A stretch of DNA of 64,000 bases, from assembly GCA_963791045.1 (NCBI GenBank), contig CAWBQK010000015.1, forward strand, positions 229,390-293,389, in the 5' to 3' direction. This DNA is from Candidatus Latescibacterota bacterium (lineage in GTDB: Bacteria; Krumholzibacteriota; Krumholzibacteriia; WVZY01). Under the pieces are notes generated by a model. It saw only the letters and a list, made by a program, of their open reading frames with translations, did no database searches and was not told the origin of the DNA. The translations under genes and the position numbers were made by a program. Positions 1-64,000 of this stretch are shown here, piece after piece. The stretch's first letter is position 1. The number at the start of each line of letters is the position of its first letter.

Positions 1-2
1 GC

Positions 3-437
3 GTGGCGCCGCGCGGCGGGATGCTTACGATCCACGCCGATCATCCGGAGTTTCGGAGGATAGGCGTGCGCGGCATGTTTCCGTTTGCGTTTGTCCTGGC
101 GATCGTGCCCTATCTGCTGCTCGCGCTGGTCTATTTCCGGGCGTTCCGTCCCGGCGCCGGGAGCGCGCGCCCGAAATGGACGATGGTTGCAATCCTCGCG
201 GCGACGTTTGGCCTCCACATGCTGGTCAATCTCGGCGGCGTCGCGAAATGGTTCAACATCTGGTCGGCCACCGCGTTCGTCGAGATACTGATGCGACACG
301 CGACGAATGCCATCCTCGGCGGAGCCCCGACGGTGTGGTTTCTGTGCGGCATCGCCATCGTGGTGGTATACAAGCTGGTCGAGAGAGGTTTCGAGCGGAT
401 GGAGTTCCCGCTTCCCGCCCGCAAGCCGGTTGACTGA
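3..437 (+). CDS. C-terminal part of a multi-pass membrane protein (5' end outside the window)
   Basis: Open frame from the window edge with about 3 hydrophobic helices (PFAFVLAIVPYLLLALVYF, MVAILAATFGLHMLVNL, TVWFLCGIAIVVVY); family not identifiable. Confidence 0.55.
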   Translation: MAPRGGMLTIHADHPEFRRIGVRGMFPFAFVLAIVPYLLLALVYFRAFRPGAGSARPKWTMVAILAATFGLHMLVNLGGVAKWFNIWSATAFVEILMRHATNAILGGAPTVWFLCGIAIVVVYKLVERGFERMEFPLPARKPVD

Positions 438-515
438 CCGGTCCGCGCGAGGACATGCTCCAGACGTCCCCGCTTTCACTTCCCCTCGCCCGGTTCCGTT
501 GCTATATTTACCGGT

Positions 516-1739
516 ATGAACGATGGCCCGGACATAAACGAACGCTACGGCGGCACTATTATCACCCATGTCAAGATGCACCGGCAGTCGCTGGATCCGC
601 GCAAGCGCGACTTGTCACCGACGGTACTCGATTTTGGCCCGGTTCGTTTTGCCCTCGCCCGGCACTTCGGCTTTTGTTTCGGAGTGGAAAACGCCGTCAA
701 GATCGCCTACGAAACACTAACCACGCACCCCGACCGGCGAATATTCTTCTTGAGCGAGATGATCCACAACCCGAAGGTCAATGGCGACCTTCACGACCAG
801 GGGGTTCGATTCATATTTTCGCCGCACGGCAAACAGCTTATTCCCTGGAAGGAGCTCGGGGCCGACGACATCGTAGTCGTCCCCGCATTCGGCACCACGT
901 TGGAGATGGAACAAGAGCTTTCCAAACGCGGCATCGACCCATACAGCTATAACACCACGTGTCCCTTTGTCGAGAAGGTCTGGAAAAGAAGCGGAACACT
1001 CGGCGAGCAGGACTACACGGTGATCGTTCACGGCAAAGCGGCACACGAGGAAACCCGCGCGACGTTCTCACATAGTGTCCAGAGCGCCCCGACCGTGATT
1101 ATTTTAAACCTGGAAGAGGCGAACGTTCTCGCCGACGTGATAAAAGGCGACAAAACAACGGAGGATTTCTTCACACACTTCGGCCATAAGTGCTCCATAG
1201 ATTTTGATCCGGCAATCGACCTGGCAAGAATCGGCATCGTCAACCAGACGACAATGCTCGCCGCGGAAACACGTGAGATCGCGGGTGTGCTTCGCGAAGC
1301 GATGATCGAACGGTACGGGGAGGATGATATCGAAGATCACTTTGCCGACACGTCGGACACACTCTGTTACGCGACCAACGAAAACCAGAACGCGACCTAC
1401 GCTCTTATCGAGCACGGTGCGGATATCGCCCTGGTTGTCGGTGGATACAATTCATCGAACACCTCGCACATAGCCGAGTTGTGCGAAGAAGCCCTTCCGA
1501 CTTTCTTTATTCAAAACTCAGATGAAATCATCTCCGCCGACCGGATCCGTCACTATTCGCTCGGCAAGCGCTCAGCGATCACCACAGATAACTGGTTGCC
1601 ATCGAAACGGCCCCTCGACATTATCCTCACCTGCGGCGCATCGTGCCCCGATGCAACACTCGACGACGTCCTGCAAAAGGTCCTGTCTTTCTTTGAAAAC
1701 TCAGTCGCCATCGAGGACATCCTGCGGAATTTTGAGTGA
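516..1739 (+). CDS. ispH: 4-hydroxy-3-methylbut-2-enyl diphosphate reductase (IspH/LytB)
   Basis: Motifs FGFCFGVENAV, MIHNP, PAFG, TTCPFV, HGKAAHEE, NQTT, DTLCYATNENQ, VGGYNSSNT, GASCPD. Confidence 0.96.
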   Translation: MNDGPDINERYGGTIITHVKMHRQSLDPRKRDLSPTVLDFGPVRFALARHFGFCFGVENAVKIAYETLTTHPDRRIFFLSEMIHNPKVNGDLHDQGVRFIFSPHGKQLIPWKELGADDIVVVPAFGTTLEMEQELSKRGIDPYSYNTTCPFVEKVWKRSGTLGEQDYTVIVHGKAAHEETRATFSHSVQSAPTVIILNLEEANVLADVIKGDKTTEDFFTHFGHKCSIDFDPAIDLARIGIVNQTTMLAAETREIAGVLREAMIERYGEDDIEDHFADTSDTLCYATNENQNATYALIEHGADIALVVGGYNSSNTSHIAELCEEALPTFFIQNSDEIISADRIRHYSLGKRSAITTDNWLPSKRPLDIILTCGASCPDATLDDVLQKVLSFFENSVAIEDILRNFE

Positions 1740-2016
1740 TCGAAAAAAATTCGTGAAATGGCAAAATGGGATGATTCGCCGGAGAGATACCTCCACCTAA
1801 CCCTATGAATTTTCTGTCGTAGTCCGTCTCATAGCCGATTCTCACAAAAAAAGACACGTTTTCCCGGGCCGAACGACATTGACGTAACCCTTTGATATGA
1901 TGCAATTTAAATTAACGCATCGCTTGAAGTGTAAAATCCTGTTGTCAGTTTTTTGTAAGGACATTCTTACAACTTAACTTCTGACAAGCACTTGCCTTTC
2001 TACCACCCTCCCCCTC

Positions 2017-2032
2017 TGGCACGCGGCTTGCG
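2017..2032 (+). promoter_or_regulatory. sigma54 (RpoN) -24/-12 promoter upstream of the GAF gene
   Basis: TGGCACGCGGCTTGCG matches TGGCACG-N4-TTGC, with GG and GC 12 bp apart; intergenic, about 105 bp before the GTG at 2138. Confidence 0.7.
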
Positions 2033-2137
2033 ATAAGCCACATCACCGAACGTTAAATGTCGTGGTATATCTGCCACACGGCGGATTGCCCGGGTTCCGG
2101 TGTTCCGGAACGGTTCTTTTTTAACAAAGGTTTATAC

Positions 2138-3085
2138 GTGAAACTCACATTGGGTGACAACAACCCAAAAGTTGATAGCTCAGAGCTGAGCGCGACGTCG
2201 CGTTCCGTCAGGACCGGTCTCAATAGACAGTCGTATCTGAACTGGTCGCTGCTGGTCATCGCCTTCCTGATCATCGCGCTCGGCGTTCTTACTGTTGTTC
2301 CTCCTTTGCTGAGCGAACAGCTTGCCGCGATCTGGCCGATGCCAAAACCACAGATGGTCCTCATCGTCGTGCTTTCGCTCGCGTTGTTGACACTCACCGG
2401 TTTGGCCCACCAGCAGCGGTACATAGCGATGCTTCGACGTGAATTTGAAAAATCGCAAGCGGACGAGATCGCACAGGCGAAGAAACACACAAATCGTATG
2501 TTCGCCTTGTTGAATATGAGCCGGGTGTTGGGGTCGTGGTCCGATCTCGAAAAGGTATTCGATTCGATAACCAATATGTGCGTCGAGGCGTTCAACTGCC
2601 ACACCTCATCGCTCATGTTGTTTGATAACGAAACGCAAGAACTCGTCGTAAAATCGATCGCCGGCCCGTCGGTTCCGGCGACCATGCTGGGCGCACGCTT
2701 GAAACTCGGCGAAGGAATCGCCGGTTGGGCGGCGAAAAAAGGCGAGGCGCTTCTTATGGGACGTGGCTTTGACGCCGCCGACTATCCGGGGCTCAAGTTA
2801 AAAAACGCGTCGCTCACCTCCGCGATGGTTGTCCCAATTATGCTCAGGGATGAATTGGTCGGCGTGTTGAATGTAAGTACCAAGTCGCGGAAGATCGAAT
2901 ACGAGAAGGACGACATTCGGGCTCTCCGCGTCTTCGCGGAAAATGTCGGGTCGTGTATTCGTCATACCGAGCAGGCCTCATGGATGCGGCAGACGATTCG
3001 CAATCTGCAGGAAGCCGTGAAATCGAATAAAAGCAACGGACACCAGCGTGCTCCGGTTGCGTCATCGCAATCGAGCGAGATTTAG
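2138..3085 (+). CDS. Membrane-anchored GAF-domain protein with no output domain
   Basis: Two N-terminal TM helices, a coiled segment, then GAF motifs (SSLMLFD, GEGIAGWAAK, SAMVVPI, GVLNV); GTG 2138 chosen over ATG 2057 by the upstream AAAGG. Confidence 0.8.
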   Translation: MKLTLGDNNPKVDSSELSATSRSVRTGLNRQSYLNWSLLVIAFLIIALGVLTVVPPLLSEQLAAIWPMPKPQMVLIVVLSLALLTLTGLAHQQRYIAMLRREFEKSQADEIAQAKKHTNRMFALLNMSRVLGSWSDLEKVFDSITNMCVEAFNCHTSSLMLFDNETQELVVKSIAGPSVPATMLGARLKLGEGIAGWAAKKGEALLMGRGFDAADYPGLKLKNASLTSAMVVPIMLRDELVGVLNVSTKSRKIEYEKDDIRALRVFAENVGSCIRHTEQASWMRQTIRNLQEAVKSNKSNGHQRAPVASSQSSEI

Positions 3086-3213
3086 AACGTCTGATTCCGC
3101 CTGCCCACCACAAACTGACCTTCGTTCGCGGCGGCCATAACGGACGCAACCCGCTGTTATTACTCCACTAAAGGCCTATTTGCAAACGCTAATATTCGTC
3201 GAATAATGCGCGG

Positions 3214-4713
3214 TTATAAACCGGCGTTCGCGATGCTTGTGAGGGATATCTTCGCCCATTCGAGCACACTCTCGATACCGGGAACGACACCGGTGGGCCC
3301 GATGCCCAACCAGATAACGGCAAGAAGCGCGAACAAGAGCACGATTCGAACACCCAGATCGGCATGAACGGGAACGCGCTCTTCCTGCTTCTGCATATAC
3401 ATCGCGACGATGACACGAAGATAGTAGTAGAGGGACAGTGCGCTGTTGAGGACGGCGATGATGGCGAGCCCCACCATTCCCTGATCAACCGCAGCGCTGA
3501 AGAGATAGTACTTTGCGAAGAACCCGGCGGTGGGCGGAATTCCCGCGAGCGAGAACATAAAAACAGCCATACAGAAACCGAGGAACGGGTACTGGATCCC
3601 CAGGCCCGCGTAGTCATGTTCCTCGAGGCCGCGCGTAATACCCTTCTTCTCGATGGCGCTTATCAACGCGAAGGCGCCAAGGGTCATGAAAGCATATACG
3701 AGCGAGTAGTACATCACACTCGAAGCGGCCCGTGAACTGTCCGAGCTGAGCGCCGCGATACCGATCAAGATGTAACCCGCGTGCGCGATGCTCGAGTATG
3801 CGAGCATCCGTTTGATATTCTTCTGAACGAGCGCGACGATATTTCCGACCGTCATGGTGATTACGGCGAGAATGACAATGAGCCCGGTCCATTCCGTCTG
3901 ACTCGACATGAAGCACATATAGAACAGTCTCAAGAATGCGCCGAAGGACGCCGCTTTGACCGCCGTGGCCATGAAGGATGTGATCGGTGTCGGAGCGCCC
4001 TGGTAAACGTCAGGCGTCCACATATGGAACGGAACCGCCGATACCTTGAAACCAAAGCCGGCAAGAATCAGCGCAACGGCGAGAAGGAACAACGGATTAC
4101 TCGCGAGACCCCGCTCTGACACCGCCGTCGCGATTTCCGCGAAGTTCGTGCTCCCGGTGAGCCCGTAAATGAGCGACACGCCATAGAGGAAGAAACCGAT
4201 GGCAAACGCGCCGATAAGAAAATATTTGAGCGCCGCTTCGTTCGAGAGAAGATCGCGGCGACGGAACGCGACGAGAACATATATCGCGATACTCATGAGC
4301 TCGATGCCCAGAAACACCGAAATCAAATCGTGGGACGACACGAGCACAATCATGCCCATCGTCGAGAAAAACACCATCGACAAGAACTCGCCTCGGTCCA
4401 TCCCGAATCTCGACAGATAATTACCCGAAGTAAGAACGGTTGCTATCGCGCATATGGTTACGATCACGGTAAAGAAGAGCGCAAACTGATCGACGATCAC
4501 CATCCCGGCAAACATCGGCTCACCGCCACTGCCCCAGAGCCGGACAACGTACAAGAGCGACACCACCAGGAGCGCCACGGCGAACATGCGCTGCGCGACC
4601 CCCACTGTTTTCGAGACAGCGCCTGAGACCATAAAGACGACCCCGCCGAGAAACATAACGAGCATCGGCCCGAGCTGGTAAATAACGCTGGCATCTACTG
4701 TCGGAAACGTCAT
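3214..4713 (-). CDS. nuoN: NADH-quinone oxidoreductase subunit N
   Basis: [55 protein letters not shown]; last gene of the nuo operon. Confidence 0.96.
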
Positions 4714-6288
4714 CGTACCACCTCCCAGTCGTCCACTTCATCTTCGTCATCCACGTCGTCGGCCTCGACCACAACGAGCTCTTCGAGCGCACGTTTCGAT
4801 TCCATCGCCACGCGCTTCTCGGTCACATCGGAGATAAATTTGTTAACCGCCGGTTCCATCCGGGAGAGGAACGGTTTGGGATATACTCCCATGAAGAAAA
4901 TCATAACGAGAAGGGGCACGAATACGACAATTTCCCTCAGATTAAGATCTTTGAGCGTTTCGTTCGCCGCATGTTTGATCGGGCCGAAAAACACGCGCTG
5001 GTACATCCACAGCATATAGATTGCGCCGAGCACCACACCCGTAGCCGCCAGGACCGCCCACCACGGATTGGCCTTGAAGGCGCCCAGAAGTATCAGGAAC
5101 TCGCCGACAAACCCGTTCAGCATCGGAAGACCGATCGACGACAATGTCACAATCATAAAGACGACAGCGTATACGGGCATCACTTTCGCGATACCGCCAA
5201 ACTCCTCGATCATCCTCGTGTGCCGCCGTTCGTAAATCACGCCGACGAGAAGGAAGAGCGCCCCCGTGGAGAGCCCGTGGTTGAGCATCTGGTAGACGGC
5301 GCCTTCGACTGCCTGCGTGTTGAGCGCAAACAGCCCCAGCATCACAAACCCAAGATGGGATACGGACGAGTACGCCACGAGCTTCTTGACGTCCTTCTGC
5401 ACCATCGCCACCAGGGCCCCGTAAATAATCCCAATGATCGCCAGCGTTATAATAAGAGGAATCGCCTTTATCGCCGCGTCGGGGAAAATCGGCATGGCAA
5501 ATCGGATGAATCCGTATCCACCCATTTTGAGGAGAACGCCGGCAAGGATCACGCTACCCGCCGTGGGCGCTTCGACATGCGCATCCGGAAGCCATGTATG
5601 GAACGGGAACATCGGCACCTTAATCGCGAACGACAGCGCAAATGCGAGGAAGAGAAACCACTGCGTCCCGGGATCCAGCTGAACGCTGTAGAGTTTCGCC
5701 AGCTCAAAGGTGAGTACACCACTTTGCCCTTTGAACGTGAAGACGAGGACAAGGATCGCGACGAGCATGAGCAGCGATCCAACCATCGTAAAGATAAAGA
5801 ACTTGACCGTCGCGTAGATCCGGCGCTCGCCGCCCCACATACCGATGAGGAAATACATGGGGATGAGCATCAATTCCCAGAAGATATAAAAGAGGAAAAG
5901 ATCGAGCGACACGAAAGCGCCGATCATCGCCGTCTCGAGCAGCAGCATGCAGAAGTAGAATTCTTTGACTCGCTCCGTGATCGCCGAGAACGTACTCAGC
6001 ACCGAAATCGGCATGATAAAGGTGACGAGCAGCACCAGGAAAAGGCTGATCCCGTCGATCCCGACTTTGTAGGAGATCCCGAATGACGGGAGCCACGGAA
6101 CGTGTTTCACGAACTGCATTTCGGCGTTGGTCTCGAAACCCCATGAGCAGTTTGAGCGAGAGGAAAAACACGACGGTCGTGAGCATCAGCGAGAACGTAC
6201 GGATCGCCCCGTGCGCCGAACGCGGAAACGCGAGCAAAGCAAATGCCCCAACAATCGGAAGAAATGTCACCAGACTAATGAGATCCAA
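4710..6288 (-). CDS. nuoM: NADH-quinone oxidoreductase subunit M (one apparent +1 frameshift near 6135)
   Basis: N-terminus [14 protein letters not shown] in ORF 5704-6288 joins ORF 4710-6119 ([41 protein letters not shown]); removing one T gives [10 protein letters not shown]. Confidence 0.9.
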
Positions 6289-6328
6289 GGTTCGATCCTT
6301 TTTTTCGCTACGATAACCAAATCATCGA

Positions 6329-8399
6329 TCAATCAATGAGCTTGTAGATCAGCAACAACACACCGAGCAGGAAGAACAACGCATAGGTCCGGACAACGCC
6401 CGGTCTGGAAGAGCCGGATGGCCGAACCGAACAACCGGGCAAACATCCCCACACCATTGACGATTCCGTCGATGATCCAAACATCAACGACACGTGAAGA
6501 GAAACTTATCCGACACTTCGAACCCGGGTCGAACTATTGTTTTCTCGTAAGCTTCGTCGACAAAATATTTGTTATATACGAGGTTGTAGAGGCCTCCGGC
6601 TTTTTCGGTGAGCCGGCCGGGGATCCCGGATTCTTGAGATAGAGATGGCGCGCGAGCAATATTCCGACAACGCCGACGAGAACCGACATCACCATGAGAA
6701 TGAATCTCGAGTTGATGCGATCCGTGCGCCGCCGGCCATCGCCATCGTCGGCGCCCGCGCCGCTTCCGCGGCGTGCCACCAGCCGCTTCCCCATGTCCGC
6801 AATGGCATCCACGTGCCCGCATGACCATGCTGATGGCGATAGGCCCAAGCGCCGGCGCCAGATAATGGTGGAACCAATTTGCAGCCGCCAAGAATCGACG
6901 GGACACCGACAAATCCAATAAGGACCGATCCCGCGGCAAGAATTATCAGCGGCTATTGTCATTACCGAAGGCGACTCGTGCAGATGGTGCGCCGCCTCAT
7001 CCGAATACCGGCGCTTGCCGAAGAACGTCAGAAACACGGCACGGAAAATATAGAACGCCGTCACGCCGGCGCCCACGAACAACATCGCCCACAACAAACC
7101 GGCGAGCCATGCCGGTCCCACATGGGCATTGAATACGTTCCAGAGAATTTCGTCTTTTGAGAAAAATGCGGCCAGGGGTGGTATCCCTGCGATGGTAATA
7201 CTCGCAACCACAAATGTTGCCATCGTCGTCTTCATGGTCTTGCCCAGCGCCCCCATCTTGAACATGTCCTGTTCGCCGCTCATCGCATGGATGACCGATC
7301 CGGCGCCGAGAAAGAGGCAGGCCTTGAAGAACGCATGTGTCATCAGATGGAAGACACCCGCCGCATAGGCGCCCACACCCACCGCGGCAAACATGTAGCC
7401 GAGCTGGCTCACCGTCGAATACGCGAGCACTTTCTTGATGTCTTTCTGACAGATGCCCGATGGTCGCGGCAAAGATCGCCGTAACCGCTCCGACCGTGGC
7501 AACAACCATCATGGCGACGGGGCTCTCCATATATATGTATGAAAGCCGGGCCACCATATACACACCGGCGGTGACCATGGTCGCGGCATGGATCAGGGCG
7601 CTGACCGGTGTCGGGCCCGCCATCGCGTCCGGCAGCCACACATACAACGGGATCTGAGCGGATTTGCCGGTGGCGCCGATAAAGAACAGGACGCCGATAA
7701 CCGTGACCGACGCGATGCGAAAGCCTCCGGGTGCGCGCTGACGAGTTCACGCAGTACGAGAAAATCGAGTGTCGGATGCCCGATCTTCACTGTTGCGAAA
7801 AACAGGACGAAGATGCCGATCAGAAACGCGAAATCGCCCATGCGGTTTACGATAAACGCCTTTTTCCCGGCGGCCGCGTTGGCGATATCCTTGTACCAGA
7901 ATCCGATCAAGAGATACGAACAGAGCCCCACACCCTCCCAACCGACAAACATAACCGGGAGGCTCTTCGCCATCACCAGCGTGAGCATCGCAAACATGAA
8001 GAGGTTCAGGATACGCGAAATACCGCGCAAACCCGTCGTCCTTCGTGCATGTAACCGATCGAATAAAAATGAATGACCGTTCCGACAAAAGTACACGACA
8101 AGCACCATGACCATCGACAGCGCGTCGACCATGAACCCGAAATCGACATGGAGATCGCCCGAGATGATCCACGGGAAGAGCGTCTGCGACACGATCCGCT
8201 CTTCGGCGGGAAGCCCGCGGAAATGGAGGAAGATTCCAGCTGCAACGGCGAACGAAACGAGCGGCGCGAGACAGCCGATAAACGACACCAGACGTTCGTT
8301 GACCGTACGCTCGCTATTTGCGTTCGAAATCGCCAGCAAGCCATTTATTATGGCCCCGCAAAGCGGTGCGAAAGGTATGAGCCACAAATAGTTTTCCAT
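6329..8399 (-). CDS. nuoL: NADH-quinone oxidoreductase subunit L (several frameshifts, probably sequence errors)
   Basis: NuoL motifs spread over consecutive frames: [16 protein letters not shown] and [11 protein letters not shown] (7593-8399), [22 protein letters not shown] (6997-7647), [17 protein letters not shown] and HAFFKACLF (6534-7505), NKYFVDEAY (6484-6939), end LLIYKLID* at 6329. Confidence 0.88.
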
Positions 8400-8407
8400 G
8401 CCTCTTC

Positions 8408-8710
8408 CTAATCCCGCATAAGCCGCAGGTCATCCGCCTGGACCGTTGCCCGATTCCTGAAAACCATCACAAGTATCGCCAGCCCGATCGCGGCTTCCGC
8501 CGCCGCCAGCGCCATAATAAAAAATGCGATCACGTGGCCGTCCATGCTCTGCGTGTACCGCGCAAAAGTGACAAACGAGAGGTTCACGGCGTTTAGCATC
8601 AATTCGACGGACATAAAAATAACGATGAGGTTCCGCCGGAACAACACGCCAAACACGCCGATAAAGAAGAGCAGCGCGCTCAGAATCATATAATGATGAA
8701 CAGTGACCAT
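8408..8710 (-). CDS. nuoK: NADH-quinone oxidoreductase subunit K
   Basis: 100 aa; RRNLIVIFMSVELMLNAVN, AAAEAAIGLAI. Confidence 0.96.
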   Translation of the reverse strand: MVTVHHYMILSALLFFIGVFGVLFRRNLIVIFMSVELMLNAVNLSFVTFARYTQSMDGHVIAFFIMALAAAEAAIGLAILVMVFRNRATVQADDLRLMRD

Positions 8711-8722
8711 CGAATTGTCTTT

Positions 8723-9217
8723 CTAGATAACCTTTTTCGCGAGCAACACGACGCCAACGATCGCAACGAGGAGCAGCACCGATATAATCTCGAATGGGAA
8801 CAGATACTTGCTCAGCATCAACATCCCCACCTGCTCGATATCACCAAATGTCGGCGCCACGTAGGGAACACCCTCGGGAAACAACCTCAAAACCCGCACG
8901 AACCCGAAAAACCCGATCGCCGCGGCCGCCAAAATAAAGATCGTCTTGGCCCTCCCCACGGGCGCCTCTTTGAGCTCTTTCGGAGAGAGGTTGAGGAGCA
9001 TGATGGTGAAAATAATCAACACCATGATCGCACCGCCGTAGAGAAGAATCTGCAGAATAAACACGAACTCTGCGTGGAGCATCGCGAACAAACCGGCGAG
9101 CGCCACAAAAGAGAGCACGAGACCCAACGCTCCACCCAACGGGTTCTTGAGCGCGACCATTACGAGCGCCCCGAAAACGGCGATTGCGGCCAGTATGTAA
9201 AAAACAACAAGTTCCAT
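8723..9217 (-). CDS. nuoJ: NADH-quinone oxidoreductase subunit J
   Basis: QILLYGGAIMVLIIF, YLFPFEIISVLLLVAIVG. Confidence 0.95.
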   Translation of the reverse strand: MELVVFYILAAIAVFGALVMVALKNPLGGALGLVLSFVALAGLFAMLHAEFVFILQILLYGGAIMVLIIFTIMLLNLSPKELKEAPVGRAKTIFILAAAAIGFFGFVRVLRLFPEGVPYVAPTFGDIEQVGMLMLSKYLFPFEIISVLLLVAIVGVVLLAKKVI

Positions 9218-9233
9218 TATTCAAATCCGGTGT

Positions 9234-10529
9234 CTAGGACCCCGATCGATCGATTAAAAGAAGGATTAATCCCGTAACAAAAATATTCGCAAACGCCAAT
9301 GGAATCAGATTTTTCCACCCCAGCCGCATCAACTGGTCGTAGCGGAATCGCGGCAGCGTCCAGCGAACCCAGATAAATACCCAACAGAAGAAGAGCAGCT
9401 TGATAAGGAATGTCGCTATCTGGGCAACGAGCGCCACCGTCGCACTTGCCCACTCGGGCAGGTTGATCGACCACAAGAAGAAGATCGCAACGGCGTGCGC
9501 GACGATCGCAAAAAACGACACAGCAGCCAGCAGTCGGCCTTCGTTGTTTCGTTTGTCGCCCTCGGGCCAAACGCCTCTCATTTTTTTGTCGAAAAAGAGC
9601 ATGAGGAAAAGTCCGACGACCGACATTACCGTCCCCATAACCAGCATCGCCCTGAGAACCGTCTGCGCGTTCGCCACGAGCGAAGCGGTGGGAACATAGG
9701 GCACCTGCCACCCACCGAAGAACAATGTGGCTATCATCGCCGAAGAGAGCGCGATGGCCACGTACTCGCCCATATAAAAGAGCGCGAAGCGAATTCCGGC
9801 GTACTCGGTATGATAACCGGCGACGAGTTCTGATTCCCCCTCGGGAAGGTCAAACGGGTTTCGATTGGACTCGGCAAACACCGACGTAATAAAAATTATG
9901 AAAGCGAGCGGTTGGACAAAGACACCCCACTTGGGGAGGAATCCGAACAGCAATTCGCCCTGCCCCTGCACAATCTGGTTGAGCTGGACGGTTCCGAAAA
10001 CCATGAAGACCCCGATGAGGCTCAAACCCAGCGGGATCTCGTAACTGATCATCTGTGCGGATGACCGCAAGGCGCCGAGGAGCGAGAACTTGTTGTTCGA
10101 CGACCAACCGGCGAGAATCAAACCGTAGACTTCGAGAGACGTTATCGCGAGGATGTAGAGCATTCCGCCGTTCAAGTTGCTAACCTGCATCGGGATATCC
10201 CAACTGCCGAAGCGGAAGTTGTCCGCCCAGGGAATAACGGCGAAGGCGAATATAAGGACCGAGAACCCGACAAACGGCGCCGCGGCGAAATACCACCGGT
10301 TGGCGTGCGCTGGGATCATAATCTCTTTTACGAGCAACTTGACCACGTCCGCAATGAGCTGGATCATCCCGGCGAGGCGCACCCCACCGATCGCCGTCCG
10401 GTTGGGCCCCACACGGTCCTGCATAAACGCCGCACCCTTACGTTCAAACCAAATCAGGATTGGTATGCACATAAGCGCGACGGCCCAGATAAATATGGCC
10501 TTACCCAAAGTTATAAGATAAAAAGCCAT
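9234..10529 (-). CDS. nuoH: NADH-quinone oxidoreductase subunit H (long form, 431 aa)
   Basis: ERKGAAFMQDRVGPN, AGWSSNNKFSLLGALR, AESNRNPFDLPEGESELVAGYHTEY, WVRWTLPRFRYDQLM. Confidence 0.95.
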   Translation of the reverse strand: MAFYLITLGKAIFIWAVALMCIPILIWFERKGAAFMQDRVGPNRTAIGGVRLAGMIQLIADVVKLLVKEIMIPAHANRWYFAAAPFVGFSVLIFAFAVIPWADNFRFGSWDIPMQVSNLNGGMLYILAITSLEVYGLILAGWSSNNKFSLLGALRSSAQMISYEIPLGLSLIGVFMVFGTVQLNQIVQGQGELLFGFLPKWGVFVQPLAFIIFITSVFAESNRNPFDLPEGESELVAGYHTEYAGIRFALFYMGEYVAIALSSAMIATLFFGGWQVPYVPTASLVANAQTVLRAMLVMGTVMSVVGLFLMLFFDKKMRGVWPEGDKRNNEGRLLAAVSFFAIVAHAVAIFFLWSINLPEWASATVALVAQIATFLIKLLFFCWVFIWVRWTLPRFRYDQLMRLGWKNLIPLAFANIFVTGLILLLIDRSGS

Positions 10530-10566
10530 CGTACCGTTGATTCTCCCAGAACAACCGCGCTACGGG

Positions 10567-12159
10567 TTACACCGCATGTGTTGTCGATTTCGCCCCGGTG
10601 GGCCCGAGGTTATCGAGATCGACACCCGCGAACGCCGGTTCGTCCTTCCCAAGTTGCGACCTTAAGCCCGACAGCGTGTCGAGCCCGCTCTCCCCTTCAA
10701 TTTTCTTTATCAGTCCGGCAATAATCTGCCAGGGGGACGTCTTGTCCCACAATCCGTCGAGCGCGGGCCCAAGGCCCTGGATGTGGCCATCAAAGTTGAC
10801 GACGAGGCCGTCTTTTTCGGCAAACGTCAAACCCGGCACAAGAACATGCGCCATTCTCGTGAGATTGCTCTCGCGAGCGGCAACCATAACGATCCGCGAA
10901 AACTTTTCAAAAACCTTTTCCAGCGATTCCGGAATATCGTAATCAAACCCGACGCCGATCACCACCGCGTCATTCGGGATGTCGGTGTCGATACCGGGAC
11001 CGTCGCCCGTCACAAAATCCAGTACTTTTAGCCCAAGCATCTCGGCGCCGCGAACGTTCGGATGCCTGTCCGCTTTCCGAAGCAGCGCATCTTCGACGCC
11101 GTCGGGAACGTGACGAACTGCGTACACGAGCGCGCCCTGATAAGCGGCCGCGAGCTTTTTGCACGCGTACATTTCTTCGAGCGTGGCGGTCGCGGAGACA
11201 AAGATCGCCAGATTCTTGCCGCCGCTCCCGGCGCCGCCAATGTTCAACGTGGCTTCGAGTTCGCTCATCGCGTTTTCCATCGACGCTTCGTACTTTTTGC
11301 CTTTTTTGTCGACACTGCACGCCGTAACGCGGTCCGTGTTGACAAAACCGTAGTTCAACCGCCCCTCGTCACACATCCAGTAACCATTGACATCGGCGTT
11401 ATGCCGAGGACGAAGTCGTTTGACCTTGTTGTCACGGGAATCGACATCGACTTCGATCGAGCAGCCACGCGAACAAGTCGTGCAAACCGAGGGAGTCCGC
11501 TTGAGGAACCACGTCGGTGTCGAGAAGCGGAAGTCCTTGCTGGTAAGCGCGCCAACCGGGCAAAGATCGACCGTATTCAGCGAATACGGACTGGTAACAG
11601 GGCGCCCAGGAAATATCGTCAGATACGCTCTGTGACCGCGGCCCGCGATATAGAGCTGTTCCTCTCCCGCGTAGTCACGGAGGAATCGGACACAGCGGTT
11701 GCAAAGCACGCAGCGTTCCTTGTCCAGGATCAGCGTCGGGCCGATATCCTCGGCCTTGCCCTTCTTGAACCGCTGGAATTCCTGCCGCCCGTCCTTCTGA
11801 TCGTGATCCATGTAATAGTTTTGCAGCGTGCACTCGCCGGCTTTGTCGCAAATAGGGCAGTCCAGCGGATGATTGAGGAGCAAAAACTCCTCGACGGCGG
11901 CGCGGACCCTCAAGACCTTCTCGGTCTTCGTCTGGACCTCCATGCCGTCATTCACTTTTGTATTGCACGAAATGGTGAGAAGCGGACCGCGGGGAGTAAT
12001 GATCTCCACCTGGCACATCCTGCAGTTACCGTCCGGACCGAGACCCGGGTGATAACAGAAATGCGGGATATCGAAACCGTTCTCGTTGAGGACATCAATG
12101 AGCTGACGCCCCTCTTCGGTCTCGATGGTCTTGCCGTCTACTGTAATCTTGATACTCAT
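10567..12159 (-). CDS. nuoG: NADH-quinone oxidoreductase subunit G (short, 530 aa)
   Basis: IPHFCYHP, CRMCQVE, HPLDCPICDKAGECTLQ, RCVLCNRCVRF, DLCPVGAL, CTTCSRGC...WMCDEGR; ATG at 12159 (MSIKITVDG). Confidence 0.9.
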   Translation of the reverse strand: MSIKITVDGKTIETEEGRQLIDVLNENGFDIPHFCYHPGLGPDGNCRMCQVEIITPRGPLLTISCNTKVNDGMEVQTKTEKVLRVRAAVEEFLLLNHPLDCPICDKAGECTLQNYYMDHDQKDGRQEFQRFKKGKAEDIGPTLILDKERCVLCNRCVRFLRDYAGEEQLYIAGRGHRAYLTIFPGRPVTSPYSLNTVDLCPVGALTSKDFRFSTPTWFLKRTPSVCTTCSRGCSIEVDVDSRDNKVKRLRPRHNADVNGYWMCDEGRLNYGFVNTDRVTACSVDKKGKKYEASMENAMSELEATLNIGGAGSGGKNLAIFVSATATLEEMYACKKLAAAYQGALVYAVRHVPDGVEDALLRKADRHPNVRGAEMLGLKVLDFVTGDGPGIDTDIPNDAVVIGVGFDYDIPESLEKVFEKFSRIVMVAARESNLTRMAHVLVPGLTFAEKDGLVVNFDGHIQGLGPALDGLWDKTSPWQIIAGLIKKIEGESGLDTLSGLRSQLGKDEPAFAGVDLDNLGPTGAKSTTHAV

Positions 12160-12182
12160 TATAAAACTGGGTTCCTCGTCCG

Positions 12183-13472
12183 CTATCCGGCGGTCGTTTT
12201 CGAGGCGCCGGCCAGGGGGCACCTTTTCTCTTTAATATGCTGTTCGAATTCGTGTCTGAATTTCTCGAGATAACTTTTCGTTGGCATCGACATGGCGTCG
12301 GCAAGCACGCACACCGTGGTTCCCATCATGTTGGGACACATCTCGAGCATCATGTCGAGATCTTCCATTTTGCCTTCACCGCGTTCGAGACGGTCCGCCA
12401 TCCTCGCCATGTGATAGGTGCCTTCGCGGCACGGCGGGCACTGACCGCACGATTCGTGCGCGTAGAACCGGGTGATCACCTGGAGCGCTTTGACGATACA
12501 GTTGTCCTCGCTCAATACCATGATCGCGCCCGAACCCACCATCGATCCCGCCGCGGCGATCGATTCGTAGTCGAGGTTCACGTTTCGTGCCTCCTCGGCG
12601 GTGAGAATCGGTGACGACGACCCTCCGGGGATGACTCCCTTGAGCTTACGGCCACCCTTGACCCCACCCGACACACGTTCGATGAATTCCCACAGGTTGA
12701 CGCCAAATTCTTCTTCGTAAACACCGGGGCGTTCGACCATCCCGCTGATCGAAAAGAGCATCGTTCCCGTGCTTTTTTCGGTCCCGAATGCCGCGTAGGC
12801 AGCAGGCCCTTCATTCATAATAAACGGCAGGGCGGAAAGCGTTTCGACATTGTTAACCACCGTCGGGCAGTTGAAGGCCCCAATCAATGCTGGGAACGGC
12901 GGCTTTGTTCTCGGCTGGCCCTTCTTGCCTTCGAGCGATTCGATCAGCCCTGTTTCCTCACCGCAGATATAAGCGCCCGCGCCCTGGTGGACGTAGACAT
13001 CGAGATCGAATCCCGATCCCTGAATATTCTTTCCAAGGTAGCCTTTTTCGTAAGCCTCATCGATCGCGCCCTGGACACGGGAGATCGGGAACACATATTC
13101 GCCGCGGACGTAGATATACGCCGTCTTGATCCCCACAGCCCAGCAGCAGATAATGATTCCTTCGATGAGCCGGTGCGGGTCGAGAACAAGAATCTTGCGG
13201 TCCTTGAACGTCCCGGGCTCTCCCTCATCGGCGTTGACGCAAAGATACTTTGGCTTGTCCGTATCCTTGGGCACGAAGCTCCACTTCATGCCGGCGGGAA
13301 AACCGGCGCCGCCGCGGCCTCGAAGGCCGGACTGCTTGACGGTTTCAATAACATCGGCGGGATCCGTCTTGAAGAGCTTCTCGAGCGATCCGTAACCACC
13401 GAGATCCTCATAGACCGGGAGCTTGTACGCGTCGGGCTTGTCGAAATTTATGCTTATGATCTTTTTTGACAT
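12183..13472 (-). CDS. nuoF: NADH-quinone oxidoreductase subunit F
   Basis: SGLRGRGGAGFPAG, NADEGEPGTFKDR, GAGAYICGEETGL, ESCGQCPPCREG. Confidence 0.97.
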   Translation of the reverse strand: MSKKIISINFDKPDAYKLPVYEDLGGYGSLEKLFKTDPADVIETVKQSGLRGRGGAGFPAGMKWSFVPKDTDKPKYLCVNADEGEPGTFKDRKILVLDPHRLIEGIIICCWAVGIKTAYIYVRGEYVFPISRVQGAIDEAYEKGYLGKNIQGSGFDLDVYVHQGAGAYICGEETGLIESLEGKKGQPRTKPPFPALIGAFNCPTVVNNVETLSALPFIMNEGPAAYAAFGTEKSTGTMLFSISGMVERPGVYEEEFGVNLWEFIERVSGGVKGGRKLKGVIPGGSSSPILTAEEARNVNLDYESIAAAGSMVGSGAIMVLSEDNCIVKALQVITRFYAHESCGQCPPCREGTYHMARMADRLERGEGKMEDLDMMLEMCPNMMGTTVCVLADAMSMPTKSYLEKFRHEFEQHIKEKRCPLAGASKTTAG

Positions 13473-13499
13473 TCTATATTCGCCGGGTTGTTCGCCGGT

Positions 13500-14024
13500 C
13501 TAGTGAATCCCCATGGGTTCTTCTTCTGGATCCACTCCCGCTTTACAACCTTCGATAATTTTCTCGACCTTTTTGATCGTCAAGTTTTCACAGTAGACAT
13601 CGTTGACGCGCATCACAGGCGCCGTCCCGCACGACCCGAGACACTCGACCAGCTCGAGGCTGAACAATCCGTCTTCGGTTACTTCGCCAGGGAAAATTTC
13701 GTATTCGTCGGCGAGGTGCGCGAGAATGTCTTCCGACCCGCAGAGCGTGCAGCTCAGATTGCGGCAGAGCTGGAGATGATACTTGCCCGGCGGTGTCGTC
13801 ATGTACATCGTGTAGAATTCCGCAACCGAGAGAACGTGAACCGGGGATAACTCCAGTCTCCCGGCGATGTACTCCATAATCTCATCGGTGAGATACCCGT
13901 TCTGCGCCATCGCGATCCACAACGTCGGGAGAAGCGCCGCCATCTTCGTCGGGTACTTCTTTACCGTGTCCTGGAACTTTTTCTCGTTCTCGGTAGAGAA
14001 TTCAAATGCTTTGATGTCTTCCAT
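13500..14024 (-). CDS. nuoE: NADH-quinone oxidoreductase subunit E
   Basis: 2Fe-2S ligands CRNLSC...ECLGSC; VAEFYTMY. Confidence 0.95.
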   Translation of the reverse strand: MEDIKAFEFSTENEKKFQDTVKKYPTKMAALLPTLWIAMAQNGYLTDEIMEYIAGRLELSPVHVLSVAEFYTMYMTTPPGKYHLQLCRNLSCTLCGSEDILAHLADEYEIFPGEVTEDGLFSLELVECLGSCGTAPVMRVNDVYCENLTIKKVEKIIEGCKAGVDPEEEPMGIH

Positions 14025-14104
14025 AATCAGCTGCTCTTAGAGTTATACCGTTTTTTGAGAACCTGTTTTGACTGTCCTATTTACGTACAGAGTCGTCTCT
14101 CCGG

Positions 14105-15397
14105 CTAACGGTCGAGTTCACCGGCGATGATATTCAACCCCGCAAGGATTGCCACGATATCCGCAACCATGTGCCCTTCGATGAGGCGTTTGAGGCCATT
14201 CATCAGATAAAAACACGGCGGACGAAGCTTGATCCTATACGGGTTGCCGCTGCCGTCACTTATGATATAAAAACCCAGCTCGCCGTTTGGCGATTCGATC
14301 GCGTCATAGATCTCACCGGCCGGCGGCTGTATACCCTCAATGACCAATTTGAAATGATTGATTAAAGATTCCATTTTATTGTGAACATCGGCCTTCGGCG
14401 GAAGCATTATGTTCTTGTCTTCAATATTAATAGGGCCGTCGGGAAGTATTTTGAGAGCCTGTTCGATGATTCTCAGACTCTGCTTCATCTCTTCGATACG
14501 CACAAAAATCCTGTCGTGCACATCGCCACGCTCACCCAGCGGTACTTCGAAATCCAAATTGTCGTATTGATAGTAAGGAGTCTTTTTGCGGAGATCGTGG
14601 TTTACACCGCTCGCGCGGAGACACGGCCCGGTGAAGCCGTAGCTGATCGCTTCTTCGGGAGGCATCACACCGACGTCTCTCGCCCTGTCGATAAAAATCC
14701 GATTCTTCTTGATGAGCCCCTCGACGTCGGCAATCGCTTTTGGCACCTCTTTGAGAGTCGCTTTGACTTTGTCCATGAATCCGGCGGGAAGATCCCACGC
14801 GAGGCCGCCGATGCGAATATACGAGTAGGTAAGGCGAGCGCCGGTAAGTGCCTCGAGAATGTCGTTGAGTCTCTCTCGGCAGTTGAAGAAGTACCAGAAG
14901 TTCGTGAGCGCGCCGAGGTCGACGAGGTTTGCGCCGACGCAGATCATGTGGTCCATGATCCGCTGGATTTCCATGATGATCACGCGAATGATCTCGGTAC
15001 GAGGCGTAATCGTCACGCCGAGCATCCGTTCCATCGCTTTGCAGTAACCGACGTTGTTCACCAACCCACTGCAATAATTAAGACGGTCGGTGTACGGGAT
15101 CACTTGCGAGTAATTCTTAATTTCTACGATTTTCTCGAAACCGCGATGGAGATAACCGACCTCGACCGCCGCACGGCCGACCTTTTCCCCGTCGAGCTTG
15201 CAGAACACCCTGAAGGTGCCGTGCGTAGCCGGGTGCGTCGGACCGATGTTTATGAGCATCGGCTCCGTATCGAGATCGTCGAGCGTCAACTCGTCCGGGA
15301 TATCCATCCCGGTCGTAAGCGAAGGCTCGTCGGCCGAAGGCGTGGTTTTGTCGAGTTCTTTCGGATCCATTTTTCTTTTGTGTTCTCTTATGCTCAA
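14105..15397 (-). CDS. nuoD: NADH-quinone oxidoreductase subunit D
   Basis: GPTHPATHG, GYLHRGFEK, YTDRLNY, ESPNGELG, C-terminal GELDR; start may be ATG 15370. Confidence 0.95.
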   Translation of the reverse strand: MSIREHKRKMDPKELDKTTPSADEPSLTTGMDIPDELTLDDLDTEPMLINIGPTHPATHGTFRVFCKLDGEKVGRAAVEVGYLHRGFEKIVEIKNYSQVIPYTDRLNYCSGLVNNVGYCKAMERMLGVTITPRTEIIRVIIMEIQRIMDHMICVGANLVDLGALTNFWYFFNCRERLNDILEALTGARLTYSYIRIGGLAWDLPAGFMDKVKATLKEVPKAIADVEGLIKKNRIFIDRARDVGVMPPEEAISYGFTGPCLRASGVNHDLRKKTPYYQYDNLDFEVPLGERGDVHDRIFVRIEEMKQSLRIIEQALKILPDGPINIEDKNIMLPPKADVHNKMESLINHFKLVIEGIQPPAGEIYDAIESPNGELGFYIISDGSGNPYRIKLRPPCFYLMNGLKRLIEGHMVADIVAILAGLNIIAGELDR

Positions 15398-15449
15398 AAA
15401 CCGTTCAATTATCTTCTATCTGACTAATCTAACATCGTGATCTCGCTGG

Positions 15450-15956
15450 CTATTCCCTCTCGAGATCGGGAGTGAGATCACTGAAACCAGTCGCCCACTG
15501 GCCTTTCATAACCGGATAGTCCTTGCGAAGCGCATGACCGACAAACTCGCGGTGGCAAAGAATCCTCGCGAGGTTCGGGTGACCCTCGAAATTGAATCCA
15601 AACATGTCGAATGCCTCACGCTCGCCCCAGTTCGCCGACTGCCAGAGATCCGTTACCGTCTGAATATTCATATCGTCCTCGGGGACAAATACCCGGACAC
15701 GGATACGGATGTCGTCGCTTATCGCGTACAAGATATACACAACTTCAAATCGTTCTTTGCGGTCGAGGTGCAAACCATCCACGCCGGCGATATCGAGGAG
15801 CATATCGAACCCCTCCTGCCGGAGAAATGACAACACATCGTGCGTCCGTTCACGCGCCACAGTCAATACAACGTCGTCGTATGGACGTTCGATCTCTTCG
15901 ACGGCGTCCGTGAAGTTCTGTTTGACTGCTTCTACTATGTTATTCAGTTTTTCCAT
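15450..15956 (-). CDS. nuoC: NADH-quinone oxidoreductase subunit C
   Basis: RFEVVY, ANWGEREAFDMFG, GHPNLARIL, GHALRKDYP; ATG 15956. Confidence 0.95.
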   Translation of the reverse strand: MEKLNNIVEAVKQNFTDAVEEIERPYDDVVLTVARERTHDVLSFLRQEGFDMLLDIAGVDGLHLDRKERFEVVYILYAISDDIRIRVRVFVPEDDMNIQTVTDLWQSANWGEREAFDMFGFNFEGHPNLARILCHREFVGHALRKDYPVMKGQWATGFSDLTPDLERE

Positions 15957-16467
15957 GTTCTCTTCTAATCCAACGCGCACCCATCTGCGGTTCTGTATCG
16001 ATCTTTTCCTGGAGCTTGATCAGCGCATCTATAACGGCGTCGGGACGCGGCGGACAACCAGGGATAAATACATCCACCGGGATGATCTGATCGATTCCCT
16101 GGATCGTCGCGTAGTTGTCGTAGAAACCACCCGAACACGCACAGGCACCCATCGATATGACGTACTTCGGCTCACACAGCTGATCGTAAATTCGCTTCAG
16201 AACGGGGCCAATTTTGTAGTTGATCGTGCCGGCGACGAGAACCAGGTCGGATTGGCGCGGTGAAAACCGCACAATCTCGGCGCCAAAACGCGAGAGGTCG
16301 AAGGGGCTCGATACGGAACCCATAAATTCGATTCCGCAGCACGCAGTAGCAAACGGCAGCGGCCAGAGCGAACTTCTTCTCCCCCAGCGGAGAAGTTCAT
16401 CGATACGTGTCGTGATAATTCCGGTTTCGTGCTTTGTAAGAGGAGTTCCTTTTTCGTCTATTCCCAT
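15940..16467 (-). CDS. nuoB: NADH-quinone oxidoreductase subunit B
   Basis: TACCGIE, RFSPRQSD, SMGACACSGG, VDVFIPGCPPRP; ATG 16467 overlaps the end of nuoA. Confidence 0.96.
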   Translation of the reverse strand: MGIDEKGTPLTKHETGIITTRIDELLRWGRRSSLWPLPFATACCGIEFMGSVSSPFDLSRFGAEIVRFSPRQSDLVLVAGTINYKIGPVLKRIYDQLCEPKYVISMGACACSGGFYDNYATIQGIDQIIPVDVFIPGCPPRPDAVIDALIKLQEKIDTEPQMGARWIRREHGKTE

Positions 16468-16820
16468 TCCAGAGCTCCTTTCTTCCATACGTAGAAAAGA
16501 CCGAGCAGCAGGATAATGAGAAATACAGCCATTTCGATAAAACCGAACAATCCCAACCGGCGGGACAAAACCGCCCACGGGAAAACAAACACGGTTTCAA
16601 CATCGAACATGAGAAAAAGGAGGGCGACGAGAAAGAACTTCACTGAAAAACGGCTGCGCGCGTCACCGACCGGGTCGACGCCACTTTCAACCACGGTGTG
16701 CTTTTGCGGAGCCGGTCGTTTCGGACCGGCCTTGGAAGCAATTGCCACCAGGGCCGCCGGTATCGCAACGGCAAGCACGAGCAGAATGACCAGAGATGAG
16801 TACTTCAGACCGAGTGGCAT
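16458..16820 (-). CDS. nuoA: NADH-quinone oxidoreductase subunit A
   Basis: ESGVDP, FSVKFFLVALLFLMFDVE, WKKGALEWE. Confidence 0.96.
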   Translation of the reverse strand: MPLGLKYSSLVILLVLAVAIPAALVAIASKAGPKRPAPQKHTVVESGVDPVGDARSRFSVKFFLVALLFLMFDVETVFVFPWAVLSRRLGLFGFIEMAVFLIILLLGLFYVWKKGALEWE

Positions 16821-16916
16821 TTATCTGTAGCTTTTTTTGTTTAAAGGGTTTTTGAATTACTTGATTGAGAGAACGCGGGATGCGATCGCGTTCGGGTACA
16901 CTTGTCGAGGCAGGAT

Positions 16917-16934
16917 TTGTGTATCCTTTCACAA
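16917..16934. promoter_or_regulatory. Rex-like operator (CRP-like alternative) just downstream of the nuo promoter
   Basis: TTGTGTA-TCCT-TTCACAA, one mismatch to TTGTGAA-N4-TTCACAA. Confidence 0.65.
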
Positions 16935-16945
16935 TAAGTTTATTC

Positions 16946-16974
16946 AAGGTAGGTGCAAACTTGATTATTGTCAA
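16946..16974 (-). promoter_or_regulatory. Putative sigma70 promoter of the nuo operon
   Basis: Minus strand TTGACA-17 bp-TACCTT. Confidence 0.55.
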
Positions 16975-17283
16975 GGTTTTTTGAAATCCGCCTCCCGGCC
17001 GAAATCTGCATCCTGAAGCGAGTTAGGCCGCCTTACTCCTGAAATTGACCGGGCGGCGCCTTCCGTGTCTTTTCGACACTTTTGGCGGTTCGATTACTCG
17101 TGATTCGTGACCATCGGCCAACCACCACGCTCAACCCCGCGTGCGGGGATGAGTGATCTTTCGGCGTGTCGCGGGGGGCGGACCCGTGGTAGAATTCTCT
17201 TCGGCCGCAACGAGCGCCCTCGACCCCGGCCGTCGATTTTGCCAGTCGCGCGCACGTGCCCGCAACCACACGAACGGAATCTT

Positions 17284-17967
17284 ATGGCGTATCCAAAAAA
17301 GCTTGGCGTGTTCGTCAAGGTGCCCGTGCCCGGCGAGGTCAAAACGCGTCTCGTCCCACCCCTGACACCCGAAGGGGCGTGCGAGCTCTACCGGGCTTTC
17401 ATAATGGATCTCTTCGTGAGGCTTGCGAAAACAAAAAAGGTCTCAGGAACGGTATTCTATGCCGGATCCGGGCCCGAAATTCTCAAGAGAATCATCCCCA
17501 GCCGCTTTGAACTTGCTCCACAACAAGGAGATACTCTCGGTGAGCGGATGGAAAACGCCTTTCGCGTGCTTCTCGCGGATGGAGCCAGCCAGGCCTGCAT
17601 CATCGGCTCAGACAGCCCCGACATCCCCCTCAACTACATCAAACGCGCGTATCTTAAACTAAAACATAAGGATGTAGTATTTGGGCCGGCGTGCGACGGC
17701 GGTTACTATCTCATCGCCCTCAATCGAGTTATACCGCAACTATTTCATAATATCGAATGGAGTAGCGGCAACGTGCTTGCCTCATCCCTACAACGCGTTG
17801 ACACACAAGCACTTACTTGCTCGATGCTTCCGGTCTGGTATGACGTCGATGATGCTCACACACTCGCTCTGTTCCGAACCGCTCTTCTGGCCAAAAGGAT
17901 TGAGCGGAGCGATCGGCTCCTCAATTGCGAACGCGTCATCAAAAAAATCGATGGCGGACTCCTTTAG
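17284..17967 (+). CDS. DUF2064/TIGR04282-family glycosyltransferase-like protein (CofC-like fold)
   Basis: FVKVPVPGEVKTRL, QQGDTLGERM, IIGSDSPDIP, GPACDGGYYLI, WYDVD; ATG 17284. Confidence 0.85.
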   Translation: MAYPKKLGVFVKVPVPGEVKTRLVPPLTPEGACELYRAFIMDLFVRLAKTKKVSGTVFYAGSGPEILKRIIPSRFELAPQQGDTLGERMENAFRVLLADGASQACIIGSDSPDIPLNYIKRAYLKLKHKDVVFGPACDGGYYLIALNRVIPQLFHNIEWSSGNVLASSLQRVDTQALTCSMLPVWYDVDDAHTLALFRTALLAKRIERSDRLLNCERVIKKIDGGLL

Positions 17968-17975
17968 CGCGCAAA

Positions 17976-19034
17976 ATGAACTACCCCGTACGAACTCTTA
18001 TAATAGAAGACGGGCGCGGAGGCGCGGGCGGCGACGATCGCCACGACCTGGATACAATGGTACGCCGCTTTAAGGAGCATTTCCCCAGCCTCAACATCAT
18101 CGGCGACACGGACGACGCCGGCAGTGGGGATGAAAACCACGGCGACAGTCGACCGGAGACCAGGACTGGTGTGAGACTCCTGCGCCACCCCGGCTCATTC
18201 ATAAAAGAATTTCCCAACCACTCCTGGTATGGAAATAGGGGTTGCGACTACAGTCTCATCCTCGGTTACAACTGTTTTTGCTCGTGCACCTATTGTTTTA
18301 TCCAGACGATTTTTGACGATCGTACGCCGACGCTTTATGTCAACACGCCCTCCCTCGTCTCCGAACTGAGCGCGTTTCTCGAGGATAATCCCGAGGCATG
18401 GGTTTCCACAGGAGAGTATCTCGACAGTTTTCAACTCGATGATATAACCCGAACCAATGAACTTCTCATTGATGTTTTTCGGCACCATCCCAAAAGCACA
18501 CTCGAACTCAGAACAAAAATCGATAATGTCGCGCATCTCCCCGACGATCCACCCGGAAACATTCTTGTGACTTATTCGATAAATCCTCCTGAGGTTATCA
18601 AGCGCGTGGAGCCCGGAACGGCATCCTTCGAGAGACGGCTCGAAATGGCCGGCGTTCTTTTCTCAAAAGGGTATCGGGTGGCGTTGAGGATCGACCCCAT
18701 CATACCCACGAAATCATTCGCGTCTTCGTACAAGGAGTTGCCCGTCCTCATTCAAAATCAATTGGGTTGGGAAAAGGTCGATACGGTTTTTGTTGGCGTG
18801 TTGCGATTCGACGAGGCGCTTCTCACACGCATGTCGACAATGCCGCACGCACCGCTCTTGCTGGATGCGGAGTATGTTCGCTGCCCCGACGGCAACTTCC
18901 GGCCGCCCAAACATGAACGGATCGCCCTTTACCGTTCTCTTTCCAAAGCGATTCGCACACACGCTCCGCAGTTACCAATCTCGATCACAATGGAACCCGT
19001 CTACGTCCGCCGAACCGTCCTTGGCGATCTTTAA
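17976..19034 (+). CDS. Spore photoproduct lyase-like radical SAM protein
   Basis: CxxxCxxC (NCFCSCTYC), TGEYLDS, LELRTK, EPGTASFERRLE, RIDPII are typical of the SPL-like family. Confidence 0.8.
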   Translation: MNYPVRTLIIEDGRGGAGGDDRHDLDTMVRRFKEHFPSLNIIGDTDDAGSGDENHGDSRPETRTGVRLLRHPGSFIKEFPNHSWYGNRGCDYSLILGYNCFCSCTYCFIQTIFDDRTPTLYVNTPSLVSELSAFLEDNPEAWVSTGEYLDSFQLDDITRTNELLIDVFRHHPKSTLELRTKIDNVAHLPDDPPGNILVTYSINPPEVIKRVEPGTASFERRLEMAGVLFSKGYRVALRIDPIIPTKSFASSYKELPVLIQNQLGWEKVDTVFVGVLRFDEALLTRMSTMPHAPLLLDAEYVRCPDGNFRPPKHERIALYRSLSKAIRTHAPQLPISITMEPVYVRRTVLGDL

Positions 19035-19071
19035 AAATCACCGAACCACGCGCCCCCCGTCTACTGCCTTC

Positions 19072-19689
19072 TCACCACGCCGCGCCGTCAAGATGACTGA
19101 TGTCATTCAGCACATCTATGCGTGGCTCGTTCAAAGGAAAGATCAATCTTGTAATAGAAGCATTTCGGATTTTAAAACGCCACAAGTCGTCGAGTTTCAA
19201 ACCAAGAAGGGCGGTCAGATAACTGCATATCACTCCGCCGTGCGCGAACACAACGATAGAAGAATCTTCGCCGTTCGTGTCGAGAATTTGTGTAATCTCT
19301 CTCGTCACACGCCGCCTAAACGACCGCAGTGATTCCGCTCCCTTGATTGTGACCTGCGAGGGTTTGCGAAACCAAAGTTCCGTGTCCCGCGGAAATTGCT
19401 TTTTCAAATCGGAAACAAGAACACCCTCCCACACACCAAGGTTTATTTCCCGCAGCGCCCCGCGCGGCTCCACCTCAATACGGTGTCCAACTGCGATTCG
19501 GCCGGTTTCCACGGCGCGGGTCGCGGTACTCGTGTACACGGCGTCAAATTTCTCCCCCGCCAGCCGATCCCGGAGATGCCCCGCCTGCAGGCGGCCGAGA
19601 TCACTGAGATCACAGTCCATATCCCCCTGGATCCGCCCTTCCCTGTTCCAATCGGTCTCGCCGTGGCGTATCAAAGTCAACGTTCGCAT
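19072..19689 (-). CDS. Histidine phosphatase family protein (CobC/GpmB-like)
   Basis: LIRHGETDWN, REINLGVWEG, AHGGVI, NDISHL; ATG 19689. Confidence 0.9.
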   Translation of the reverse strand: MRTLTLIRHGETDWNREGRIQGDMDCDLSDLGRLQAGHLRDRLAGEKFDAVYTSTATRAVETGRIAVGHRIEVEPRGALREINLGVWEGVLVSDLKKQFPRDTELWFRKPSQVTIKGAESLRSFRRRVTREITQILDTNGEDSSIVVFAHGGVICSYLTALLGLKLDDLWRFKIRNASITRLIFPLNEPRIDVLNDISHLDGAAW

Positions 19690-20077
19690 TACCCGACCCC
19701 TCGCATAGCGGCCACGACGATCCCGCCGCAGCGCGTCAAAATCAACTTCCGTATAATCGGCCGTTCGCGAAATCACAACGCCTCAACGATCACCTCGCCG
19801 GTCGTACAAACTGGCCCTTCTGCGCCCGGCCATGGTTCGGCGCGATACGAAACGATAATACGAAGTCGCCCAAAAACCAAGCCCGACGGCACTCCCGCGC
19901 CGCGGCGGAGTTCGGCAACCCAAAGTAACATAAGCGATTCCACCGGCATGCCCCTTGACAACCGCCCCCTATTCGTGGCAAGGTTAGCAAAGAACCGATA
20001 ATCCAACGAATCCACACAGCCACGCAGATCGGCACACTGTCCAGCCGTTACATAACTCAGACCGGAGATGTTGATCG

Positions 20078-21586
20078 ATGAGTCGACTTAGATTGCCGAG
20101 ACTCGCTTATAACAAATTGAGTTTCGCCGGCGCCATTATCGCCGTTATCACGGCCATTCTCATTATACTATTGCTGGCCCTCGAATCCGTCGAAGGTGGC
20201 TCGAATCCTTACGTCGGCATTTTCGTGTTCATGGTTCTCCCGCCGGTCCTCGTCTTCGGCCTGGTGTTGATACCGTTCGGGATGTGGCGTCAGAAAAAGC
20301 GAATTCAAAAATACGGCAATGACATCGTCCCGCAATGGCCCCGCATCGATCTCAACCTGCGTCCCCACCGAAATGCTTTCTTTGTTTTCCTTTTTGGGAC
20401 GCTCTTTTTTGCCTTGATAAGCATCGTTGGAGGATATCACGCGTTCCATTTCACGGAATCGGTCACGTTCTGCGGTACAACCTGCCACGTAGTCATGAAG
20501 CCGGAACACACCGCTTACCAGAACTCTCCGCACGCCCGCGTGCTCTGCACGGAGTGCCACGTGGGATCCGGCGCGAACTGGTACGTCAAATCGAAAATGT
20601 CGGGACTCTACCAGGTTTACGCGACTCTCAGGAATATTTATCCGACACCGATTCCAACACCGATCGAAAGTCTACGCCCCGCCGCACAAACATGCGAGCA
20701 GTGCCATTGGCCCGAAAAATTCTTCGGCACGCAGCAGCGCCGCTTCGATCACTTTATGTACGACGAAGGAAACACGCACTGGCCGATCAGTATGCTGGTG
20801 AAGACAGGCGGCGGTGATCCGAGAATCACACAGACCGCGGGAATTCACTGGCACATGAACATTTCGGTGAAAATGGAATACATCGCGCGCGATGAACGGC
20901 GGAACGATATCCCCTGGATTCGTGTCACGGACAGGGACGGGCGTGAAACGATCTATCAGGACGAGGGCTCGCCGCTTACCGAAGAGGAGATCCGATCCGC
21001 TTCAGTCCGCAGGATGGATTGCATCGACTGCCACAATCGCCCCAGCCACAAATATAACTCTCCCGACCACCTGGTCGACCTGGCGCTGCTTACCCGGCAG
21101 ATTGAACCCGAGATTCCGGGAATCAAAGCGGTCGCCGTCGACGCGATGAACACCGAATATGAAACCGAACCCGAGGCCCTCGACGGTATTGCCGCGCAGA
21201 TGCTCAACCACTACGCCGAGAATGAACCTGAGTATCTCGAAGCAAACGGTCCCGCGATCGAACGGGCGATTGCGGCAACTCAACGCGCGTTCTCACAAAA
21301 CATGTTTCCCGAGATGAAGGTACGATGGGACCGCTATCCGGATAACCTCGGTCATTTTATATACCCCGGCTGTATGCGCTGCCACGACGGCGAGCACGTG
21401 AATGATTCCGGAGACATGATTTCCCGCGATTGCAGGAGCTGCCATAACATCATTCTCCAGGGCACAGGCGACCGGGCGGAAATGGCGACGACTGCTGATG
21501 GACTTGATTTCGTCCACCCCGAAGATATCGGGGAGGCGTGGATGGAAATGGAATGTTTCGAGTGCCACTCTGGCACGCAACCATAG
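20078..21586 (+). CDS. NapC/NirT-domain inner-membrane heptaheme cytochrome c (ImcH-like)
   Basis: 3 N-terminal TM helices; 7 heme motifs: CGTTCH (CX3CH), CTECH, CEQCH, CIDCH, CMRCH, CRSCH, CFECH. Confidence 0.85.
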   Translation: MSRLRLPRLAYNKLSFAGAIIAVITAILIILLLALESVEGGSNPYVGIFVFMVLPPVLVFGLVLIPFGMWRQKKRIQKYGNDIVPQWPRIDLNLRPHRNAFFVFLFGTLFFALISIVGGYHAFHFTESVTFCGTTCHVVMKPEHTAYQNSPHARVLCTECHVGSGANWYVKSKMSGLYQVYATLRNIYPTPIPTPIESLRPAAQTCEQCHWPEKFFGTQQRRFDHFMYDEGNTHWPISMLVKTGGGDPRITQTAGIHWHMNISVKMEYIARDERRNDIPWIRVTDRDGRETIYQDEGSPLTEEEIRSASVRRMDCIDCHNRPSHKYNSPDHLVDLALLTRQIEPEIPGIKAVAVDAMNTEYETEPEALDGIAAQMLNHYAENEPEYLEANGPAIERAIAATQRAFSQNMFPEMKVRWDRYPDNLGHFIYPGCMRCHDGEHVNDSGDMISRDCRSCHNIILQGTGDRAEMATTADGLDFVHPEDIGEAWMEMECFECHSGTQP

Positions 21587-21587
21587 G

Positions 21588-24377
21588 GTGATAGTCGTGA
21601 AACGTGGATTCTTTCTGGGTATCTTTGTGATTTTTCTCACGTGTGCGGCGACCGGGTTCGCGGTCGACAACGACACGTGTTTCGACTGCCACTCGGACGA
21701 GGACCTCACCAAGGAAATCAAGGGCAAGTCGATTTCCTTGTTTGTCGACAACAATGTATTCAAGCTGTCCGTGCATAAGGACCTCGATTGCACCGACTGC
21801 CATATGGACGCCGATGTTGAAGATTTCCCTCACGAGGAAAACCTTGAAAAGGTCTACTGCGGCAACTGTCACGACGATCAACAACTCGATTTTGACGCGA
21901 GCAGCCATGGCCAGGCGCTCAATCGCAAAGCGCCCTATGCGCCCACATGCAAAGAATGCCACGGGGTGCACGACATTTTTTCGCCGAGCGATCTCAGGTC
22001 GATAGCGTACAAAATGAATATCCCTTTCCTCTGCGGCGGTTGTCACCGCGAGGGAGCGCCCGTATCGCGGGTCTACGATATCGGCGAACACAACATCGTC
22101 GAAAACTACAGCCAGAGTATCCACGGCGAGGGACTTTTCAAAAAAGGCCTGACCGTTACGGCAACATGCTCGGACTGCCACGGCGCGCATTTGATTCTTC
22201 CGCACACGGAACCAAAAGCGACGATTTCACCAAGGAACATCGCGGGGATGTGCATGAAATGCCATTCCAGAATCGAGGACGTTCACGAGAAAGTGATCCG
22301 CGGAGAGCTATGGGAGAAAGAGCCAGGCGCAATTCCGGCGTGCACCGACTGTCATCTTCCACACAAGGTGCGCAAAGAAACAGTCGCTCTGACTATTTCC
22401 GACAGGGACTGTCTGAAATGCCACGAAAAGCCCGACCAGTTCATGATCTCACACGGCGACACGATTTCATTGACCGTCCTCAAGTCTGACATAGACGATT
22501 CTGCGCATGAGAATATTCCATGCGTCAAATGCCACACCGATATAGACCCCCGGCTCAAACGCCCGTGCGAACCCTCGGGCAGAGTCGACTGTTCGAACTG
22601 TCACGCCAAAATATCGGAAGAGTACTTCGAAAGCGGGCACGGGAAGGCCTACGCCGAAAAATCCCCCGATGCGCCGTACTGCACGACATGTCACAGCGAC
22701 CACAAGGTGAAGAGCCACAGCGATGAAAGCGCGCCGACATACCGCGCGTCGATCCCCGAGCTGTGCGGGCGCTGCCACCGCGAAAACGGCCAGGCGACAC
22801 TCAACGCCGAGCTGTCGGAAACAAACGCCTTCACCGACTACTCGACGAGCGTCCACGGCAAAGGGCTCGTGGAAAAGGGACTGCTCCCGAGTGCGGTGTG
22901 CATCGACTGTCACAGTTCACACATGGTGTTGAAGCACACCGACAAACGTTCAACCGTCCACGAGAACAACATACCGGCAACCTGCGCCTCTTGTCACAGG
23001 GGAATATACAAGCAGTTCATAAAGAGCATCCACTACTCAACCGACGACGAAAAAGAAGAGAAACTCCCGAACTGCAGCGATTGCCATTCGCCGCACACGA
23101 TCACGGAGACCAAGCAAGACCAGTTCATGACCGAGGTAACCCATCAGTGCGGCTCGTGTCATGGCCATCTCTCGGAAACGTATTTCGATACAATGCACGG
23201 CAAGGCGTACCGGCTCGGTTACGCGGAGGCCGCCAAGTGTTCGGATTGCCACGGCGCGCACGAAATCCTTTCGGGCAACGACCCTAACTCGTCGGTGGGA
23301 TTCCGGAATATCGTGACCACATGCCAGAAGTGCCACGAAGACGCCAACATACGCTTCACTGGGTATCTCACCCACGCCACTCATCACGATCCGGTCAAAT
23401 ACCCGATTCTCTACTATACCTATTGGGCCATGACGCTGCTTCTCGTCGGCGTGTTTTCATTCTTTGGCATCCATACGCTTCTGTGGCTTCCAAGGTCGTT
23501 CAGACAGTTGAGGAAACGAAGACAGCACGCAAAAGAAGAGAAGGAATCCCGCTACTATATTCAGAGGTTTACGCTGCCTCAGCGGCTGACCCATCTCTTT
23601 GTCATCATCAGCTTCATGTCGCTCGCGCTTACGGGGATGATGCTCAAATTCTCTTCGATGCCCTGGGCTTTTGCTCTGGCGAACTTCCTCGGCGGCGTCA
23701 AGGTCGCCGGAGTCATCCACAGGACCGCGGCGGTGATCACGTTCGGTTATTTTGTTTTCCACATTGCATCGCTTGTCAGGTTCAAACGGCAGCGCAGGAT
23801 TAGCTGGATGCAACTCGCGTTCGGGCCGAATTCCTTGATGTTCAACAAAAAGGATATAGCCGACTTCTGGGGAACTATTAAGTGGTTCTTCGGCGCCGGG
23901 CCGCGTCCCGAGTACGGACGTTGGACGTACTGGGAAAAATTCGATTATCTCGCCGTGTTCTGGGGAGTGGCTGTCATCGGGCTTTCAGGGCTCATGCTGT
24001 GGTTCCCCGAACTGTTTACAAAGATCGTTCCCGGCTGGTTCATAAACGTGGCCACTATTATTCACAGCGATGAGGCCCTTCTCGCCGTTGGATTTATTTT
24101 CACGGTGCACTTCTTCAACACGCACTTGCGGCCCGAAGCGTTCCCGATGGACACGGTTGTCTTCACGGGAGTCGTGGGCCTCGAAGAATACAAAAAAGAC
24201 CGCCCGCATGAATACGAGCGGCTGATCAAGACGAACGAATTGAGAAAGCGCGTCGTCAAAAAGGACATCTCGAAGAACTGGGATCTCGCGATCCGGATAT
24301 TTGGTTACACGTTCCTCACGATCGGAATTGTTTTGATTGGCCTGATTATTTACTCGGTTCTGTTCGGCTACAAGTAA
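21588..24377 (+). CDS. 19-heme cytochrome c fused to an FdnI-type cytochrome b (CbcL-like quinol oxidoreductase)
   Basis: Signal peptide, 19 CxxCH, then TM domain QRLTH, GVIHR, RWTYWEKFDY, IIHSDEALLA, HFFNTH; GTG start 21588 or 21597. Confidence 0.88.
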   Translation: MIVVKRGFFLGIFVIFLTCAATGFAVDNDTCFDCHSDEDLTKEIKGKSISLFVDNNVFKLSVHKDLDCTDCHMDADVEDFPHEENLEKVYCGNCHDDQQLDFDASSHGQALNRKAPYAPTCKECHGVHDIFSPSDLRSIAYKMNIPFLCGGCHREGAPVSRVYDIGEHNIVENYSQSIHGEGLFKKGLTVTATCSDCHGAHLILPHTEPKATISPRNIAGMCMKCHSRIEDVHEKVIRGELWEKEPGAIPACTDCHLPHKVRKETVALTISDRDCLKCHEKPDQFMISHGDTISLTVLKSDIDDSAHENIPCVKCHTDIDPRLKRPCEPSGRVDCSNCHAKISEEYFESGHGKAYAEKSPDAPYCTTCHSDHKVKSHSDESAPTYRASIPELCGRCHRENGQATLNAELSETNAFTDYSTSVHGKGLVEKGLLPSAVCIDCHSSHMVLKHTDKRSTVHENNIPATCASCHRGIYKQFIKSIHYSTDDEKEEKLPNCSDCHSPHTITETKQDQFMTEVTHQCGSCHGHLSETYFDTMHGKAYRLGYAEAAKCSDCHGAHEILSGNDPNSSVGFRNIVTTCQKCHEDANIRFTGYLTHATHHDPVKYPILYYTYWAMTLLLVGVFSFFGIHTLLWLPRSFRQLRKRRQHAKEEKESRYYIQRFTLPQRLTHLFVIISFMSLALTGMMLKFSSMPWAFALANFLGGVKVAGVIHRTAAVITFGYFVFHIASLVRFKRQRRISWMQLAFGPNSLMFNKKDIADFWGTIKWFFGAGPRPEYGRWTYWEKFDYLAVFWGVAVIGLSGLMLWFPELFTKIVPGWFINVATIIHSDEALLAVGFIFTVHFFNTHLRPEAFPMDTVVFTGVVGLEEYKKDRPHEYERLIKTNELRKRVVKKDISKNWDLAIRIFGYTFLTIGIVLIGLIIYSVLFGYK

Positions 24378-24463
24378 CATCCGGGCGAATGAGCCGTCCG
24401 ACCACTTAGACACGCCGGGCGGTCGCTGTCACCAACGACAACCCCGCCCCTTCAATCACGCGC

Positions 24464-24497
24464 AAAACAAAGAGGGTGCCCTGGAAAGGGCACCCTC
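24464..24497 (-). terminator. Rho-independent terminator of the octaheme lipoprotein gene
   Basis: GAGGGTGCCCT-GGAA-AGGGCACCCTC stem followed by TTTGTTTT on the minus strand. Confidence 0.75.
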
Positions 24498-24523
24498 GAT
24501 CGAAGAACCAATTTCCAAAAAGA

Positions 24524-25564
24524 TCACTGTGGGAACTGGAGCGGGAAATCCTCTTCCGCGATCGGCTCGCCGTAGAGCATGTCCTGCTGAAGATCCGGTT
24601 CGTCCTTGAGATACGTCCACGTCTGCCCACCGTCACTCGTAGTCACGAACGCCCACTTCATCGCGGTCTTCCAATCGGCGGGAATGAACACGAAGCCCTT
24701 GAAATAGTCCAGGGCCTGTGCGTTGTCATCCCACCACGCGACGGTCATCGATCCCGTATCTTGGTATTCCTGGATGAGCTCGTTGTAGTGACACTTGTCG
24801 CAAAAGTCGTCGGTGTCTTCCGGTGTGTACACCGAGTGACCGGCGTACGGCGCCCACACCATGAACGTTTGTCCCTGGTATGTCGCGGTCATGCTGTTCG
24901 CCTGGTGGAGTTTGCCCTTCCATTTCACGAGCGGCATCCACTGGTGGAACATCGCACCAAAAATCTTCGTGTCGTCGCTGATCTCGGTGTCGAAGTGACA
25001 ACTCTGACACGACGTGGTTGCCTGCATATGGCACGCCGTACAGTGGACTTTCTCCATATGCTTTTCGTTATGTGCGCGGTTTTCCGACGGGCTGGGATGA
25101 CAACTCTCACACTCAATCTTTATCGCTCCGTCGAGAAGCGAATTGTACTTGTTACCGTCGCCGTGAACCTCGTCCATTGTGTGGCAGTTCACGCATTGAA
25201 AACCCGCGTCGCGGTGAACGTCACTGTACCCGAGTTTGAACGCCTCGGCCGCCTGCCTCCCATGGCACACATAGCACATCTCGTCTGTCGGCGCCGTGCT
25301 GGAGGTCATGTGGCATGTTTCACACTTGCTCGCCTCGACATGACACCCGATGCAGGCCAGTTCCTCGTACGGTATGTTCGTCATCAGTTCCATACCGCCG
25401 TTCGCCGCGCTGTAAAAGTACGCCTGCCCGTCCGTCGTGCCGTGCAAAGACGAAGCGATCGTCGAAGAAATCGACTCATTCTTCGGGCACGTGGGACAAT
25501 CATCGTCACTGCAACCTATAAACAGCAGTGAGACGACAAGGATCAGAGCCAAGGTTCTTCCCAT
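24524..25564 (-). CDS. Octaheme c-type cytochrome lipoprotein
   Basis: Lipobox LFIG-C; CIGCH, CETCH, CYVCH, CVNCH, CESCH, CTACH, CQSCH, CDKCH; RBS AGGAGG. Confidence 0.88.
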   Translation of the reverse strand: MGRTLALILVVSLLFIGCSDDDCPTCPKNESISSTIASSLHGTTDGQAYFYSAANGGMELMTNIPYEELACIGCHVEASKCETCHMTSSTAPTDEMCYVCHGRQAAEAFKLGYSDVHRDAGFQCVNCHTMDEVHGDGNKYNSLLDGAIKIECESCHPSPSENRAHNEKHMEKVHCTACHMQATTSCQSCHFDTEISDDTKIFGAMFHQWMPLVKWKGKLHQANSMTATYQGQTFMVWAPYAGHSVYTPEDTDDFCDKCHYNELIQEYQDTGSMTVAWWDDNAQALDYFKGFVFIPADWKTAMKWAFVTTSDGGQTWTYLKDEPDLQQDMLYGEPIAEEDFPLQFPQ

Positions 25565-25718
25565 AACATTCCTCCTGAGTGTGGCTCAAAAATCTGTCAA
25601 CGGCAGGCCAGAATAATCTCAGAGCACATCTTCGTCCCCCGACTGCTTCCATCGCTCTGTCGCCGCCGACGCTGCTCTGCGATCCACCGACCTCAAACTC
25701 CATGGACCGCCCGCGGAA

Positions 25719-25736
25719 AGGTGAAACCGTTCACAA
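25719..25736. promoter_or_regulatory. Rex-like operator in the leader of the octaheme gene
   Basis: AGGTGAA-ACCG-TTCACAA; core GTGAA-N4-TTCAC intact. Confidence 0.5.
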
Positions 25737-25773
25737 ACTACACCGCGCAAATTCAAACGTTGCCATTTCAGGA

Positions 25774-25802
25774 ATTCTAGTTAGAGCCGGTTTTGTTGTC
25801 AA
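25774..25802 (-). promoter_or_regulatory. sigma70 promoter of the octaheme lipoprotein gene
   Basis: Minus strand TTGACA-17 bp-TAGAAT. Confidence 0.7.
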
Positions 25803-25861
25803 CGTTGATAATCAACACGGATAATAAAAAGGCAGCCTTCAAACGGAGGCCTAACACCACC

Positions 25862-25896
25862 AAGAAAAACGGGGCCCGTTTTCACGCGGACCCCGT
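25862..25896 (-). terminator. Probable terminator after the c554-like gene
   Basis: Imperfect ACGGGG-CCG...CGG-CCCCGT stem followed by TTTTCTT on the minus strand. Confidence 0.55.
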
Positions 25897-25922
25897 CGAA
25901 TCGTTTTCACAAAGCAGGAAAC

Positions 25923-26510
25923 CTACTTCGCGTATTTCGCCTTCCGCTCCGCGGGAAGGTTGTGAGCTATAGCCGCCATGGCTTTTTCGTAATCGAAACC
26001 CTTGAATGTCGGGCTCTTCTCGTTATGGCATCCTTTGCAGGCGTCTGCCGTCGGACGCACATAACCCATAGCCGCGCCATCGTCATCGCCGGAGGTGATC
26101 GCCTTCATTGCGGCCGACTTGTAATAGTCGCCACCGGCCCCGTGGCAGGCCTCACACTGGACACCCTGGGTCGCATCAAACTTCTCGCCGTAGAATTTCG
26201 CGTCGAGGCCATGACCCGTCGCGTGACAGGCGAGGCACTCCGCGGCTTTCTGCGGATCCTCGATGCCTTTCTCGGTCGCGATCTTCTTCGCTGCTTCCCC
26301 TGCGAGGGTCGCGAAGGCGCCCGCGTGCTTGCTCTTTTCCCAGATCGGGAACTGCTCGCCCTGCGCGGCGGACTTGTGACACATCGTACACTTTGCCACA
26401 CCCAAGTACACGTGCTGGACTTCTTCCGAAGCCGCCGGGGTTGTGAGCGTATAAAGCGCCGCCACGACAACAAAAGTCGTGATCAGCGTACCAATAACCA
26501 ACTTACGCAT
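25923..26510 (-). CDS. Periplasmic tetraheme cytochrome c554-family protein
   Basis: Signal peptide; YLGVAKCTMCH, WEKSKH, CLACHATG, GVQCEACHGAG, CKGCH; ATG 26510 with GGAGG RBS. Confidence 0.88.
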   Translation of the reverse strand: MRKLVIGTLITTFVVVAALYTLTTPAASEEVQHVYLGVAKCTMCHKSAAQGEQFPIWEKSKHAGAFATLAGEAAKKIATEKGIEDPQKAAECLACHATGHGLDAKFYGEKFDATQGVQCEACHGAGGDYYKSAAMKAITSGDDDGAAMGYVRPTADACKGCHNEKSPTFKGFDYEKAMAAIAHNLPAERKAKYAK

Positions 26511-26617
26511 AACGGTTTCCCTCCCTATGATTGTTACCGCTACAAATGACCCCGGCATTATACCAGAGGTCATCGTCGTTTGCCACACTTTCTCGCCGGA
26601 ACATCTCCCGGGCCAAA

Positions 26618-27889
26618 TCAACTACCTTCCATCTGACGAATCTTGAAATACAGCGCCACCACCAGGAGCGTGATAAAAATCGTTGCCAGGCCGAGACCAC
26701 GCCGCCTGTGATGATGCTCCTTAATCTGCTCGATCCCCAAAGATAACGCATCTAACGCCTTTTCAACACCTTGTGTGGTCTTTTCGGCGACACGGTCGGG
26801 GTCGAAAGTATGAACCAGAGTCCGGGCCTGTATCAAGTCCTGGTGAGCTTCCTGGAGCAAGAACCCGATCTCCTCGTCCTCCATCCCTCGGCGCGCCACC
26901 TCGACGCGTTGAGCTTCCGCCTTGTCATACGAGCCGACGAGCTCCACAAGCAGCCCGTTGATCCGTCCCGCGGCGGCAAATCCCTTCTCCCCTTCCCCAT
27001 GACAATTTATACAAACCGCCTGCTCCCCCGTTCCCACCATATCGTCGAAGGTTCGCCTAACTTCATGATTCCCATGGCATTCCTGGCATGAGTGATACCC
27101 CTCAGCCTCCCAAGCCTGGCCCATTTTTGACTCGGCAAAGTACTGCATATTGTTGACATGGCACTGTCCGCAGATCTGGGCGACGGACGACACTTCCGGC
27201 GGCGTGGCCCCGTGATTGCCATGACAATCGTTGCAGGCTGGCGCCCCAGTGTCCTGGTTTTCGAGCAGAGCCACCCCGTGGACACTCATCTTGAACTGGT
27301 CGAACTGATCGGTGGGGAGCCCGGACGCCTTCATCCGATCCGCATCGCCATGACAGCCGGCGCACGTGGCGGGGACGTTCAACGCGTGAACGCTCGAGCG
27401 CGCGTCACTCGCCGGCAGGATGCCGTGAGAACGATGGCAGCTGGTACAAACGGCGACGCTTTCTTTGCCGGCGGCAAGTCCGAGTCCATGCTTGCTCGTT
27501 CGGTACTGCTGAACCTGGTCCGTCTGAATTCGCGGCTGGTAGGCACGCATGATTTCAATATTGGAATGGCACTTCCCACAAAACAGCGGAACATCTTTTG
27601 GAGACGGCGCTCCAACGAAACCGGCCGCAACCGACATTGCCGCATCCTGGTCATCCTGCGTGGGATCCCCTCCGTGACACCCCGCGCACGACAATCCCGA
27701 CTGGAAATGAACGTCATCCTTAAGCAAATCCTCGGGCAGATAGTCGGCTTCCGTATGACACGTCACACAGCTGTCTCCTGTGAGCGAATCAAGTCCGCCT
27801 TCGGCCAGACACACCGCCGCTATCATCATCGACAGAACGAGGAGCGCCGCAAAGCTGACAGAGATCGTTATGTTTTTTGAAGACGACAC
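26618..27889 (-). CDS. Nonaheme cytochrome c with a C-terminal membrane anchor (multiheme partner of the Rieske/cytochrome b complex)
   Basis: 9 CxxCH (CVTCH, CAGCH, CGKCH, CTSCH, CAGCH, CNDCH, CGQCH, CQECH, CINCH), helical stalk, TM GLGLATIFITLLVVALYF; GTG 27889 (or 27904). Confidence 0.87.
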   Translation of the reverse strand: MSSSKNITISVSFAALLVLSMMIAAVCLAEGGLDSLTGDSCVTCHTEADYLPEDLLKDDVHFQSGLSCAGCHGGDPTQDDQDAAMSVAAGFVGAPSPKDVPLFCGKCHSNIEIMRAYQPRIQTDQVQQYRTSKHGLGLAAGKESVAVCTSCHRSHGILPASDARSSVHALNVPATCAGCHGDADRMKASGLPTDQFDQFKMSVHGVALLENQDTGAPACNDCHGNHGATPPEVSSVAQICGQCHVNNMQYFAESKMGQAWEAEGYHSCQECHGNHEVRRTFDDMVGTGEQAVCINCHGEGEKGFAAAGRINGLLVELVGSYDKAEAQRVEVARRGMEDEEIGFLLQEAHQDLIQARTLVHTFDPDRVAEKTTQGVEKALDALSLGIEQIKEHHHRRRGLGLATIFITLLVVALYFKIRQMEGS

Positions 27890-27900
27890 TCTTTGGTTCC

Positions 27901-28980
27901 TCACATCAAATAGCCCATCACGGTCATTATCGCCATGAAGAGAATCACCAGAACACCAACGACCTTCATAAAACCCGGTTTGCTCCCCGGGCCACCCTTG
28001 ATTCCCCAGAACGGAACAAGCAGCCATGCAAGACCGGCAAGACCGAAGAGTCCGATCCCGAGAAGCTCGCCCTCGATGAACAACACGTGGGCTGGAATCA
28101 TCTTGAGCGACTGGAACATAAACATAAAATACCATTCGGGGCGAATCCCCGCCGGCGCCGACGCGAACGGGTCTGCTTTCTCACCGAGTTCCCATGGGAA
28201 AAACACGGCAAGGAACAACAAAACGTTCAAGACCACCAGCCACAACAGCGTGTCACGCAACAAGAAGTTGGGAAAGAACGGGATCATTTTCCGTTTTTCC
28301 TCCGGGAGCTTCTCGACGTACTCGGGGGCGTGCATACCCTGACGCTGGATAAACAACAAATGGACGGCGAGAAAGATCCCAAAAATCGCGGGAAGAATCG
28401 CGATGTGGATCGCATAAAATCTCGACAGCGTCGCACCCGTCACATCCTCTCCACCCCTCAGCACGACTTTCATCATGTGACCGACAACGGGAACGGCCCC
28501 CATAATGTCCGTTCCAACTTTCGTGGCAAAGAACGCCAACTCGTTCCACGGGAGAAGATACCCCGTAAAACCGAACCCCATCGCGAGCATCAGAAGCACG
28601 AATCCGGTCAACCACGAGAGTTCGCGGGGTCTCTGGTACGCCCGGGTAAAAAACGTGCTGAACATGTGGAGAAAAATAAAGAGCACCATCAAGTTGGCCG
28701 ACCAGCTGTGAACCGAGCGCATCAGCCAGCCGAATTCAACCTTGGTCATCAGAAACCGAACACTCTCGAACGCGGAGTTTTCGTCGGCCTGGTAATAGAG
28801 GACGAGGAGGATACCGGACACGACCTGGACGAGAAAAAGAAACAGCGCCACCCCACCCATGTAATACCAGACGGTATGACGGTGAACGGGCACCTGTTTG
28901 TGCCGCATAAAATCGATGAGCGGTGAGATATTGAACCGATCATCGACCCACGAGTAGAGTTTTTGCGGTAGCTCTTTCAT
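27901..28980 (-). CDS. petB: Cytochrome b subunit of a Rieske/cytochrome b (bc-type) complex
   Basis: RSVHSWSAN, RPRELSWLTG, TGYLLPW, TLSRFYAIH, PFFPNF, RPEWY. Confidence 0.92.
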   Translation of the reverse strand: MKELPQKLYSWVDDRFNISPLIDFMRHKQVPVHRHTVWYYMGGVALFLFLVQVVSGILLVLYYQADENSAFESVRFLMTKVEFGWLMRSVHSWSANLMVLFIFLHMFSTFFTRAYQRPRELSWLTGFVLLMLAMGFGFTGYLLPWNELAFFATKVGTDIMGAVPVVGHMMKVVLRGGEDVTGATLSRFYAIHIAILPAIFGIFLAVHLLFIQRQGMHAPEYVEKLPEEKRKMIPFFPNFLLRDTLLWLVVLNVLLFLAVFFPWELGEKADPFASAPAGIRPEWYFMFMFQSLKMIPAHVLFIEGELLGIGLFGLAGLAWLLVPFWGIKGGPGSKPGFMKVVGVLVILFMAIMTVMGYLM

Positions 28981-28987
28981 TACCCCG

Positions 28988-29467
28988 TTACGCTGCGGTC
29001 GGCGGCTTGGTTATGTGAATCTCATCCGCGACGACATTCACAACGAATTCGTCGAGCGGCCGTGGCGGCGGACCCGAAACGTTCCGCCCGCGAAGATCGT
29101 AAAGCCCGTTGTGGCAGGCGCACCAGATCTGTTTGTGGTCTGATCGATACTGGACAATGCACTCGAGATGGGTGCAGGTCGCCGAAAACGCGCGGAATTC
29201 TCCGCTCTCGGTGCGGATCAAAATCACGGGCTTCCGGCCGAACTTGATTATTTCACTCGAATTATTGGGGAACGTCGAAGCGATACCCGCCTTGACCGAC
29301 TGGACGTTGGCCTCGGGTACCTTGGGCGGTTTGAGGTAGGAAATGACCGGATACAACACGCTTCCGAGCCATCCCAGAAGCCCGCCTCCAAGCAGAACAT
29401 TGACGAATTGCCGTCTGTTGAGTCCCATAATTATAGTGGTTCGATGTGGTTCGGGTATTGTGGACAT
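28988..29467 (-). CDS. Rieske 2Fe-2S subunit of a bc-type complex
   Basis: Twin-arginine NRRQFV plus TM; CTHLEC and CACH boxes; GPPPRPL; start 29467 or 29428. Confidence 0.92.
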   Translation of the reverse strand: MSTIPEPHRTTIIMGLNRRQFVNVLLGGGLLGWLGSVLYPVISYLKPPKVPEANVQSVKAGIASTFPNNSSEIIKFGRKPVILIRTESGEFRAFSATCTHLECIVQYRSDHKQIWCACHNGLYDLRGRNVSGPPPRPLDEFVVNVVADEIHITKPPTAA

Positions 29468-29516
29468 TTGCGCCCGCGTATCTTAGCAAAGCGCAGGCGG
29501 CAAGATCAACACCCTT

Positions 29517-29534
29517 TTGTGCATGAAATCACAA
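29517..29534. promoter_or_regulatory. Rex/CRP-like palindrome upstream of the Rieske promoter
   Basis: TTGTGCA-TGAA-ATCACAA; a minus-strand extended -10 (TGCTAAGAT) lies at 29480-29488. Confidence 0.45.
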
Positions 29535-29563
29535 GGCCGCCGGAGATCTCTTCAACGGCGGCC
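29535..29563 (-). terminator. Hairpin after the second 19-heme gene
   Basis: GGCCGCCG...CGGCGGCC stem, weak U tract. Confidence 0.45.
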
Positions 29564-29577
29564 CCGTGAACGGCCTG

Positions 29578-32259
29578 TTACGGTTTCTTTGAATCGCCGG
29601 GTGGCGATTTTGAGCCCGGCTTATCGGTCACCCCGGGGATGCTCGCGTCCGTCTCGACATAGTCGTCGGGGGTCCTCTTGGGATCGATGATGGCTGAATC
29701 ACCAACCTTGAGATAATCGCCCCGGTGGTTTTTCTTCCACTCTTCCGCCGGCATCCTGCCATTTACCCAGATGGTGCTCATCGGGAATTCATGGGGCATG
29801 AACAAAACAAAGAACCAGTGCCAGATTATGATCGCGGAAACGGCAAGAATCGCTTCGTAGAAATGAACCACTTCGGCGACACGCACCACCCACGCGGGCA
29901 TGTAATTCGTCGCGATCGTCGGGAACCAGAGGATGAAGCCGGTGGCCACCATCACCCACGTTCCCCACACCAGCGCCCAGTACTCAGCCTTTTGCGTGTA
30001 GTCATAAGCATTGAATTGGGGCCGTTCTTTCTTGATCTTCAAGTAGAACATTACGTTCTGGATCGCCTGAACCATATCCGATCCGCGGGGAACCATCTCT
30101 TTGATGGCGATACGACCGCGTCGCGCGACAATCACCCAGACCATGTGGTAAATCGAAACGACGATCATAATGATGGCGAGCGCCCTGTGAATATTCATCC
30201 GGACGAATTCTTTACCACCGAGACCGACCAGCGGAACCCACCAACTGTCCGAGAACCTCAACGCAAAACCGGTTATAGCGAGACCAAAAAAGCTGACGAT
30301 CAACACGATGTGCTGAATCCGTTCCGCCGAACCCCATCTGACGATGAATGGCTCCGCGTTACGCTTCTTGAAATGTTTCCTCAACTCGTAGCGGGCGATC
30401 AGAAGGTTGTGCAACCCCATCCCACCCAGGACGAAGGCGATGAGAAATATATAAATGAGTTTTGCCCACTCATGATACCCGCGGGCGGCAAGCGCGCCGG
30501 CATGCGAGTAGCTCCGCGCGAATGTTGGATTCGACCCTTTGTGACACTGCCCGCACGTTTCGGTCACATTGTCGTGATGGATCGACGACATGGGATCCTG
30601 ATGTGCCCGGATATCGTGTGTGGTGTGACAGTCGGTACAACTCGCCACCAGTCCGTTGCCCTGATCAATCGCCCACCCGTGATAGGTATCGAGATAACTC
30701 TCGACAACCCCGCCGGGTAGTCCGTACTTGGCGATGAGCTCCGGCCTCGAGTGACAGTCACCGCAGAGCTGACGAGCGCGGTGATCGGCACTTATGCGCG
30801 CGTCGGGATCGTCATGCGCCCGGATGAGGTGCTCTGCGTGACACGATGTGCATGTGGGTGAATCGAGAATACCCATGGCAAGCGCTTTGCCGTGGACCGA
30901 CCCCTGATACTCCCCGGCGATCTCGTCGTGGCACTGCCCGCATGTCTTCGATATGTTGAACATGTTGATCATCGACTCGGGATCGTGCGCCGTCGTCAGG
31001 TCATGCGTTCCGTGACAGTCGGTGCAAACGGCAGTTTTCTTTCCCGCCTTCCACCCAACACCGTGGACCGATTTCAGATAATTCGGAAGACTTATCGGCA
31101 GTCGAACGTACTCGCTCGTCACCACCGCATCCGCCCCGTGACACGAACCGCACATATAGGGGATGTTTTTGTGGTTAATCACAGATAGCGTGTCCGAAGC
31201 GGCGAGGACCTGGTGTCCCTTGTGGCAGTCCGCGCAGGTCGCCGCTGCGTTGTCCCCGCGCAGCCTCCCCATCCGGTGAACGCTGCTCCGGTAAATCGCC
31301 TCCACATCTTCGTGACACGCGCCGCATCCCGCATCGAACCGTCCTATTTCTTCCTCGTCCTTGTGCGTGCTGTGACACGACAGGCAATTCATTACATCGA
31401 CCTCGAAGAGATCTTCGTGCACCGAGCCGACGAAGGCGGACATTTGATCCTCGTGACATGTCACGCAGGCGTCGCTCACCCTGGCCGACATATGCGGTTT
31501 GTGTGTTCCGTGAACGTCGTGACACGACGCACAGTTCATCACGTCGGCGATTTCTTCGCCGATCGTCGAGTGTCCACCTCTCCTCACATCCTCCATCGAT
31601 CCTTCGTGGCAGGACGTGCACATCGCGTTGACGGCGCCCGAAGAGGGCGGCAGACCCAGACCGTGCGGAAGGTGGCATGACACACATCCGGGGCTGTTCT
31701 TACCCTCGGCGGCGGCCAAGGCGTGAACTCCAGTGTCGTACGAGGCTGTCTCCTCCGCATGGCAGCGCCGGCACGCGTTTTCGGCGGTCCGGATCGCCAA
31801 TCCCTTTATTACGTGTGGATTTCCGTCATCGCCGTGACAGTCGGTGCATGCGGGAGCGCGAAGGTTCCCCCGCGCTCGAGCCTTGCCGTGGAATCCTTCG
31901 CCGAAACTCTTGACGGCATCCTCGTGACAGTCCGCGCATTCGACCCGCCTGTACTTGTCCCAATGCGGCACGTCTTCGAAATCGCCCGGCGCGGAGTGGC
32001 AACCGGTACAGCCGTGATCCGCGTGGACGCTCGTCTTGAACAGCTCGAACGGCACCATCATCCGTCGGCCGTCCTCTGCCTCCAAATCGGAATCCTCATG
32101 ACAGGCCATGCACGATTCGTCGTCTGTTTGAGCGACCGACATACCAATGGTCGCCAGGAGAAGAATCGCGGCAAGCAACCAAACAATATGTGAATATCTT
32201 CTCAAGACCGGAGAAAATTTAACCCCGGCCCACGGGGGATTCATGTTCATTTTGCACAC
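29578..32259 (-). CDS. Second 19-heme cytochrome c fused to an FdnI-type cytochrome b (CbcL-like)
   Basis: Signal peptide, 19 CxxCH, then ERIQH, NIHR, YDYTQKAEYW, VVHFYEAILA, IWHWF; exact start uncertain. Confidence 0.88.
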   Translation of the reverse strand: MCKMNMNPPWAGVKFSPVLRRYSHIVWLLAAILLLATIGMSVAQTDDESCMACHEDSDLEAEDGRRMMVPFELFKTSVHADHGCTGCHSAPGDFEDVPHWDKYRRVECADCHEDAVKSFGEGFHGKARARGNLRAPACTDCHGDDGNPHVIKGLAIRTAENACRRCHAEETASYDTGVHALAAAEGKNSPGCVSCHLPHGLGLPPSSGAVNAMCTSCHEGSMEDVRRGGHSTIGEEIADVMNCASCHDVHGTHKPHMSARVSDACVTCHEDQMSAFVGSVHEDLFEVDVMNCLSCHSTHKDEEEIGRFDAGCGACHEDVEAIYRSSVHRMGRLRGDNAAATCADCHKGHQVLAASDTLSVINHKNIPYMCGSCHGADAVVTSEYVRLPISLPNYLKSVHGVGWKAGKKTAVCTDCHGTHDLTTAHDPESMINMFNISKTCGQCHDEIAGEYQGSVHGKALAMGILDSPTCTSCHAEHLIRAHDDPDARISADHRARQLCGDCHSRPELIAKYGLPGGVVESYLDTYHGWAIDQGNGLVASCTDCHTTHDIRAHQDPMSSIHHDNVTETCGQCHKGSNPTFARSYSHAGALAARGYHEWAKLIYIFLIAFVLGGMGLHNLLIARYELRKHFKKRNAEPFIVRWGSAERIQHIVLIVSFFGLAITGFALRFSDSWWVPLVGLGGKEFVRMNIHRALAIIMIVVSIYHMVWVIVARRGRIAIKEMVPRGSDMVQAIQNVMFYLKIKKERPQFNAYDYTQKAEYWALVWGTWVMVATGFILWFPTIATNYMPAWVVRVAEVVHFYEAILAVSAIIIWHWFFVLFMPHEFPMSTIWVNGRMPAEEWKKNHRGDYLKVGDSAIIDPKRTPDDYVETDASIPGVTDKPGSKSPPGDSKKP

Positions 32260-32304
32260 CGTAAGTATGGGATTAACAACAGGCGACCGCGTCTTTGCTA
32301 CTGC

Positions 32305-32334
32305 ATCTTAATCAATACCTGCCTCCCGTGTCAA
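32305..32334 (-). promoter_or_regulatory. Putative sigma70 promoter for the 19-heme gene
   Basis: Minus strand TTGACA-18 bp-TAAGAT. Confidence 0.5.
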
Positions 32335-32600
32335 CTTCACACGATACGACAAAAGACGGGGGACACCGCGCGATTCGCCGCGGCGTTGGTTCTTTTTGTT
32401 TTGAATCGTTTGCAACTCGTGCATTGAAAATCGATTTAGGTGTCCCTAAACTCGCGCGCACTTACAACAAAGCGCTGTGTCGGCACCTTCCTATTTTTTT
32501 GTCGGACAAGACAACAGGTATATAGCTGACAAGAGTTTGTCTCGCCTAATCGTTTTGTTCACACTCATCGTCGCAAGTTACACGCCATTCATCTCCGAAT

Positions 32601-32645
32601 AAAAAGAAGACCGGGATCCCTACAACGGTCCCGGTCTTCTTTTTT
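32601..32645. terminator. Rho-independent terminator with U tracts on both strands
   Basis: AAAAAGAAGACCGGGA...TCCCGGTCTTCTTTTTT. Confidence 0.85.
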
Positions 32646-32716
32646 GGTTCGCACTGGTTTTCTTGGATGCGTCAAACGTTCATATCAGAATCTTCGAAAG
32701 TGGGGTCTCTTGGCCA

Positions 32717-33433
32717 TTAGTCCTGGTAAAGCGCCTTGACGGCACCCCACGTCGTCTCCTGAGTGGGGACGGTGCAGTTGCCGAGGACTCGCAGGGCGAT
32801 CTCGGTCACGCTTCCCCATCCACCGCGGGTCCTTGTTCCGGTGCCGCAGGCATCATCCATGAAGATTGGAAATTCGCCGGGCAACGGACCGACCAGGTCG
32901 GTGTCGCCGAAGAACGCTGTGTTGTTGATGGTGTATTCAAAACAGTCACCGAAATTGTCGAACTGACCTGTGGTGGTCACGTTCGACCGGATCCCAAGTA
33001 CGTCGCCGTTTACATATAGATAAGTAGTGGTAACCGTGAAGATGTCGATAACACCTGTATAGTCTTCGCTGCCGTCGCCCCAGGGGCCGTCCTTCGACAT
33101 CCAGAAGAGACCGCCGGTGTATTCGGTGCGGTAGGTGACCTCTCCGGTATTGTTCGAATCACGCGTGTCGGAAACGAGCGAAGGCGAAAAAGCGATCGAT
33201 GCGCAGTAGAGTTTCCATTCGGTCCCGAGTCCGAAGGCGGGATCATAGGACAGCGCGTTAATCGTGTTGCCGACCTGGCCGTGGCTTCCGGGATCGACCC
33301 AGGATTCGCTGAACCGGCCGGTGAGCATCTGGCCGCCCATATCGTCGGACAGATAGACGCCATTCTGCGGGGGGCCCGCCAGTGCGGGGACTGCGACCGC
33401 CATTATCGCAATAATCATTAAAAAAGCTTTCAT
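32717..33433 (-). CDS. Secreted hypothetical protein with a C-terminal TWGxxKALY motif
   Basis: Signal peptide MKAFLMIIAIMAVAVPALA; ends VPTQETTWGAVKALYQD; GAGGAG RBS. Confidence 0.85.
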   Translation of the reverse strand: MKAFLMIIAIMAVAVPALAGPPQNGVYLSDDMGGQMLTGRFSESWVDPGSHGQVGNTINALSYDPAFGLGTEWKLYCASIAFSPSLVSDTRDSNNTGEVTYRTEYTGGLFWMSKDGPWGDGSEDYTGVIDIFTVTTTYLYVNGDVLGIRSNVTTTGQFDNFGDCFEYTINNTAFFGDTDLVGPLPGEFPIFMDDACGTGTRTRGGWGSVTEIALRVLGNCTVPTQETTWGAVKALYQD

Positions 33434-33554
33434 TTGCAGATCTCCTCTTCCGTTTTGATGCTTGCCCTAAGGATGTTTTTTCTGAGTGTACGTGCTCGTT
33501 CTTGTCTTTTCGTGTGTGGAAATCTCATGCGATCTCCCTGATGTCATATGTTTA

Positions 33555-33580
33555 GAGACATGAAAACGGCGGGTGGTTCC
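33555..33580 (-). promoter_or_regulatory. ECF (sigmaE-type) promoter upstream of the TWGxxKALY gene
   Basis: Minus strand GGAAC-16 bp-GTCTC. Confidence 0.55.
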
Positions 33581-33706
33581 CGGAAAACTCTGAAAAAACC
33601 AGGCACAGCCAGCGATTTTCCAGGGAAAAAGGAAACGGTCTTCGCACAAGAACGCAACTCATTCCATATCAATTTGTTATGGATATTCGAAACAAGAGCC
33701 GGGGGA

Positions 33707-34507
33707 TCAAGAAGTCTTGAATTCGCTGAGGATCAGCTCGCGAGCCTTTTCCGGGAGGGATCCATCGGTCATTTCGCGGCATATGTTCAGACTAATATCG
33801 AGGCTGTCAAACATCGACCTGCACCGGTGGCAATCATGGTCTTCGGGGAGCTTGAACGGCCGGCCCTGGTCCAGCGCGTCCATTTTGGCTTTGAACATGA
33901 CCATACAGACATGGACGGTAAAATCGGGTGGTCCAATCTTCTTCTTTGGGAGACTCTTTTTGAGCTGTTTGGCGAGATGAAGTCTGCCGCGGTACACACG
34001 GGTTTTGACCGTTGCTTCCTTGATCCCAAGCATACCGGCGACCTCGGCCATAGAAAAGTCGCCCAAATCTTTTAACACCAACGCCATACGAAATGGGAGC
34101 GGCATCGTCGCCAGCGCCTCTTCGACGGCGCTCCCCGCCTCCTGGCGTAAAATGTTTTCGAGCGGGCAATCGTTCGGTGATGGCACATCGATGAATCCCT
34201 CTTCGTCCGAGGGCAGCAAGTCGTGAAAGGACTCGATATGAGACGGCGCGCCGGCACGCCTATGTTTGAGGCGCTTGCACGTCCTCGCGGCGATCGTAAA
34301 AAGCCAGGTCGACGGCGCGGAGAGCCCTTTGAATTGCCCCCAATTCTTGAAAGCGCGAAGAAAGGTCTCCTGGACGAGGTCTTCCGCATCCTCTCGGGTG
34401 CCGCATATACGAAGACCCAGACCATAGATACGGTCTCCGTAACTATCGAAGAGTTGAGGAATCGCCGTCTGGGCGGGTTCTTTTGCTGCGTCTGCAAAGC
34501 TGTCCAT
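33707..34507 (-). CDS. ECF sigma-70 factor with a Cys/His-rich C-terminal extension
   Basis: Region 2 DAEDLVQETFLRAF...STWLFTIA; region 4 AEVAGMLGIKEATVKTRVYRGR; tail HVC...HDCHRC...IC. Confidence 0.9.
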   Translation of the reverse strand: MDSFADAAKEPAQTAIPQLFDSYGDRIYGLGLRICGTREDAEDLVQETFLRAFKNWGQFKGLSAPSTWLFTIAARTCKRLKHRRAGAPSHIESFHDLLPSDEEGFIDVPSPNDCPLENILRQEAGSAVEEALATMPLPFRMALVLKDLGDFSMAEVAGMLGIKEATVKTRVYRGRLHLAKQLKKSLPKKKIGPPDFTVHVCMVMFKAKMDALDQGRPFKLPEDHDCHRCRSMFDSLDISLNICREMTDGSLPEKARELILSEFKTS

Positions 34508-34598
34508 TGTTCGTATATTCTAATGAGAAAATGAAACGAGATCAAGAGGCGAGTCGGATCGAGTCACGATAATGCTTTCACCGCACATCGATGAAACA

Positions 34599-36893
34599 TC
34601 AACCGATAACTTTTTTGATCACCGATTTGACACGGCCTTCGTAACGCCGGACGATCATCACCGGCGTCCGCGAATACCTGGCCACTTTTTCCGGGATTTC
34701 GCCAAAGAGCACACTCGAAAAAACACCTTCTTTCGACGCGCCCAGAACGATCATATCGAACTCGGACGCCGCTTTGACCAGGGCCGAGGCAATTTTCTTT
34801 CCTTCGACAAGGCGGCGTTCGACTCTACCTTCCAACCCGGTGAGATGGATCGTCTTGTCGATCCATTCGAGAGCCATTTCCTTTTCCGCGGCAGTCGTGT
34901 CTTCGCCGATCACGTAACAGCACGACACGGTGGTCCCGTATTCTTTCTGGAGTGCCGACACATACTCGGCGGCAAGCGACGCGTGCGGGCCGCCCGCCGT
35001 CGGGATAAGCACCTGGTCCAACGATACCTCGCCCTGAAGCTTCACCGTAATGAGATCACACGGCGCGAGCCGGACGACTTTGTCGGTCACCTCACCCATA
35101 ATCCGGTCGCGTGTCGTTGTATACCCCTTCCAGCCCATGAGAATGAGCGACACCCGCTCCTCTTCCGCCGCCCTCAAGATGCCATCGTAAATCCTGTGTG
35201 CGATTCGAATCGCAGGCCGCGCGTGGACACCCTGTTCCTGCGCGTACTGGATGGCGTTTTTGAGAAGAGGCGTCTTGTGATGGACGAACCGCATCCCCTC
35301 GTGGATCGGAAGGTTCTGCGGCACATCGATCACCCCAAGAACAATGATCTCTCCCCCATTGGCTTTTGCAACTGGAATGGCAAGCTTCATCAAGGGAATC
35401 ACATGATCGGGATTGTGAAGGGGTATGAGCACCTTGAAACCCGTGCTCGTTTCGCTTTTTGTTTGCTGGACATCGATGACCTGGGGCATCTCCGCCGCGG
35501 TCGCTTTTTCAAAATATATAAAATAAATAAAGAGGCCCACGATCACCCAGCCGAGCGCGATGTACCATGCCCGCGCATCGAAGTTGAACTGATACACGGC
35601 GAGAAACAAGTTGAGAACGATTGCGACGATCGGCGTGATCGGGTAAAGCGGAACGCGAAAGCCCCCCTTCAACTCGGGAAACTTTCGCCTCAACGCGATG
35701 AGTGAAAAGTTGACCAGCGCAAACGTCAAAAGAAACATCACGCTGGCCGCAGAACCGATCACATGGATCGGGAAGAAGGCGGCGGCTAGCAGCATGATCA
35801 CTCCGGTAACACCAACGGCGATATGAGGGGTCCGCCTCAAGGGATGGATTGTCGAGAGCGATGTGGGTAGCATCTTGTCGCGGCTCATCGAGAACGCCAC
35901 GCGCGACGATGCGAGTATTGTCGCGTTTAGCGCCGAGAGAGTCGACAGCAGTCCGCCAAAAACGATTAGCGCGACACCATAAACCGGCATGAATGATCGG
36001 GCGGCTTTCACAATCGCCGTTTCTTGATACCGTCCAAGAAACTCCCAGGATGTACCCGACTCGGGGCGGATCGCTCCGAGACAAACAAAAATAATGAGCA
36101 GGTAGATTGTTACCGTCACGGCGAGCGAGAGCATCGTTGCCCTGGGGATAGTCTTTTCGGGCTGCTTGATCTCTTCGGCGACGGTCGCAATGAGATCGTA
36201 CCCCTCGAAGGCGATAAACGTGAGGCCCATCGCCAGTAACACCCCGGAAAACCCCATCGGCATAAAAGGTTTGAACCCGCTCAAAGACTCCGCCGGAGCT
36301 CCAAAGATAACCCTGAGCCCAAAGAGAATGAACACGGCGAGAATCACGATCTTGGCGACGGTGATCACGTTTTCAACTTTGCCGGTGAGCGCCGTCCCCC
36401 GCATGTTTATCACGATGAACGTCACGCCCACGAGAAACGTCATTAATATGATGGGGACGTGCTCGCCGAGCGCGTCAAACGCGAGGTTCGATAGTGTCGG
36501 GAAATAGCTCCCGATGAACTCCCAGAAATAGCTGCCGAAACCGAGCGCGTACAGGCTGCACGCCACGATGTACGAAAACCAGAGCATCCAGCCCGACGCG
36601 AAACCAACGGGGCCGGGGAATGCTTTCTTTATAAATGAATAACCGCCGCCGGACCGGGGGTAAGCCGACGCCAATTCAGCATAACTCATTGCGGTGAGAA
36701 GTGTTACGACACCGTTCAACGCAAAAGCCAGGATCGACGCCGGACCCGCCACACCCGCGGCAATCCCGGTCAGGACAAATATTCCGGCGCCAATCATCGC
36801 TCCGATCCCGATCATGCTCGCGTCGAAAAACCCCAAATCGCGCGCAAATGTGACCTCTGGGCCACCGTTCGAGTTTTTTGAATTCGTTGCCAT
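34599..36893 (-). CDS. APC-family amino acid permease fused to two universal stress protein domains
   Basis: GAMIGAGIF, YAELAS, FIAFEGY, ASSRVAFSM, RTPH; C-terminal USP pair (VLIPLHNP, LIPTAGGPHA, FGEIPEKVA, PVMIVR). Confidence 0.9.
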   Translation of the reverse strand: MATNSKNSNGGPEVTFARDLGFFDASMIGIGAMIGAGIFVLTGIAAGVAGPASILAFALNGVVTLLTAMSYAELASAYPRSGGGYSFIKKAFPGPVGFASGWMLWFSYIVACSLYALGFGSYFWEFIGSYFPTLSNLAFDALGEHVPIILMTFLVGVTFIVINMRGTALTGKVENVITVAKIVILAVFILFGLRVIFGAPAESLSGFKPFMPMGFSGVLLAMGLTFIAFEGYDLIATVAEEIKQPEKTIPRATMLSLAVTVTIYLLIIFVCLGAIRPESGTSWEFLGRYQETAIVKAARSFMPVYGVALIVFGGLLSTLSALNATILASSRVAFSMSRDKMLPTSLSTIHPLRRTPHIAVGVTGVIMLLAAAFFPIHVIGSAASVMFLLTFALVNFSLIALRRKFPELKGGFRVPLYPITPIVAIVLNLFLAVYQFNFDARAWYIALGWVIVGLFIYFIYFEKATAAEMPQVIDVQQTKSETSTGFKVLIPLHNPDHVIPLMKLAIPVAKANGGEIIVLGVIDVPQNLPIHEGMRFVHHKTPLLKNAIQYAQEQGVHARPAIRIAHRIYDGILRAAEEERVSLILMGWKGYTTTRDRIMGEVTDKVVRLAPCDLITVKLQGEVSLDQVLIPTAGGPHASLAAEYVSALQKEYGTTVSCCYVIGEDTTAAEKEMALEWIDKTIHLTGLEGRVERRLVEGKKIASALVKAASEFDMIVLGASKEGVFSSVLFGEIPEKVARYSRTPVMIVRRYEGRVKSVIKKVIG

Positions 36894-37064
36894 AACGAGG
36901 TATTTTAGACCCCGACCCCGCTAGACGCAATCAAATTGCCACACCCTCCGACGCACCTATTTTTGGGTCTGGGGCTTTTTTATCGTTTTTGTTACCAACC
37001 AATTGTATAATTGAGAGTAATTATAGGGTGAGGGTACAATTGACCTTTGATTAGAGGAGTACGC

Positions 37065-38021
37065 ATGAAAACGAGAAACACGTTGTGGTTATTTGCGTTA
37101 GCTTGCCTTTTGGCCTCGGGAGCCTTCGCCGCAACCGCTCCGCCGGCGGCCATTCTGTTGGGCTGCCAGGGAGATGTCACTATCGTCAAAAGCGGCGGGG
37201 AGCAGGTAAAGGCCTCATTCGGGATGGCGCTCGATCCGGGCGACGAGGTTCGAACGGGCAAGGACGCGACGGCGGAGATACACTTCGACAACGGCCAATG
37301 GGTGCAGATCGGACCCAACAGCAGCACCCAGGTGCATGGATCGAAAGCCCAGGCGGCATCAAATGGCGTGTCGATGGGAGAGAAGAGCTTCGAGGTCGTT
37401 CAGAATTTCCTCAAGCTCAAGGACTCGGAAGGGACGAGTTCGCTGGCGAGACTCCGCTCGGGCGACAAGCACTCCGAACTTCGAGCCGAGTCACCCATGC
37501 AAACCAAGGTTATGGAGTCAGTGCCGACCTTCAAATGGACCGCGTCGGATCCATCCCAGGAACTCCTTCTCACGCTGTACAATGACGAGGGCGTGTTGTG
37601 GAAGCACGAGGTCGAAACGGGCACATCGAGTGTGACCTATCCTGGTGACGCCCCGGAGCTTTCTCCCGATGTCACTTATTCGTGGGTCCTCGAGACGACC
37701 GACCCGCTGGTCTTCCCCCCTCTTCGCAGCGAGGCCGCCTTCTTCGAGGTGCTTTCCGTAGAGGAGAAGAAGACCGTCGAATCATCGCTCGGTGAGATTG
37801 TTGCGGACGACAAGCCGAGTAAAATAACTTATCATCTGGTTCGAGCCAGTCTATTCTATGGCAATAATCTTATGGAGGATGCGATCGCCGAGATGAAAAT
37901 GGCGATTGAACTCGAACCGGACAACTCGGACCTTCACGCGATCCTCGCCCGCCTCTACGCCGAGACCGGGCGGACGCAGGACGCCGTCAAGGAGTACGAC
38001 CGGGTTCTTGAGGGGCGCTAG
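37065..38021 (+). CDS. Secreted FecR-like / DUF928-like / TPR protein
   Basis: Signal peptide; FecR-like GDEVRTGKDATAEIHFDNGQWVQIGPNS; PTFKW...YSW and RASLFYGNNLMEDAI resemble DUF928; C-terminal TPR; ATG 37065 with GAGGAG. Confidence 0.75.
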   Translation: MKTRNTLWLFALACLLASGAFAATAPPAAILLGCQGDVTIVKSGGEQVKASFGMALDPGDEVRTGKDATAEIHFDNGQWVQIGPNSSTQVHGSKAQAASNGVSMGEKSFEVVQNFLKLKDSEGTSSLARLRSGDKHSELRAESPMQTKVMESVPTFKWTASDPSQELLLTLYNDEGVLWKHEVETGTSSVTYPGDAPELSPDVTYSWVLETTDPLVFPPLRSEAAFFEVLSVEEKKTVESSLGEIVADDKPSKITYHLVRASLFYGNNLMEDAIAEMKMAIELEPDNSDLHAILARLYAETGRTQDAVKEYDRVLEGR

Positions 38022-38059
38022 TCTCGGATCTCGCGCCCTCGTCCTGAAGTTCCTGATCT

Positions 38060-39678
38060 ATGGAAAGAAAAACCATCGCGGGGTACACGATCGACTCAAC
38101 CCTTGGTGAAGGGGGGATGGGGGTCGTGTACCGCGCGGTGGACCCCACGCTCGACCGGCCCCTGGCGATCAAAGTCATCAAACGCAAGAATTTAAGCGCG
38201 ACGGCGAAGGAGAGATTTCTCCGAGAAGCCCGCGCGAGTTCCGCCTCAACCATCCAAATATTGTCACCGTCTACGCCGCCGGCGAAGAAGACGGCCATCC
38301 CTATCTCGCGATGGAATATGTCGAGGGGCGGACGCTCCGCGACGTCATAGACGAGGGTCCGATCGCGTGGGACCAGGCGACGCTTTGGATCGCCAACATT
38401 CTCGACGCGCTCGCAAGGCTCCACGAGAACGGGATCATCCACCGCGATCTCAAACCCGAAAACATAATGGTGACGGGCGACGGCGTGGTGAAATTGATGG
38501 ACTTCGGTATCGCGCACATGGCGGCGGGCGACACGTTGACCCAGGAAGGCACGACCCTCGGAACGGTTTACTATATGTCGCCCGAACAGGCGGCGGGCAA
38601 AAAGGCCGACGCGCGCAGCGACATCTTTTCGATCGCCGCGGTTCTCTACCAGATGCTCACCGCCGAGTTTCCCTTCGAGGGTGAACACCCCATGTCGGTG
38701 ATGTATTCGATCTCAAACGGATCGCCAAAACCGCTTTCCGAATATGAAATCGAATTCCCCGAAGGTCTGCAGGGTGTACTCGACACAGCGCTCGAGAAAA
38801 AGAAGGAAGACAGGTACGAGGATTCAGCGGGGTTCCGCGATGCCTTGATCTCGCTTCGCGAGATCGAACTCGGCACCGCCGCATATCCGGTCGTTCCCGT
38901 AAGCCGAAAAGCTCGGATCGCCCAGATCGGGATACCGGTGGCGGTCGTTGCCATCGCCGCGGTTCTGGTGGTGCTCTTCGGCCTTCGCGGGCGGGGCCCC
39001 AAGGTCAACCGGGATCTTGCCGTCCAGCACAACGAGCTCGGCCAAAGCGCTCAGGAAAAGGGCAACATCGACGGCGCCAAGGATCACTATCGCCAATCAA
39101 CTCTCGCCGACCCCACCTATAAGATACCGTGGAACAATCTTGGAATCATCGAGATGAGCGAAGGAAACCTCACCGAAGCCGACTCGCTTTTCCGCAGGGC
39201 CGTCGCAATCGACACGGCGTATTCGGCCGCGCTCTACAACCTGGCCACCGTTCGCTGGGACCTCCAGGACCTCGACGGAGCGGAGAATTATTACGGACTC
39301 TCCCTCGCCGCGGACTCATCGCTTCTCGGCGGTTACAACAACCTCGGCGCGCTCCTCCTCGAACTGGACCGTCCGGATGACGCGCGCGACGTACTGGACC
39401 GCGGGTTGTCTCGGTATCCGGATCAACCATACCTCATGAAAAACCGAGGCGTAGCCGCATTCGATCTCGGAGAGGATGAAAGCGCAATCGATTTCTGGAC
39501 ACGCGCCATCGAAAAAGACCCAGCCCTCATCGATGCCCACAAGCTTTCAGCCCAATGGTACGAACGCCATGGTGACACCGCGAAAGCAATCGATCACTGG
39601 AAGACGGTCGCCGAATCAACTTCCGGCGAAGAACGGCAGACCGCGGAAACGGCGTTGGAACGACTCGGGGCAAAATAA
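38060..39678 (+). CDS. Membrane Ser/Thr protein kinase with extracytoplasmic TPR repeats (one base missing near 38245)
   Basis: LGEGGMGVVY, AIKVI, ERFLREARA in ORF 38060; adding one C restores ALNHPNIVTVY and joins HRDLKPEN, DFG, GTVYYMSPEQ, a TM helix and TPRs. Confidence 0.88.
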
Positions 39679-39702
39679 TCCTGTAATTTCGCAACCAAAG
39701 GA

Positions 39703-40627
39703 TCAGAGATTGGACATTTTGGCGAGGACTGAGTCCGCGCGCGCAGCGAACGGCGTACCCACGTGTTGTTCTCTAACGTGAACGAGAATCTCACGGGCTT
39801 CTGCGGCATCGCCGCGATTTCCCAGAACGATAGCGAGGTTGATGCCGACGATGGGATCGTCGGGATTTTTTTCAAGCGCGACGCGGAGGAGCGACTCGGA
39901 ACGATCGGAGTCACGGTCGAGATAGGCGATGATTCCGTCTATCAGCATCAGGCGCAGGTCATCCGGGTGAGTTTGCCGAGCGCCGGCGCACACATCGCGC
40001 GCAGCATCAATCTGGCCGGTAGAAAGATAGCCGGCGGATAGCCAGTACGCCACGTCCGGGGAACTGGCGCCATCCCTGTATTCATCATAAAGATATTTGA
40101 GAGAGGTCTCCAGTTCGGCGTCGACGGGAACGAACCCCGACCGGTACACAGAACCTTTTCCATCGATTAGCCGTTCGCCTCCCGGCAGAACGATCGGCCC
40201 CCACATGGTCGCCGTTTCAACGGCTCCGCGGACGGGCGCAAGCATCGCCGCATCGAGTTGCCCCGCGGTAAAACGGTCAGAACTTCCGAACAAGTATCCG
40301 ACGACGAGAAGAACGATGGCCACGGCTGAAACGGCGAAGAGCCTGTTGGTCTTGCCACCCCACCGTCCAAAGAGGGAGGTGGAAACAGGCGGTGTCGTAA
40401 TCGGCCGTGATTGATGAGGAATTGGGAGCGGTTTTTTCTCCGCGGGTGCGGACCCAAAAAGCGCTCGGGAGTTCACCGTTTCGTAGTACATATCGAGGCA
40501 ACGATCACACACACGGAGATGCGCGAGGACACGCGCTCGATCGATTTCACCAAAACGGCCTTCGATCAGTCCGCCGATATCGCCCGCGGAAATGTGTGGA
40601 TTATCAGATCCGGAAATGATGACTCAC
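39703..40627 (-). CDS. zf-HC2 anti-sigma-like membrane protein with a C-terminal TPR (5' end appears frameshifted)
   Basis: Extending ORF 39703-40512 upstream in frame gives HISAGDIGGLIEG...VLAHLRVCDRC (HxxxCxxC); TM LFAVSAVAIVLLVVGYLF; TPRs; GTG 40627 is in frame if one T near 40614 is removed. Confidence 0.75.
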
Positions 40628-40857
40628 CCCCTAGACTTCGGATTGGGCCCGACTCGCCAGCGTCACGTACGATCGTCACCACCAGTTGTCAGGGTCAGCG
40701 AAGGCCCAAAAATCCTGTGTTCCAGCTGCACTCTAAGTATACCCCAAATGAAAATAGATTGGAATACCTAACTTTATCAACCGAAATTCGCCTCAGGGTC
40801 CGGTGGGGCTCGCCGTCATCGCGGGCGACTCGGAATTGACCGACCACCGCCCCCAAG

Positions 40858-40907
40858 AAAAAACACCCCGGCGGCGAGTGACACGGTGGGCCATTCAACC
40901 GCCGGGG
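40858..40907 (-). terminator. Terminator after the giant surface protein gene
   Basis: CCCCGGCGG...CCGCCGGGG stem followed by TGTTTTTT on the minus strand. Confidence 0.65.
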
Positions 40908-40962
40908 AATCTATTCAACTGACGTCCCTGCAAAGGCTCCTCCCGATCGGACCCACAGCAGG

Positions 40963-43900
40963 CTACTTTAGCATCAGCATTTTCTTCGTGCCGGTAAACT
41001 TCCCGGCCCTGATCTTGTAGAAGTACACGCCGCTCGAAACCGTCCGGCCGTTGGCGTCCCGGCCGTCCCATTCGACCTCGTAGTGATTCGCCTGTTTTTC
41101 CTCGTTTACAAGCGTGCGCACCTTGCGGCCCGTCACATCATAGATCGCAAGCAGAACGTGATCCGACTGCGGTAGCGTAAACCGTATCCGCGTGGTCGGG
41201 TTGAACGGGTTCGGAGAGTTCTGGTTGAGCGCGAAGCTAGCCGTGTAGGTTACCCTGAACGGCCCGAAGACCTGCTCGGTTCCGCGTTCGGACACTTCTT
41301 CGAGCTTGTAGAAGTACGTCTGATTCGGGCGAACGGTATCGTCCTTGAAATCGTACGACGAACCGCCCAAGCGACCCGCGGAACGAACAAGTTCGCTAGT
41401 GATTCGTTCGTACCCAACATACTCTTCTGTAGATCGGAGAAGATGGAACCCTTCGACTCCCTGCTCGAATATCGTGTGCCACTGGAGCATGACGCCCTTC
41501 GCTTCGACGACACCATCGAATCCGCCGAGCGTGACCGCGACGGGCCCGACAACGGTGAACACGTTTTGACTCATGCCCGAGCCAATGTCTTCGCCGTCGC
41601 GGAAGAGTGTCACCATGACCCGGCAGGACGCCGAAACATCACTCGGCGCCGTCCAATCGACTGCGCCGGTATTCGGGACCTGTTCCGCGATCGGGTACCA
41701 CTCTTCCCCATCGTTCGGCGACCAGTACACGTCGACGACATCCACCGACACGTTCTCAGGAGACGACCACGTCACGTTGACGAGCTGTTCGAGAACAACC
41801 GTTTCTCCGCCGGCCGGGAACATCATTGTCGGGCGCAGTGTCCGAATCGTATCCTGCCCCGCGAAGGGTCGGCCGTTCACTTCGCCATCGATATGGACGG
41901 GAACAAACTCACCCTGCGGTATGACCGCCTGGAATTCCGCACGGTCGAACTTTACAACAAGTTCTTCCAGGCCATTTGTGTCGGCATCCTCGATTGTCCA
42001 GTTGTCGGGGTCGGCGGCGACCGCGCTCTGAAGCATCACGGTGGTGGGATCGATGTCACGGGGATCGAATCCGGCGGGGAGTTCTATCCGGCCGGTAACA
42101 TACCGTCCCTTCGACTTGTGGTTGAGGGTTCTCGGTGTCACCTCGATGGTCGCGGCGACCGGCGTGTCGCTCCTCAATGGATCGATGATACTCACGGTGT
42201 TGTCCCCGGCATTCGAAATGGCAACCACACCGCTGCCGCGCGGATCGATCGCCACATGTGACGGATCTTCACCGGCGGCAATCGTACCGACGACGGTGAG
42301 CTGAATCCCGGTGGGCGGCAGCTCGACGCCGCTTTCACGCACACCGACAGAATTCAACACTTCGAGCGACAGAACCAGAATGGCATCGTTCTCTTCCTGT
42401 ACGAGATAGAGAAGCGCGCCGTCCGGCGAGATCGCTATGCTCTTTGTTGTCGTTCCGTTTCGCACCGATGAGACAACCTGATTCTCGGACGGGCTCCCCG
42501 GGACGATATCAAAGATTTCAAGATCGCCTTCGGTCGTGAGCACGACGAGAAACGCCCCGTCGGGTGTGATCGATACACTCTTTGACGACGATCCGTTCTT
42601 GGCGCTTGCCACGACGCCGAAGCTGATCGCGTCGAGCGCTTCCCAACCATCGTCCGTTCCAACATAGATAAGCGCGCCGTCCGGAGCGATTGACACGGTG
42701 CGCTTGCTCGTGCCACCCCTCACCGTCGACAGCACCTGGTCGTATGTCTCGCTCAAACCGTCCGTATCTATAATACTCAGGCTGTTCGACCCGCCGTTGA
42801 CAACGACAAGACGATCACCGTCCGGGTTAATTGCGAGATCGATCGGTGTCGTGCCAACGGCAATCGTTTCGACGACCTGGTGGTACGTCGGCGACAACGG
42901 GTCAATATCGATGACCGACACCGTCCCGCCACCGGAGTTGGCCACGTACGCACGCGTTCCCTCCGGGTTGACGACCACGGCGAGCGGTGTGTCGCCAACG
43001 GGAATGCTCGGCTGCGAGGACAAATCATTTATGTCTATAGGAATCACGACACCCGCCTCCGGGCTCACCGCGTAGGCGATGGCACCGTCGGGCGCGATGG
43101 TTATACTCCGCGTCGCCGAGCCCGTGCCCACGCGTGCGATAACCTCGTCATCAACCGTCGATTCTGTGGTGTTCAAAACTATGAAGCCGACGGCATTCGA
43201 CGTATCTGCCCCGACAACAACACGGACGTCACCCGTCGAAGCTCCGACCGGAACCGTCACGCTGAGAAAATCCTCGCCGGCGGCCGTGACGAACGCGGGC
43301 GTGCCGTTGAAGAGTACAGTGTTGAGCGATGGCAATGGATCGAACCCAATCCCCGAAAGCACGGCGGGAACCCCGGCAGTGCCGCTCGGCGGGCTTATCG
43401 AGTTGACCGACACACCAGCCGGCGCGGATGTCGAAAACACCGACGACACGGCGGTAAGAAGCGGGGCGGCCATCTCGTCGAGAATCCCGGTTGTCATTTC
43501 AATTGTGTACGAAGTGCTCGCATCGAGCACCGAAATCGGAGTCAGTGACACCTTTGTGTTGCCTTCCGCAAAACCGATAACGGCAGGAACCGGCACAAAG
43601 TCACCCTTGTGCAGGAAAAGCGTCGTCGAACTCACCGACAAGGGGTCGACCGCCTTCGAGAATGTCGTCTGCGTCGCCGTGGTTATGCTGATATCGGTCA
43701 TCACATCCGCCGGTGTAACATCGGCGACACTGAGCGGCAATAGCGCCGGATCGTCAACGCCGTCAGCGCTAAATTGAATCGGTGCGCCGCTGAGTCCATT
43801 CGCATTGACGACAACATTGTGGCTTCCCGGGCCGACGATCGACCCCAGCATCCACTGTGCTTCCGCGATGCCATCCGGACCCGTAACGACAGTCTGGGTT

Positions 43901-46900
43901 GGCGTTCCGGTTCCTGCAAAAACACCGCCGCCCGTCGTGACGCTGAAGTTCACGGGGACACCCTCCAGCGGGGCGCTGGCAGACGATGTAACCAGGACAC
44001 GGAGCGGCGATGACAACGGCTGGTTAATGATTCCAGCTTGCCCGTCACCCGACACGGAAGCGATCGACTGCGCCGACGTGAAATCGTAGATATAGACGGT
44101 GTCACGAAACGCCGACACGCTGTAGAAACGACTCGCGTCCGGCGAAAAATCGCTGTCCACCGTCGTCAGGTGGTGAAAGATATCTCCGGCCTGCTCGATA
44201 AGGACAAGTGAATCCGGACTCGTCTGCAACTCGTAGTTGAAAAACGCCGCCTCACGGATATTGAGAATCGCCCGGTCTCCGCGGGGAGACACGTCGACAT
44301 GTTCGTCGACCGGACCGGCCGTCGTTGCGTATGGTACAGCGTAACTCGCCGTCGGCGAGTCGGGCGTCGTGGTGTCGAGAATCACTGCCGTCCTGTTCGA
44401 CGGCCCCGCCGTTTGTGTCGTCAGAAGCAGACATCGCGACCCGTCCGGCGTGAACGAGATCGAGATCGGGATTTCGTCGGCGGGTCCGGTGTCGAGCAGA
44501 ACCGATCCGACGACGGCCCCATAGTTGACGCTTTCGGGTCGAACGTCGACGACGAGCACCGCTGCGGGATTGGCGTCCCGAACAGGAAGATACAGGTACT
44601 CGCCACCAGGGTGATACGCCATCTCGCTGACACTGCCGTCGGTCCCTGCTTCCCCGTAGAGCCCAACCGTGCTGAGGATCTGATACTCATCGGGAGATCC
44701 GTCTTCGATATCGAAGAAATAGATCACTCCGGCCCCATCGTCGGCAACCACACAGCGCGTGCCGTCAGGGCTGACCTGCACACCGCTGACATTCCCCTCG
44801 TAGTTTGAAATGTCGAGCGTGCCGAGAACGGCTCCAAAGTCGGGACTGTCCGGGTTGACATCGAGAACCTGGACGGCGCTCGAACCGAAATCGGCGACAA
44901 CCGCGCGACGTCCGCCCGGGGTGACGACGATGTCGTCTACCGATACAACAACGTCAACCGAGTCGATGAACTGATTGAATGTGGGGCTTCCCGGATCGCT
45001 GTCGAGGGCATACACGTTACCGTTGTCGCCACCGACGAGGACGAGTCTACCGTCGGGCGAAGCGGTCAACGTCGACGTGAGTTCGGGCGCGCCCAACGGG
45101 CGTGCCGAGAGGGCAAGCCTGAGATTGTCGGAAACGGTCGGACTCAACACTTCAAAGAAAATCGCATTGGAAACCAATGACGGGCCCACCGGATTTGTTC
45201 CGATAACCGAAAGCGGACCGCTCATCGCGCCGAACGGTACCGACACGGTCACGGAATTTGCCGTCCGGCGTTCGGGCACGGCCATTATGCCGTCGAACGA
45301 CACCGCAAGAAGAGAATCGGCGTCAAGACCCGTTCCCGCGATTACCACCCTGGCTCCGACGGGTCCGGCGATTCTCGAAAGCGTTTTCACAGTCGGACCC
45401 AGACCGATCGCCGTCACGGCAATATTCTGCTCGGCCTCGGAAATTGTATAAGCATAAAAACCGTCGGAGGAAATCGCGACATCGACGGGATTAATCCGCT
45501 GCGGTATTGTCGCGGCGACATTTCTGAACGTCGGGCTTCCCTCTCTGAGATCGATGACATCAAGCAAATTGAGCTCGCGATTGACCGTGTGGACGAATGA
45601 TCCGGCTGGTGTGATCGCGGCGCCGCGGAGTGTCCCGCCCGTTGGAATCGACTGGACAAAAAACAGTCCGGAGAGCGAGACGATTGAAACTTCACCAGCT
45701 TCATCTGTCACGTAGGCACGCTCGCCCATCGGGTCTACAACGACATCCCGCGGATCCGGCCCCACCGGAATTTCCGCGAGGAGTGAATCCGGACCGAGGT
45801 CAAATACAAGGAGGTTCCCGGTGCCGGCGAGAACGAGAAGATACTCGCCCGCCGGATCGGTCGCCATCTTGCCGCGCAGATTGAGATCGGGAGACACAAT
45901 GACGCCGACCTGGTTGTCAAATGTCGGGCTCGCCGGGTTGACATCCCATATCTGGATGTCCCCGTCACCGGTCGGAACAAACGCACGCTGTCCCGTCGGG
46001 TCGACAAGAATTCCTTTTGGCTCGGCGCCCACATCAACTTCGCTCAACACCACGGCCGAGGCGCCGGACGTATCGATCCTGTATAACTTCTGATTGATTC
46101 GACTCACGCCATAGACGCGCCCACCGTCCGGCGTCGCCGCCATCTCGTTCAGCCCGCCCGGGATTGAAATCGTCGTGACGTCGAGAAAACCAGGAGATCC
46201 AGGATCGACATCAACCTCGGCAACACCGGCATCCGTGGATACGAACGCGTGACTTCCATCGGGGAGAACTGACACGGCGCGAGGCACGGCGAAGAGATCA
46301 GCCACACCCACTTCGACGCCGCGAGGCACTTCTTCAGCAGACAAAACCGTAAATCCGGGATATGTCGCCATACCCGACGGCGTTTGCACGACGACGGGGC
46401 CTGTGGCGGCGCCGGCTGGAATGGTCACAACGATGCGCGATGGATCGGCGTCATCAACCGTCGCCGGCACACCGTCGAAGGTGACCTCGTTATCCGCGAT
46501 GTCCGCGTCAAAACCAAAACCATTTATGACAACCGTCGCTCCCTCGACACCTTTGCCGGGAACCATGGTCGAAACACCGACAGGGGGCTGCGCTTCGGTC
46601 TTGAAGAACATCTCGAAGGGAACGGCAAGGCCATTCCCCGCTTTGTCGGAAACCCCGGTTTCGAGCCTGAGTTTATAGGTTGTCGTAAACTCGAGACCAC
46701 CCGTCGGTATAAATGCGAGAAGCGAATCATCGTTGAGGATCGCTGCGTTGCCGCTTACAAAAGCACCGGTCGCCGAATCGGTAAGAGCAAAGTTGCCCGA
46801 GAGCGAATCCGATTCGATCGCCTCCGAAAAAGAAATCAGGATCGAACCGTTGTAGGGAACGTTTGTCGCGTTCGACGCGGGGAGTGTGGTCACCACCGTC

Positions 46901-48468
46901 GGAGGCGTGTTGTCGATATTGGTCGTAATATCCGCCGTGGTGGTCCCGCCCGACGCCACGCTCACCGCGTCCATTGCAGTGGGATCATCGGTGTTCGATT
47001 CTTCGAGATCCCAATATTCGGGACCAAAGTTGGTCTGGGCCGTCTCGTAGATCAGTGAGTTGATATTTGCCGGTTGAATATATCCGATCGGCGATGTCCC
47101 GTTGAGCGGATGAACGGCCACATAATAGTCGCCGTCGGGCAGACCGAGAAAAACATATCCCCCATCGGCCGGAGAGGTGTAATCACAACCGAGCGTATCG
47201 CCCGATGCCGAGTCGATAACAAACACGATGGCTCCGGCAACGGGTCCGCCGCCAAGACCATCCGTGACGGTACCGGCGAGCCGGCTTGCCGTCGCGAGAG
47301 TAGCCGCATCGGGGTACGACTTCAGCATCATCAGCTCGTCTTCAGTCTCGAGTGTTGAGGCTTCGGTCCCCTGCGCAAGCACGTAGAACATCGTCGATGA
47401 TAAAACGCTCGAATGCGAGATACCGATGAGGTGGCCCGCTTCGTGTGTCGCTACGCTCCGAAGATCGGTTCCCGAACCGTCGGTCGGAGTGGAAAACGAC
47501 TTCGTCGGGTTGAATATCATGTCGGCATCGACAATCTGTCCCGGTCGAACCAGCTCACCGTTGAAAAACGCCGCTTTGGTGAACGACGTACTGATTCCAA
47601 CGGCAATCACGCCGGCGGGAAATACAAAATCCGGATCGGTAAACGTTACCAGATTGATTCCGTCCAGGGCCTGGGCATCCTGCTGTGGCGTCGTACCCCC
47701 GAAGGCGAGCGACACTGCCGCACCGCTCACGGAGCCCCACGCATCCATTCCGGATTGGATCGCGCTGAAATCACTGCCATCAGAGATCCCCGGCGCGCCG
47801 TTTTCGTTGATCGTGTACGCGAGCGGAAAATCGAAGTCGTCCCAGTACTCTATGTGGCGGGCACTGGTGACAACGTCGATACAACCGTCGCCATCGGCAT
47901 CGCGGTTGGACGCATCCTCTTCGGGACAAAGATCGTCGGCGTCGGGAACTCCGTCACCGTCGGTATCCGTAACAACGTTCATCGGGGACGACTGGATATT
48001 GTCGAACTCGTTCGTCTCCGCAACATGCGCGTACACATCCGTGATCACGCCGAGATAGACGCTTCCCGTCGGGCCGGTCTCCGGTACGACGAGATCCGCC
48101 GGCAGAGTTATCGTAATTTCTTCGCCGGCTCCGAGGCTGTCCACCGGCGTCCCGATCAGTGATGTTATGCCGTCAGGATCTCCCGCCAGCGGCTCGTCTG
48201 CAGTCGTAATAATCGAGTCCGCGGAAATATAGAAACCGATGTAGAAGGGCGCCGTGATGGGCTCGCTCCCCGTGTTCCTTACCGTCGCTGACAGAACGGC
48301 GCCGATCGGCTGTCCGGTCAGGACATTTACCGGACCCTCTATCGATACGAGCTGCAGGTTTACATCGGCGCCGTGGGCTCCGGCAAACGAGAGCGTCATG
48401 ATCGACGTCACCACAAAAAGAAGAATCAGGTGGCGCGACGAATTGTTTTCAGAAAAAATGCGCTTCAT
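40963..48468 (-). CDS. 2501-aa secreted modular metalloprotease/surface protein (CARDB, TSP3, matrixin M10, Ig/IPT domains, three YVTN-like beta-propellers, FlgD-type C-terminal domain)
   Basis: Signal peptide; DTDGDGVPDADDLCP; zinc motif HEAGHLIGISH plus Met-turn STMFY; repeated xxPDG blades; LNQNSPNPFNPTTRIRF...SSGVYFYKI...KKMLMLK. Confidence 0.92.
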   Translation of the reverse strand: MKRIFSENNSSRHLILLFVVTSIMTLSFAGAHGADVNLQLVSIEGPVNVLTGQPIGAVLSATVRNTGSEPITAPFYIGFYISADSIITTADEPLAGDPDGITSLIGTPVDSLGAGEEITITLPADLVVPETGPTGSVYLGVITDVYAHVAETNEFDNIQSSPMNVVTDTDGDGVPDADDLCPEEDASNRDADGDGCIDVVTSARHIEYWDDFDFPLAYTINENGAPGISDGSDFSAIQSGMDAWGSVSGAAVSLAFGGTTPQQDAQALDGINLVTFTDPDFVFPAGVIAVGISTSFTKAAFFNGELVRPGQIVDADMIFNPTKSFSTPTDGSGTDLRSVATHEAGHLIGISHSSVLSSTMFYVLAQGTEASTLETEDELMMLKSYPDAATLATASRLAGTVTDGLGGGPVAGAIVFVIDSASGDTLGCDYTSPADGGYVFLGLPDGDYYVAVHPLNGTSPIGYIQPANINSLIYETAQTNFGPEYWDLEESNTDDPTAMDAVSVASGGTTTADITTNIDNTPPTVVTTLPASNATNVPYNGSILISFSEAIESDSLSGNFALTDSATGAFVSGNAAILNDDSLLAFIPTGGLEFTTTYKLRLETGVSDKAGNGLAVPFEMFFKTEAQPPVGVSTMVPGKGVEGATVVINGFGFDADIADNEVTFDGVPATVDDADPSRIVVTIPAGAATGPVVVQTPSGMATYPGFTVLSAEEVPRGVEVGVADLFAVPRAVSVLPDGSHAFVSTDAGVAEVDVDPGSPGFLDVTTISIPGGLNEMAATPDGGRVYGVSRINQKLYRIDTSGASAVVLSEVDVGAEPKGILVDPTGQRAFVPTGDGDIQIWDVNPASPTFDNQVGVIVSPDLNLRGKMATDPAGEYLLVLAGTGNLLVFDLGPDSLLAEIPVGPDPRDVVVDPMGERAYVTDEAGEVSIVSLSGLFFVQSIPTGGTLRGAAITPAGSFVHTVNRELNLLDVIDLREGSPTFRNVAATIPQRINPVDVAISSDGFYAYTISEAEQNIAVTAIGLGPTVKTLSRIAGPVGARVVIAGTGLDADSLLAVSFDGIMAVPERRTANSVTVSVPFGAMSGPLSVIGTNPVGPSLVSNAIFFEVLSPTVSDNLRLALSARPLGAPELTSTLTASPDGRLVLVGGDNGNVYALDSDPGSPTFNQFIDSVDVVVSVDDIVVTPGGRRAVVADFGSSAVQVLDVNPDSPDFGAVLGTLDISNYEGNVSGVQVSPDGTRCVVADDGAGVIYFFDIEDGSPDEYQILSTVGLYGEAGTDGSVSEMAYHPGGEYLYLPVRDANPAAVLVVDVRPESVNYGAVVGSVLLDTGPADEIPISISFTPDGSRCLLLTTQTAGPSNRTAVILDTTTPDSPTASYAVPYATTAGPVDEHVDVSPRGDRAILNIREAAFFNYELQTSPDSLVLIEQAGDIFHHLTTVDSDFSPDASRFYSVSAFRDTVYIYDFTSAQSIASVSGDGQAGIINQPLSSPLRVLVTSSASAPLEGVPVNFSVTTGGGVFAGTGTPTQTVVTGPDGIAEAQWMLGSIVGPGSHNVVVNANGLSGAPIQFSADGVDDPALLPLSVADVTPADVMTDISITTATQTTFSKAVDPLSVSSTTLFLHKGDFVPVPAVIGFAEGNTKVSLTPISVLDASTSYTIEMTTGILDEMAAPLLTAVSSVFSTSAPAGVSVNSISPPSGTAGVPAVLSGIGFDPLPSLNTVLFNGTPAFVTAAGEDFLSVTVPVGASTGDVRVVVGADTSNAVGFIVLNTTESTVDDEVIARVGTGSATRSITIAPDGAIAYAVSPEAGVVIPIDINDLSSQPSIPVGDTPLAVVVNPEGTRAYVANSGGGTVSVIDIDPLSPTYHQVVETIAVGTTPIDLAINPDGDRLVVVNGGSNSLSIIDTDGLSETYDQVLSTVRGGTSKRTVSIAPDGALIYVGTDDGWEALDAISFGVVASAKNGSSSKSVSITPDGAFLVVLTTEGDLEIFDIVPGSPSENQVVSSVRNGTTTKSIAISPDGALLYLVQEENDAILVLSLEVLNSVGVRESGVELPPTGIQLTVVGTIAAGEDPSHVAIDPRGSGVVAISNAGDNTVSIIDPLRSDTPVAATIEVTPRTLNHKSKGRYVTGRIELPAGFDPRDIDPTTVMLQSAVAADPDNWTIEDADTNGLEELVVKFDRAEFQAVIPQGEFVPVHIDGEVNGRPFAGQDTIRTLRPTMMFPAGGETVVLEQLVNVTWSSPENVSVDVVDVYWSPNDGEEWYPIAEQVPNTGAVDWTAPSDVSASCRVMVTLFRDGEDIGSGMSQNVFTVVGPVAVTLGGFDGVVEAKGVMLQWHTIFEQGVEGFHLLRSTEEYVGYERITSELVRSAGRLGGSSYDFKDDTVRPNQTYFYKLEEVSERGTEQVFGPFRVTYTASFALNQNSPNPFNPTTRIRFTLPQSDHVLLAIYDVTGRKVRTLVNEEKQANHYEVEWDGRDANGRTVSSGVYFYKIRAGKFTGTKKMLMLK

Positions 48469-48483
48469 AATAATCCTCCTTTT

Positions 48484-49042
48484 CTATCGGCGGCCCAGGG
48501 CCTGGTTGATGAATAGATCGAGCGGCATATCATCGACGCGCGATGAAGCGGCGGTGGGCTCGAGAGACATGGCTTCAACAAGTTCGGTCCCCACGAGTTC
48601 CGGCCGGTTAATGAAACGCTTCTCCCGTCCGCGTGTTTCTTTTTATATTGAATTTCCCCTGGGAAAATCCCGAGACCTGGAACGACCGGCCGTCCGGGGA
48701 TTCGAGAAAAAGGAGAACCTCTTCGCCGGTTCGCCACTCGAGAGCTCCGTGGACGGTGACTTTGACGTCGTCGACAACACCACCCATTTGCAGGAGGTCA
48801 ACCATCCCTGACCCGGAACCTTTGTAGGATTCGTCGACGGCAATTCGTGTCGTCGTATAAATCTTCGTGCGTTTGTCGTTCCAAAACGAACGAACATCGA
48901 CGACCTTACCGCGAACGACGAGCTCGGATTGTTCGCCCAGCTGCCGGGGGGTGAGCGACACAACCTGTGTCGCATCAACAATAGAAATCGAGCCCGCCAC
49001 AACGGAAAGGGCGACGGCTATTCCTGTCAAAATCAGCCTCAT
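48484..49042 (-). CDS. Small secreted protein upstream of the matrixin gene (one extra base near 48615)
   Basis: ATG 49042 with AGGAG RBS; signal peptide; LVVRGKVVDV...GEEVLLFL...QGKF; removing one T extends to ...FINQALGRR* at 48484, just before the next RBS. Confidence 0.75.
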
Positions 49043-49119
49043 TTGAGTTCTCCTTTGAACCAATTGGATCACTGTCCGGTCAATCAATTGAAAGCGGACT
49101 CGATTCCCGTCGCGGCGTT

Positions 49120-52100
49120 TCACCACGGAGAGCGGTCCGACCCGATAACAACAAAAGGGGACCAATAAAATGGGTGTGAAAATTCTTCGGTTTTCATCAG
49201 TGCGAGCCGCGCCTCGTTCAGCGCAACACCTGCGGGCATTTTCTCGCCGAGCATTTTCGAGTAGAAATCCTTCATAAGAATCGCCGTCGATTCGTCGGAT
49301 ACAGCCCACAGACTTGCGACCGTGCCGCCGGCGCCCGAAGCTATAAACGCGCGGCTTAAGCCCACGACGCCCTCGCCGCGGCTCACGCGCCCTTTGGCTG
49401 ACTCGCAAGCGGACAGGACAACCAGACCGGCGTCGACTCGCAATGAAAGAATCTCGAGCGTGTGGAGCAACCCATCCTCTCCCGCCGCCTCGTTTGCGGT
49501 GAGCGCCACACAGGACGCTGTGGGATCCAACGGGTCGATCAAACCGTGGGTGGCAAGATGGACAATCCTCGGGGACGACCTTCGAAGCTCCGTCTTGAAC
49601 AAATGCTCGTCCGCGTCCGCGCCAAGCGCGACGATCTTTTTGTCGTCACGAAGCATCCCGCTAATCTCCAAGACCTCGGTTCTCGTTGCCGGGAGCGGGG
49701 CGAGTGTGACCACCGACGATCCGCCTCCCGTTCCAAGCGACGAAAAGTCCGGGTCGCCGAGCGCAAAGAGATCCAGGTCGTACTGCGAGCCTTCTTCCGT
49801 GTTTCTCAATTTGAGGTATACCGTAGCCGACGGCGCGTAGACCGGCGAAAACGATCGCGCGAGAAACGGCAGATCTGCCCACGCATCGCGTTCGTCGAAA
49901 TCACTTGTGAGCAGTATCTCGAACGGCATTTCGAAGAGAAAACCGTCCGGAACAATAATAAGATTCTTGTTCTTGGAAATTCGCCCGGCCGCCGGCTCCA
50001 CGACGGCCTTGTAAAGTCCGCGCGCGGCGCCGCGGAGCGCCGCATCCGCCGCGCCGGGTCTGGATATCGCGTCCCGCAACCGTTCAACCTCGGGACGCAG
50101 CGTTTCACGGTCCGGTAGTTCGTGAAACTCATGGCCTTTGCGATCCACGACCCAAAGGAGAGACGCGGAATCGCCAAGCGCGTAAACGAGCATTGTCGTA
50201 TTTTTTGGAAGCCCCTGTTGAATCTCTTCGAGCGTGGGTATCCGTGAACCGGAGCGGAGCCCGCCCACCGATGCCGTGACACGCGCGTCTCTCAGTTCAA
50301 GGTATCGATCCGTAAGATTTTGTTTTTTCGTGCCGTATTCCGGCGCCGCGGGATCGAGTCGATAGAGCGAGTCGAGCACGGCGGATTCCATGGGAGATTC
50401 GTCGCCGGCAACCGACACCTCGATCATCTCGAGCAACCCCCTCGCCTTTGCGCGTTCAATCGTGCGGAACGCGAGGGCCGACCAGTCATCGTTGCGTCCG
50501 TCGCCGGACTGCGACGCGTAATACCGGGCAACTTCTTCGTAATAATGACGCCGGATACCACCCAGATAGCCTGTCCTGACTTCGGAACCACCGATTTCGG
50601 AACGGGTGTCGTCGAGAACCGACAGGGCGCGCTCGTAGTAGTACTTCGAGCTGTCCGGTCGATCCGACTCAAAGACGTGGCCCAACCCAAAATAGAGCCC
50701 GAGTTCAAGGTCGCCCTGACCGGATCGCTTGATATCCCCGCGAAGCGCGGCAAACCGGTCGTGGGCTTCGCCCGAACGCCCCGCAAGGGCAAGGGCGTTT
50801 GCATAGCCGAGACGATCGATAAGTATGTTGAGTTCGATTCCGGTCTGGTCGTCATACGCCAACGCGGATTCCCAGTCCGCAAGCGCCGCATCGTGTCTAC
50901 CCAGAAGCCGGTTGAGCTGGGCGGAAAGCACCGTCGACTCGCGGATCATCAGGGACTGATCGGTCTCCGCCGCCAGGGCGTGGGCCTTCTTCGCATATGA
51001 CAACGCGCGTTCATAATCGCCGAGCTCCTGGAGCAGATAACCCAGGTTGATCAACGCTTCGACCTGATAATGCGGAGTCTCGTGCTCCTGGCTCACCCTG
51101 AGAAAAAGGAGAAAGTGATCGCGAGCGAGATCGAGCTCACCGACACTGAGATAGACGACACCGCTGTTACGGTGAAAAACGATTGTCTGTTCGGGATCGG
51201 GGCTTTCCGCCAGCAGTCCCTGGACAATCCTCAGCTCGTGCAGCGCCTCTGTGAATTTGTATTCGGACGCGAGATTGAGCGCGAGATTGTTGCGGGTGAC
51301 CATTTGACCGACAACATCGCCGTCGGTCTCGGCAAGCCGGGTAGCGCGTCTGTAGGCTTCGTTGGCCGAACGAAGACGACCCATCTCTGAATTGAGATTG
51401 GCGATACTGTTGAGAAGCTGGAACTGTTGTGTGGCGTTACCCGCCGACTCCACGATGGGCAAAGCTTTTTCAAATGACTCACGCGCGTCGACCGGCCGAC
51501 CCAATTGGGTATAGGCGTTGCCGAGATAAGTGAGCGACGTCCCCAACCCGCCCCTGTCGCCCGTCTCTTCACGGACATTTACGGCTTCGAGATAAAACGA
51601 CACCGCTTGCTCGAGGTTGCCGGTTTGAAGATTTGCGCTTCCGAGACCGTTGAGGGTTTTGCCTTCGAGAATCCGGTCTTCGATTTCCCGCCTCGCGGCG
51701 AGGGCATTGTTGTAGTTTTCAAACACCCCGTCGAAATCGCCGGCGTACCACGAAACCACACCCAACGATCCCCACGTAACGGCGACGGACCGGTCGTCAC
51801 CGATCGATTCGTAAATGACTCTCGCCTCTTCGAAGAGTCCTGCGGCTTTTTCGAGATCCCCCGAATTGCGGCTCTCAAGAGCTTGCGCTTCCAGTTCGAC
51901 GGCACGCTTGCGTTCCGCCCGGTCGGCGGCCGACCAGTTCGAGTAGGTTTCGGTCAGCTCAAACGGCGCCCCGGACCCCGTCCTCTCGAGGTATACCCGG
52001 CTGACGCGCCCGGCAAACTCGATGTTTTCCTTTTCCGCGAGGAGATCTCCGGAATCTCCAACCTCAATCGCGATATCGAGAACCTGCCCCACCGCCGCGC

Positions 52101-52314
52101 CGACGATGATGGCATTTTCAGCGACAAAGGCCGAGAAGGCGCCCTCGTCGCCGGCCTGGGCGATCGAATCGGCCCGAACTATGAAGTCCATCACTGGGTC
52201 GGCCGTTGCCGCCGCCAGACAAGGCCAGGTAAGACACCCCATGACAAAGAGATACACGATACCGCCTGCGGGCAACGCGATATTGACCGGTCGTCTGACG
52301 TTCTGACGGCGCAT
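49120..52314 (-). CDS. TPR-CHAT (caspase/HetF-like) protease with an N-terminal export signal
   Basis: Hydrophobic N-terminus ending CLAAATA; many TPRs (LNGLG, LTYLG, LINLG); CHAT motifs IIVPDG, HLATHG, VVLSACES, ASLWAVSD, HPFYWSPF; ATG 52314 with GGAGG. Confidence 0.92.
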   Translation of the reverse strand: MRRQNVRRPVNIALPAGGIVYLFVMGCLTWPCLAAATADPVMDFIVRADSIAQAGDEGAFSAFVAENAIIVGAAVGQVLDIAIEVGDSGDLLAEKENIEFAGRVSRVYLERTGSGAPFELTETYSNWSAADRAERKRAVELEAQALESRNSGDLEKAAGLFEEARVIYESIGDDRSVAVTWGSLGVVSWYAGDFDGVFENYNNALAARREIEDRILEGKTLNGLGSANLQTGNLEQAVSFYLEAVNVREETGDRGGLGTSLTYLGNAYTQLGRPVDARESFEKALPIVESAGNATQQFQLLNSIANLNSEMGRLRSANEAYRRATRLAETDGDVVGQMVTRNNLALNLASEYKFTEALHELRIVQGLLAESPDPEQTIVFHRNSGVVYLSVGELDLARDHFLLFLRVSQEHETPHYQVEALINLGYLLQELGDYERALSYAKKAHALAAETDQSLMIRESTVLSAQLNRLLGRHDAALADWESALAYDDQTGIELNILIDRLGYANALALAGRSGEAHDRFAALRGDIKRSGQGDLELGLYFGLGHVFESDRPDSSKYYYERALSVLDDTRSEIGGSEVRTGYLGGIRRHYYEEVARYYASQSGDGRNDDWSALAFRTIERAKARGLLEMIEVSVAGDESPMESAVLDSLYRLDPAAPEYGTKKQNLTDRYLELRDARVTASVGGLRSGSRIPTLEEIQQGLPKNTTMLVYALGDSASLLWVVDRKGHEFHELPDRETLRPEVERLRDAISRPGAADAALRGAARGLYKAVVEPAAGRISKNKNLIIVPDGFLFEMPFEILLTSDFDERDAWADLPFLARSFSPVYAPSATVYLKLRNTEEGSQYDLDLFALGDPDFSSLGTGGGSSVVTLAPLPATRTEVLEISGMLRDDKKIVALGADADEHLFKTELRRSSPRIVHLATHGLIDPLDPTASCVALTANEAAGEDGLLHTLEILSLRVDAGLVVLSACESAKGRVSRGEGVVGLSRAFIASGAGGTVASLWAVSDESTAILMKDFYSKMLGEKMPAGVALNEARLALMKTEEFSHPFYWSPFVVIGSDRSPW

Positions 52315-52713
52315 TCGATCTATTCCTCCCACGGCCAAAGGCGCCGCGGCGAAGGGTTAATATCTATAATTGATAATGAGTTACCCACCTTGCACCTTGC
52401 GGGCACTCGGTCTAACAGAAGTGGGGGCTGGTTCCCCATTAATTTGGTATCCCCCAACACCAGTAAGTTATTGACTAATTACTACTATAAAAGTTGACGA
52501 ATGTCAATTAGTTATACCTAACTTCGGCGTTTTTTGGCGGCTCGTTTCGGACGATAGAACTGTACGTCGAGGGCAGGCGTGGCGGTCGGACGACGGAGTT
52601 CGTGCCGGTTGCGGGCGCCCGGTCGATTGTCTTATTATCCCGGTGTCATATTTTACGAAAAAATGGGCCGCCTACGGCGCGCCCCCACACGATCCAACCG
52701 GGAGATTTTATTG

Positions 52714-53350
52714 ATGGGAGAGCTGATTTCACCTGAGATTCTTCGCTACTGTGAAGCGCACACATCCCCCGAATCGGACACCGGCGAGACAATCGCGGCG
52801 GAAACTCACAACGAAACATCCAACCCGGGAATGCTCGTCGGCCATTCGGAAGGCACTTTCCTGTCGCTGGTCGCGCGTTCGACGGGCGCCCTGAAGGTTC
52901 TTGAGATCGGAACGTTTACAGGTTACAGCGCGCTAAAGTTCGCCGAGGGGATTCCCGAAGATGGCGAGGTCATCACCTGCGATATCGATACCGAAACGAC
53001 CGCAATCGCACTGCGGAACTGGGAGAAAAGCCCTCACGGGAAGAAGATTCGCTTGATACTCGGCCCGGCCCTGCAAACCATCGATGATCTTTCGGGCCCC
53101 TTCGATCTGGTGTTCATCGATGCAGACAAGGGCAACTACATCAATTATTGGGAGGCCTGCGTACCCAAAGTGCGAACCGGCGGACTGATCCTCGCCGATA
53201 ACGTATTGTGGAGCGGGCGTGTACTCGACCCCCAGAAACCCGACGACCACGCGTTGGCCGCTTTCAACGCGCACGTGCGCGCGGACAAACGTGTCCGCGT
53301 CGCAATGCTCCCGATCCAGGGACGGCGTCACCATGGCTTGCAGGTTGTAG
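52714..53350 (+). CDS. SAM-dependent O-methyltransferase, CCoAOMT/family 3 (extra base near 53316)
   Basis: LEIGTFTGYS, FDLVFIDADK, DNVLWSG; removing one C restores MLPIRDGVTMACRL* ending at 53350. Confidence 0.88.
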
Positions 53351-53482
53351 ATCCGCTTCCGTCTCTGTCTTCCGTCTCTGTAATGAGAAGGAGCCCCCTG
53401 CAGGGCGCTTGACACGATTCGCGGGGACTCGTACCTTGTTTGAACGTATAATCATACACAAACCCAACGACGAAGGAAAAGC

Positions 53483-55330
53483 ATGACCACGGCTAAGTTC
53501 TTGATTTCACGTTATCTGGTGTTCTTAATGGTGTTGGCGGGGACGGCGGTTGCCGGAATCGCCGGTGATGCGGCGGCTTCGCCCTTCGATCCCTTCGGCG
53601 ATCCCGTATCGGTCGCCACATACAAATCGCTCAGCAGCGTCCCGCAGGGCGGCACCATCGATATTGCGGTCTCACTCAAGTTGAAAACGCACTGGCACGT
53701 CAATGCCAACAAGGTGAACGACGAGTACCTCATCCCAACCATGGTTGCGATCGAGCCGGTCGAGGGAGTGATAATCCGGCAGATCGTCTACCCTGAAGCG
53801 ATGGAAAAGGTGCTTTCATTCTCGGATCAACCCCTGCGGCTCTACGAGGGCTCGGTGGTTATCGGCGCCCGCCTGGACATATCAAAAGACATCGCGCCGG
53901 GCGAAATTGTTATCAAGGCCACGCTCACCTATCAGCCGTGCGACAATGAAAAGTGTCTGGCGCCGGTCAACAAGACACTTGAGATCCCGGTTCGGATCTC
54001 AGGGGCGACCGAAGCGATCGACGCCACTGATTCAGATGTTTTCAGCTCAATCAACTTCGCCGCCCCGGCGCAGGCGGAAACGCAGACTGAAAGCGGCAGG
54101 CTCGGACAGATCATCGCCAAACGCGGAATGATTTTCGCGTTCCTCATTGTCTTTATCTGGGGACTTGCGCTGAATTTGACACCGTGCGTATACCCGCTCA
54201 TCCCCATCACGGTCGGCTATTTCGGTGGACAGGCGGAGGGCAAGTCTTCGCGCACACTCACACTGGCGATTGTTTACGTTCTCGGAATGGCGGCGATGTA
54301 TTCGACCCTCGGACTCATCGCGGCATTGACGGGCAGCATTCTCGGCACCGCTCTGCAAAATCCATTTGTCGTAGGAGCCGTCGCCGCGGTGCTGGTGATT
54401 CTCGCGCTCTCCATGTTCGGATTGTACGAATTCAGGATCCCGGCAGCCCTCAGCGGGTTCGCGGGAACGGGCAAACAGGGTTATGTCGGCGCGTTTGTCA
54501 TGGGCCTCACCGTCGGAATCGTTGCCGCACCCTGCATCGGACCGTTCGTCCTCGCGCTTCTCACATTTGTCGGCGCCAGCGGGAACCCGGCGCTTGGCTT
54601 TTCACTTTTCTTCACTCTCGCCATCGGACTGGGTCTTCCATTTATATTTCTCGCCGTTCTATCGGGAAGCATCTCGAAGCTCCCCAGATCTGGCGAGTGG
54701 ATGGACTGGGTCAAGAAACTCTTTGGCGTGATACTCGTGGGAATGGCGGTCTTCTTTCTCGAACCTCACATCGGCGACATCGCGTTCTATGCCTTGATGG
54801 GAGTTCTCCTCGTCGTCAGTGGAATCTATCTCGGCTTCGTGCGAAAGACACAGACGCCCGGTTTGTTCTTCAACGTGTTCAAACGTTTTATTGGAATCGC
54901 TCTGCCGCTGCTCGGCCTGTATTTTGTGCTCGCCCCCGGACACATTATCGCCCGCAACGCGCCGGAAGGCGGGATCGTGTGGCAGGATTTCGATAGCGCC
55001 GCGCTCGGCCAGGCGCGGGAGGGCGGCCGGTTCGTTCTCATCGATTTCTCGGCCGAATGGTGCCTGCCTTGCAAGGAACTGGATCACAAAACATTCGTCA
55101 AACCCGAGGTAGTGGCCGCGACGGCGGACATCGTCACGCTCCGGGCCGATCTCACCGAATCCGCGTCACCCGAGGTGGCGGCGATCCGGAAACAATTTGC
55201 GATCAAGGGGGTTCCGACTGTCGTATTCATCGACAAAAACGGGGCCGAACGCAAGGACCTGCGGGTATTCGGGTATGTCGACGGAGATGAATTTCTCGAG
55301 CGTGTGAAGCGCCTCAAGAACGAAGGGTAG
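53483..55330 (+). CDS. dsbD: Thiol:disulfide interchange protein DsbD
   Basis: N-domain YQPCDNEKC, TM domain LTPCVYP and AAPCIGP, PRSGEWM, thioredoxin DFSAEWCLPC, GVPT. Confidence 0.9.
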   Translation: MTTAKFLISRYLVFLMVLAGTAVAGIAGDAAASPFDPFGDPVSVATYKSLSSVPQGGTIDIAVSLKLKTHWHVNANKVNDEYLIPTMVAIEPVEGVIIRQIVYPEAMEKVLSFSDQPLRLYEGSVVIGARLDISKDIAPGEIVIKATLTYQPCDNEKCLAPVNKTLEIPVRISGATEAIDATDSDVFSSINFAAPAQAETQTESGRLGQIIAKRGMIFAFLIVFIWGLALNLTPCVYPLIPITVGYFGGQAEGKSSRTLTLAIVYVLGMAAMYSTLGLIAALTGSILGTALQNPFVVGAVAAVLVILALSMFGLYEFRIPAALSGFAGTGKQGYVGAFVMGLTVGIVAAPCIGPFVLALLTFVGASGNPALGFSLFFTLAIGLGLPFIFLAVLSGSISKLPRSGEWMDWVKKLFGVILVGMAVFFLEPHIGDIAFYALMGVLLVVSGIYLGFVRKTQTPGLFFNVFKRFIGIALPLLGLYFVLAPGHIIARNAPEGGIVWQDFDSAALGQAREGGRFVLIDFSAEWCLPCKELDHKTFVKPEVVAATADIVTLRADLTESASPEVAAIRKQFAIKGVPTVVFIDKNGAERKDLRVFGYVDGDEFLERVKRLKNEG

Positions 55331-55366
55331 CCACTCACACGCATATACTCACAACCGGGGAAAGCC

Positions 55367-56224
55367 TTGAAAATTGTCAGCTTCGGCGATAAGGGAAATG
55401 AGAAACCAGGTGTTGTTCACGAAGAACACGTGATCGATCTTGGAATCGCCGACCCTACGTTGCCGTCCACGGTCAGGGGAATTCTGGAATCGGGCGCGCT
55501 CGAGAATGTCCGCGCGATAATCGACCGGGCCGGTTCGCTTCCTTCTCATTGCTTCAGTCCCGTCTCGAGCGTCAGGCTCGGACCGCCGGTGACCAACCCG
55601 TCAAAAATTATCTGCGTGGGCCTCAATTACACCGATCACGCCGCCGAACAGAACCGCGAAGTACCTGACTCGCCGTTGACATTCGCGAAAGGTCCCAATG
55701 CCCTCAGTGGCGATGGCGACCCGATACCAATTCCGGCTGAGGTCGCGCAGATGGACCACGAAGTTGAACTTGCCGTTATCATCGGCCGCCGCGCGCAGGC
55801 GGTACCCCTGGAGCGGGCATCCAATTATATTGCGGGGTTTGGCGTATTCATGGATATCTCCGCGAGAGACGTTCAGTACCGTGAAAAGCAGTGGTTCAGG
55901 GCGAAGAGTTTCGACGGGTTCGCCCCGTTCGGACCCTGCCTCACAACGAGCGACGAGGTTTTCGACCCACACAATCTTGAAATCTCACTCGAGGTCAACG
56001 GCCATCAATACCAGTCGAGCAATACGGGCTTGATGACATTCAAAGTGGATTATCTCGTCCACTACCTTTCGCAAGGCATGACTCTCGAGCCAGGTGATAT
56101 AATCGCGACGGGGACCCCTGCGGGTGTGGGTGTCTTCGCGTCGCCCCAGAGATTTCTAAAAAAAGGCGATCAGATAACAGCAACGATCGACACTCTAGGC
56201 ACCCTGACAAATCCGGTCGACTAG
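55367..56224 (+). CDS. Fumarylacetoacetate hydrolase family protein
   Basis: KIICVGLNYTDH, DHEVEL, DISARD, AKSFDGF, TLEPGDIIATGTPAGVG. Confidence 0.93.
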   Translation: MKIVSFGDKGNEKPGVVHEEHVIDLGIADPTLPSTVRGILESGALENVRAIIDRAGSLPSHCFSPVSSVRLGPPVTNPSKIICVGLNYTDHAAEQNREVPDSPLTFAKGPNALSGDGDPIPIPAEVAQMDHEVELAVIIGRRAQAVPLERASNYIAGFGVFMDISARDVQYREKQWFRAKSFDGFAPFGPCLTTSDEVFDPHNLEISLEVNGHQYQSSNTGLMTFKVDYLVHYLSQGMTLEPGDIIATGTPAGVGVFASPQRFLKKGDQITATIDTLGTLTNPVD

Positions 56225-56243
56225 CCGGTCGTCAGAGAATCAC

Positions 56244-57551
56244 GTGGGCACAAGCGAACAACAAAAACCGGCAAGCATGGGCATCGTGACGGCCCTCAAA
56301 CCGCCGATGGCTCGCAGGAGGAGGCTCCTTATCGTCTCACCCTGGGCGAGCCGCTGGTCACTCGGCGGCAAGGCCGGTGTTTCCGACGATCATTATTTCA
56401 TCAAACAGTTCACATCCAACGGGTACGATCTTCACTTTCTGACCCCTGACCCGGGGAAAGCGGCCGACCCCAAGGACAAACCCTACGACCATACATTCGT
56501 TCATACTTACCCGAACTTTTTCAAAGCGACCCACAATTGGCCGACGCCATTGAAACGCCTCCTATGGCCGGCAATGTTCAACACAATCGTAACAACCCGG
56601 GCGTCGTTTCTCGCGGGAAGACTCGAGCCGGATTTTATCCTGGGTCATTCGCATTACAGCTCGTTCCCGGCGTTTGTCGCGCGCGAACTCCACCGGATTC
56701 CATCGGGCGTAAAACTATTCGGCGTGATGGACCTCGTCCACACCGAGTGGTCGGGAACGAAATATTTCCTGAAAAACCTCGAACAGATCGCCGCGTTGAA
56801 AATCCCGCAGGACGTGTGGATCATCCTCGATGACGGCACGCAAGGTCGTGATGCAGCGCTGAGACACGGCGTCCCCGAAGACAAGATCGAATTCTTGCCC
56901 AATGGCATAAATACCGAGTGGGGCGATCGAAGGCCGGACCGCGAACAAATCCGCAGAGAGTTTGACATCCCCGACGATCATGTTGTTGTTCTTTTTCTGG
57001 CGCGCCTGGTTCCTTCAAAACGACCCGAGATGCTCCTCAACGCCGTCCCAGCGGTTCGGGACAAGTCGCGTCGGCCGGTTTCGTTTATCTTTGTGGGTGA
57101 CGGGTTGTCGCGGCTGCCGTGTGAAAATCTCGTCCGAAATCTTGGTCTGGAGAACGAGGTTCGGTTTCTCGGTGCGCTCGAACACGATCATGTTCCCGAC
57201 ATTATGTCCGCGTCGGATGTATTCGTGTCGACGAGCGAACTTACGAATGTTGCGATTCCCACGTGCGAAGCGATGGTTTGCGGCCTCCCCGTCATCGGGT
57301 TTGACGTCGGCGACACCAGAGAGATCGTCCGGCACGGCCAAACCGGAATCGTTGTAGCCGATGGCGATATCAATGGTCTGGGCGAAGCCATCATCGATTT
57401 GGCGGAAGATGACCCGATGCGGCAGCGGATGGGCAAGGCGTCGAAAGAACTCGCGGGGAAATTGTTCACCGGCTGGGATGAACGAACTCGCCTGGAACTG
57501 GACATAATCAACAAGCTGATCGACCAAAACAACGCGCTGAGTGCACGTTAA
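56244..57551 (+). CDS. Glycosyltransferase family 4 protein
   Basis: PNGI, FLARLVPSKRP, FVGDG, CEAMVCGLPVIG, GQTGIVV. Confidence 0.9.
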   Translation: MGTSEQQKPASMGIVTALKPPMARRRRLLIVSPWASRWSLGGKAGVSDDHYFIKQFTSNGYDLHFLTPDPGKAADPKDKPYDHTFVHTYPNFFKATHNWPTPLKRLLWPAMFNTIVTTRASFLAGRLEPDFILGHSHYSSFPAFVARELHRIPSGVKLFGVMDLVHTEWSGTKYFLKNLEQIAALKIPQDVWIILDDGTQGRDAALRHGVPEDKIEFLPNGINTEWGDRRPDREQIRREFDIPDDHVVVLFLARLVPSKRPEMLLNAVPAVRDKSRRPVSFIFVGDGLSRLPCENLVRNLGLENEVRFLGALEHDHVPDIMSASDVFVSTSELTNVAIPTCEAMVCGLPVIGFDVGDTREIVRHGQTGIVVADGDINGLGEAIIDLAEDDPMRQRMGKASKELAGKLFTGWDERTRLELDIINKLIDQNNALSAR

Positions 57552-57592
57552 ACAAAAAAACCGGGGACGCCATCACGGCATCCCCGGCTCTT
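57551..57592. terminator. Terminator between the convergent GT4 and TlpA genes
   Basis: AAAAAAA-CCGGGGAcGCC...GGCaTCCCCGG; strong U tract on the minus strand. Confidence 0.75.
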
Positions 57593-57625
57593 GCGATCCA
57601 CCCTCAAGGTAAACCTCAGTAATCT

Positions 57626-58603
57626 CTAAGTCTCATTGAGTAGTTTTTCAACGGCGGCCTCGAGTTCTTTGCCTCGAAGCGACCGGTAACGGATCTTTCC
57701 GTTCTTGTCGATCAAGTACGTCGCCGGAATGGAACGGACACGATACTGCTGGGCCACCGTGTTCTGCCAACCCTTTCCGTCGAAAAACTGCGGCCAGACC
57801 ATTTCGTTGTCTTTGATAAAACTCTCGACCGCGGTCTTGTTGTTGTCCAGCGAGATCCCGATGATTTCAAAACCCTTCTCGTTGAACTTCTTATGGATAC
57901 GGATGACGTTCGGCATCTCGACCTTGCACGGCATGCACCATGTCGCCCAGAAATCGAGAAGAACCACCTTGCCTTTGAAATCGGCCAGCGAGAGTTTCTT
58001 CCCATCGAGCCCTTCAACCGAGAACGGTATCGGCTCGTTTCCAACGGCGAGTGTTTTCAGGACGTCGAGATCCTCGAGACTGCCCTGGGCAGCAGTGAGG
58101 AACTGGGGATTGACGTGCGCGTATTCCTCGATAAAAATCTTGTACTGTTCCTTGGCCTTTTCAAACTTGTCGAGGCTCTTGTAGGACTCCGCCAGGTAGA
58201 AATGCGCGTAACCAACACGTTCATCTGCCTTGTCGCCGACCTTGACATAGTCGCCGAGAAACGGCACGGCTTTGTCGAACTGGCCGACCGAGGCGAACAT
58301 CATACCCAGCTGAAGCTTGGCGTCTTTTGCCTCTTCTGTCCCCGGATACGCCGCGATGAATCCTTCGAGCTTGCTCGCCGCGAGAGCGACCGCCTCTATC
58401 ATCTTGGGCTGGGTTGTCGCGGTTTTTTGAATCTCGAGTAGCTCCGTCTGAAGTTGGGCGTAGGCTTCCGCCGATGCTGTGTCCGTCGCAACCGCCGCTG
58501 ATTCGGCGGCGTCACCAGCATTCGATTCATCGTTGGTGCACGCCGTCAACGCCACCGTCAGCATAAGACAGCACACCAACGCCATTACAAGGGCCTTGTT
58601 CAT
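57626..58603 (-). CDS. TlpA/ResA-family thiol-disulfide oxidoreductase lipoprotein with TPR
   Basis: Lipobox LTAC; TPR-like helices; LDFWATWCMPC, GISLD, IPATYLID. Confidence 0.92.
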   Translation of the reverse strand: MNKALVMALVCCLMLTVALTACTNDESNAGDAAESAAVATDTASAEAYAQLQTELLEIQKTATTQPKMIEAVALAASKLEGFIAAYPGTEEAKDAKLQLGMMFASVGQFDKAVPFLGDYVKVGDKADERVGYAHFYLAESYKSLDKFEKAKEQYKIFIEEYAHVNPQFLTAAQGSLEDLDVLKTLAVGNEPIPFSVEGLDGKKLSLADFKGKVVLLDFWATWCMPCKVEMPNVIRIHKKFNEKGFEIIGISLDNNKTAVESFIKDNEMVWPQFFDGKGWQNTVAQQYRVRSIPATYLIDKNGKIRYRSLRGKELEAAVEKLLNET

Positions 58604-58648
58604 ATATACTTCCTTCTTAAAAAAACAATCAAAAAACCCCGATCGCCG

Positions 58649-59668
58649 TCAGATGCCGCGGGCGATCAAGCGAATCCTCACCGAGGGCTCCTGTGGATCG
58701 TTTGTGTTGATGATCATCTCGTCGTAATAGTTCTTCTTCTTGGATTCCGGCGCAAAATTGACGATCACCTTGTATCGCCTTCCATCCTCCAGGGCCTCGA
58801 CTTCGGCGTTGTAGTCCGGACTTGAGAATTCGACGTTTTTGATTTCAAAATCGCCTTTGACTTTGAAAACCGTCAAGGTCTTCTCCGTGGGCTCCATCGC
58901 CGACGAGGATAGTTCCGGAATCTTGACCGCACCAAAATTGAGTGTCGACGGCTGGCAAACAATCGCGCCACGGGTGGCGACGTTTACCTGAACGACCTTT
59001 TTCGGTGTGTGCTCACTGTTGGTATCAATGTACAGGCTCCCCCAGGTGTGCAGTGTCGGAAGCTTAGGATTCTTCCATACCTGGACCTTGTAACGCCCCG
59101 GCTCGCTGTCGGGAACGAGTTTGTAAGTGATCTTGTCGTCAATATTCGAAGAGAGACCTGTGACGACGAAATCCTTCTTCTTTTCGTTCGAGGAGATTGT
59201 CATTTCTTTTGAAATCTGCTCGCCGTACATCCCGCTGAGATACACGCGATCGGACGGAAGAATCTCCACGTAGGTGATAATTTTCGCCGCGAGCGCGATC
59301 GTCATCTGGGGATGCTTGGGATCATTGGTCTGAACCGTCGCACGCTTGTTGAAAGAGCCGTGAACTTTTTTGCCGTTGATCTCGAGAGTGATTGTGCCCT
59401 CCTGACCAGGAGGAATGACCTTGTCGTACTGGGCCACTGCGCAGCCTCAACCAGGCTTCACACTTTTGATGTGAAGCTCACCCCCTCCGACATTCTTGAT
59501 CGTGAACGCGTATTTATAAAAGTCCTGCTCGAACACTTCGCCCATGTCATGGCGCATTTCCTCAATCAGGATGCTCGGTTGAGCTTCTTCCTGGGCCGAC
59601 GTTAAAGCTGCCGGCAGAAGAACCGCCAATACACAGATGAGCGTCAAGCCCGTCAACAATCTGCGCAT
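58649..59668 (-). CDS. DUF1573 Ig-like secreted protein read through an in-frame TGA (probable selenoprotein, 339 aa)
   Basis: ORFs 59447-59668 and 58649-59437 are in the same frame: FTIKNVGGGELHIKSVKPG-TGA-GCAVAQYDKVIPPGQEG; the TGA occupies the first Cys of the DUF1573 CGC motif. Confidence 0.8.
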
Positions 59669-59952
59669 TTGGTTTCACCTTCCCGTGGATGACCGGTCGT
59701 TGGAAAAATCCATTTCGCGGTAAAAAAATTATCGGACCCAGCAAACGCGGAACCGGGCCCGCTTCAGCTCAATCCAAAAAAGAATCGGAATACAGGGGCA
59801 ACCCCCTATGAACCTTACTCTTAAATATACCCCAGGAACTCAATTAGTTCCAGGGTTTTTGGCTCTTCTCGCACAAAGATAAGCGCATGGTCCGCCCTAC
59901 GCAACTGCTCTATACACCCTTCTCGGGCTTCCGGGGGAAATAGGGTAGGCTG

Positions 59953-59982
59953 TTGCCAAGAAAACCGTGATCCCGCTATAAT
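59953..59982 (+). promoter_or_regulatory. Putative sigma70 promoter of moeB
   Basis: TTGCCA-18 bp-TATAAT. Confidence 0.5.
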
Positions 59983-60063
59983 GCCCATAATAATTTTTTT
60001 GGGATAAGTGCAACGACGGCAAAGACAAAAGCCCCCGGCAGCGCCGGATTTGGGGAGTGGACG

Positions 60064-61206
60064 ATGGATTTGACACGTGATGAAATGCGCCGCTACAGCC
60101 GGCATCTGGCAATGTCCGAGATCTCGATCGAGGGTCAGTCGAAACTGAAAGGCTCGGGTGTCCTTCTTATCGGCGTCGGCGGACTGGGGTCGCCGGCAGG
60201 GCTTTACCTGGCCGCCGCGGGGGTCGGAAGGCTCGGACTCGTTGATTTTGATGCCGTTTCGGAGTCCAACCTCCAACGGCAAATCCTCTATTCAACGGAT
60301 GACGTCGGCCGGCCAAAGCTCGAAGCGGCGCGAGACCGCCTGGCCGCGCTCAACCCGGGGATCACCATCGAAACCCACGCCACGAGGCTTTCGAGCAAGA
60401 ACGCACTCGCCCTTTTCGCGGACTATGACGTCATCGTGGACGGAACGGACAATTTTGCCACGCGGTACCTTGTTAATGATGCATGCGTGTTGACGGGAAA
60501 GCCCGATGTATACGGCAGCGTGCTCCGCTTTTCGGGGCAGGCCAGTGTTTTCGGTCTGAACGACGGACCGTGCTACCGATGTCTCTATCCCGAACCACCT
60601 CCGCCGGGACTCGTTCCAAACTGTGACGAAGCGGGCGTGCTCGGTGTTCTTCCGGGAATCATCGGCTCGATACAAGCGGCCGAAGCGATCAAGTTGATCA
60701 CTGGGGCCGGAGTTCCGCTCGGGGGCAGGCTCCTGCTTTTCGACGGTCTCAAAATGACCACCCGCGAGATCGAGATCCCCAAAGATCCGGATTGTCCCGT
60801 TTGCGGTCCTGATCGAACCATCGACCGCCTCATCGATTACGACGCTTTTTGCGGCATGCAAGATAACGACGCCCGCGCATCGGCCATCGCGATCCCCGAA
60901 ATCACTCCCACTGAACTAAAAACCCGCCTCGATAACGACAATGATGTCTTCTTACTCGACGTTCGCGAGCGCTTTGAGTATCAGATCTGCAATATCGCCG
61001 GCCACCTGATCCCGCTCGCCGAAATAGCCGCGCGAATGAACGAGCTCGACCCGGGAAAGGACACGATCGTCTACTGCCGGTCCGGGGTGCGGTCGGCGAT
61101 GGTTGTTGGAATACTGCGGCGACTGGGGTTCGAAAGGGTTTGGAACCTGCGGGGCGGAATACTCGCATGGGCCGACGACGTCGACCCGTCTATCCAAAAG
61201 TATTGA
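60064..61206 (+). CDS. moeB: Molybdopterin-synthase adenylyltransferase MoeB with a C-terminal rhodanese (MoeZ/MoeBR type)
   Basis: RYSRH, GVGGLGSP, SNLQRQ, DGTDNF, PCYRCLYP, CPVC, DVRE, YCRSGVRS, NLRGGILAW. Confidence 0.93.
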   Translation: MDLTRDEMRRYSRHLAMSEISIEGQSKLKGSGVLLIGVGGLGSPAGLYLAAAGVGRLGLVDFDAVSESNLQRQILYSTDDVGRPKLEAARDRLAALNPGITIETHATRLSSKNALALFADYDVIVDGTDNFATRYLVNDACVLTGKPDVYGSVLRFSGQASVFGLNDGPCYRCLYPEPPPPGLVPNCDEAGVLGVLPGIIGSIQAAEAIKLITGAGVPLGGRLLLFDGLKMTTREIEIPKDPDCPVCGPDRTIDRLIDYDAFCGMQDNDARASAIAIPEITPTELKTRLDNDNDVFLLDVRERFEYQICNIAGHLIPLAEIAARMNELDPGKDTIVYCRSGVRSAMVVGILRRLGFERVWNLRGGILAWADDVDPSIQKY

Positions 61207-61219
61207 GCGGGGAGTTCGA

Positions 61220-62776
61220 TTATTCCGAAGCAAACAAGTTGATCTTTTCGCGCTCGATTTCTTCGTCGTACAACGCGCGGACGATCGAACGACGGTACCC
61301 GTTGGGGCCGTTGCCCGTTTCCGAGATATCGACCGGGTCGGACTCGGCATCGAACGTTCCGTCGGCACCCCGAAGAATAGCCAGTGGCCGGTGGATGAAC
61401 CGCGCCGTGCCGTTTTGCTTGACCACAATGCCGCGTTCGCCGGTGTCGAACTCGACGACGGAACCAATCGGGTACATCCCCATGGCCTGAATAAACACCT
61501 TTGCGATGAACGGATCGAATATCGTCCCGCTCTTCTGGAGAATAAAACGAAGCGCCCTGTCCGGGGTCAAAGGGTTCTTCTTGTAAACCCGCGGAGTCGT
61601 CATCGCGTCAAAGTAGTCCGCAACGGACACAATGCGGGTAAAGAGGCGGACGTTCCACCCACCGGGTTTTTGCGGGTACCCGTTACCATCGAAATGAATG
61701 TGGTGCTGAAGACTTGCGAACAAGCCATCGGCGACTTCACGAAGCGACTTCACACGCGAGAGTTCTTTGACGCCAAAGAACGTGTGATATTTCATCAACT
61801 CCCATTCTTTGTCATCCAGCTTGCCGGGTTTGTTGAGAATGGTCTGCGGAACGTAGGTCTTGCCAATATCGTGCATCAGGGCGGCGACGCCGAGCCGGGC
61901 GATGTCGCTCTTGAACAATTTGAGACGATCGCCAATCAGCATCGACAACACACAGACGTTCACGGAGTGCGCGAATGTATAGGCGTCGAAGTTCTTGATG
62001 CTCGTTAACCCAAGAAGAATAGACTCGTCGGCCTGCACGATATCGACCATCTGCTGTGTGAGTCGTTCGGCTTTTCGGACTTTGAGAACGCGTTTTTGTT
62101 CGATTCCGCGAAGTACCTCTCCCATGAGAAGCACTGTGCGAAAAAACACCTGAGTGCTCTCCTGCCGGACGTTCTTGTCTTTGTTGGAATGGTCTGTCAA
62201 TTGCCGTTCGCGTTCCACCCACTGGGTCATGCGAATTCCGGTTATACCTCTGGATGAAAGAACGGATTCGAGCTGATTGAAGACATCCTCATCCGGAACG
62301 TCCCCGAAAAATACCTTGAGAAACTGCCCGACCTCGACAGGCGTCACGTCGGGGTTGAAATCGATCGCCTCCACTTCGCGGTCTCTCAACGCCTCGAGCA
62401 TGTACATCATCGGCCCGAAATTCTGGGAATCCATATTGAGCCGCGTATCATTGATAAAAAGATAGTCGGCGGTGGCGCCGAGGGTGACCTCTCCCTCCGA
62501 GGCGAACAACCGAGCCAGCGGCTCCATCAGGTCGGACAGAACCCTCTGCGTGGCGCGATTCTGGAGATCATGAACCTGAACCGTCTTGCTCGCGCTGAAT
62601 AGATAGTGAACGAATAATGGACCGGCCTCGTTGATCACGTTGTCCGCAAGGTTCTGTCCCACCCCCGTCCCATCGAGCTTTTCCCCACCCTGTGGTCCAT
62701 CGAAATCCTCCCCGTCCGCCGTCAACCATTCGGGCGATCGGGTCCTGGTGCCAAAGGGTTGTCTTTCGTCGGTCAT
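61220..62776 (-). CDS. HD-GYP domain protein (putative c-di-GMP phosphodiesterase)
   Basis: HSVNV, MHDIGK, HHIHFDGNGYP, VADYFDAMT, FDP, GMYPIGS. Confidence 0.9.
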   Translation of the reverse strand: MTDERQPFGTRTRSPEWLTADGEDFDGPQGGEKLDGTGVGQNLADNVINEAGPLFVHYLFSASKTVQVHDLQNRATQRVLSDLMEPLARLFASEGEVTLGATADYLFINDTRLNMDSQNFGPMMYMLEALRDREVEAIDFNPDVTPVEVGQFLKVFFGDVPDEDVFNQLESVLSSRGITGIRMTQWVERERQLTDHSNKDKNVRQESTQVFFRTVLLMGEVLRGIEQKRVLKVRKAERLTQQMVDIVQADESILLGLTSIKNFDAYTFAHSVNVCVLSMLIGDRLKLFKSDIARLGVAALMHDIGKTYVPQTILNKPGKLDDKEWELMKYHTFFGVKELSRVKSLREVADGLFASLQHHIHFDGNGYPQKPGGWNVRLFTRIVSVADYFDAMTTPRVYKKNPLTPDRALRFILQKSGTIFDPFIAKVFIQAMGMYPIGSVVEFDTGERGIVVKQNGTARFIHRPLAILRGADGTFDAESDPVDISETGNGPNGYRRSIVRALYDEEIEREKINLFASE

Positions 62777-62791
62777 TTCGTCTCACTCTTT

Positions 62792-64000
62792 CTATTCTTG
62801 CGGAAGTTCCGACGCGGCCTGGGCGGGTTTAAGTTTGTCCAGAACCGCGGCCGCCCTCGTGCGGACGGACTCATCGGAATCCCGTGTCAATTCCTCGAGA
62901 AAATCTTTTGATTCAGGCTCATGTATAAACTCAAGGGCGCCGATCGCCAGCAACCTGTTCTCGGTCGCCTGACGTTTCCCGAAACCGAACATGTTTCGCT
63001 TTCCTGTTGTCTGCCTGAGTCTTGATATGGCGTCGACGCCGGCCGCGCGGCCGTATGCCCTGAAAATTTCGAGCTGCTCGTCGTCGTCCCGCTGACCCAG
63101 ATCCTTGTTGAATGCTTTTTCTTCGATTGTTTCTCTGACCAGTGGCGCGCTCACGCCGGAAATCGCGGCGAGTGTCTTGAGTCTGACGTTCTTGTCCGGG
63201 TCGTCGAGCAAAGTCATAAGGAGAGTCAGCGCTTCAGCGTTGGCGAATCCCGCGAGAAATTGAATCGCCTCGTGACGCACGAGGTCGTCGGGATAGTAGA
63301 TCATCTCTTTAACAACGTTCGGGATTTCCCTCGGCTTGACCGTCTTGACCATCGCAATAACATCGCGTGCGATCTGGGGTTTATCGATGTTGAGTTTGTT
63401 TATTACGTCGGGAAGATCCTCGCCGGCAATTCTGATCATCGTGTCACGCCCGACCTTGTGGATTCTCTGGTCCGCCTGTTCTTCAACCAGCTTGCATATC
63501 GTCGGTATCGATTTCTTTCCCACCAGCTCGAAATAGGCAAACGCGGCAACTGCCTCTTCAGGGGAACTCCCCGCGGCTTCGCCCAGTGACAGCATAATTG
63601 ACGGTTCGGTCAGTTTTCTTTCGATAACCCTGAAGGTTTTGGCCACATTGTCGGGCAGGCGGTTCTTCGCAACAAAGCTTTTGACACCGTCAAGCAATTC
63701 AGCCAGAGCGACACCGTTGAGCTCCATAATGAGAAAATCGACGAGGCACTCGATGATATTGAGTACGTCCCTGACCGCCGAAGGATTGTCCTTCATCAAG
63801 GTGAAGTCCATATACTCAGTCACGAATTCGACGACGTTATCTTTGTTTTTCGATTCGTAAACATCTTCCTGGAACAATCGAAGTTCATCGCTGCTGACGG
63901 TAAAGAGGGACGACATCATGTCCTGGAAGTGCTTTTCTTTTTCGATCGCATTCATCGCGCCCATACCGCGCCCGACGAGTGTATTGAGATAATTGTCGAG
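62792..64000 (-). CDS. HEAT-repeat protein (5' end outside the window)
   Basis: Repeats DDLVRHEAIQFL, DKNVRLKTLAAI, DESVRTRAAAVL; frame open to the window edge. Confidence 0.8.
   Translation of the reverse strand, partial: LDNYLNTLVGRGMGAMNAIEKEKHFQDMMSSLFTVSSDELRLFQEDVYESKNKDNVVEFVTEYMDFTLMKDNPSAVRDVLNIIECLVDFLIMELNGVALAELLDGVKSFVAKNRLPDNVAKTFRVIERKLTEPSIMLSLGEAAGSSPEEAVAAFAYFELVGKKSIPTICKLVEEQADQRIHKVGRDTMIRIAGEDLPDVINKLNIDKPQIARDVIAMVKTVKPREIPNVVKEMIYYPDDLVRHEAIQFLAGFANAEALTLLMTLLDDPDKNVRLKTLAAISGVSAPLVRETIEEKAFNKDLGQRDDDEQLEIFRAYGRAAGVDAISRLRQTTGKRNMFGFGKRQATENRLLAIGALEFIHEPESKDFLEELTRDSDESVRTRAAAVLDKLKPAQAASELPQE

Follow-up and report, generated by a model that had tools for sequence, protein, structure and literature searches.

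What do a giant secreted protease, an exported CHAT protein, and a membrane kinase do together in a gene cluster conserved in uncultured sediment bacteria? Within the window (the whole 64,000-nucleotide stretch of DNA analyzed), the six genes of the locus lie side by side and form two blocks that converge, with two genes on the plus strand and four on the minus strand. This layout was correctly described by the original prediction, as were the domains; Pfam backs the CHAT, Pkinase, and matrixin calls and finds TPRs in four of the products, although the Pfam matches of the window proteins behind the FecR, DUF928, and zf-HC2 labels all fall below curated cut-offs. Signal peptides and TM helices were assigned by eye. 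That prediction passed over a small gene, the constant partner of the matrixin gene, whose product has a predicted TIMP/NTR fold. We give roughly even credence to a reading in which a type IX secretion system (T9SS) matrixin is paired with a TIMP-fold periplasmic inhibitor, with the TPR-CHAT protein and an MtxA-like/kinase pair as accessory modules. This reading draws on gene content, conservation, predicted folds, and export signals.

A predicted TIMP/NTR-fold protein encoded upstream of a giant matrixin

The largest gene (40963..48468, minus strand) encodes a 2501-aa matrixin assigned as T9SS cargo by Pfam and TIGR04183. Its domains run from a signal peptide through CARDB, matrixin, Big_5/TIG, YVTN/lactonase-type beta-propellers, and FlgD_ig to a C-terminal Por_Secre_tail. 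The catalytic domain (residues 196-400; 47269..47883, minus strand) carries the motif HEAGHLIGISH and a Met-turn, and matches Peptidase_M10 above the Pfam cut-off (E 7.4e-9). The Por_Secre_tail/TIGR04183 sorting domain (residues 2419-2497; 40978..41214, minus strand) scores 36.3 bits against a TIGR04183 cut-off of 23, and the same genome encodes a PorU-type sortase (554.7 bits, cut-off 420). All of 18 aligned matrixin domains share His148, His152, and Met166, at least 90% share Glu149 and His158, and the zinc motif is degenerate in one, the first domain in L017. A consensus scan alone places a terminator-like hairpin with a T-run downstream of the giant gene (40864..40880, minus strand) and a promoter-like site at 40751-40780.

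Directly upstream lies the small gene (48484..49042, minus strand; family length ~185 aa), whose stop codon sits 15 nt ahead of the giant's ATG, making the two translationally close. When the AF2 model of its product (pLDDT 83.7) was searched against 48,161 chains, the top match was N-TIMP-3 (Z 10.5, rmsd 2.6, 113 of 121 residues) and the next 12 were all NTR/TIMP modules; TIMP-1 matched with Z 8.0, and generic OB folds scored 6.8 or less. Foldseek agrees on a TIMP/NTR fold, and the language-model neighbors with a Pfam family belong to TIMP, NtA, and NTR. Pfam and NCBIfam searches returned no match, leaving sequence similarity to TIMPs undetected, and a profile search against the PDB found nothing. 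NTR/OB modules have non-inhibitory roles too.

The small protein is predicted to be exported, with a signal-peptidase-I type cleavage site (A-x-A, then T) that yields a mature form of ~160 residues. Residue 26 of the model, the predicted mature N-terminus, aligns to residue 1 of the N-TIMP-3 chain. At this position, 109 of 134 aligned divergent sequences (133 cluster representatives and the query) have Thr, 12 have Ser, and 6 have Ala, and Thr is invariant among 40 closer sequences. The mature protein contains no cysteines, and thus lacks the TIMP disulfides and Cys1.

Searching with the small protein yielded 15 loci, and in 13 of them a matrixin gene follows; one exception has no room for it and one has a different gene. 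A 239-aa ORF without a family follows the small gene L019. Three small-matrixin pairs occur in Thermoanaerobaculia MAGs (Acidobacteriota), where the matrixins are short and stand alone (259-330 aa); none of the three pairs includes CHAT, propellers, or a T9SS domain. In one 679-aa protein, the small domain (residues 68-238) is fused to Peptidase_M10 (residues 378-468).

Exported CHAT, MtxA-like, and kinase proteins

The minus-strand gene at 49120..52314 encodes a 1064-aa TPR-CHAT protein with a CHAT domain at 49138-50028 (Pfam E 8.8e-63). Both halves of the predicted catalytic dyad can be read in the motifs LATHG and LSACES. Its export, as originally predicted, is supported by a signal-like N-terminal segment, preceding a conserved DP(V/I)xxFI, in all nine orthologues inspected.

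The plus-strand block opens with an exported MtxA-like protein (37065..38021), in which a signal peptide is followed by an N-terminal beta domain resembling DUF7354, FecR, or retention modules, a DUF928-related Ig-like sandwich, and 2.5 C-terminal TPRs. Its Pfam matches are sub-threshold and the fold comes from AF2 (pLDDT 83.7) and Foldseek; among 39 members of this DUF928-like family, DUF928 matches 29, DUF7354 21, and FecR 9. In fold it comes closest to the C-terminal domain of MtxA (4z29; Foldseek E 2.2e-8; VIA Z 11.3, 164 of 169 residues aligned), and the NCBIfam retention_LapA model matches below its cut-off (E 3.4e-9). The second gene (38060..39678, plus strand) encodes a Hanks-type Ser/Thr kinase (Pkinase, Pfam E 5.1e-41) with one TM helix and a periplasmic TPR domain. 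The kinase motifs GEGGMG, AIK, HRDLKPEN, DFG, and SPE are readable as predicted. The reading frame is broken near 38240; orthologues of 500-553 aa are intact in eight relatives.

Between the kinase and giant genes lies an orphan zf-HC2-like/TM/TPR anti-sigma-like gene (39703..~40627, minus strand) that appears, from the sequence, to be its own transcription unit. Its start is uncertain: no in-frame ATG, GTG, or TTG occurs upstream of the H-x3-C-x2-C motif, and the candidates are GTG 40627, which is out of frame by one base, and an ATC/ATT start near 40620. As originally noted, no sigma gene adjoins it, the nearest being the ECF at 33707-34507. In all seven loci fetched, a relative of this gene immediately follows its own ~285-aa sigma-like gene, and a separate sigma/zf-HC2-TPR/CHAT triad is found in the window's own genome and in four of the seven relatives' loci. 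One paralogue (307 aa; G000:C15:26949-27872) sits beside both a sigma-like and a CHAT gene. Members of this family usually have a sigma gene of their own next to them, and often another CHAT as well, and the window's gene is, as far as sequence context indicates, a displaced copy of an anti-sigma and not a conserved member of the locus.

Conservation of the neighborhood

Conservation was assessed in a sample of 151 genomes from the phylum. Of these, 48 carry the small gene, 36 a CHAT orthologue, and 32 the DUF928-like/TPR gene. Every genome with the CHAT orthologue also has the small gene (36/36); the two adjoin each other (<1 kb) in 24 genomes and are less than 10 kb apart in 27, distances that, like those for the DUF928-like gene, were obtained by comparing coordinates by hand. 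The window's own genome holds three paralogous triads. The small gene also accompanies the DUF928-like gene in 31 of 32 genomes; the two share a contig in 16, and in all 16 the DUF928-like gene plus kinase is 2-35 kb away from the small gene, the distance being 8.6-12.6 kb in 11 of them. The kinase adjoins the DUF928-like gene in eight of nine relatives read.

The proposed association of CHAT, giant, kinase-TPR, and DUF928-like genes therefore stands, being kept across four families of the class, but that of the anti-sigma-TPR gene does not, since nine relatives' loci were read through and all lack it between kinase and giant. The neighborhood is not chance, and adjacency holds at 40-55% protein identity despite rearranged order and strand. 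In G084, the small, giant, CHAT, DUF928-like, and kinase genes are all co-directional. The genomes compared all come from one class, so that synteny may be inherited in part, rather than selected.

Frame breaks

Three of the six genes (kinase, small, and anti-sigma-like) carry apparent 1-nt frame breaks that the original prediction missed, and the locus may therefore be non-functional as assembled. ATG 38060 sets the frame of the kinase N-lobe, whereas the remainder reads in that of 38110-39678; the gene is 1619 nt long (3n+2), with one base missing near 38240, and a relative's contig of ~89% identity shows an additional C just behind this position. In the small gene, one extra base near 48610 shifts the frame, and the break in the anti-sigma-like gene lies at about 40615. 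Three such breaks within 15 kb, the position of the small-gene break outside any homopolymer run, and similar splits in paralogous loci on contigs C4 and C18 could indicate real mutations in a locus that is decaying in this organism. We consider this decidedly unlikely, as genes expected to be essential are split as well: nuoL in the window forms two ORFs (6537-8399) and a class-I aminoacyl-tRNA synthetase (C2:94194-95168) is spread over three frames, which points to assembly indels. The break sites also lie outside the organism's own contigs in public runs.

Function of the locus

We hypothesize that the core of the locus is a protease-inhibitor pair, in which inhibition is inferred. The mature OB/NTR-fold protein would probably hold back matrixin activity within the periplasm, or protect the producer, and its conserved free N-terminal Thr may enter the matrixin zinc site, by analogy with TIMPs. 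In Latescibacterota/Krumholzibacteriia this pair is accompanied by the CHAT and MtxA-like/kinase modules, whose roles we likewise infer: the periplasmic TPR-CHAT cysteine protease most plausibly acts on the inhibitor or the cargo as a processing or activating enzyme, and the MtxA-like protein (DUF928-type Ig plus TPR) and the membrane kinase with its periplasmic TPRs most plausibly form an envelope sensor that would tune the module through phosphorylation.

The original prediction placed CHAT at the center, sensing a cue and cleaving or binding the periplasmic TPRs of the anti-sigma and kinase, thereby releasing an ECF sigma and altering phosphorylation, with the giant as cargo or substrate. 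CHAT, kinase-TPR, and DUF928-like genes are indeed conserved neighbors, CHAT directly adjoins the DUF928-like/kinase pair in G084 and G034, and the separate triads make a CHAT-anti-sigma link plausible for that paralogous set. As an account of this locus the model is quite improbable, however, given an anti-sigma-like gene with no sigma partner or canonical start, apparently transcribed separately and absent from this place in nine relatives, and it offers no account of the small gene, which is the best conserved partner.

A further reading, which we hold to be unlikely, confines the functional unit to the small protein and the matrixin and regards CHAT and the MtxA-like/kinase pair as independent envelope proteins whose proximity reflects shared descent within one class. 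The Thermoanaerobaculia pairs stand alone, G041 and G140 have a small-giant-kinase locus without adjacent CHAT, CHAT and the kinase pair lie beside different small-gene copies in G140, G012, and G067, and the window's genome holds about 20 kinase genes and eight CHAT matches. Shared descent sits poorly with adjacency that outlasts rearrangement in four families, and all three markers are present together in 30 of the 151 genomes. Very improbably, the giant could be an antagonistic or predatory T9SS effector against other cells or matrices, the small protein its immunity partner, and CHAT a mark of cargo loci. The tight upstream coupling of a small exported gene is immunity-like, matrixin loci are multiplied (three in the window's genome, up to three elsewhere), and six of eight CHAT loci here have a T9SS-cargo gene within two genes, compared with a 9.8% background among genes; yet we saw no target, no toxin domain, and no polymorphic C-terminus. 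Both this view and the protease-inhibitor reading invoke inhibition by the small protein; they differ only in purpose.

Comparison with known systems

The type III-E CRISPR Craspase comprises the TPR-CHAT protein Csx29, Csx30, and RpoE, and Csx29 is cytoplasmic, RNA-guided, and CRISPR-linked. The locus shares with it a TPR-CHAT protease and, in the paralogous triad, a sigma/anti-sigma theme; unlike Csx29, the CHAT protein here is predicted to be Sec-exported and has no CRISPR context, and it scores 21.2 bits against the NCBIfam Csx29 model (cut-off 300). AprI/Inh proteins are periplasmic inhibitors encoded beside secreted metzincins, with the N-terminus at the zinc site, as we propose here; they are eight-stranded barrels linked to T1SS serralysins, in contrast to the predicted NTR fold and T9SS of the present pair, and Pfam Inh has no match here. 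These serralysin inhibitors are mentioned in the work on Listeria Mtz-Tim (PMC8235301).

Magnetospirillum MtxA (PDB 4Z29; PMC4439547) offers the fold match to the ~315-aa exported protein. Exported FecR-domain proteins are paired with CHASE2 sensors (PMC5192318; PMC5587647), and here too the gene for an exported Ig-like and TPR protein directly precedes that of a membrane signaling enzyme, but in this locus a Hanks kinase bearing a TPR ectodomain stands in place of a CHASE2 cyclase or histidine kinase.

The small protein resembles animal TIMPs (MEROPS I35) and NTR modules in predicted fold, export, a conserved first mature residue, and a genetic partner that is a matrixin. It differs in being bacterial, in having Thr1 instead of Cys1, no disulfides, and no C-terminal TIMP domain, and in the undetected sequence similarity; its inhibitory activity is putative.

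The potempins of Tannerella forsythia are encoded immediately upstream of T9SS-secreted KLIKK peptidases and protect the producer's envelope (PMC9890683). One of these peptidases, karilysin, is a matrixin, and its PotA is a five-stranded OB-fold barrel; in both systems a small gene immediately precedes a T9SS matrixin. As described there, potempins are lipoproteins of 98-132 residues with a lipobox Cys that inhibit via inserted loops, whereas the present protein has A-x-A then T, no Cys, ~160 mature residues, and TIMP/NTR as its best match; no potempin is among the best 50 matches listed in either fold search.

In Listeria, a metzincin (Mtz) is encoded beside a protein (Tim) predicted to be TIMP-like in structure, and the authors report finding no earlier record of bacterial TIMP-like proteins (PMC8235301). 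Tim is described there as a lipoprotein encoded downstream and cleaved by the protease, and the pair is of phage origin in Gram-positive hosts, unlike the present locus with its upstream small gene. In both, a bacterial metzincin gene adjoins that of a predicted TIMP-like partner.

Gene Content of the Locus

The window (G000:C15:229390-293389) belongs to a 3.66-Mb genome, hereafter G000, that is assembled in 21 contigs and 80.9% complete. ORF listing and Pfam confirm the six contiguous genes in two convergent blocks of the original prediction. On the forward strand, an exported 318-aa protein with a C-terminal TPR (37065-38021) is followed by a Ser/Thr kinase with one TM helix and a TPR domain (38060-39678). 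The reverse strand carries a zf-HC2-like protein with TM and TPR segments (39703-~40627), a 2501-aa protein (40963-48468) combining CARDB, Peptidase_M10, Big_5/TIG, YVTN/lactonase-type propellers, and a Por_Secre_tail sorting domain, a small exported protein seen in the ORF listing (48484-49042), and a TPR-CHAT protein recognized by Pfam (49120-52314; CHAT E 8.8e-63). Of the domains first read from the sequence, CHAT and the matrixin score above the Pfam cut-offs, and FecR, DUF928, and zf-HC2 all fall below theirs. Outside the six-gene set lie an amino-acid permease-Usp fusion, an ECF sigma factor, multihaem cytochromes, an O-methyltransferase, and DsbD, and the genes bordering the locus look unrelated to it. 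The multihaem cytochrome c genes cluster at window positions 20078-32259, where a cytochrome b561-type membrane domain is twice fused to a multihaem cytochrome c (21498-24377, +; 29578-32259, −) and a cytochrome b/b6 gene is also found (27901-28980).

A Giant Matrixin With a Type IX Sorting Domain

The Peptidase_M10 domain of the 2501-aa giant scores 36.1 bits against PF00413 (cut-off 24) and contains the zinc motif HEAGHLIGISH at residue 342. Across 18 aligned matrixin domains the Met-turn methionine (Met166) is invariant, and the aligned domain begins with an invariant cysteine. Two models identify the C-terminal type IX secretion system (T9SS) sorting domain (TIGR04183, 36.3 bits against a cut-off of 23; PF18962, 28.2 against 27), and G000 encodes a PorU-type sortase at C7:200398-203730 (554.7 bits, cut-off 420). 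An orthologue of the giant in locus L017 carries two matrixin domains (12960-13568 and 14337-14945), the first of which is probably inactive, judging by its degenerate zinc motif (THSAGHIAAIAN).

A Small Exported Protein With a Predicted TIMP-Like Fold

The small protein has 193 close homologs, all unnamed and all devoid of a Pfam domain. It matched no Pfam or NCBIfam model, the TIMP profile (PF00965 / MEROPS I35) included, and a profile search against PDB sequences returned chance-level matches only, with no TIMP at E up to 10. An AF2 model built from 40 sequences (pLDDT 83.7) nevertheless displays the NTR/OB fold of a TIMP N-domain. Its best Foldseek matches in the PDB were agrin NtA, N-TIMP-1, and TIMP-2 (E 5e-4 to 1e-2, probability 1.0), and VIA, run over 48,161 representative chains, placed N-TIMP-3 first (3cki_B; Z 10.5, rmsd 2.6 Å, 113/121 residues), followed at ranks 2-13 by 12 further NTR/TIMP modules (Z 7.4-9.2), with generic OB folds at 6.8 or below. 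In the ESM Atlas, the nearest clusters with any Pfam family are likewise TIMP, NtA, and NTR.

The VIA alignment lays model residues 26-186 onto residues 1-118 of the N-TIMP-3 chain, and model residue 26 is the first after the predicted A-x-A signal-peptidase site. This predicted mature residue 1 is an invariant threonine in the 40-sequence alignment; a wider alignment of the query with 133 cluster representatives (134 sequences) has 109 Thr, 12 Ser, and 6 Ala at this site. The Cys1 and conserved disulfides of TIMPs are absent, the mature sequence having a predicted N-terminal Thr and no Cys at all.

An exhaustive profile search recovered 13,533 clusters (50% identity) at E up to 1e-3 and 5,149 at 1e-10. 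It also retrieved, from the representative library, a 679-aa protein (P0365) that joins the small domain (68-238) to Peptidase_M10 (378-468), probably a natural fusion and less likely a gene-calling merge; a narrower search for longer, fused forms, a weak test, returned none. One relative has a second, divergent family member (~31% identical) between the CHAT gene and the regular small gene (L020:9171-9611; G117:C43:9243-9521).

Conservation of the Neighborhood

An alignment of three small proteins was searched against 185,579 species genomes and retrieved 15 loci, in 13 of which a matrixin gene comes next after the small gene. In the other two, the contig ends too soon or a 239-aa ORF without a family follows. 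In seven of these loci CHAT is the gene just upstream of the small gene, and in one it is downstream of the giant. Two Thermoanaerobaculia MAGs contain three pairs, and in all three the small gene precedes a 259-330-aa protein whose sole clear domain is Peptidase_M10.

Co-occurrence and distances were compared by hand from coordinate tables for a phylum sample of 151 genomes, with the DUF928-like/TPR protein counted at E up to 1e-20 and CHAT at 1e-60. The small gene is present in 48 genomes, CHAT in 36, and the DUF928-like/TPR gene in 32; the small gene accompanies CHAT in 36 of 36 genomes and the DUF928-like gene in 31 of 32, and 30 genomes have all three. CHAT is less than 1 kb from the small gene in 24 genomes and less than 10 kb in 27, counts drawn from related genomes, which are non-independent samples, and from assemblies that giant repetitive genes break. 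In the remaining nine CHAT genomes the genes are on separate contigs, except for a single genome with 170 kb between them. Where the DUF928-like and small genes share a contig (16 genomes), the distance between them always falls within 2-35 kb, and in 11 of these genomes within 8.6-12.6 kb.

The neighborhood anticipated by the original prediction thus recurs for CHAT, the giant, the kinase, and the DUF928-like gene, and fails for the zf-HC2/TPR gene, which is found in none of nine relatives' loci. In eight of these nine, the DUF928-like gene adjoins a kinase gene. Gene order varies among the relatives: in G001-G003 the DUF928-like gene and kinase converge directly on the giant; G084 has small gene, giant, CHAT, DUF928-like gene, and kinase on one strand; G023 has DUF928-like gene, kinase, small gene, and giant, with CHAT divergent; and in G041 and G140 the locus has no adjacent CHAT. 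A 1204-aa "fusion" 5' of the DUF928-like gene in G023 matches no Pfam family and was set aside as most likely an antisense ORF over CHAT. Genes for possible cytoplasmic signaling partners occur near the kinase genes (L047:2431-6966; L050:4326-5909; L010:4919-6574), namely a 1512-aa TPR-GAF-sigma54-activator 5' of the DUF928-like/kinase pair in G041 and FHA-GAF-SpoIIE (PP2C) phosphatases adjoining the G023 locus and the kinases on contig C18 of G000.

An MtxA-Like Protein Paired With a Kinase

The DUF928-like protein scores 17.1 bits against both PF06051 (DUF928, cut-off 26) and PF04773 (FecR, cut-off 24). Among 39 family members, at E up to 0.01, 29 match DUF928 (best 5e-8), 21 match DUF7354, and nine match FecR. 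The N-domain is closer to DUF7354 and the retention module than to FecR, and no FecR structure appears among the Foldseek or VIA matches listed. With a model of pLDDT 83.7, the top Foldseek match, far above the others, is the C-terminal domain of MtxA (4z29; E 2.2e-8, TMt 0.68-0.72), with which VIA aligns 164/169 residues. Foldseek further relates the N-terminal beta domain to the adhesin "cell surface anchoring domain" 5ix9 (TMt 0.80), and the same domain matches the LapA retention-module model at a score below the cut-off. VIA on the whole model is dominated by TPR matches and barely covers this N-terminal domain. The protein has the predicted Ig-like plus TPR fold and signal peptide of an MtxA-like protein, with the kinase gene following at 38060.

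In three papers, comparable proteins precede or accompany membrane sensors: an adenylate-cyclase CHASE2 gene follows mtxA (PMC4439547), exported proteins with a FecR domain are encoded ahead of CHASE2 histidine kinases in Burkholderia (PMC5192318), and a CHASE2 sensor of Nostoc is accompanied by a DUF928 gene (PMC5587647). These cases indicate that an exported protein coupled to a membrane signaling enzyme is a known arrangement. Unlike the MtxA, FecR, and DUF928 systems, whose partners are CHASE2 enzymes, the partner here is a Hanks kinase with a TPR ectodomain.

CHAT Proteins, T9SS Cargo, and Anti-Sigma Factors

CHAT residues 763-1059 score 212.9 bits against PF12770 (cut-off 24), and the dyad motifs LATHG and LSACES are legible and intact in the translation, as first read; by analogy with the CHAT family they would form the caspase-like His/Cys dyad. 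G000 contains eight CHAT matches (C18, two on C15, C4, two on C19, C13, and C11). When the six products were searched by BLAST against all ORFs of G000, two more triads emerged, each with a CHAT gene, a small gene, and a gene for a giant matrixin (C18:68084-83176 and C4:48956-62203), along with a single paralogue of the zf-HC2/TPR gene (C15:26949-27872) and no second copy of the DUF928-like gene. The C18 CHAT gene is divergent from a 1055-aa kinase-TPR gene.

A home-made sorting-domain profile identified T9SS cargo in 93 of 3303 picked genes of G000. A cargo gene lies within two genes of CHAT at six of the eight loci, three of the six being paralogous copies, compared with 9.8% of all genes. 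The cargos near CHAT differ in kind, comprising matrixin giants, SBBP propeller proteins, and a CBM96/FG-GAP protein. A role for CHAT as the T9SS sortase was considered and ruled out because a full PorU is encoded elsewhere in the genome.

The original prediction had CHAT acting on the ectodomains of the anti-sigma factor and kinase. Its observation that the anti-sigma-like gene has no adjoining sigma gene is borne out. The product has an H-x3-C-x2-C motif and scores 16.7 bits against PF13490 (zf-HC2, cut-off 22.2). In G000, Pfam analysis of neighboring genes shows that its paralogue adjoins a sigma-like gene and another TPR-CHAT, and that a further zf-HC2 gene lies near the C13 CHAT. Of 36 genomes in the order, 26 have a member of the zf-HC2/TPR family, whose gene follows a ~285-aa sigma-like gene in all seven loci compared and is adjoined by a CHAT of another subfamily in four of the seven. 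A separate conserved triad is thus visible, of ECF-like sigma (~285 aa), zf-HC2/TM/TPR anti-sigma, and other-subfamily TPR-CHAT, at G000:C15:26949-32123 (L012) and in loci L055, L056, L057, and L061. A CHAT/anti-sigma proteolytic switch is more plausibly sought in this triad than in the window locus, and the original idea of CHAT acting on anti-sigma ectodomains fits the triad better. In the window, the zf-HC2/TPR gene is a displaced copy that looks like a unit of its own; a consensus scan placed a terminator-like hairpin (40864-40880) and a promoter-like site (40751-40780) there. The ECF sigma factor at 33707-34507 was considered as a partner of the orphan anti-sigma and rejected: a gene of its own lies downstream, and the analysis showed nothing that connects the two. 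That gene is a 238-aa ORF without a Pfam or NCBIfam family (both genes within 32717-34507, −) and possibly encodes the sigma factor's own anti-sigma.

Frame Breaks in the Locus

Three genes of the locus have apparent breaks in their reading frames. The kinase is split, with its N-lobe (GEGGMG...AIK) read from the ATG at 38060 and the remainder in the frame 38110-39678; Pkinase profile positions 1-51 and 54-252 fall in these two frames, so that neither holds a complete catalytic domain, and all kinase motifs are present despite the split. The 1619-nt span implies one missing base, and in a relative's contig (~89% identical) from a public sequencing run an additional C follows 38240. The small gene changes frame near 48610; its C-terminal 40-odd residues, alignable with the paralogues, are in another frame that stops 15 nt before the giant's ATG, and its span of 559 nt implies one extra base. 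The zf-HC2-like gene lacks an in-frame ATG, GTG, or TTG 5' of its H-x3-C-x2-C motif, and a GTG at 40627, one base out of frame, would yield 307 aa, the length of the paralogue.

Such breaks could be real mutations or assembly errors. Within the complex I operon (3214-15397), otherwise intact, nuoL (Proton_antipo_M / Proton_antipo_N; 6537-8399, −) is in two ORFs with profile positions ~63-165 missing between them, a sign of erroneous indels in the assembly. A class-I aminoacyl-tRNA synthetase domain (G000:C2:94194-95168) is likewise spread over three frames (101, 283, and 272 aa open), the three other class-I synthetases of G000 being intact. Because these genes are split in the same assembly, assembly indels are a likelier cause of the breaks in the locus than real mutation. 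The organism's own contigs in public sequencing runs leave all three break sites uncovered; among the public runs listed, none with the organism is an RNA run, and its shares are small (at most 0.16).

Proposed Function and Relation to Known Systems

The genes, their export signals, the conserved neighborhood, and the predicted folds are observations, and the model that follows extends them by inference. We hypothesize that, in the periplasm, the small protein uses its free N-terminus to bind and inhibit the matrixin by a TIMP-like mechanism, with a gene arrangement and a purpose that resemble those of potempins. A periplasmic CHAT, lacking a sorting domain, may process the inhibitor or cargo, and the MtxA-like/kinase pair may sense an envelope cue. 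Taken as a whole, the proposal that a very large unnamed bacterial family is the prokaryotic TIMP/NTR counterpart, blocking matrixins via a free N-terminal Thr within a Latescibacterota MMP/TIMP-style cascade in which CHAT removes or processes inhibitor or cargo and the MtxA-like/Ser-Thr-kinase pair sets the timing, is in our judgment unlikely to hold in full.

To our knowledge, TIMPs are regarded as animal-only inhibitors. If true, a TIMP-fold family coupled to matrixins, and fused to one in a single protein, would serve as a bacterial model of MMP/TIMP control and as a reservoir of new MMP inhibitors, and would open a route to the giant T9SS surface proteases that uncultured sediment phyla encode. 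The locus also supplies a testable partner set for two orphan components, exported TPR-CHAT proteases and MtxA/DUF928 proteins. The literature searched did not pair "CHAT domain" with a T9SS term, mentioned DUF928 in one paper only, and described no bacterial TIMP-like protein, alone or paired with a metzincin, besides Mtz-Tim of Listeria.

Among known systems, Type III-E Craspase is distant, as CHAT scores 21.2 bits against the Csx29 model NF041237 (cut-off 300) and no cas genes are among the annotated window genes. In Listeria Mtz-Tim, a metzincin adjoins a predicted TIMP-like protein, for which the authors state that they found no earlier bacterial example (PMC8235301). In the potempin paper, genes for inhibitors stand upstream of those for T9SS peptidases, and one such inhibitor, with an OB fold, acts on the matrixin karilysin; the paper calls TIMPs the sole endogenous proteins that inhibit MMPs and karilysin the only characterized non-mammalian matrixin (PMC9890683). 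Like potempin genes, the small gene stands immediately upstream of a T9SS peptidase gene, whereas its product lacks the potempin lipobox Cys, having the consensus A-x-A then T without Cys. Given these two precedents, the logic of the locus is known in kind, and what appears undescribed is the small family, its TIMP-like N-terminus, and its pairing with an exported CHAT and an MtxA-like/kinase pair.
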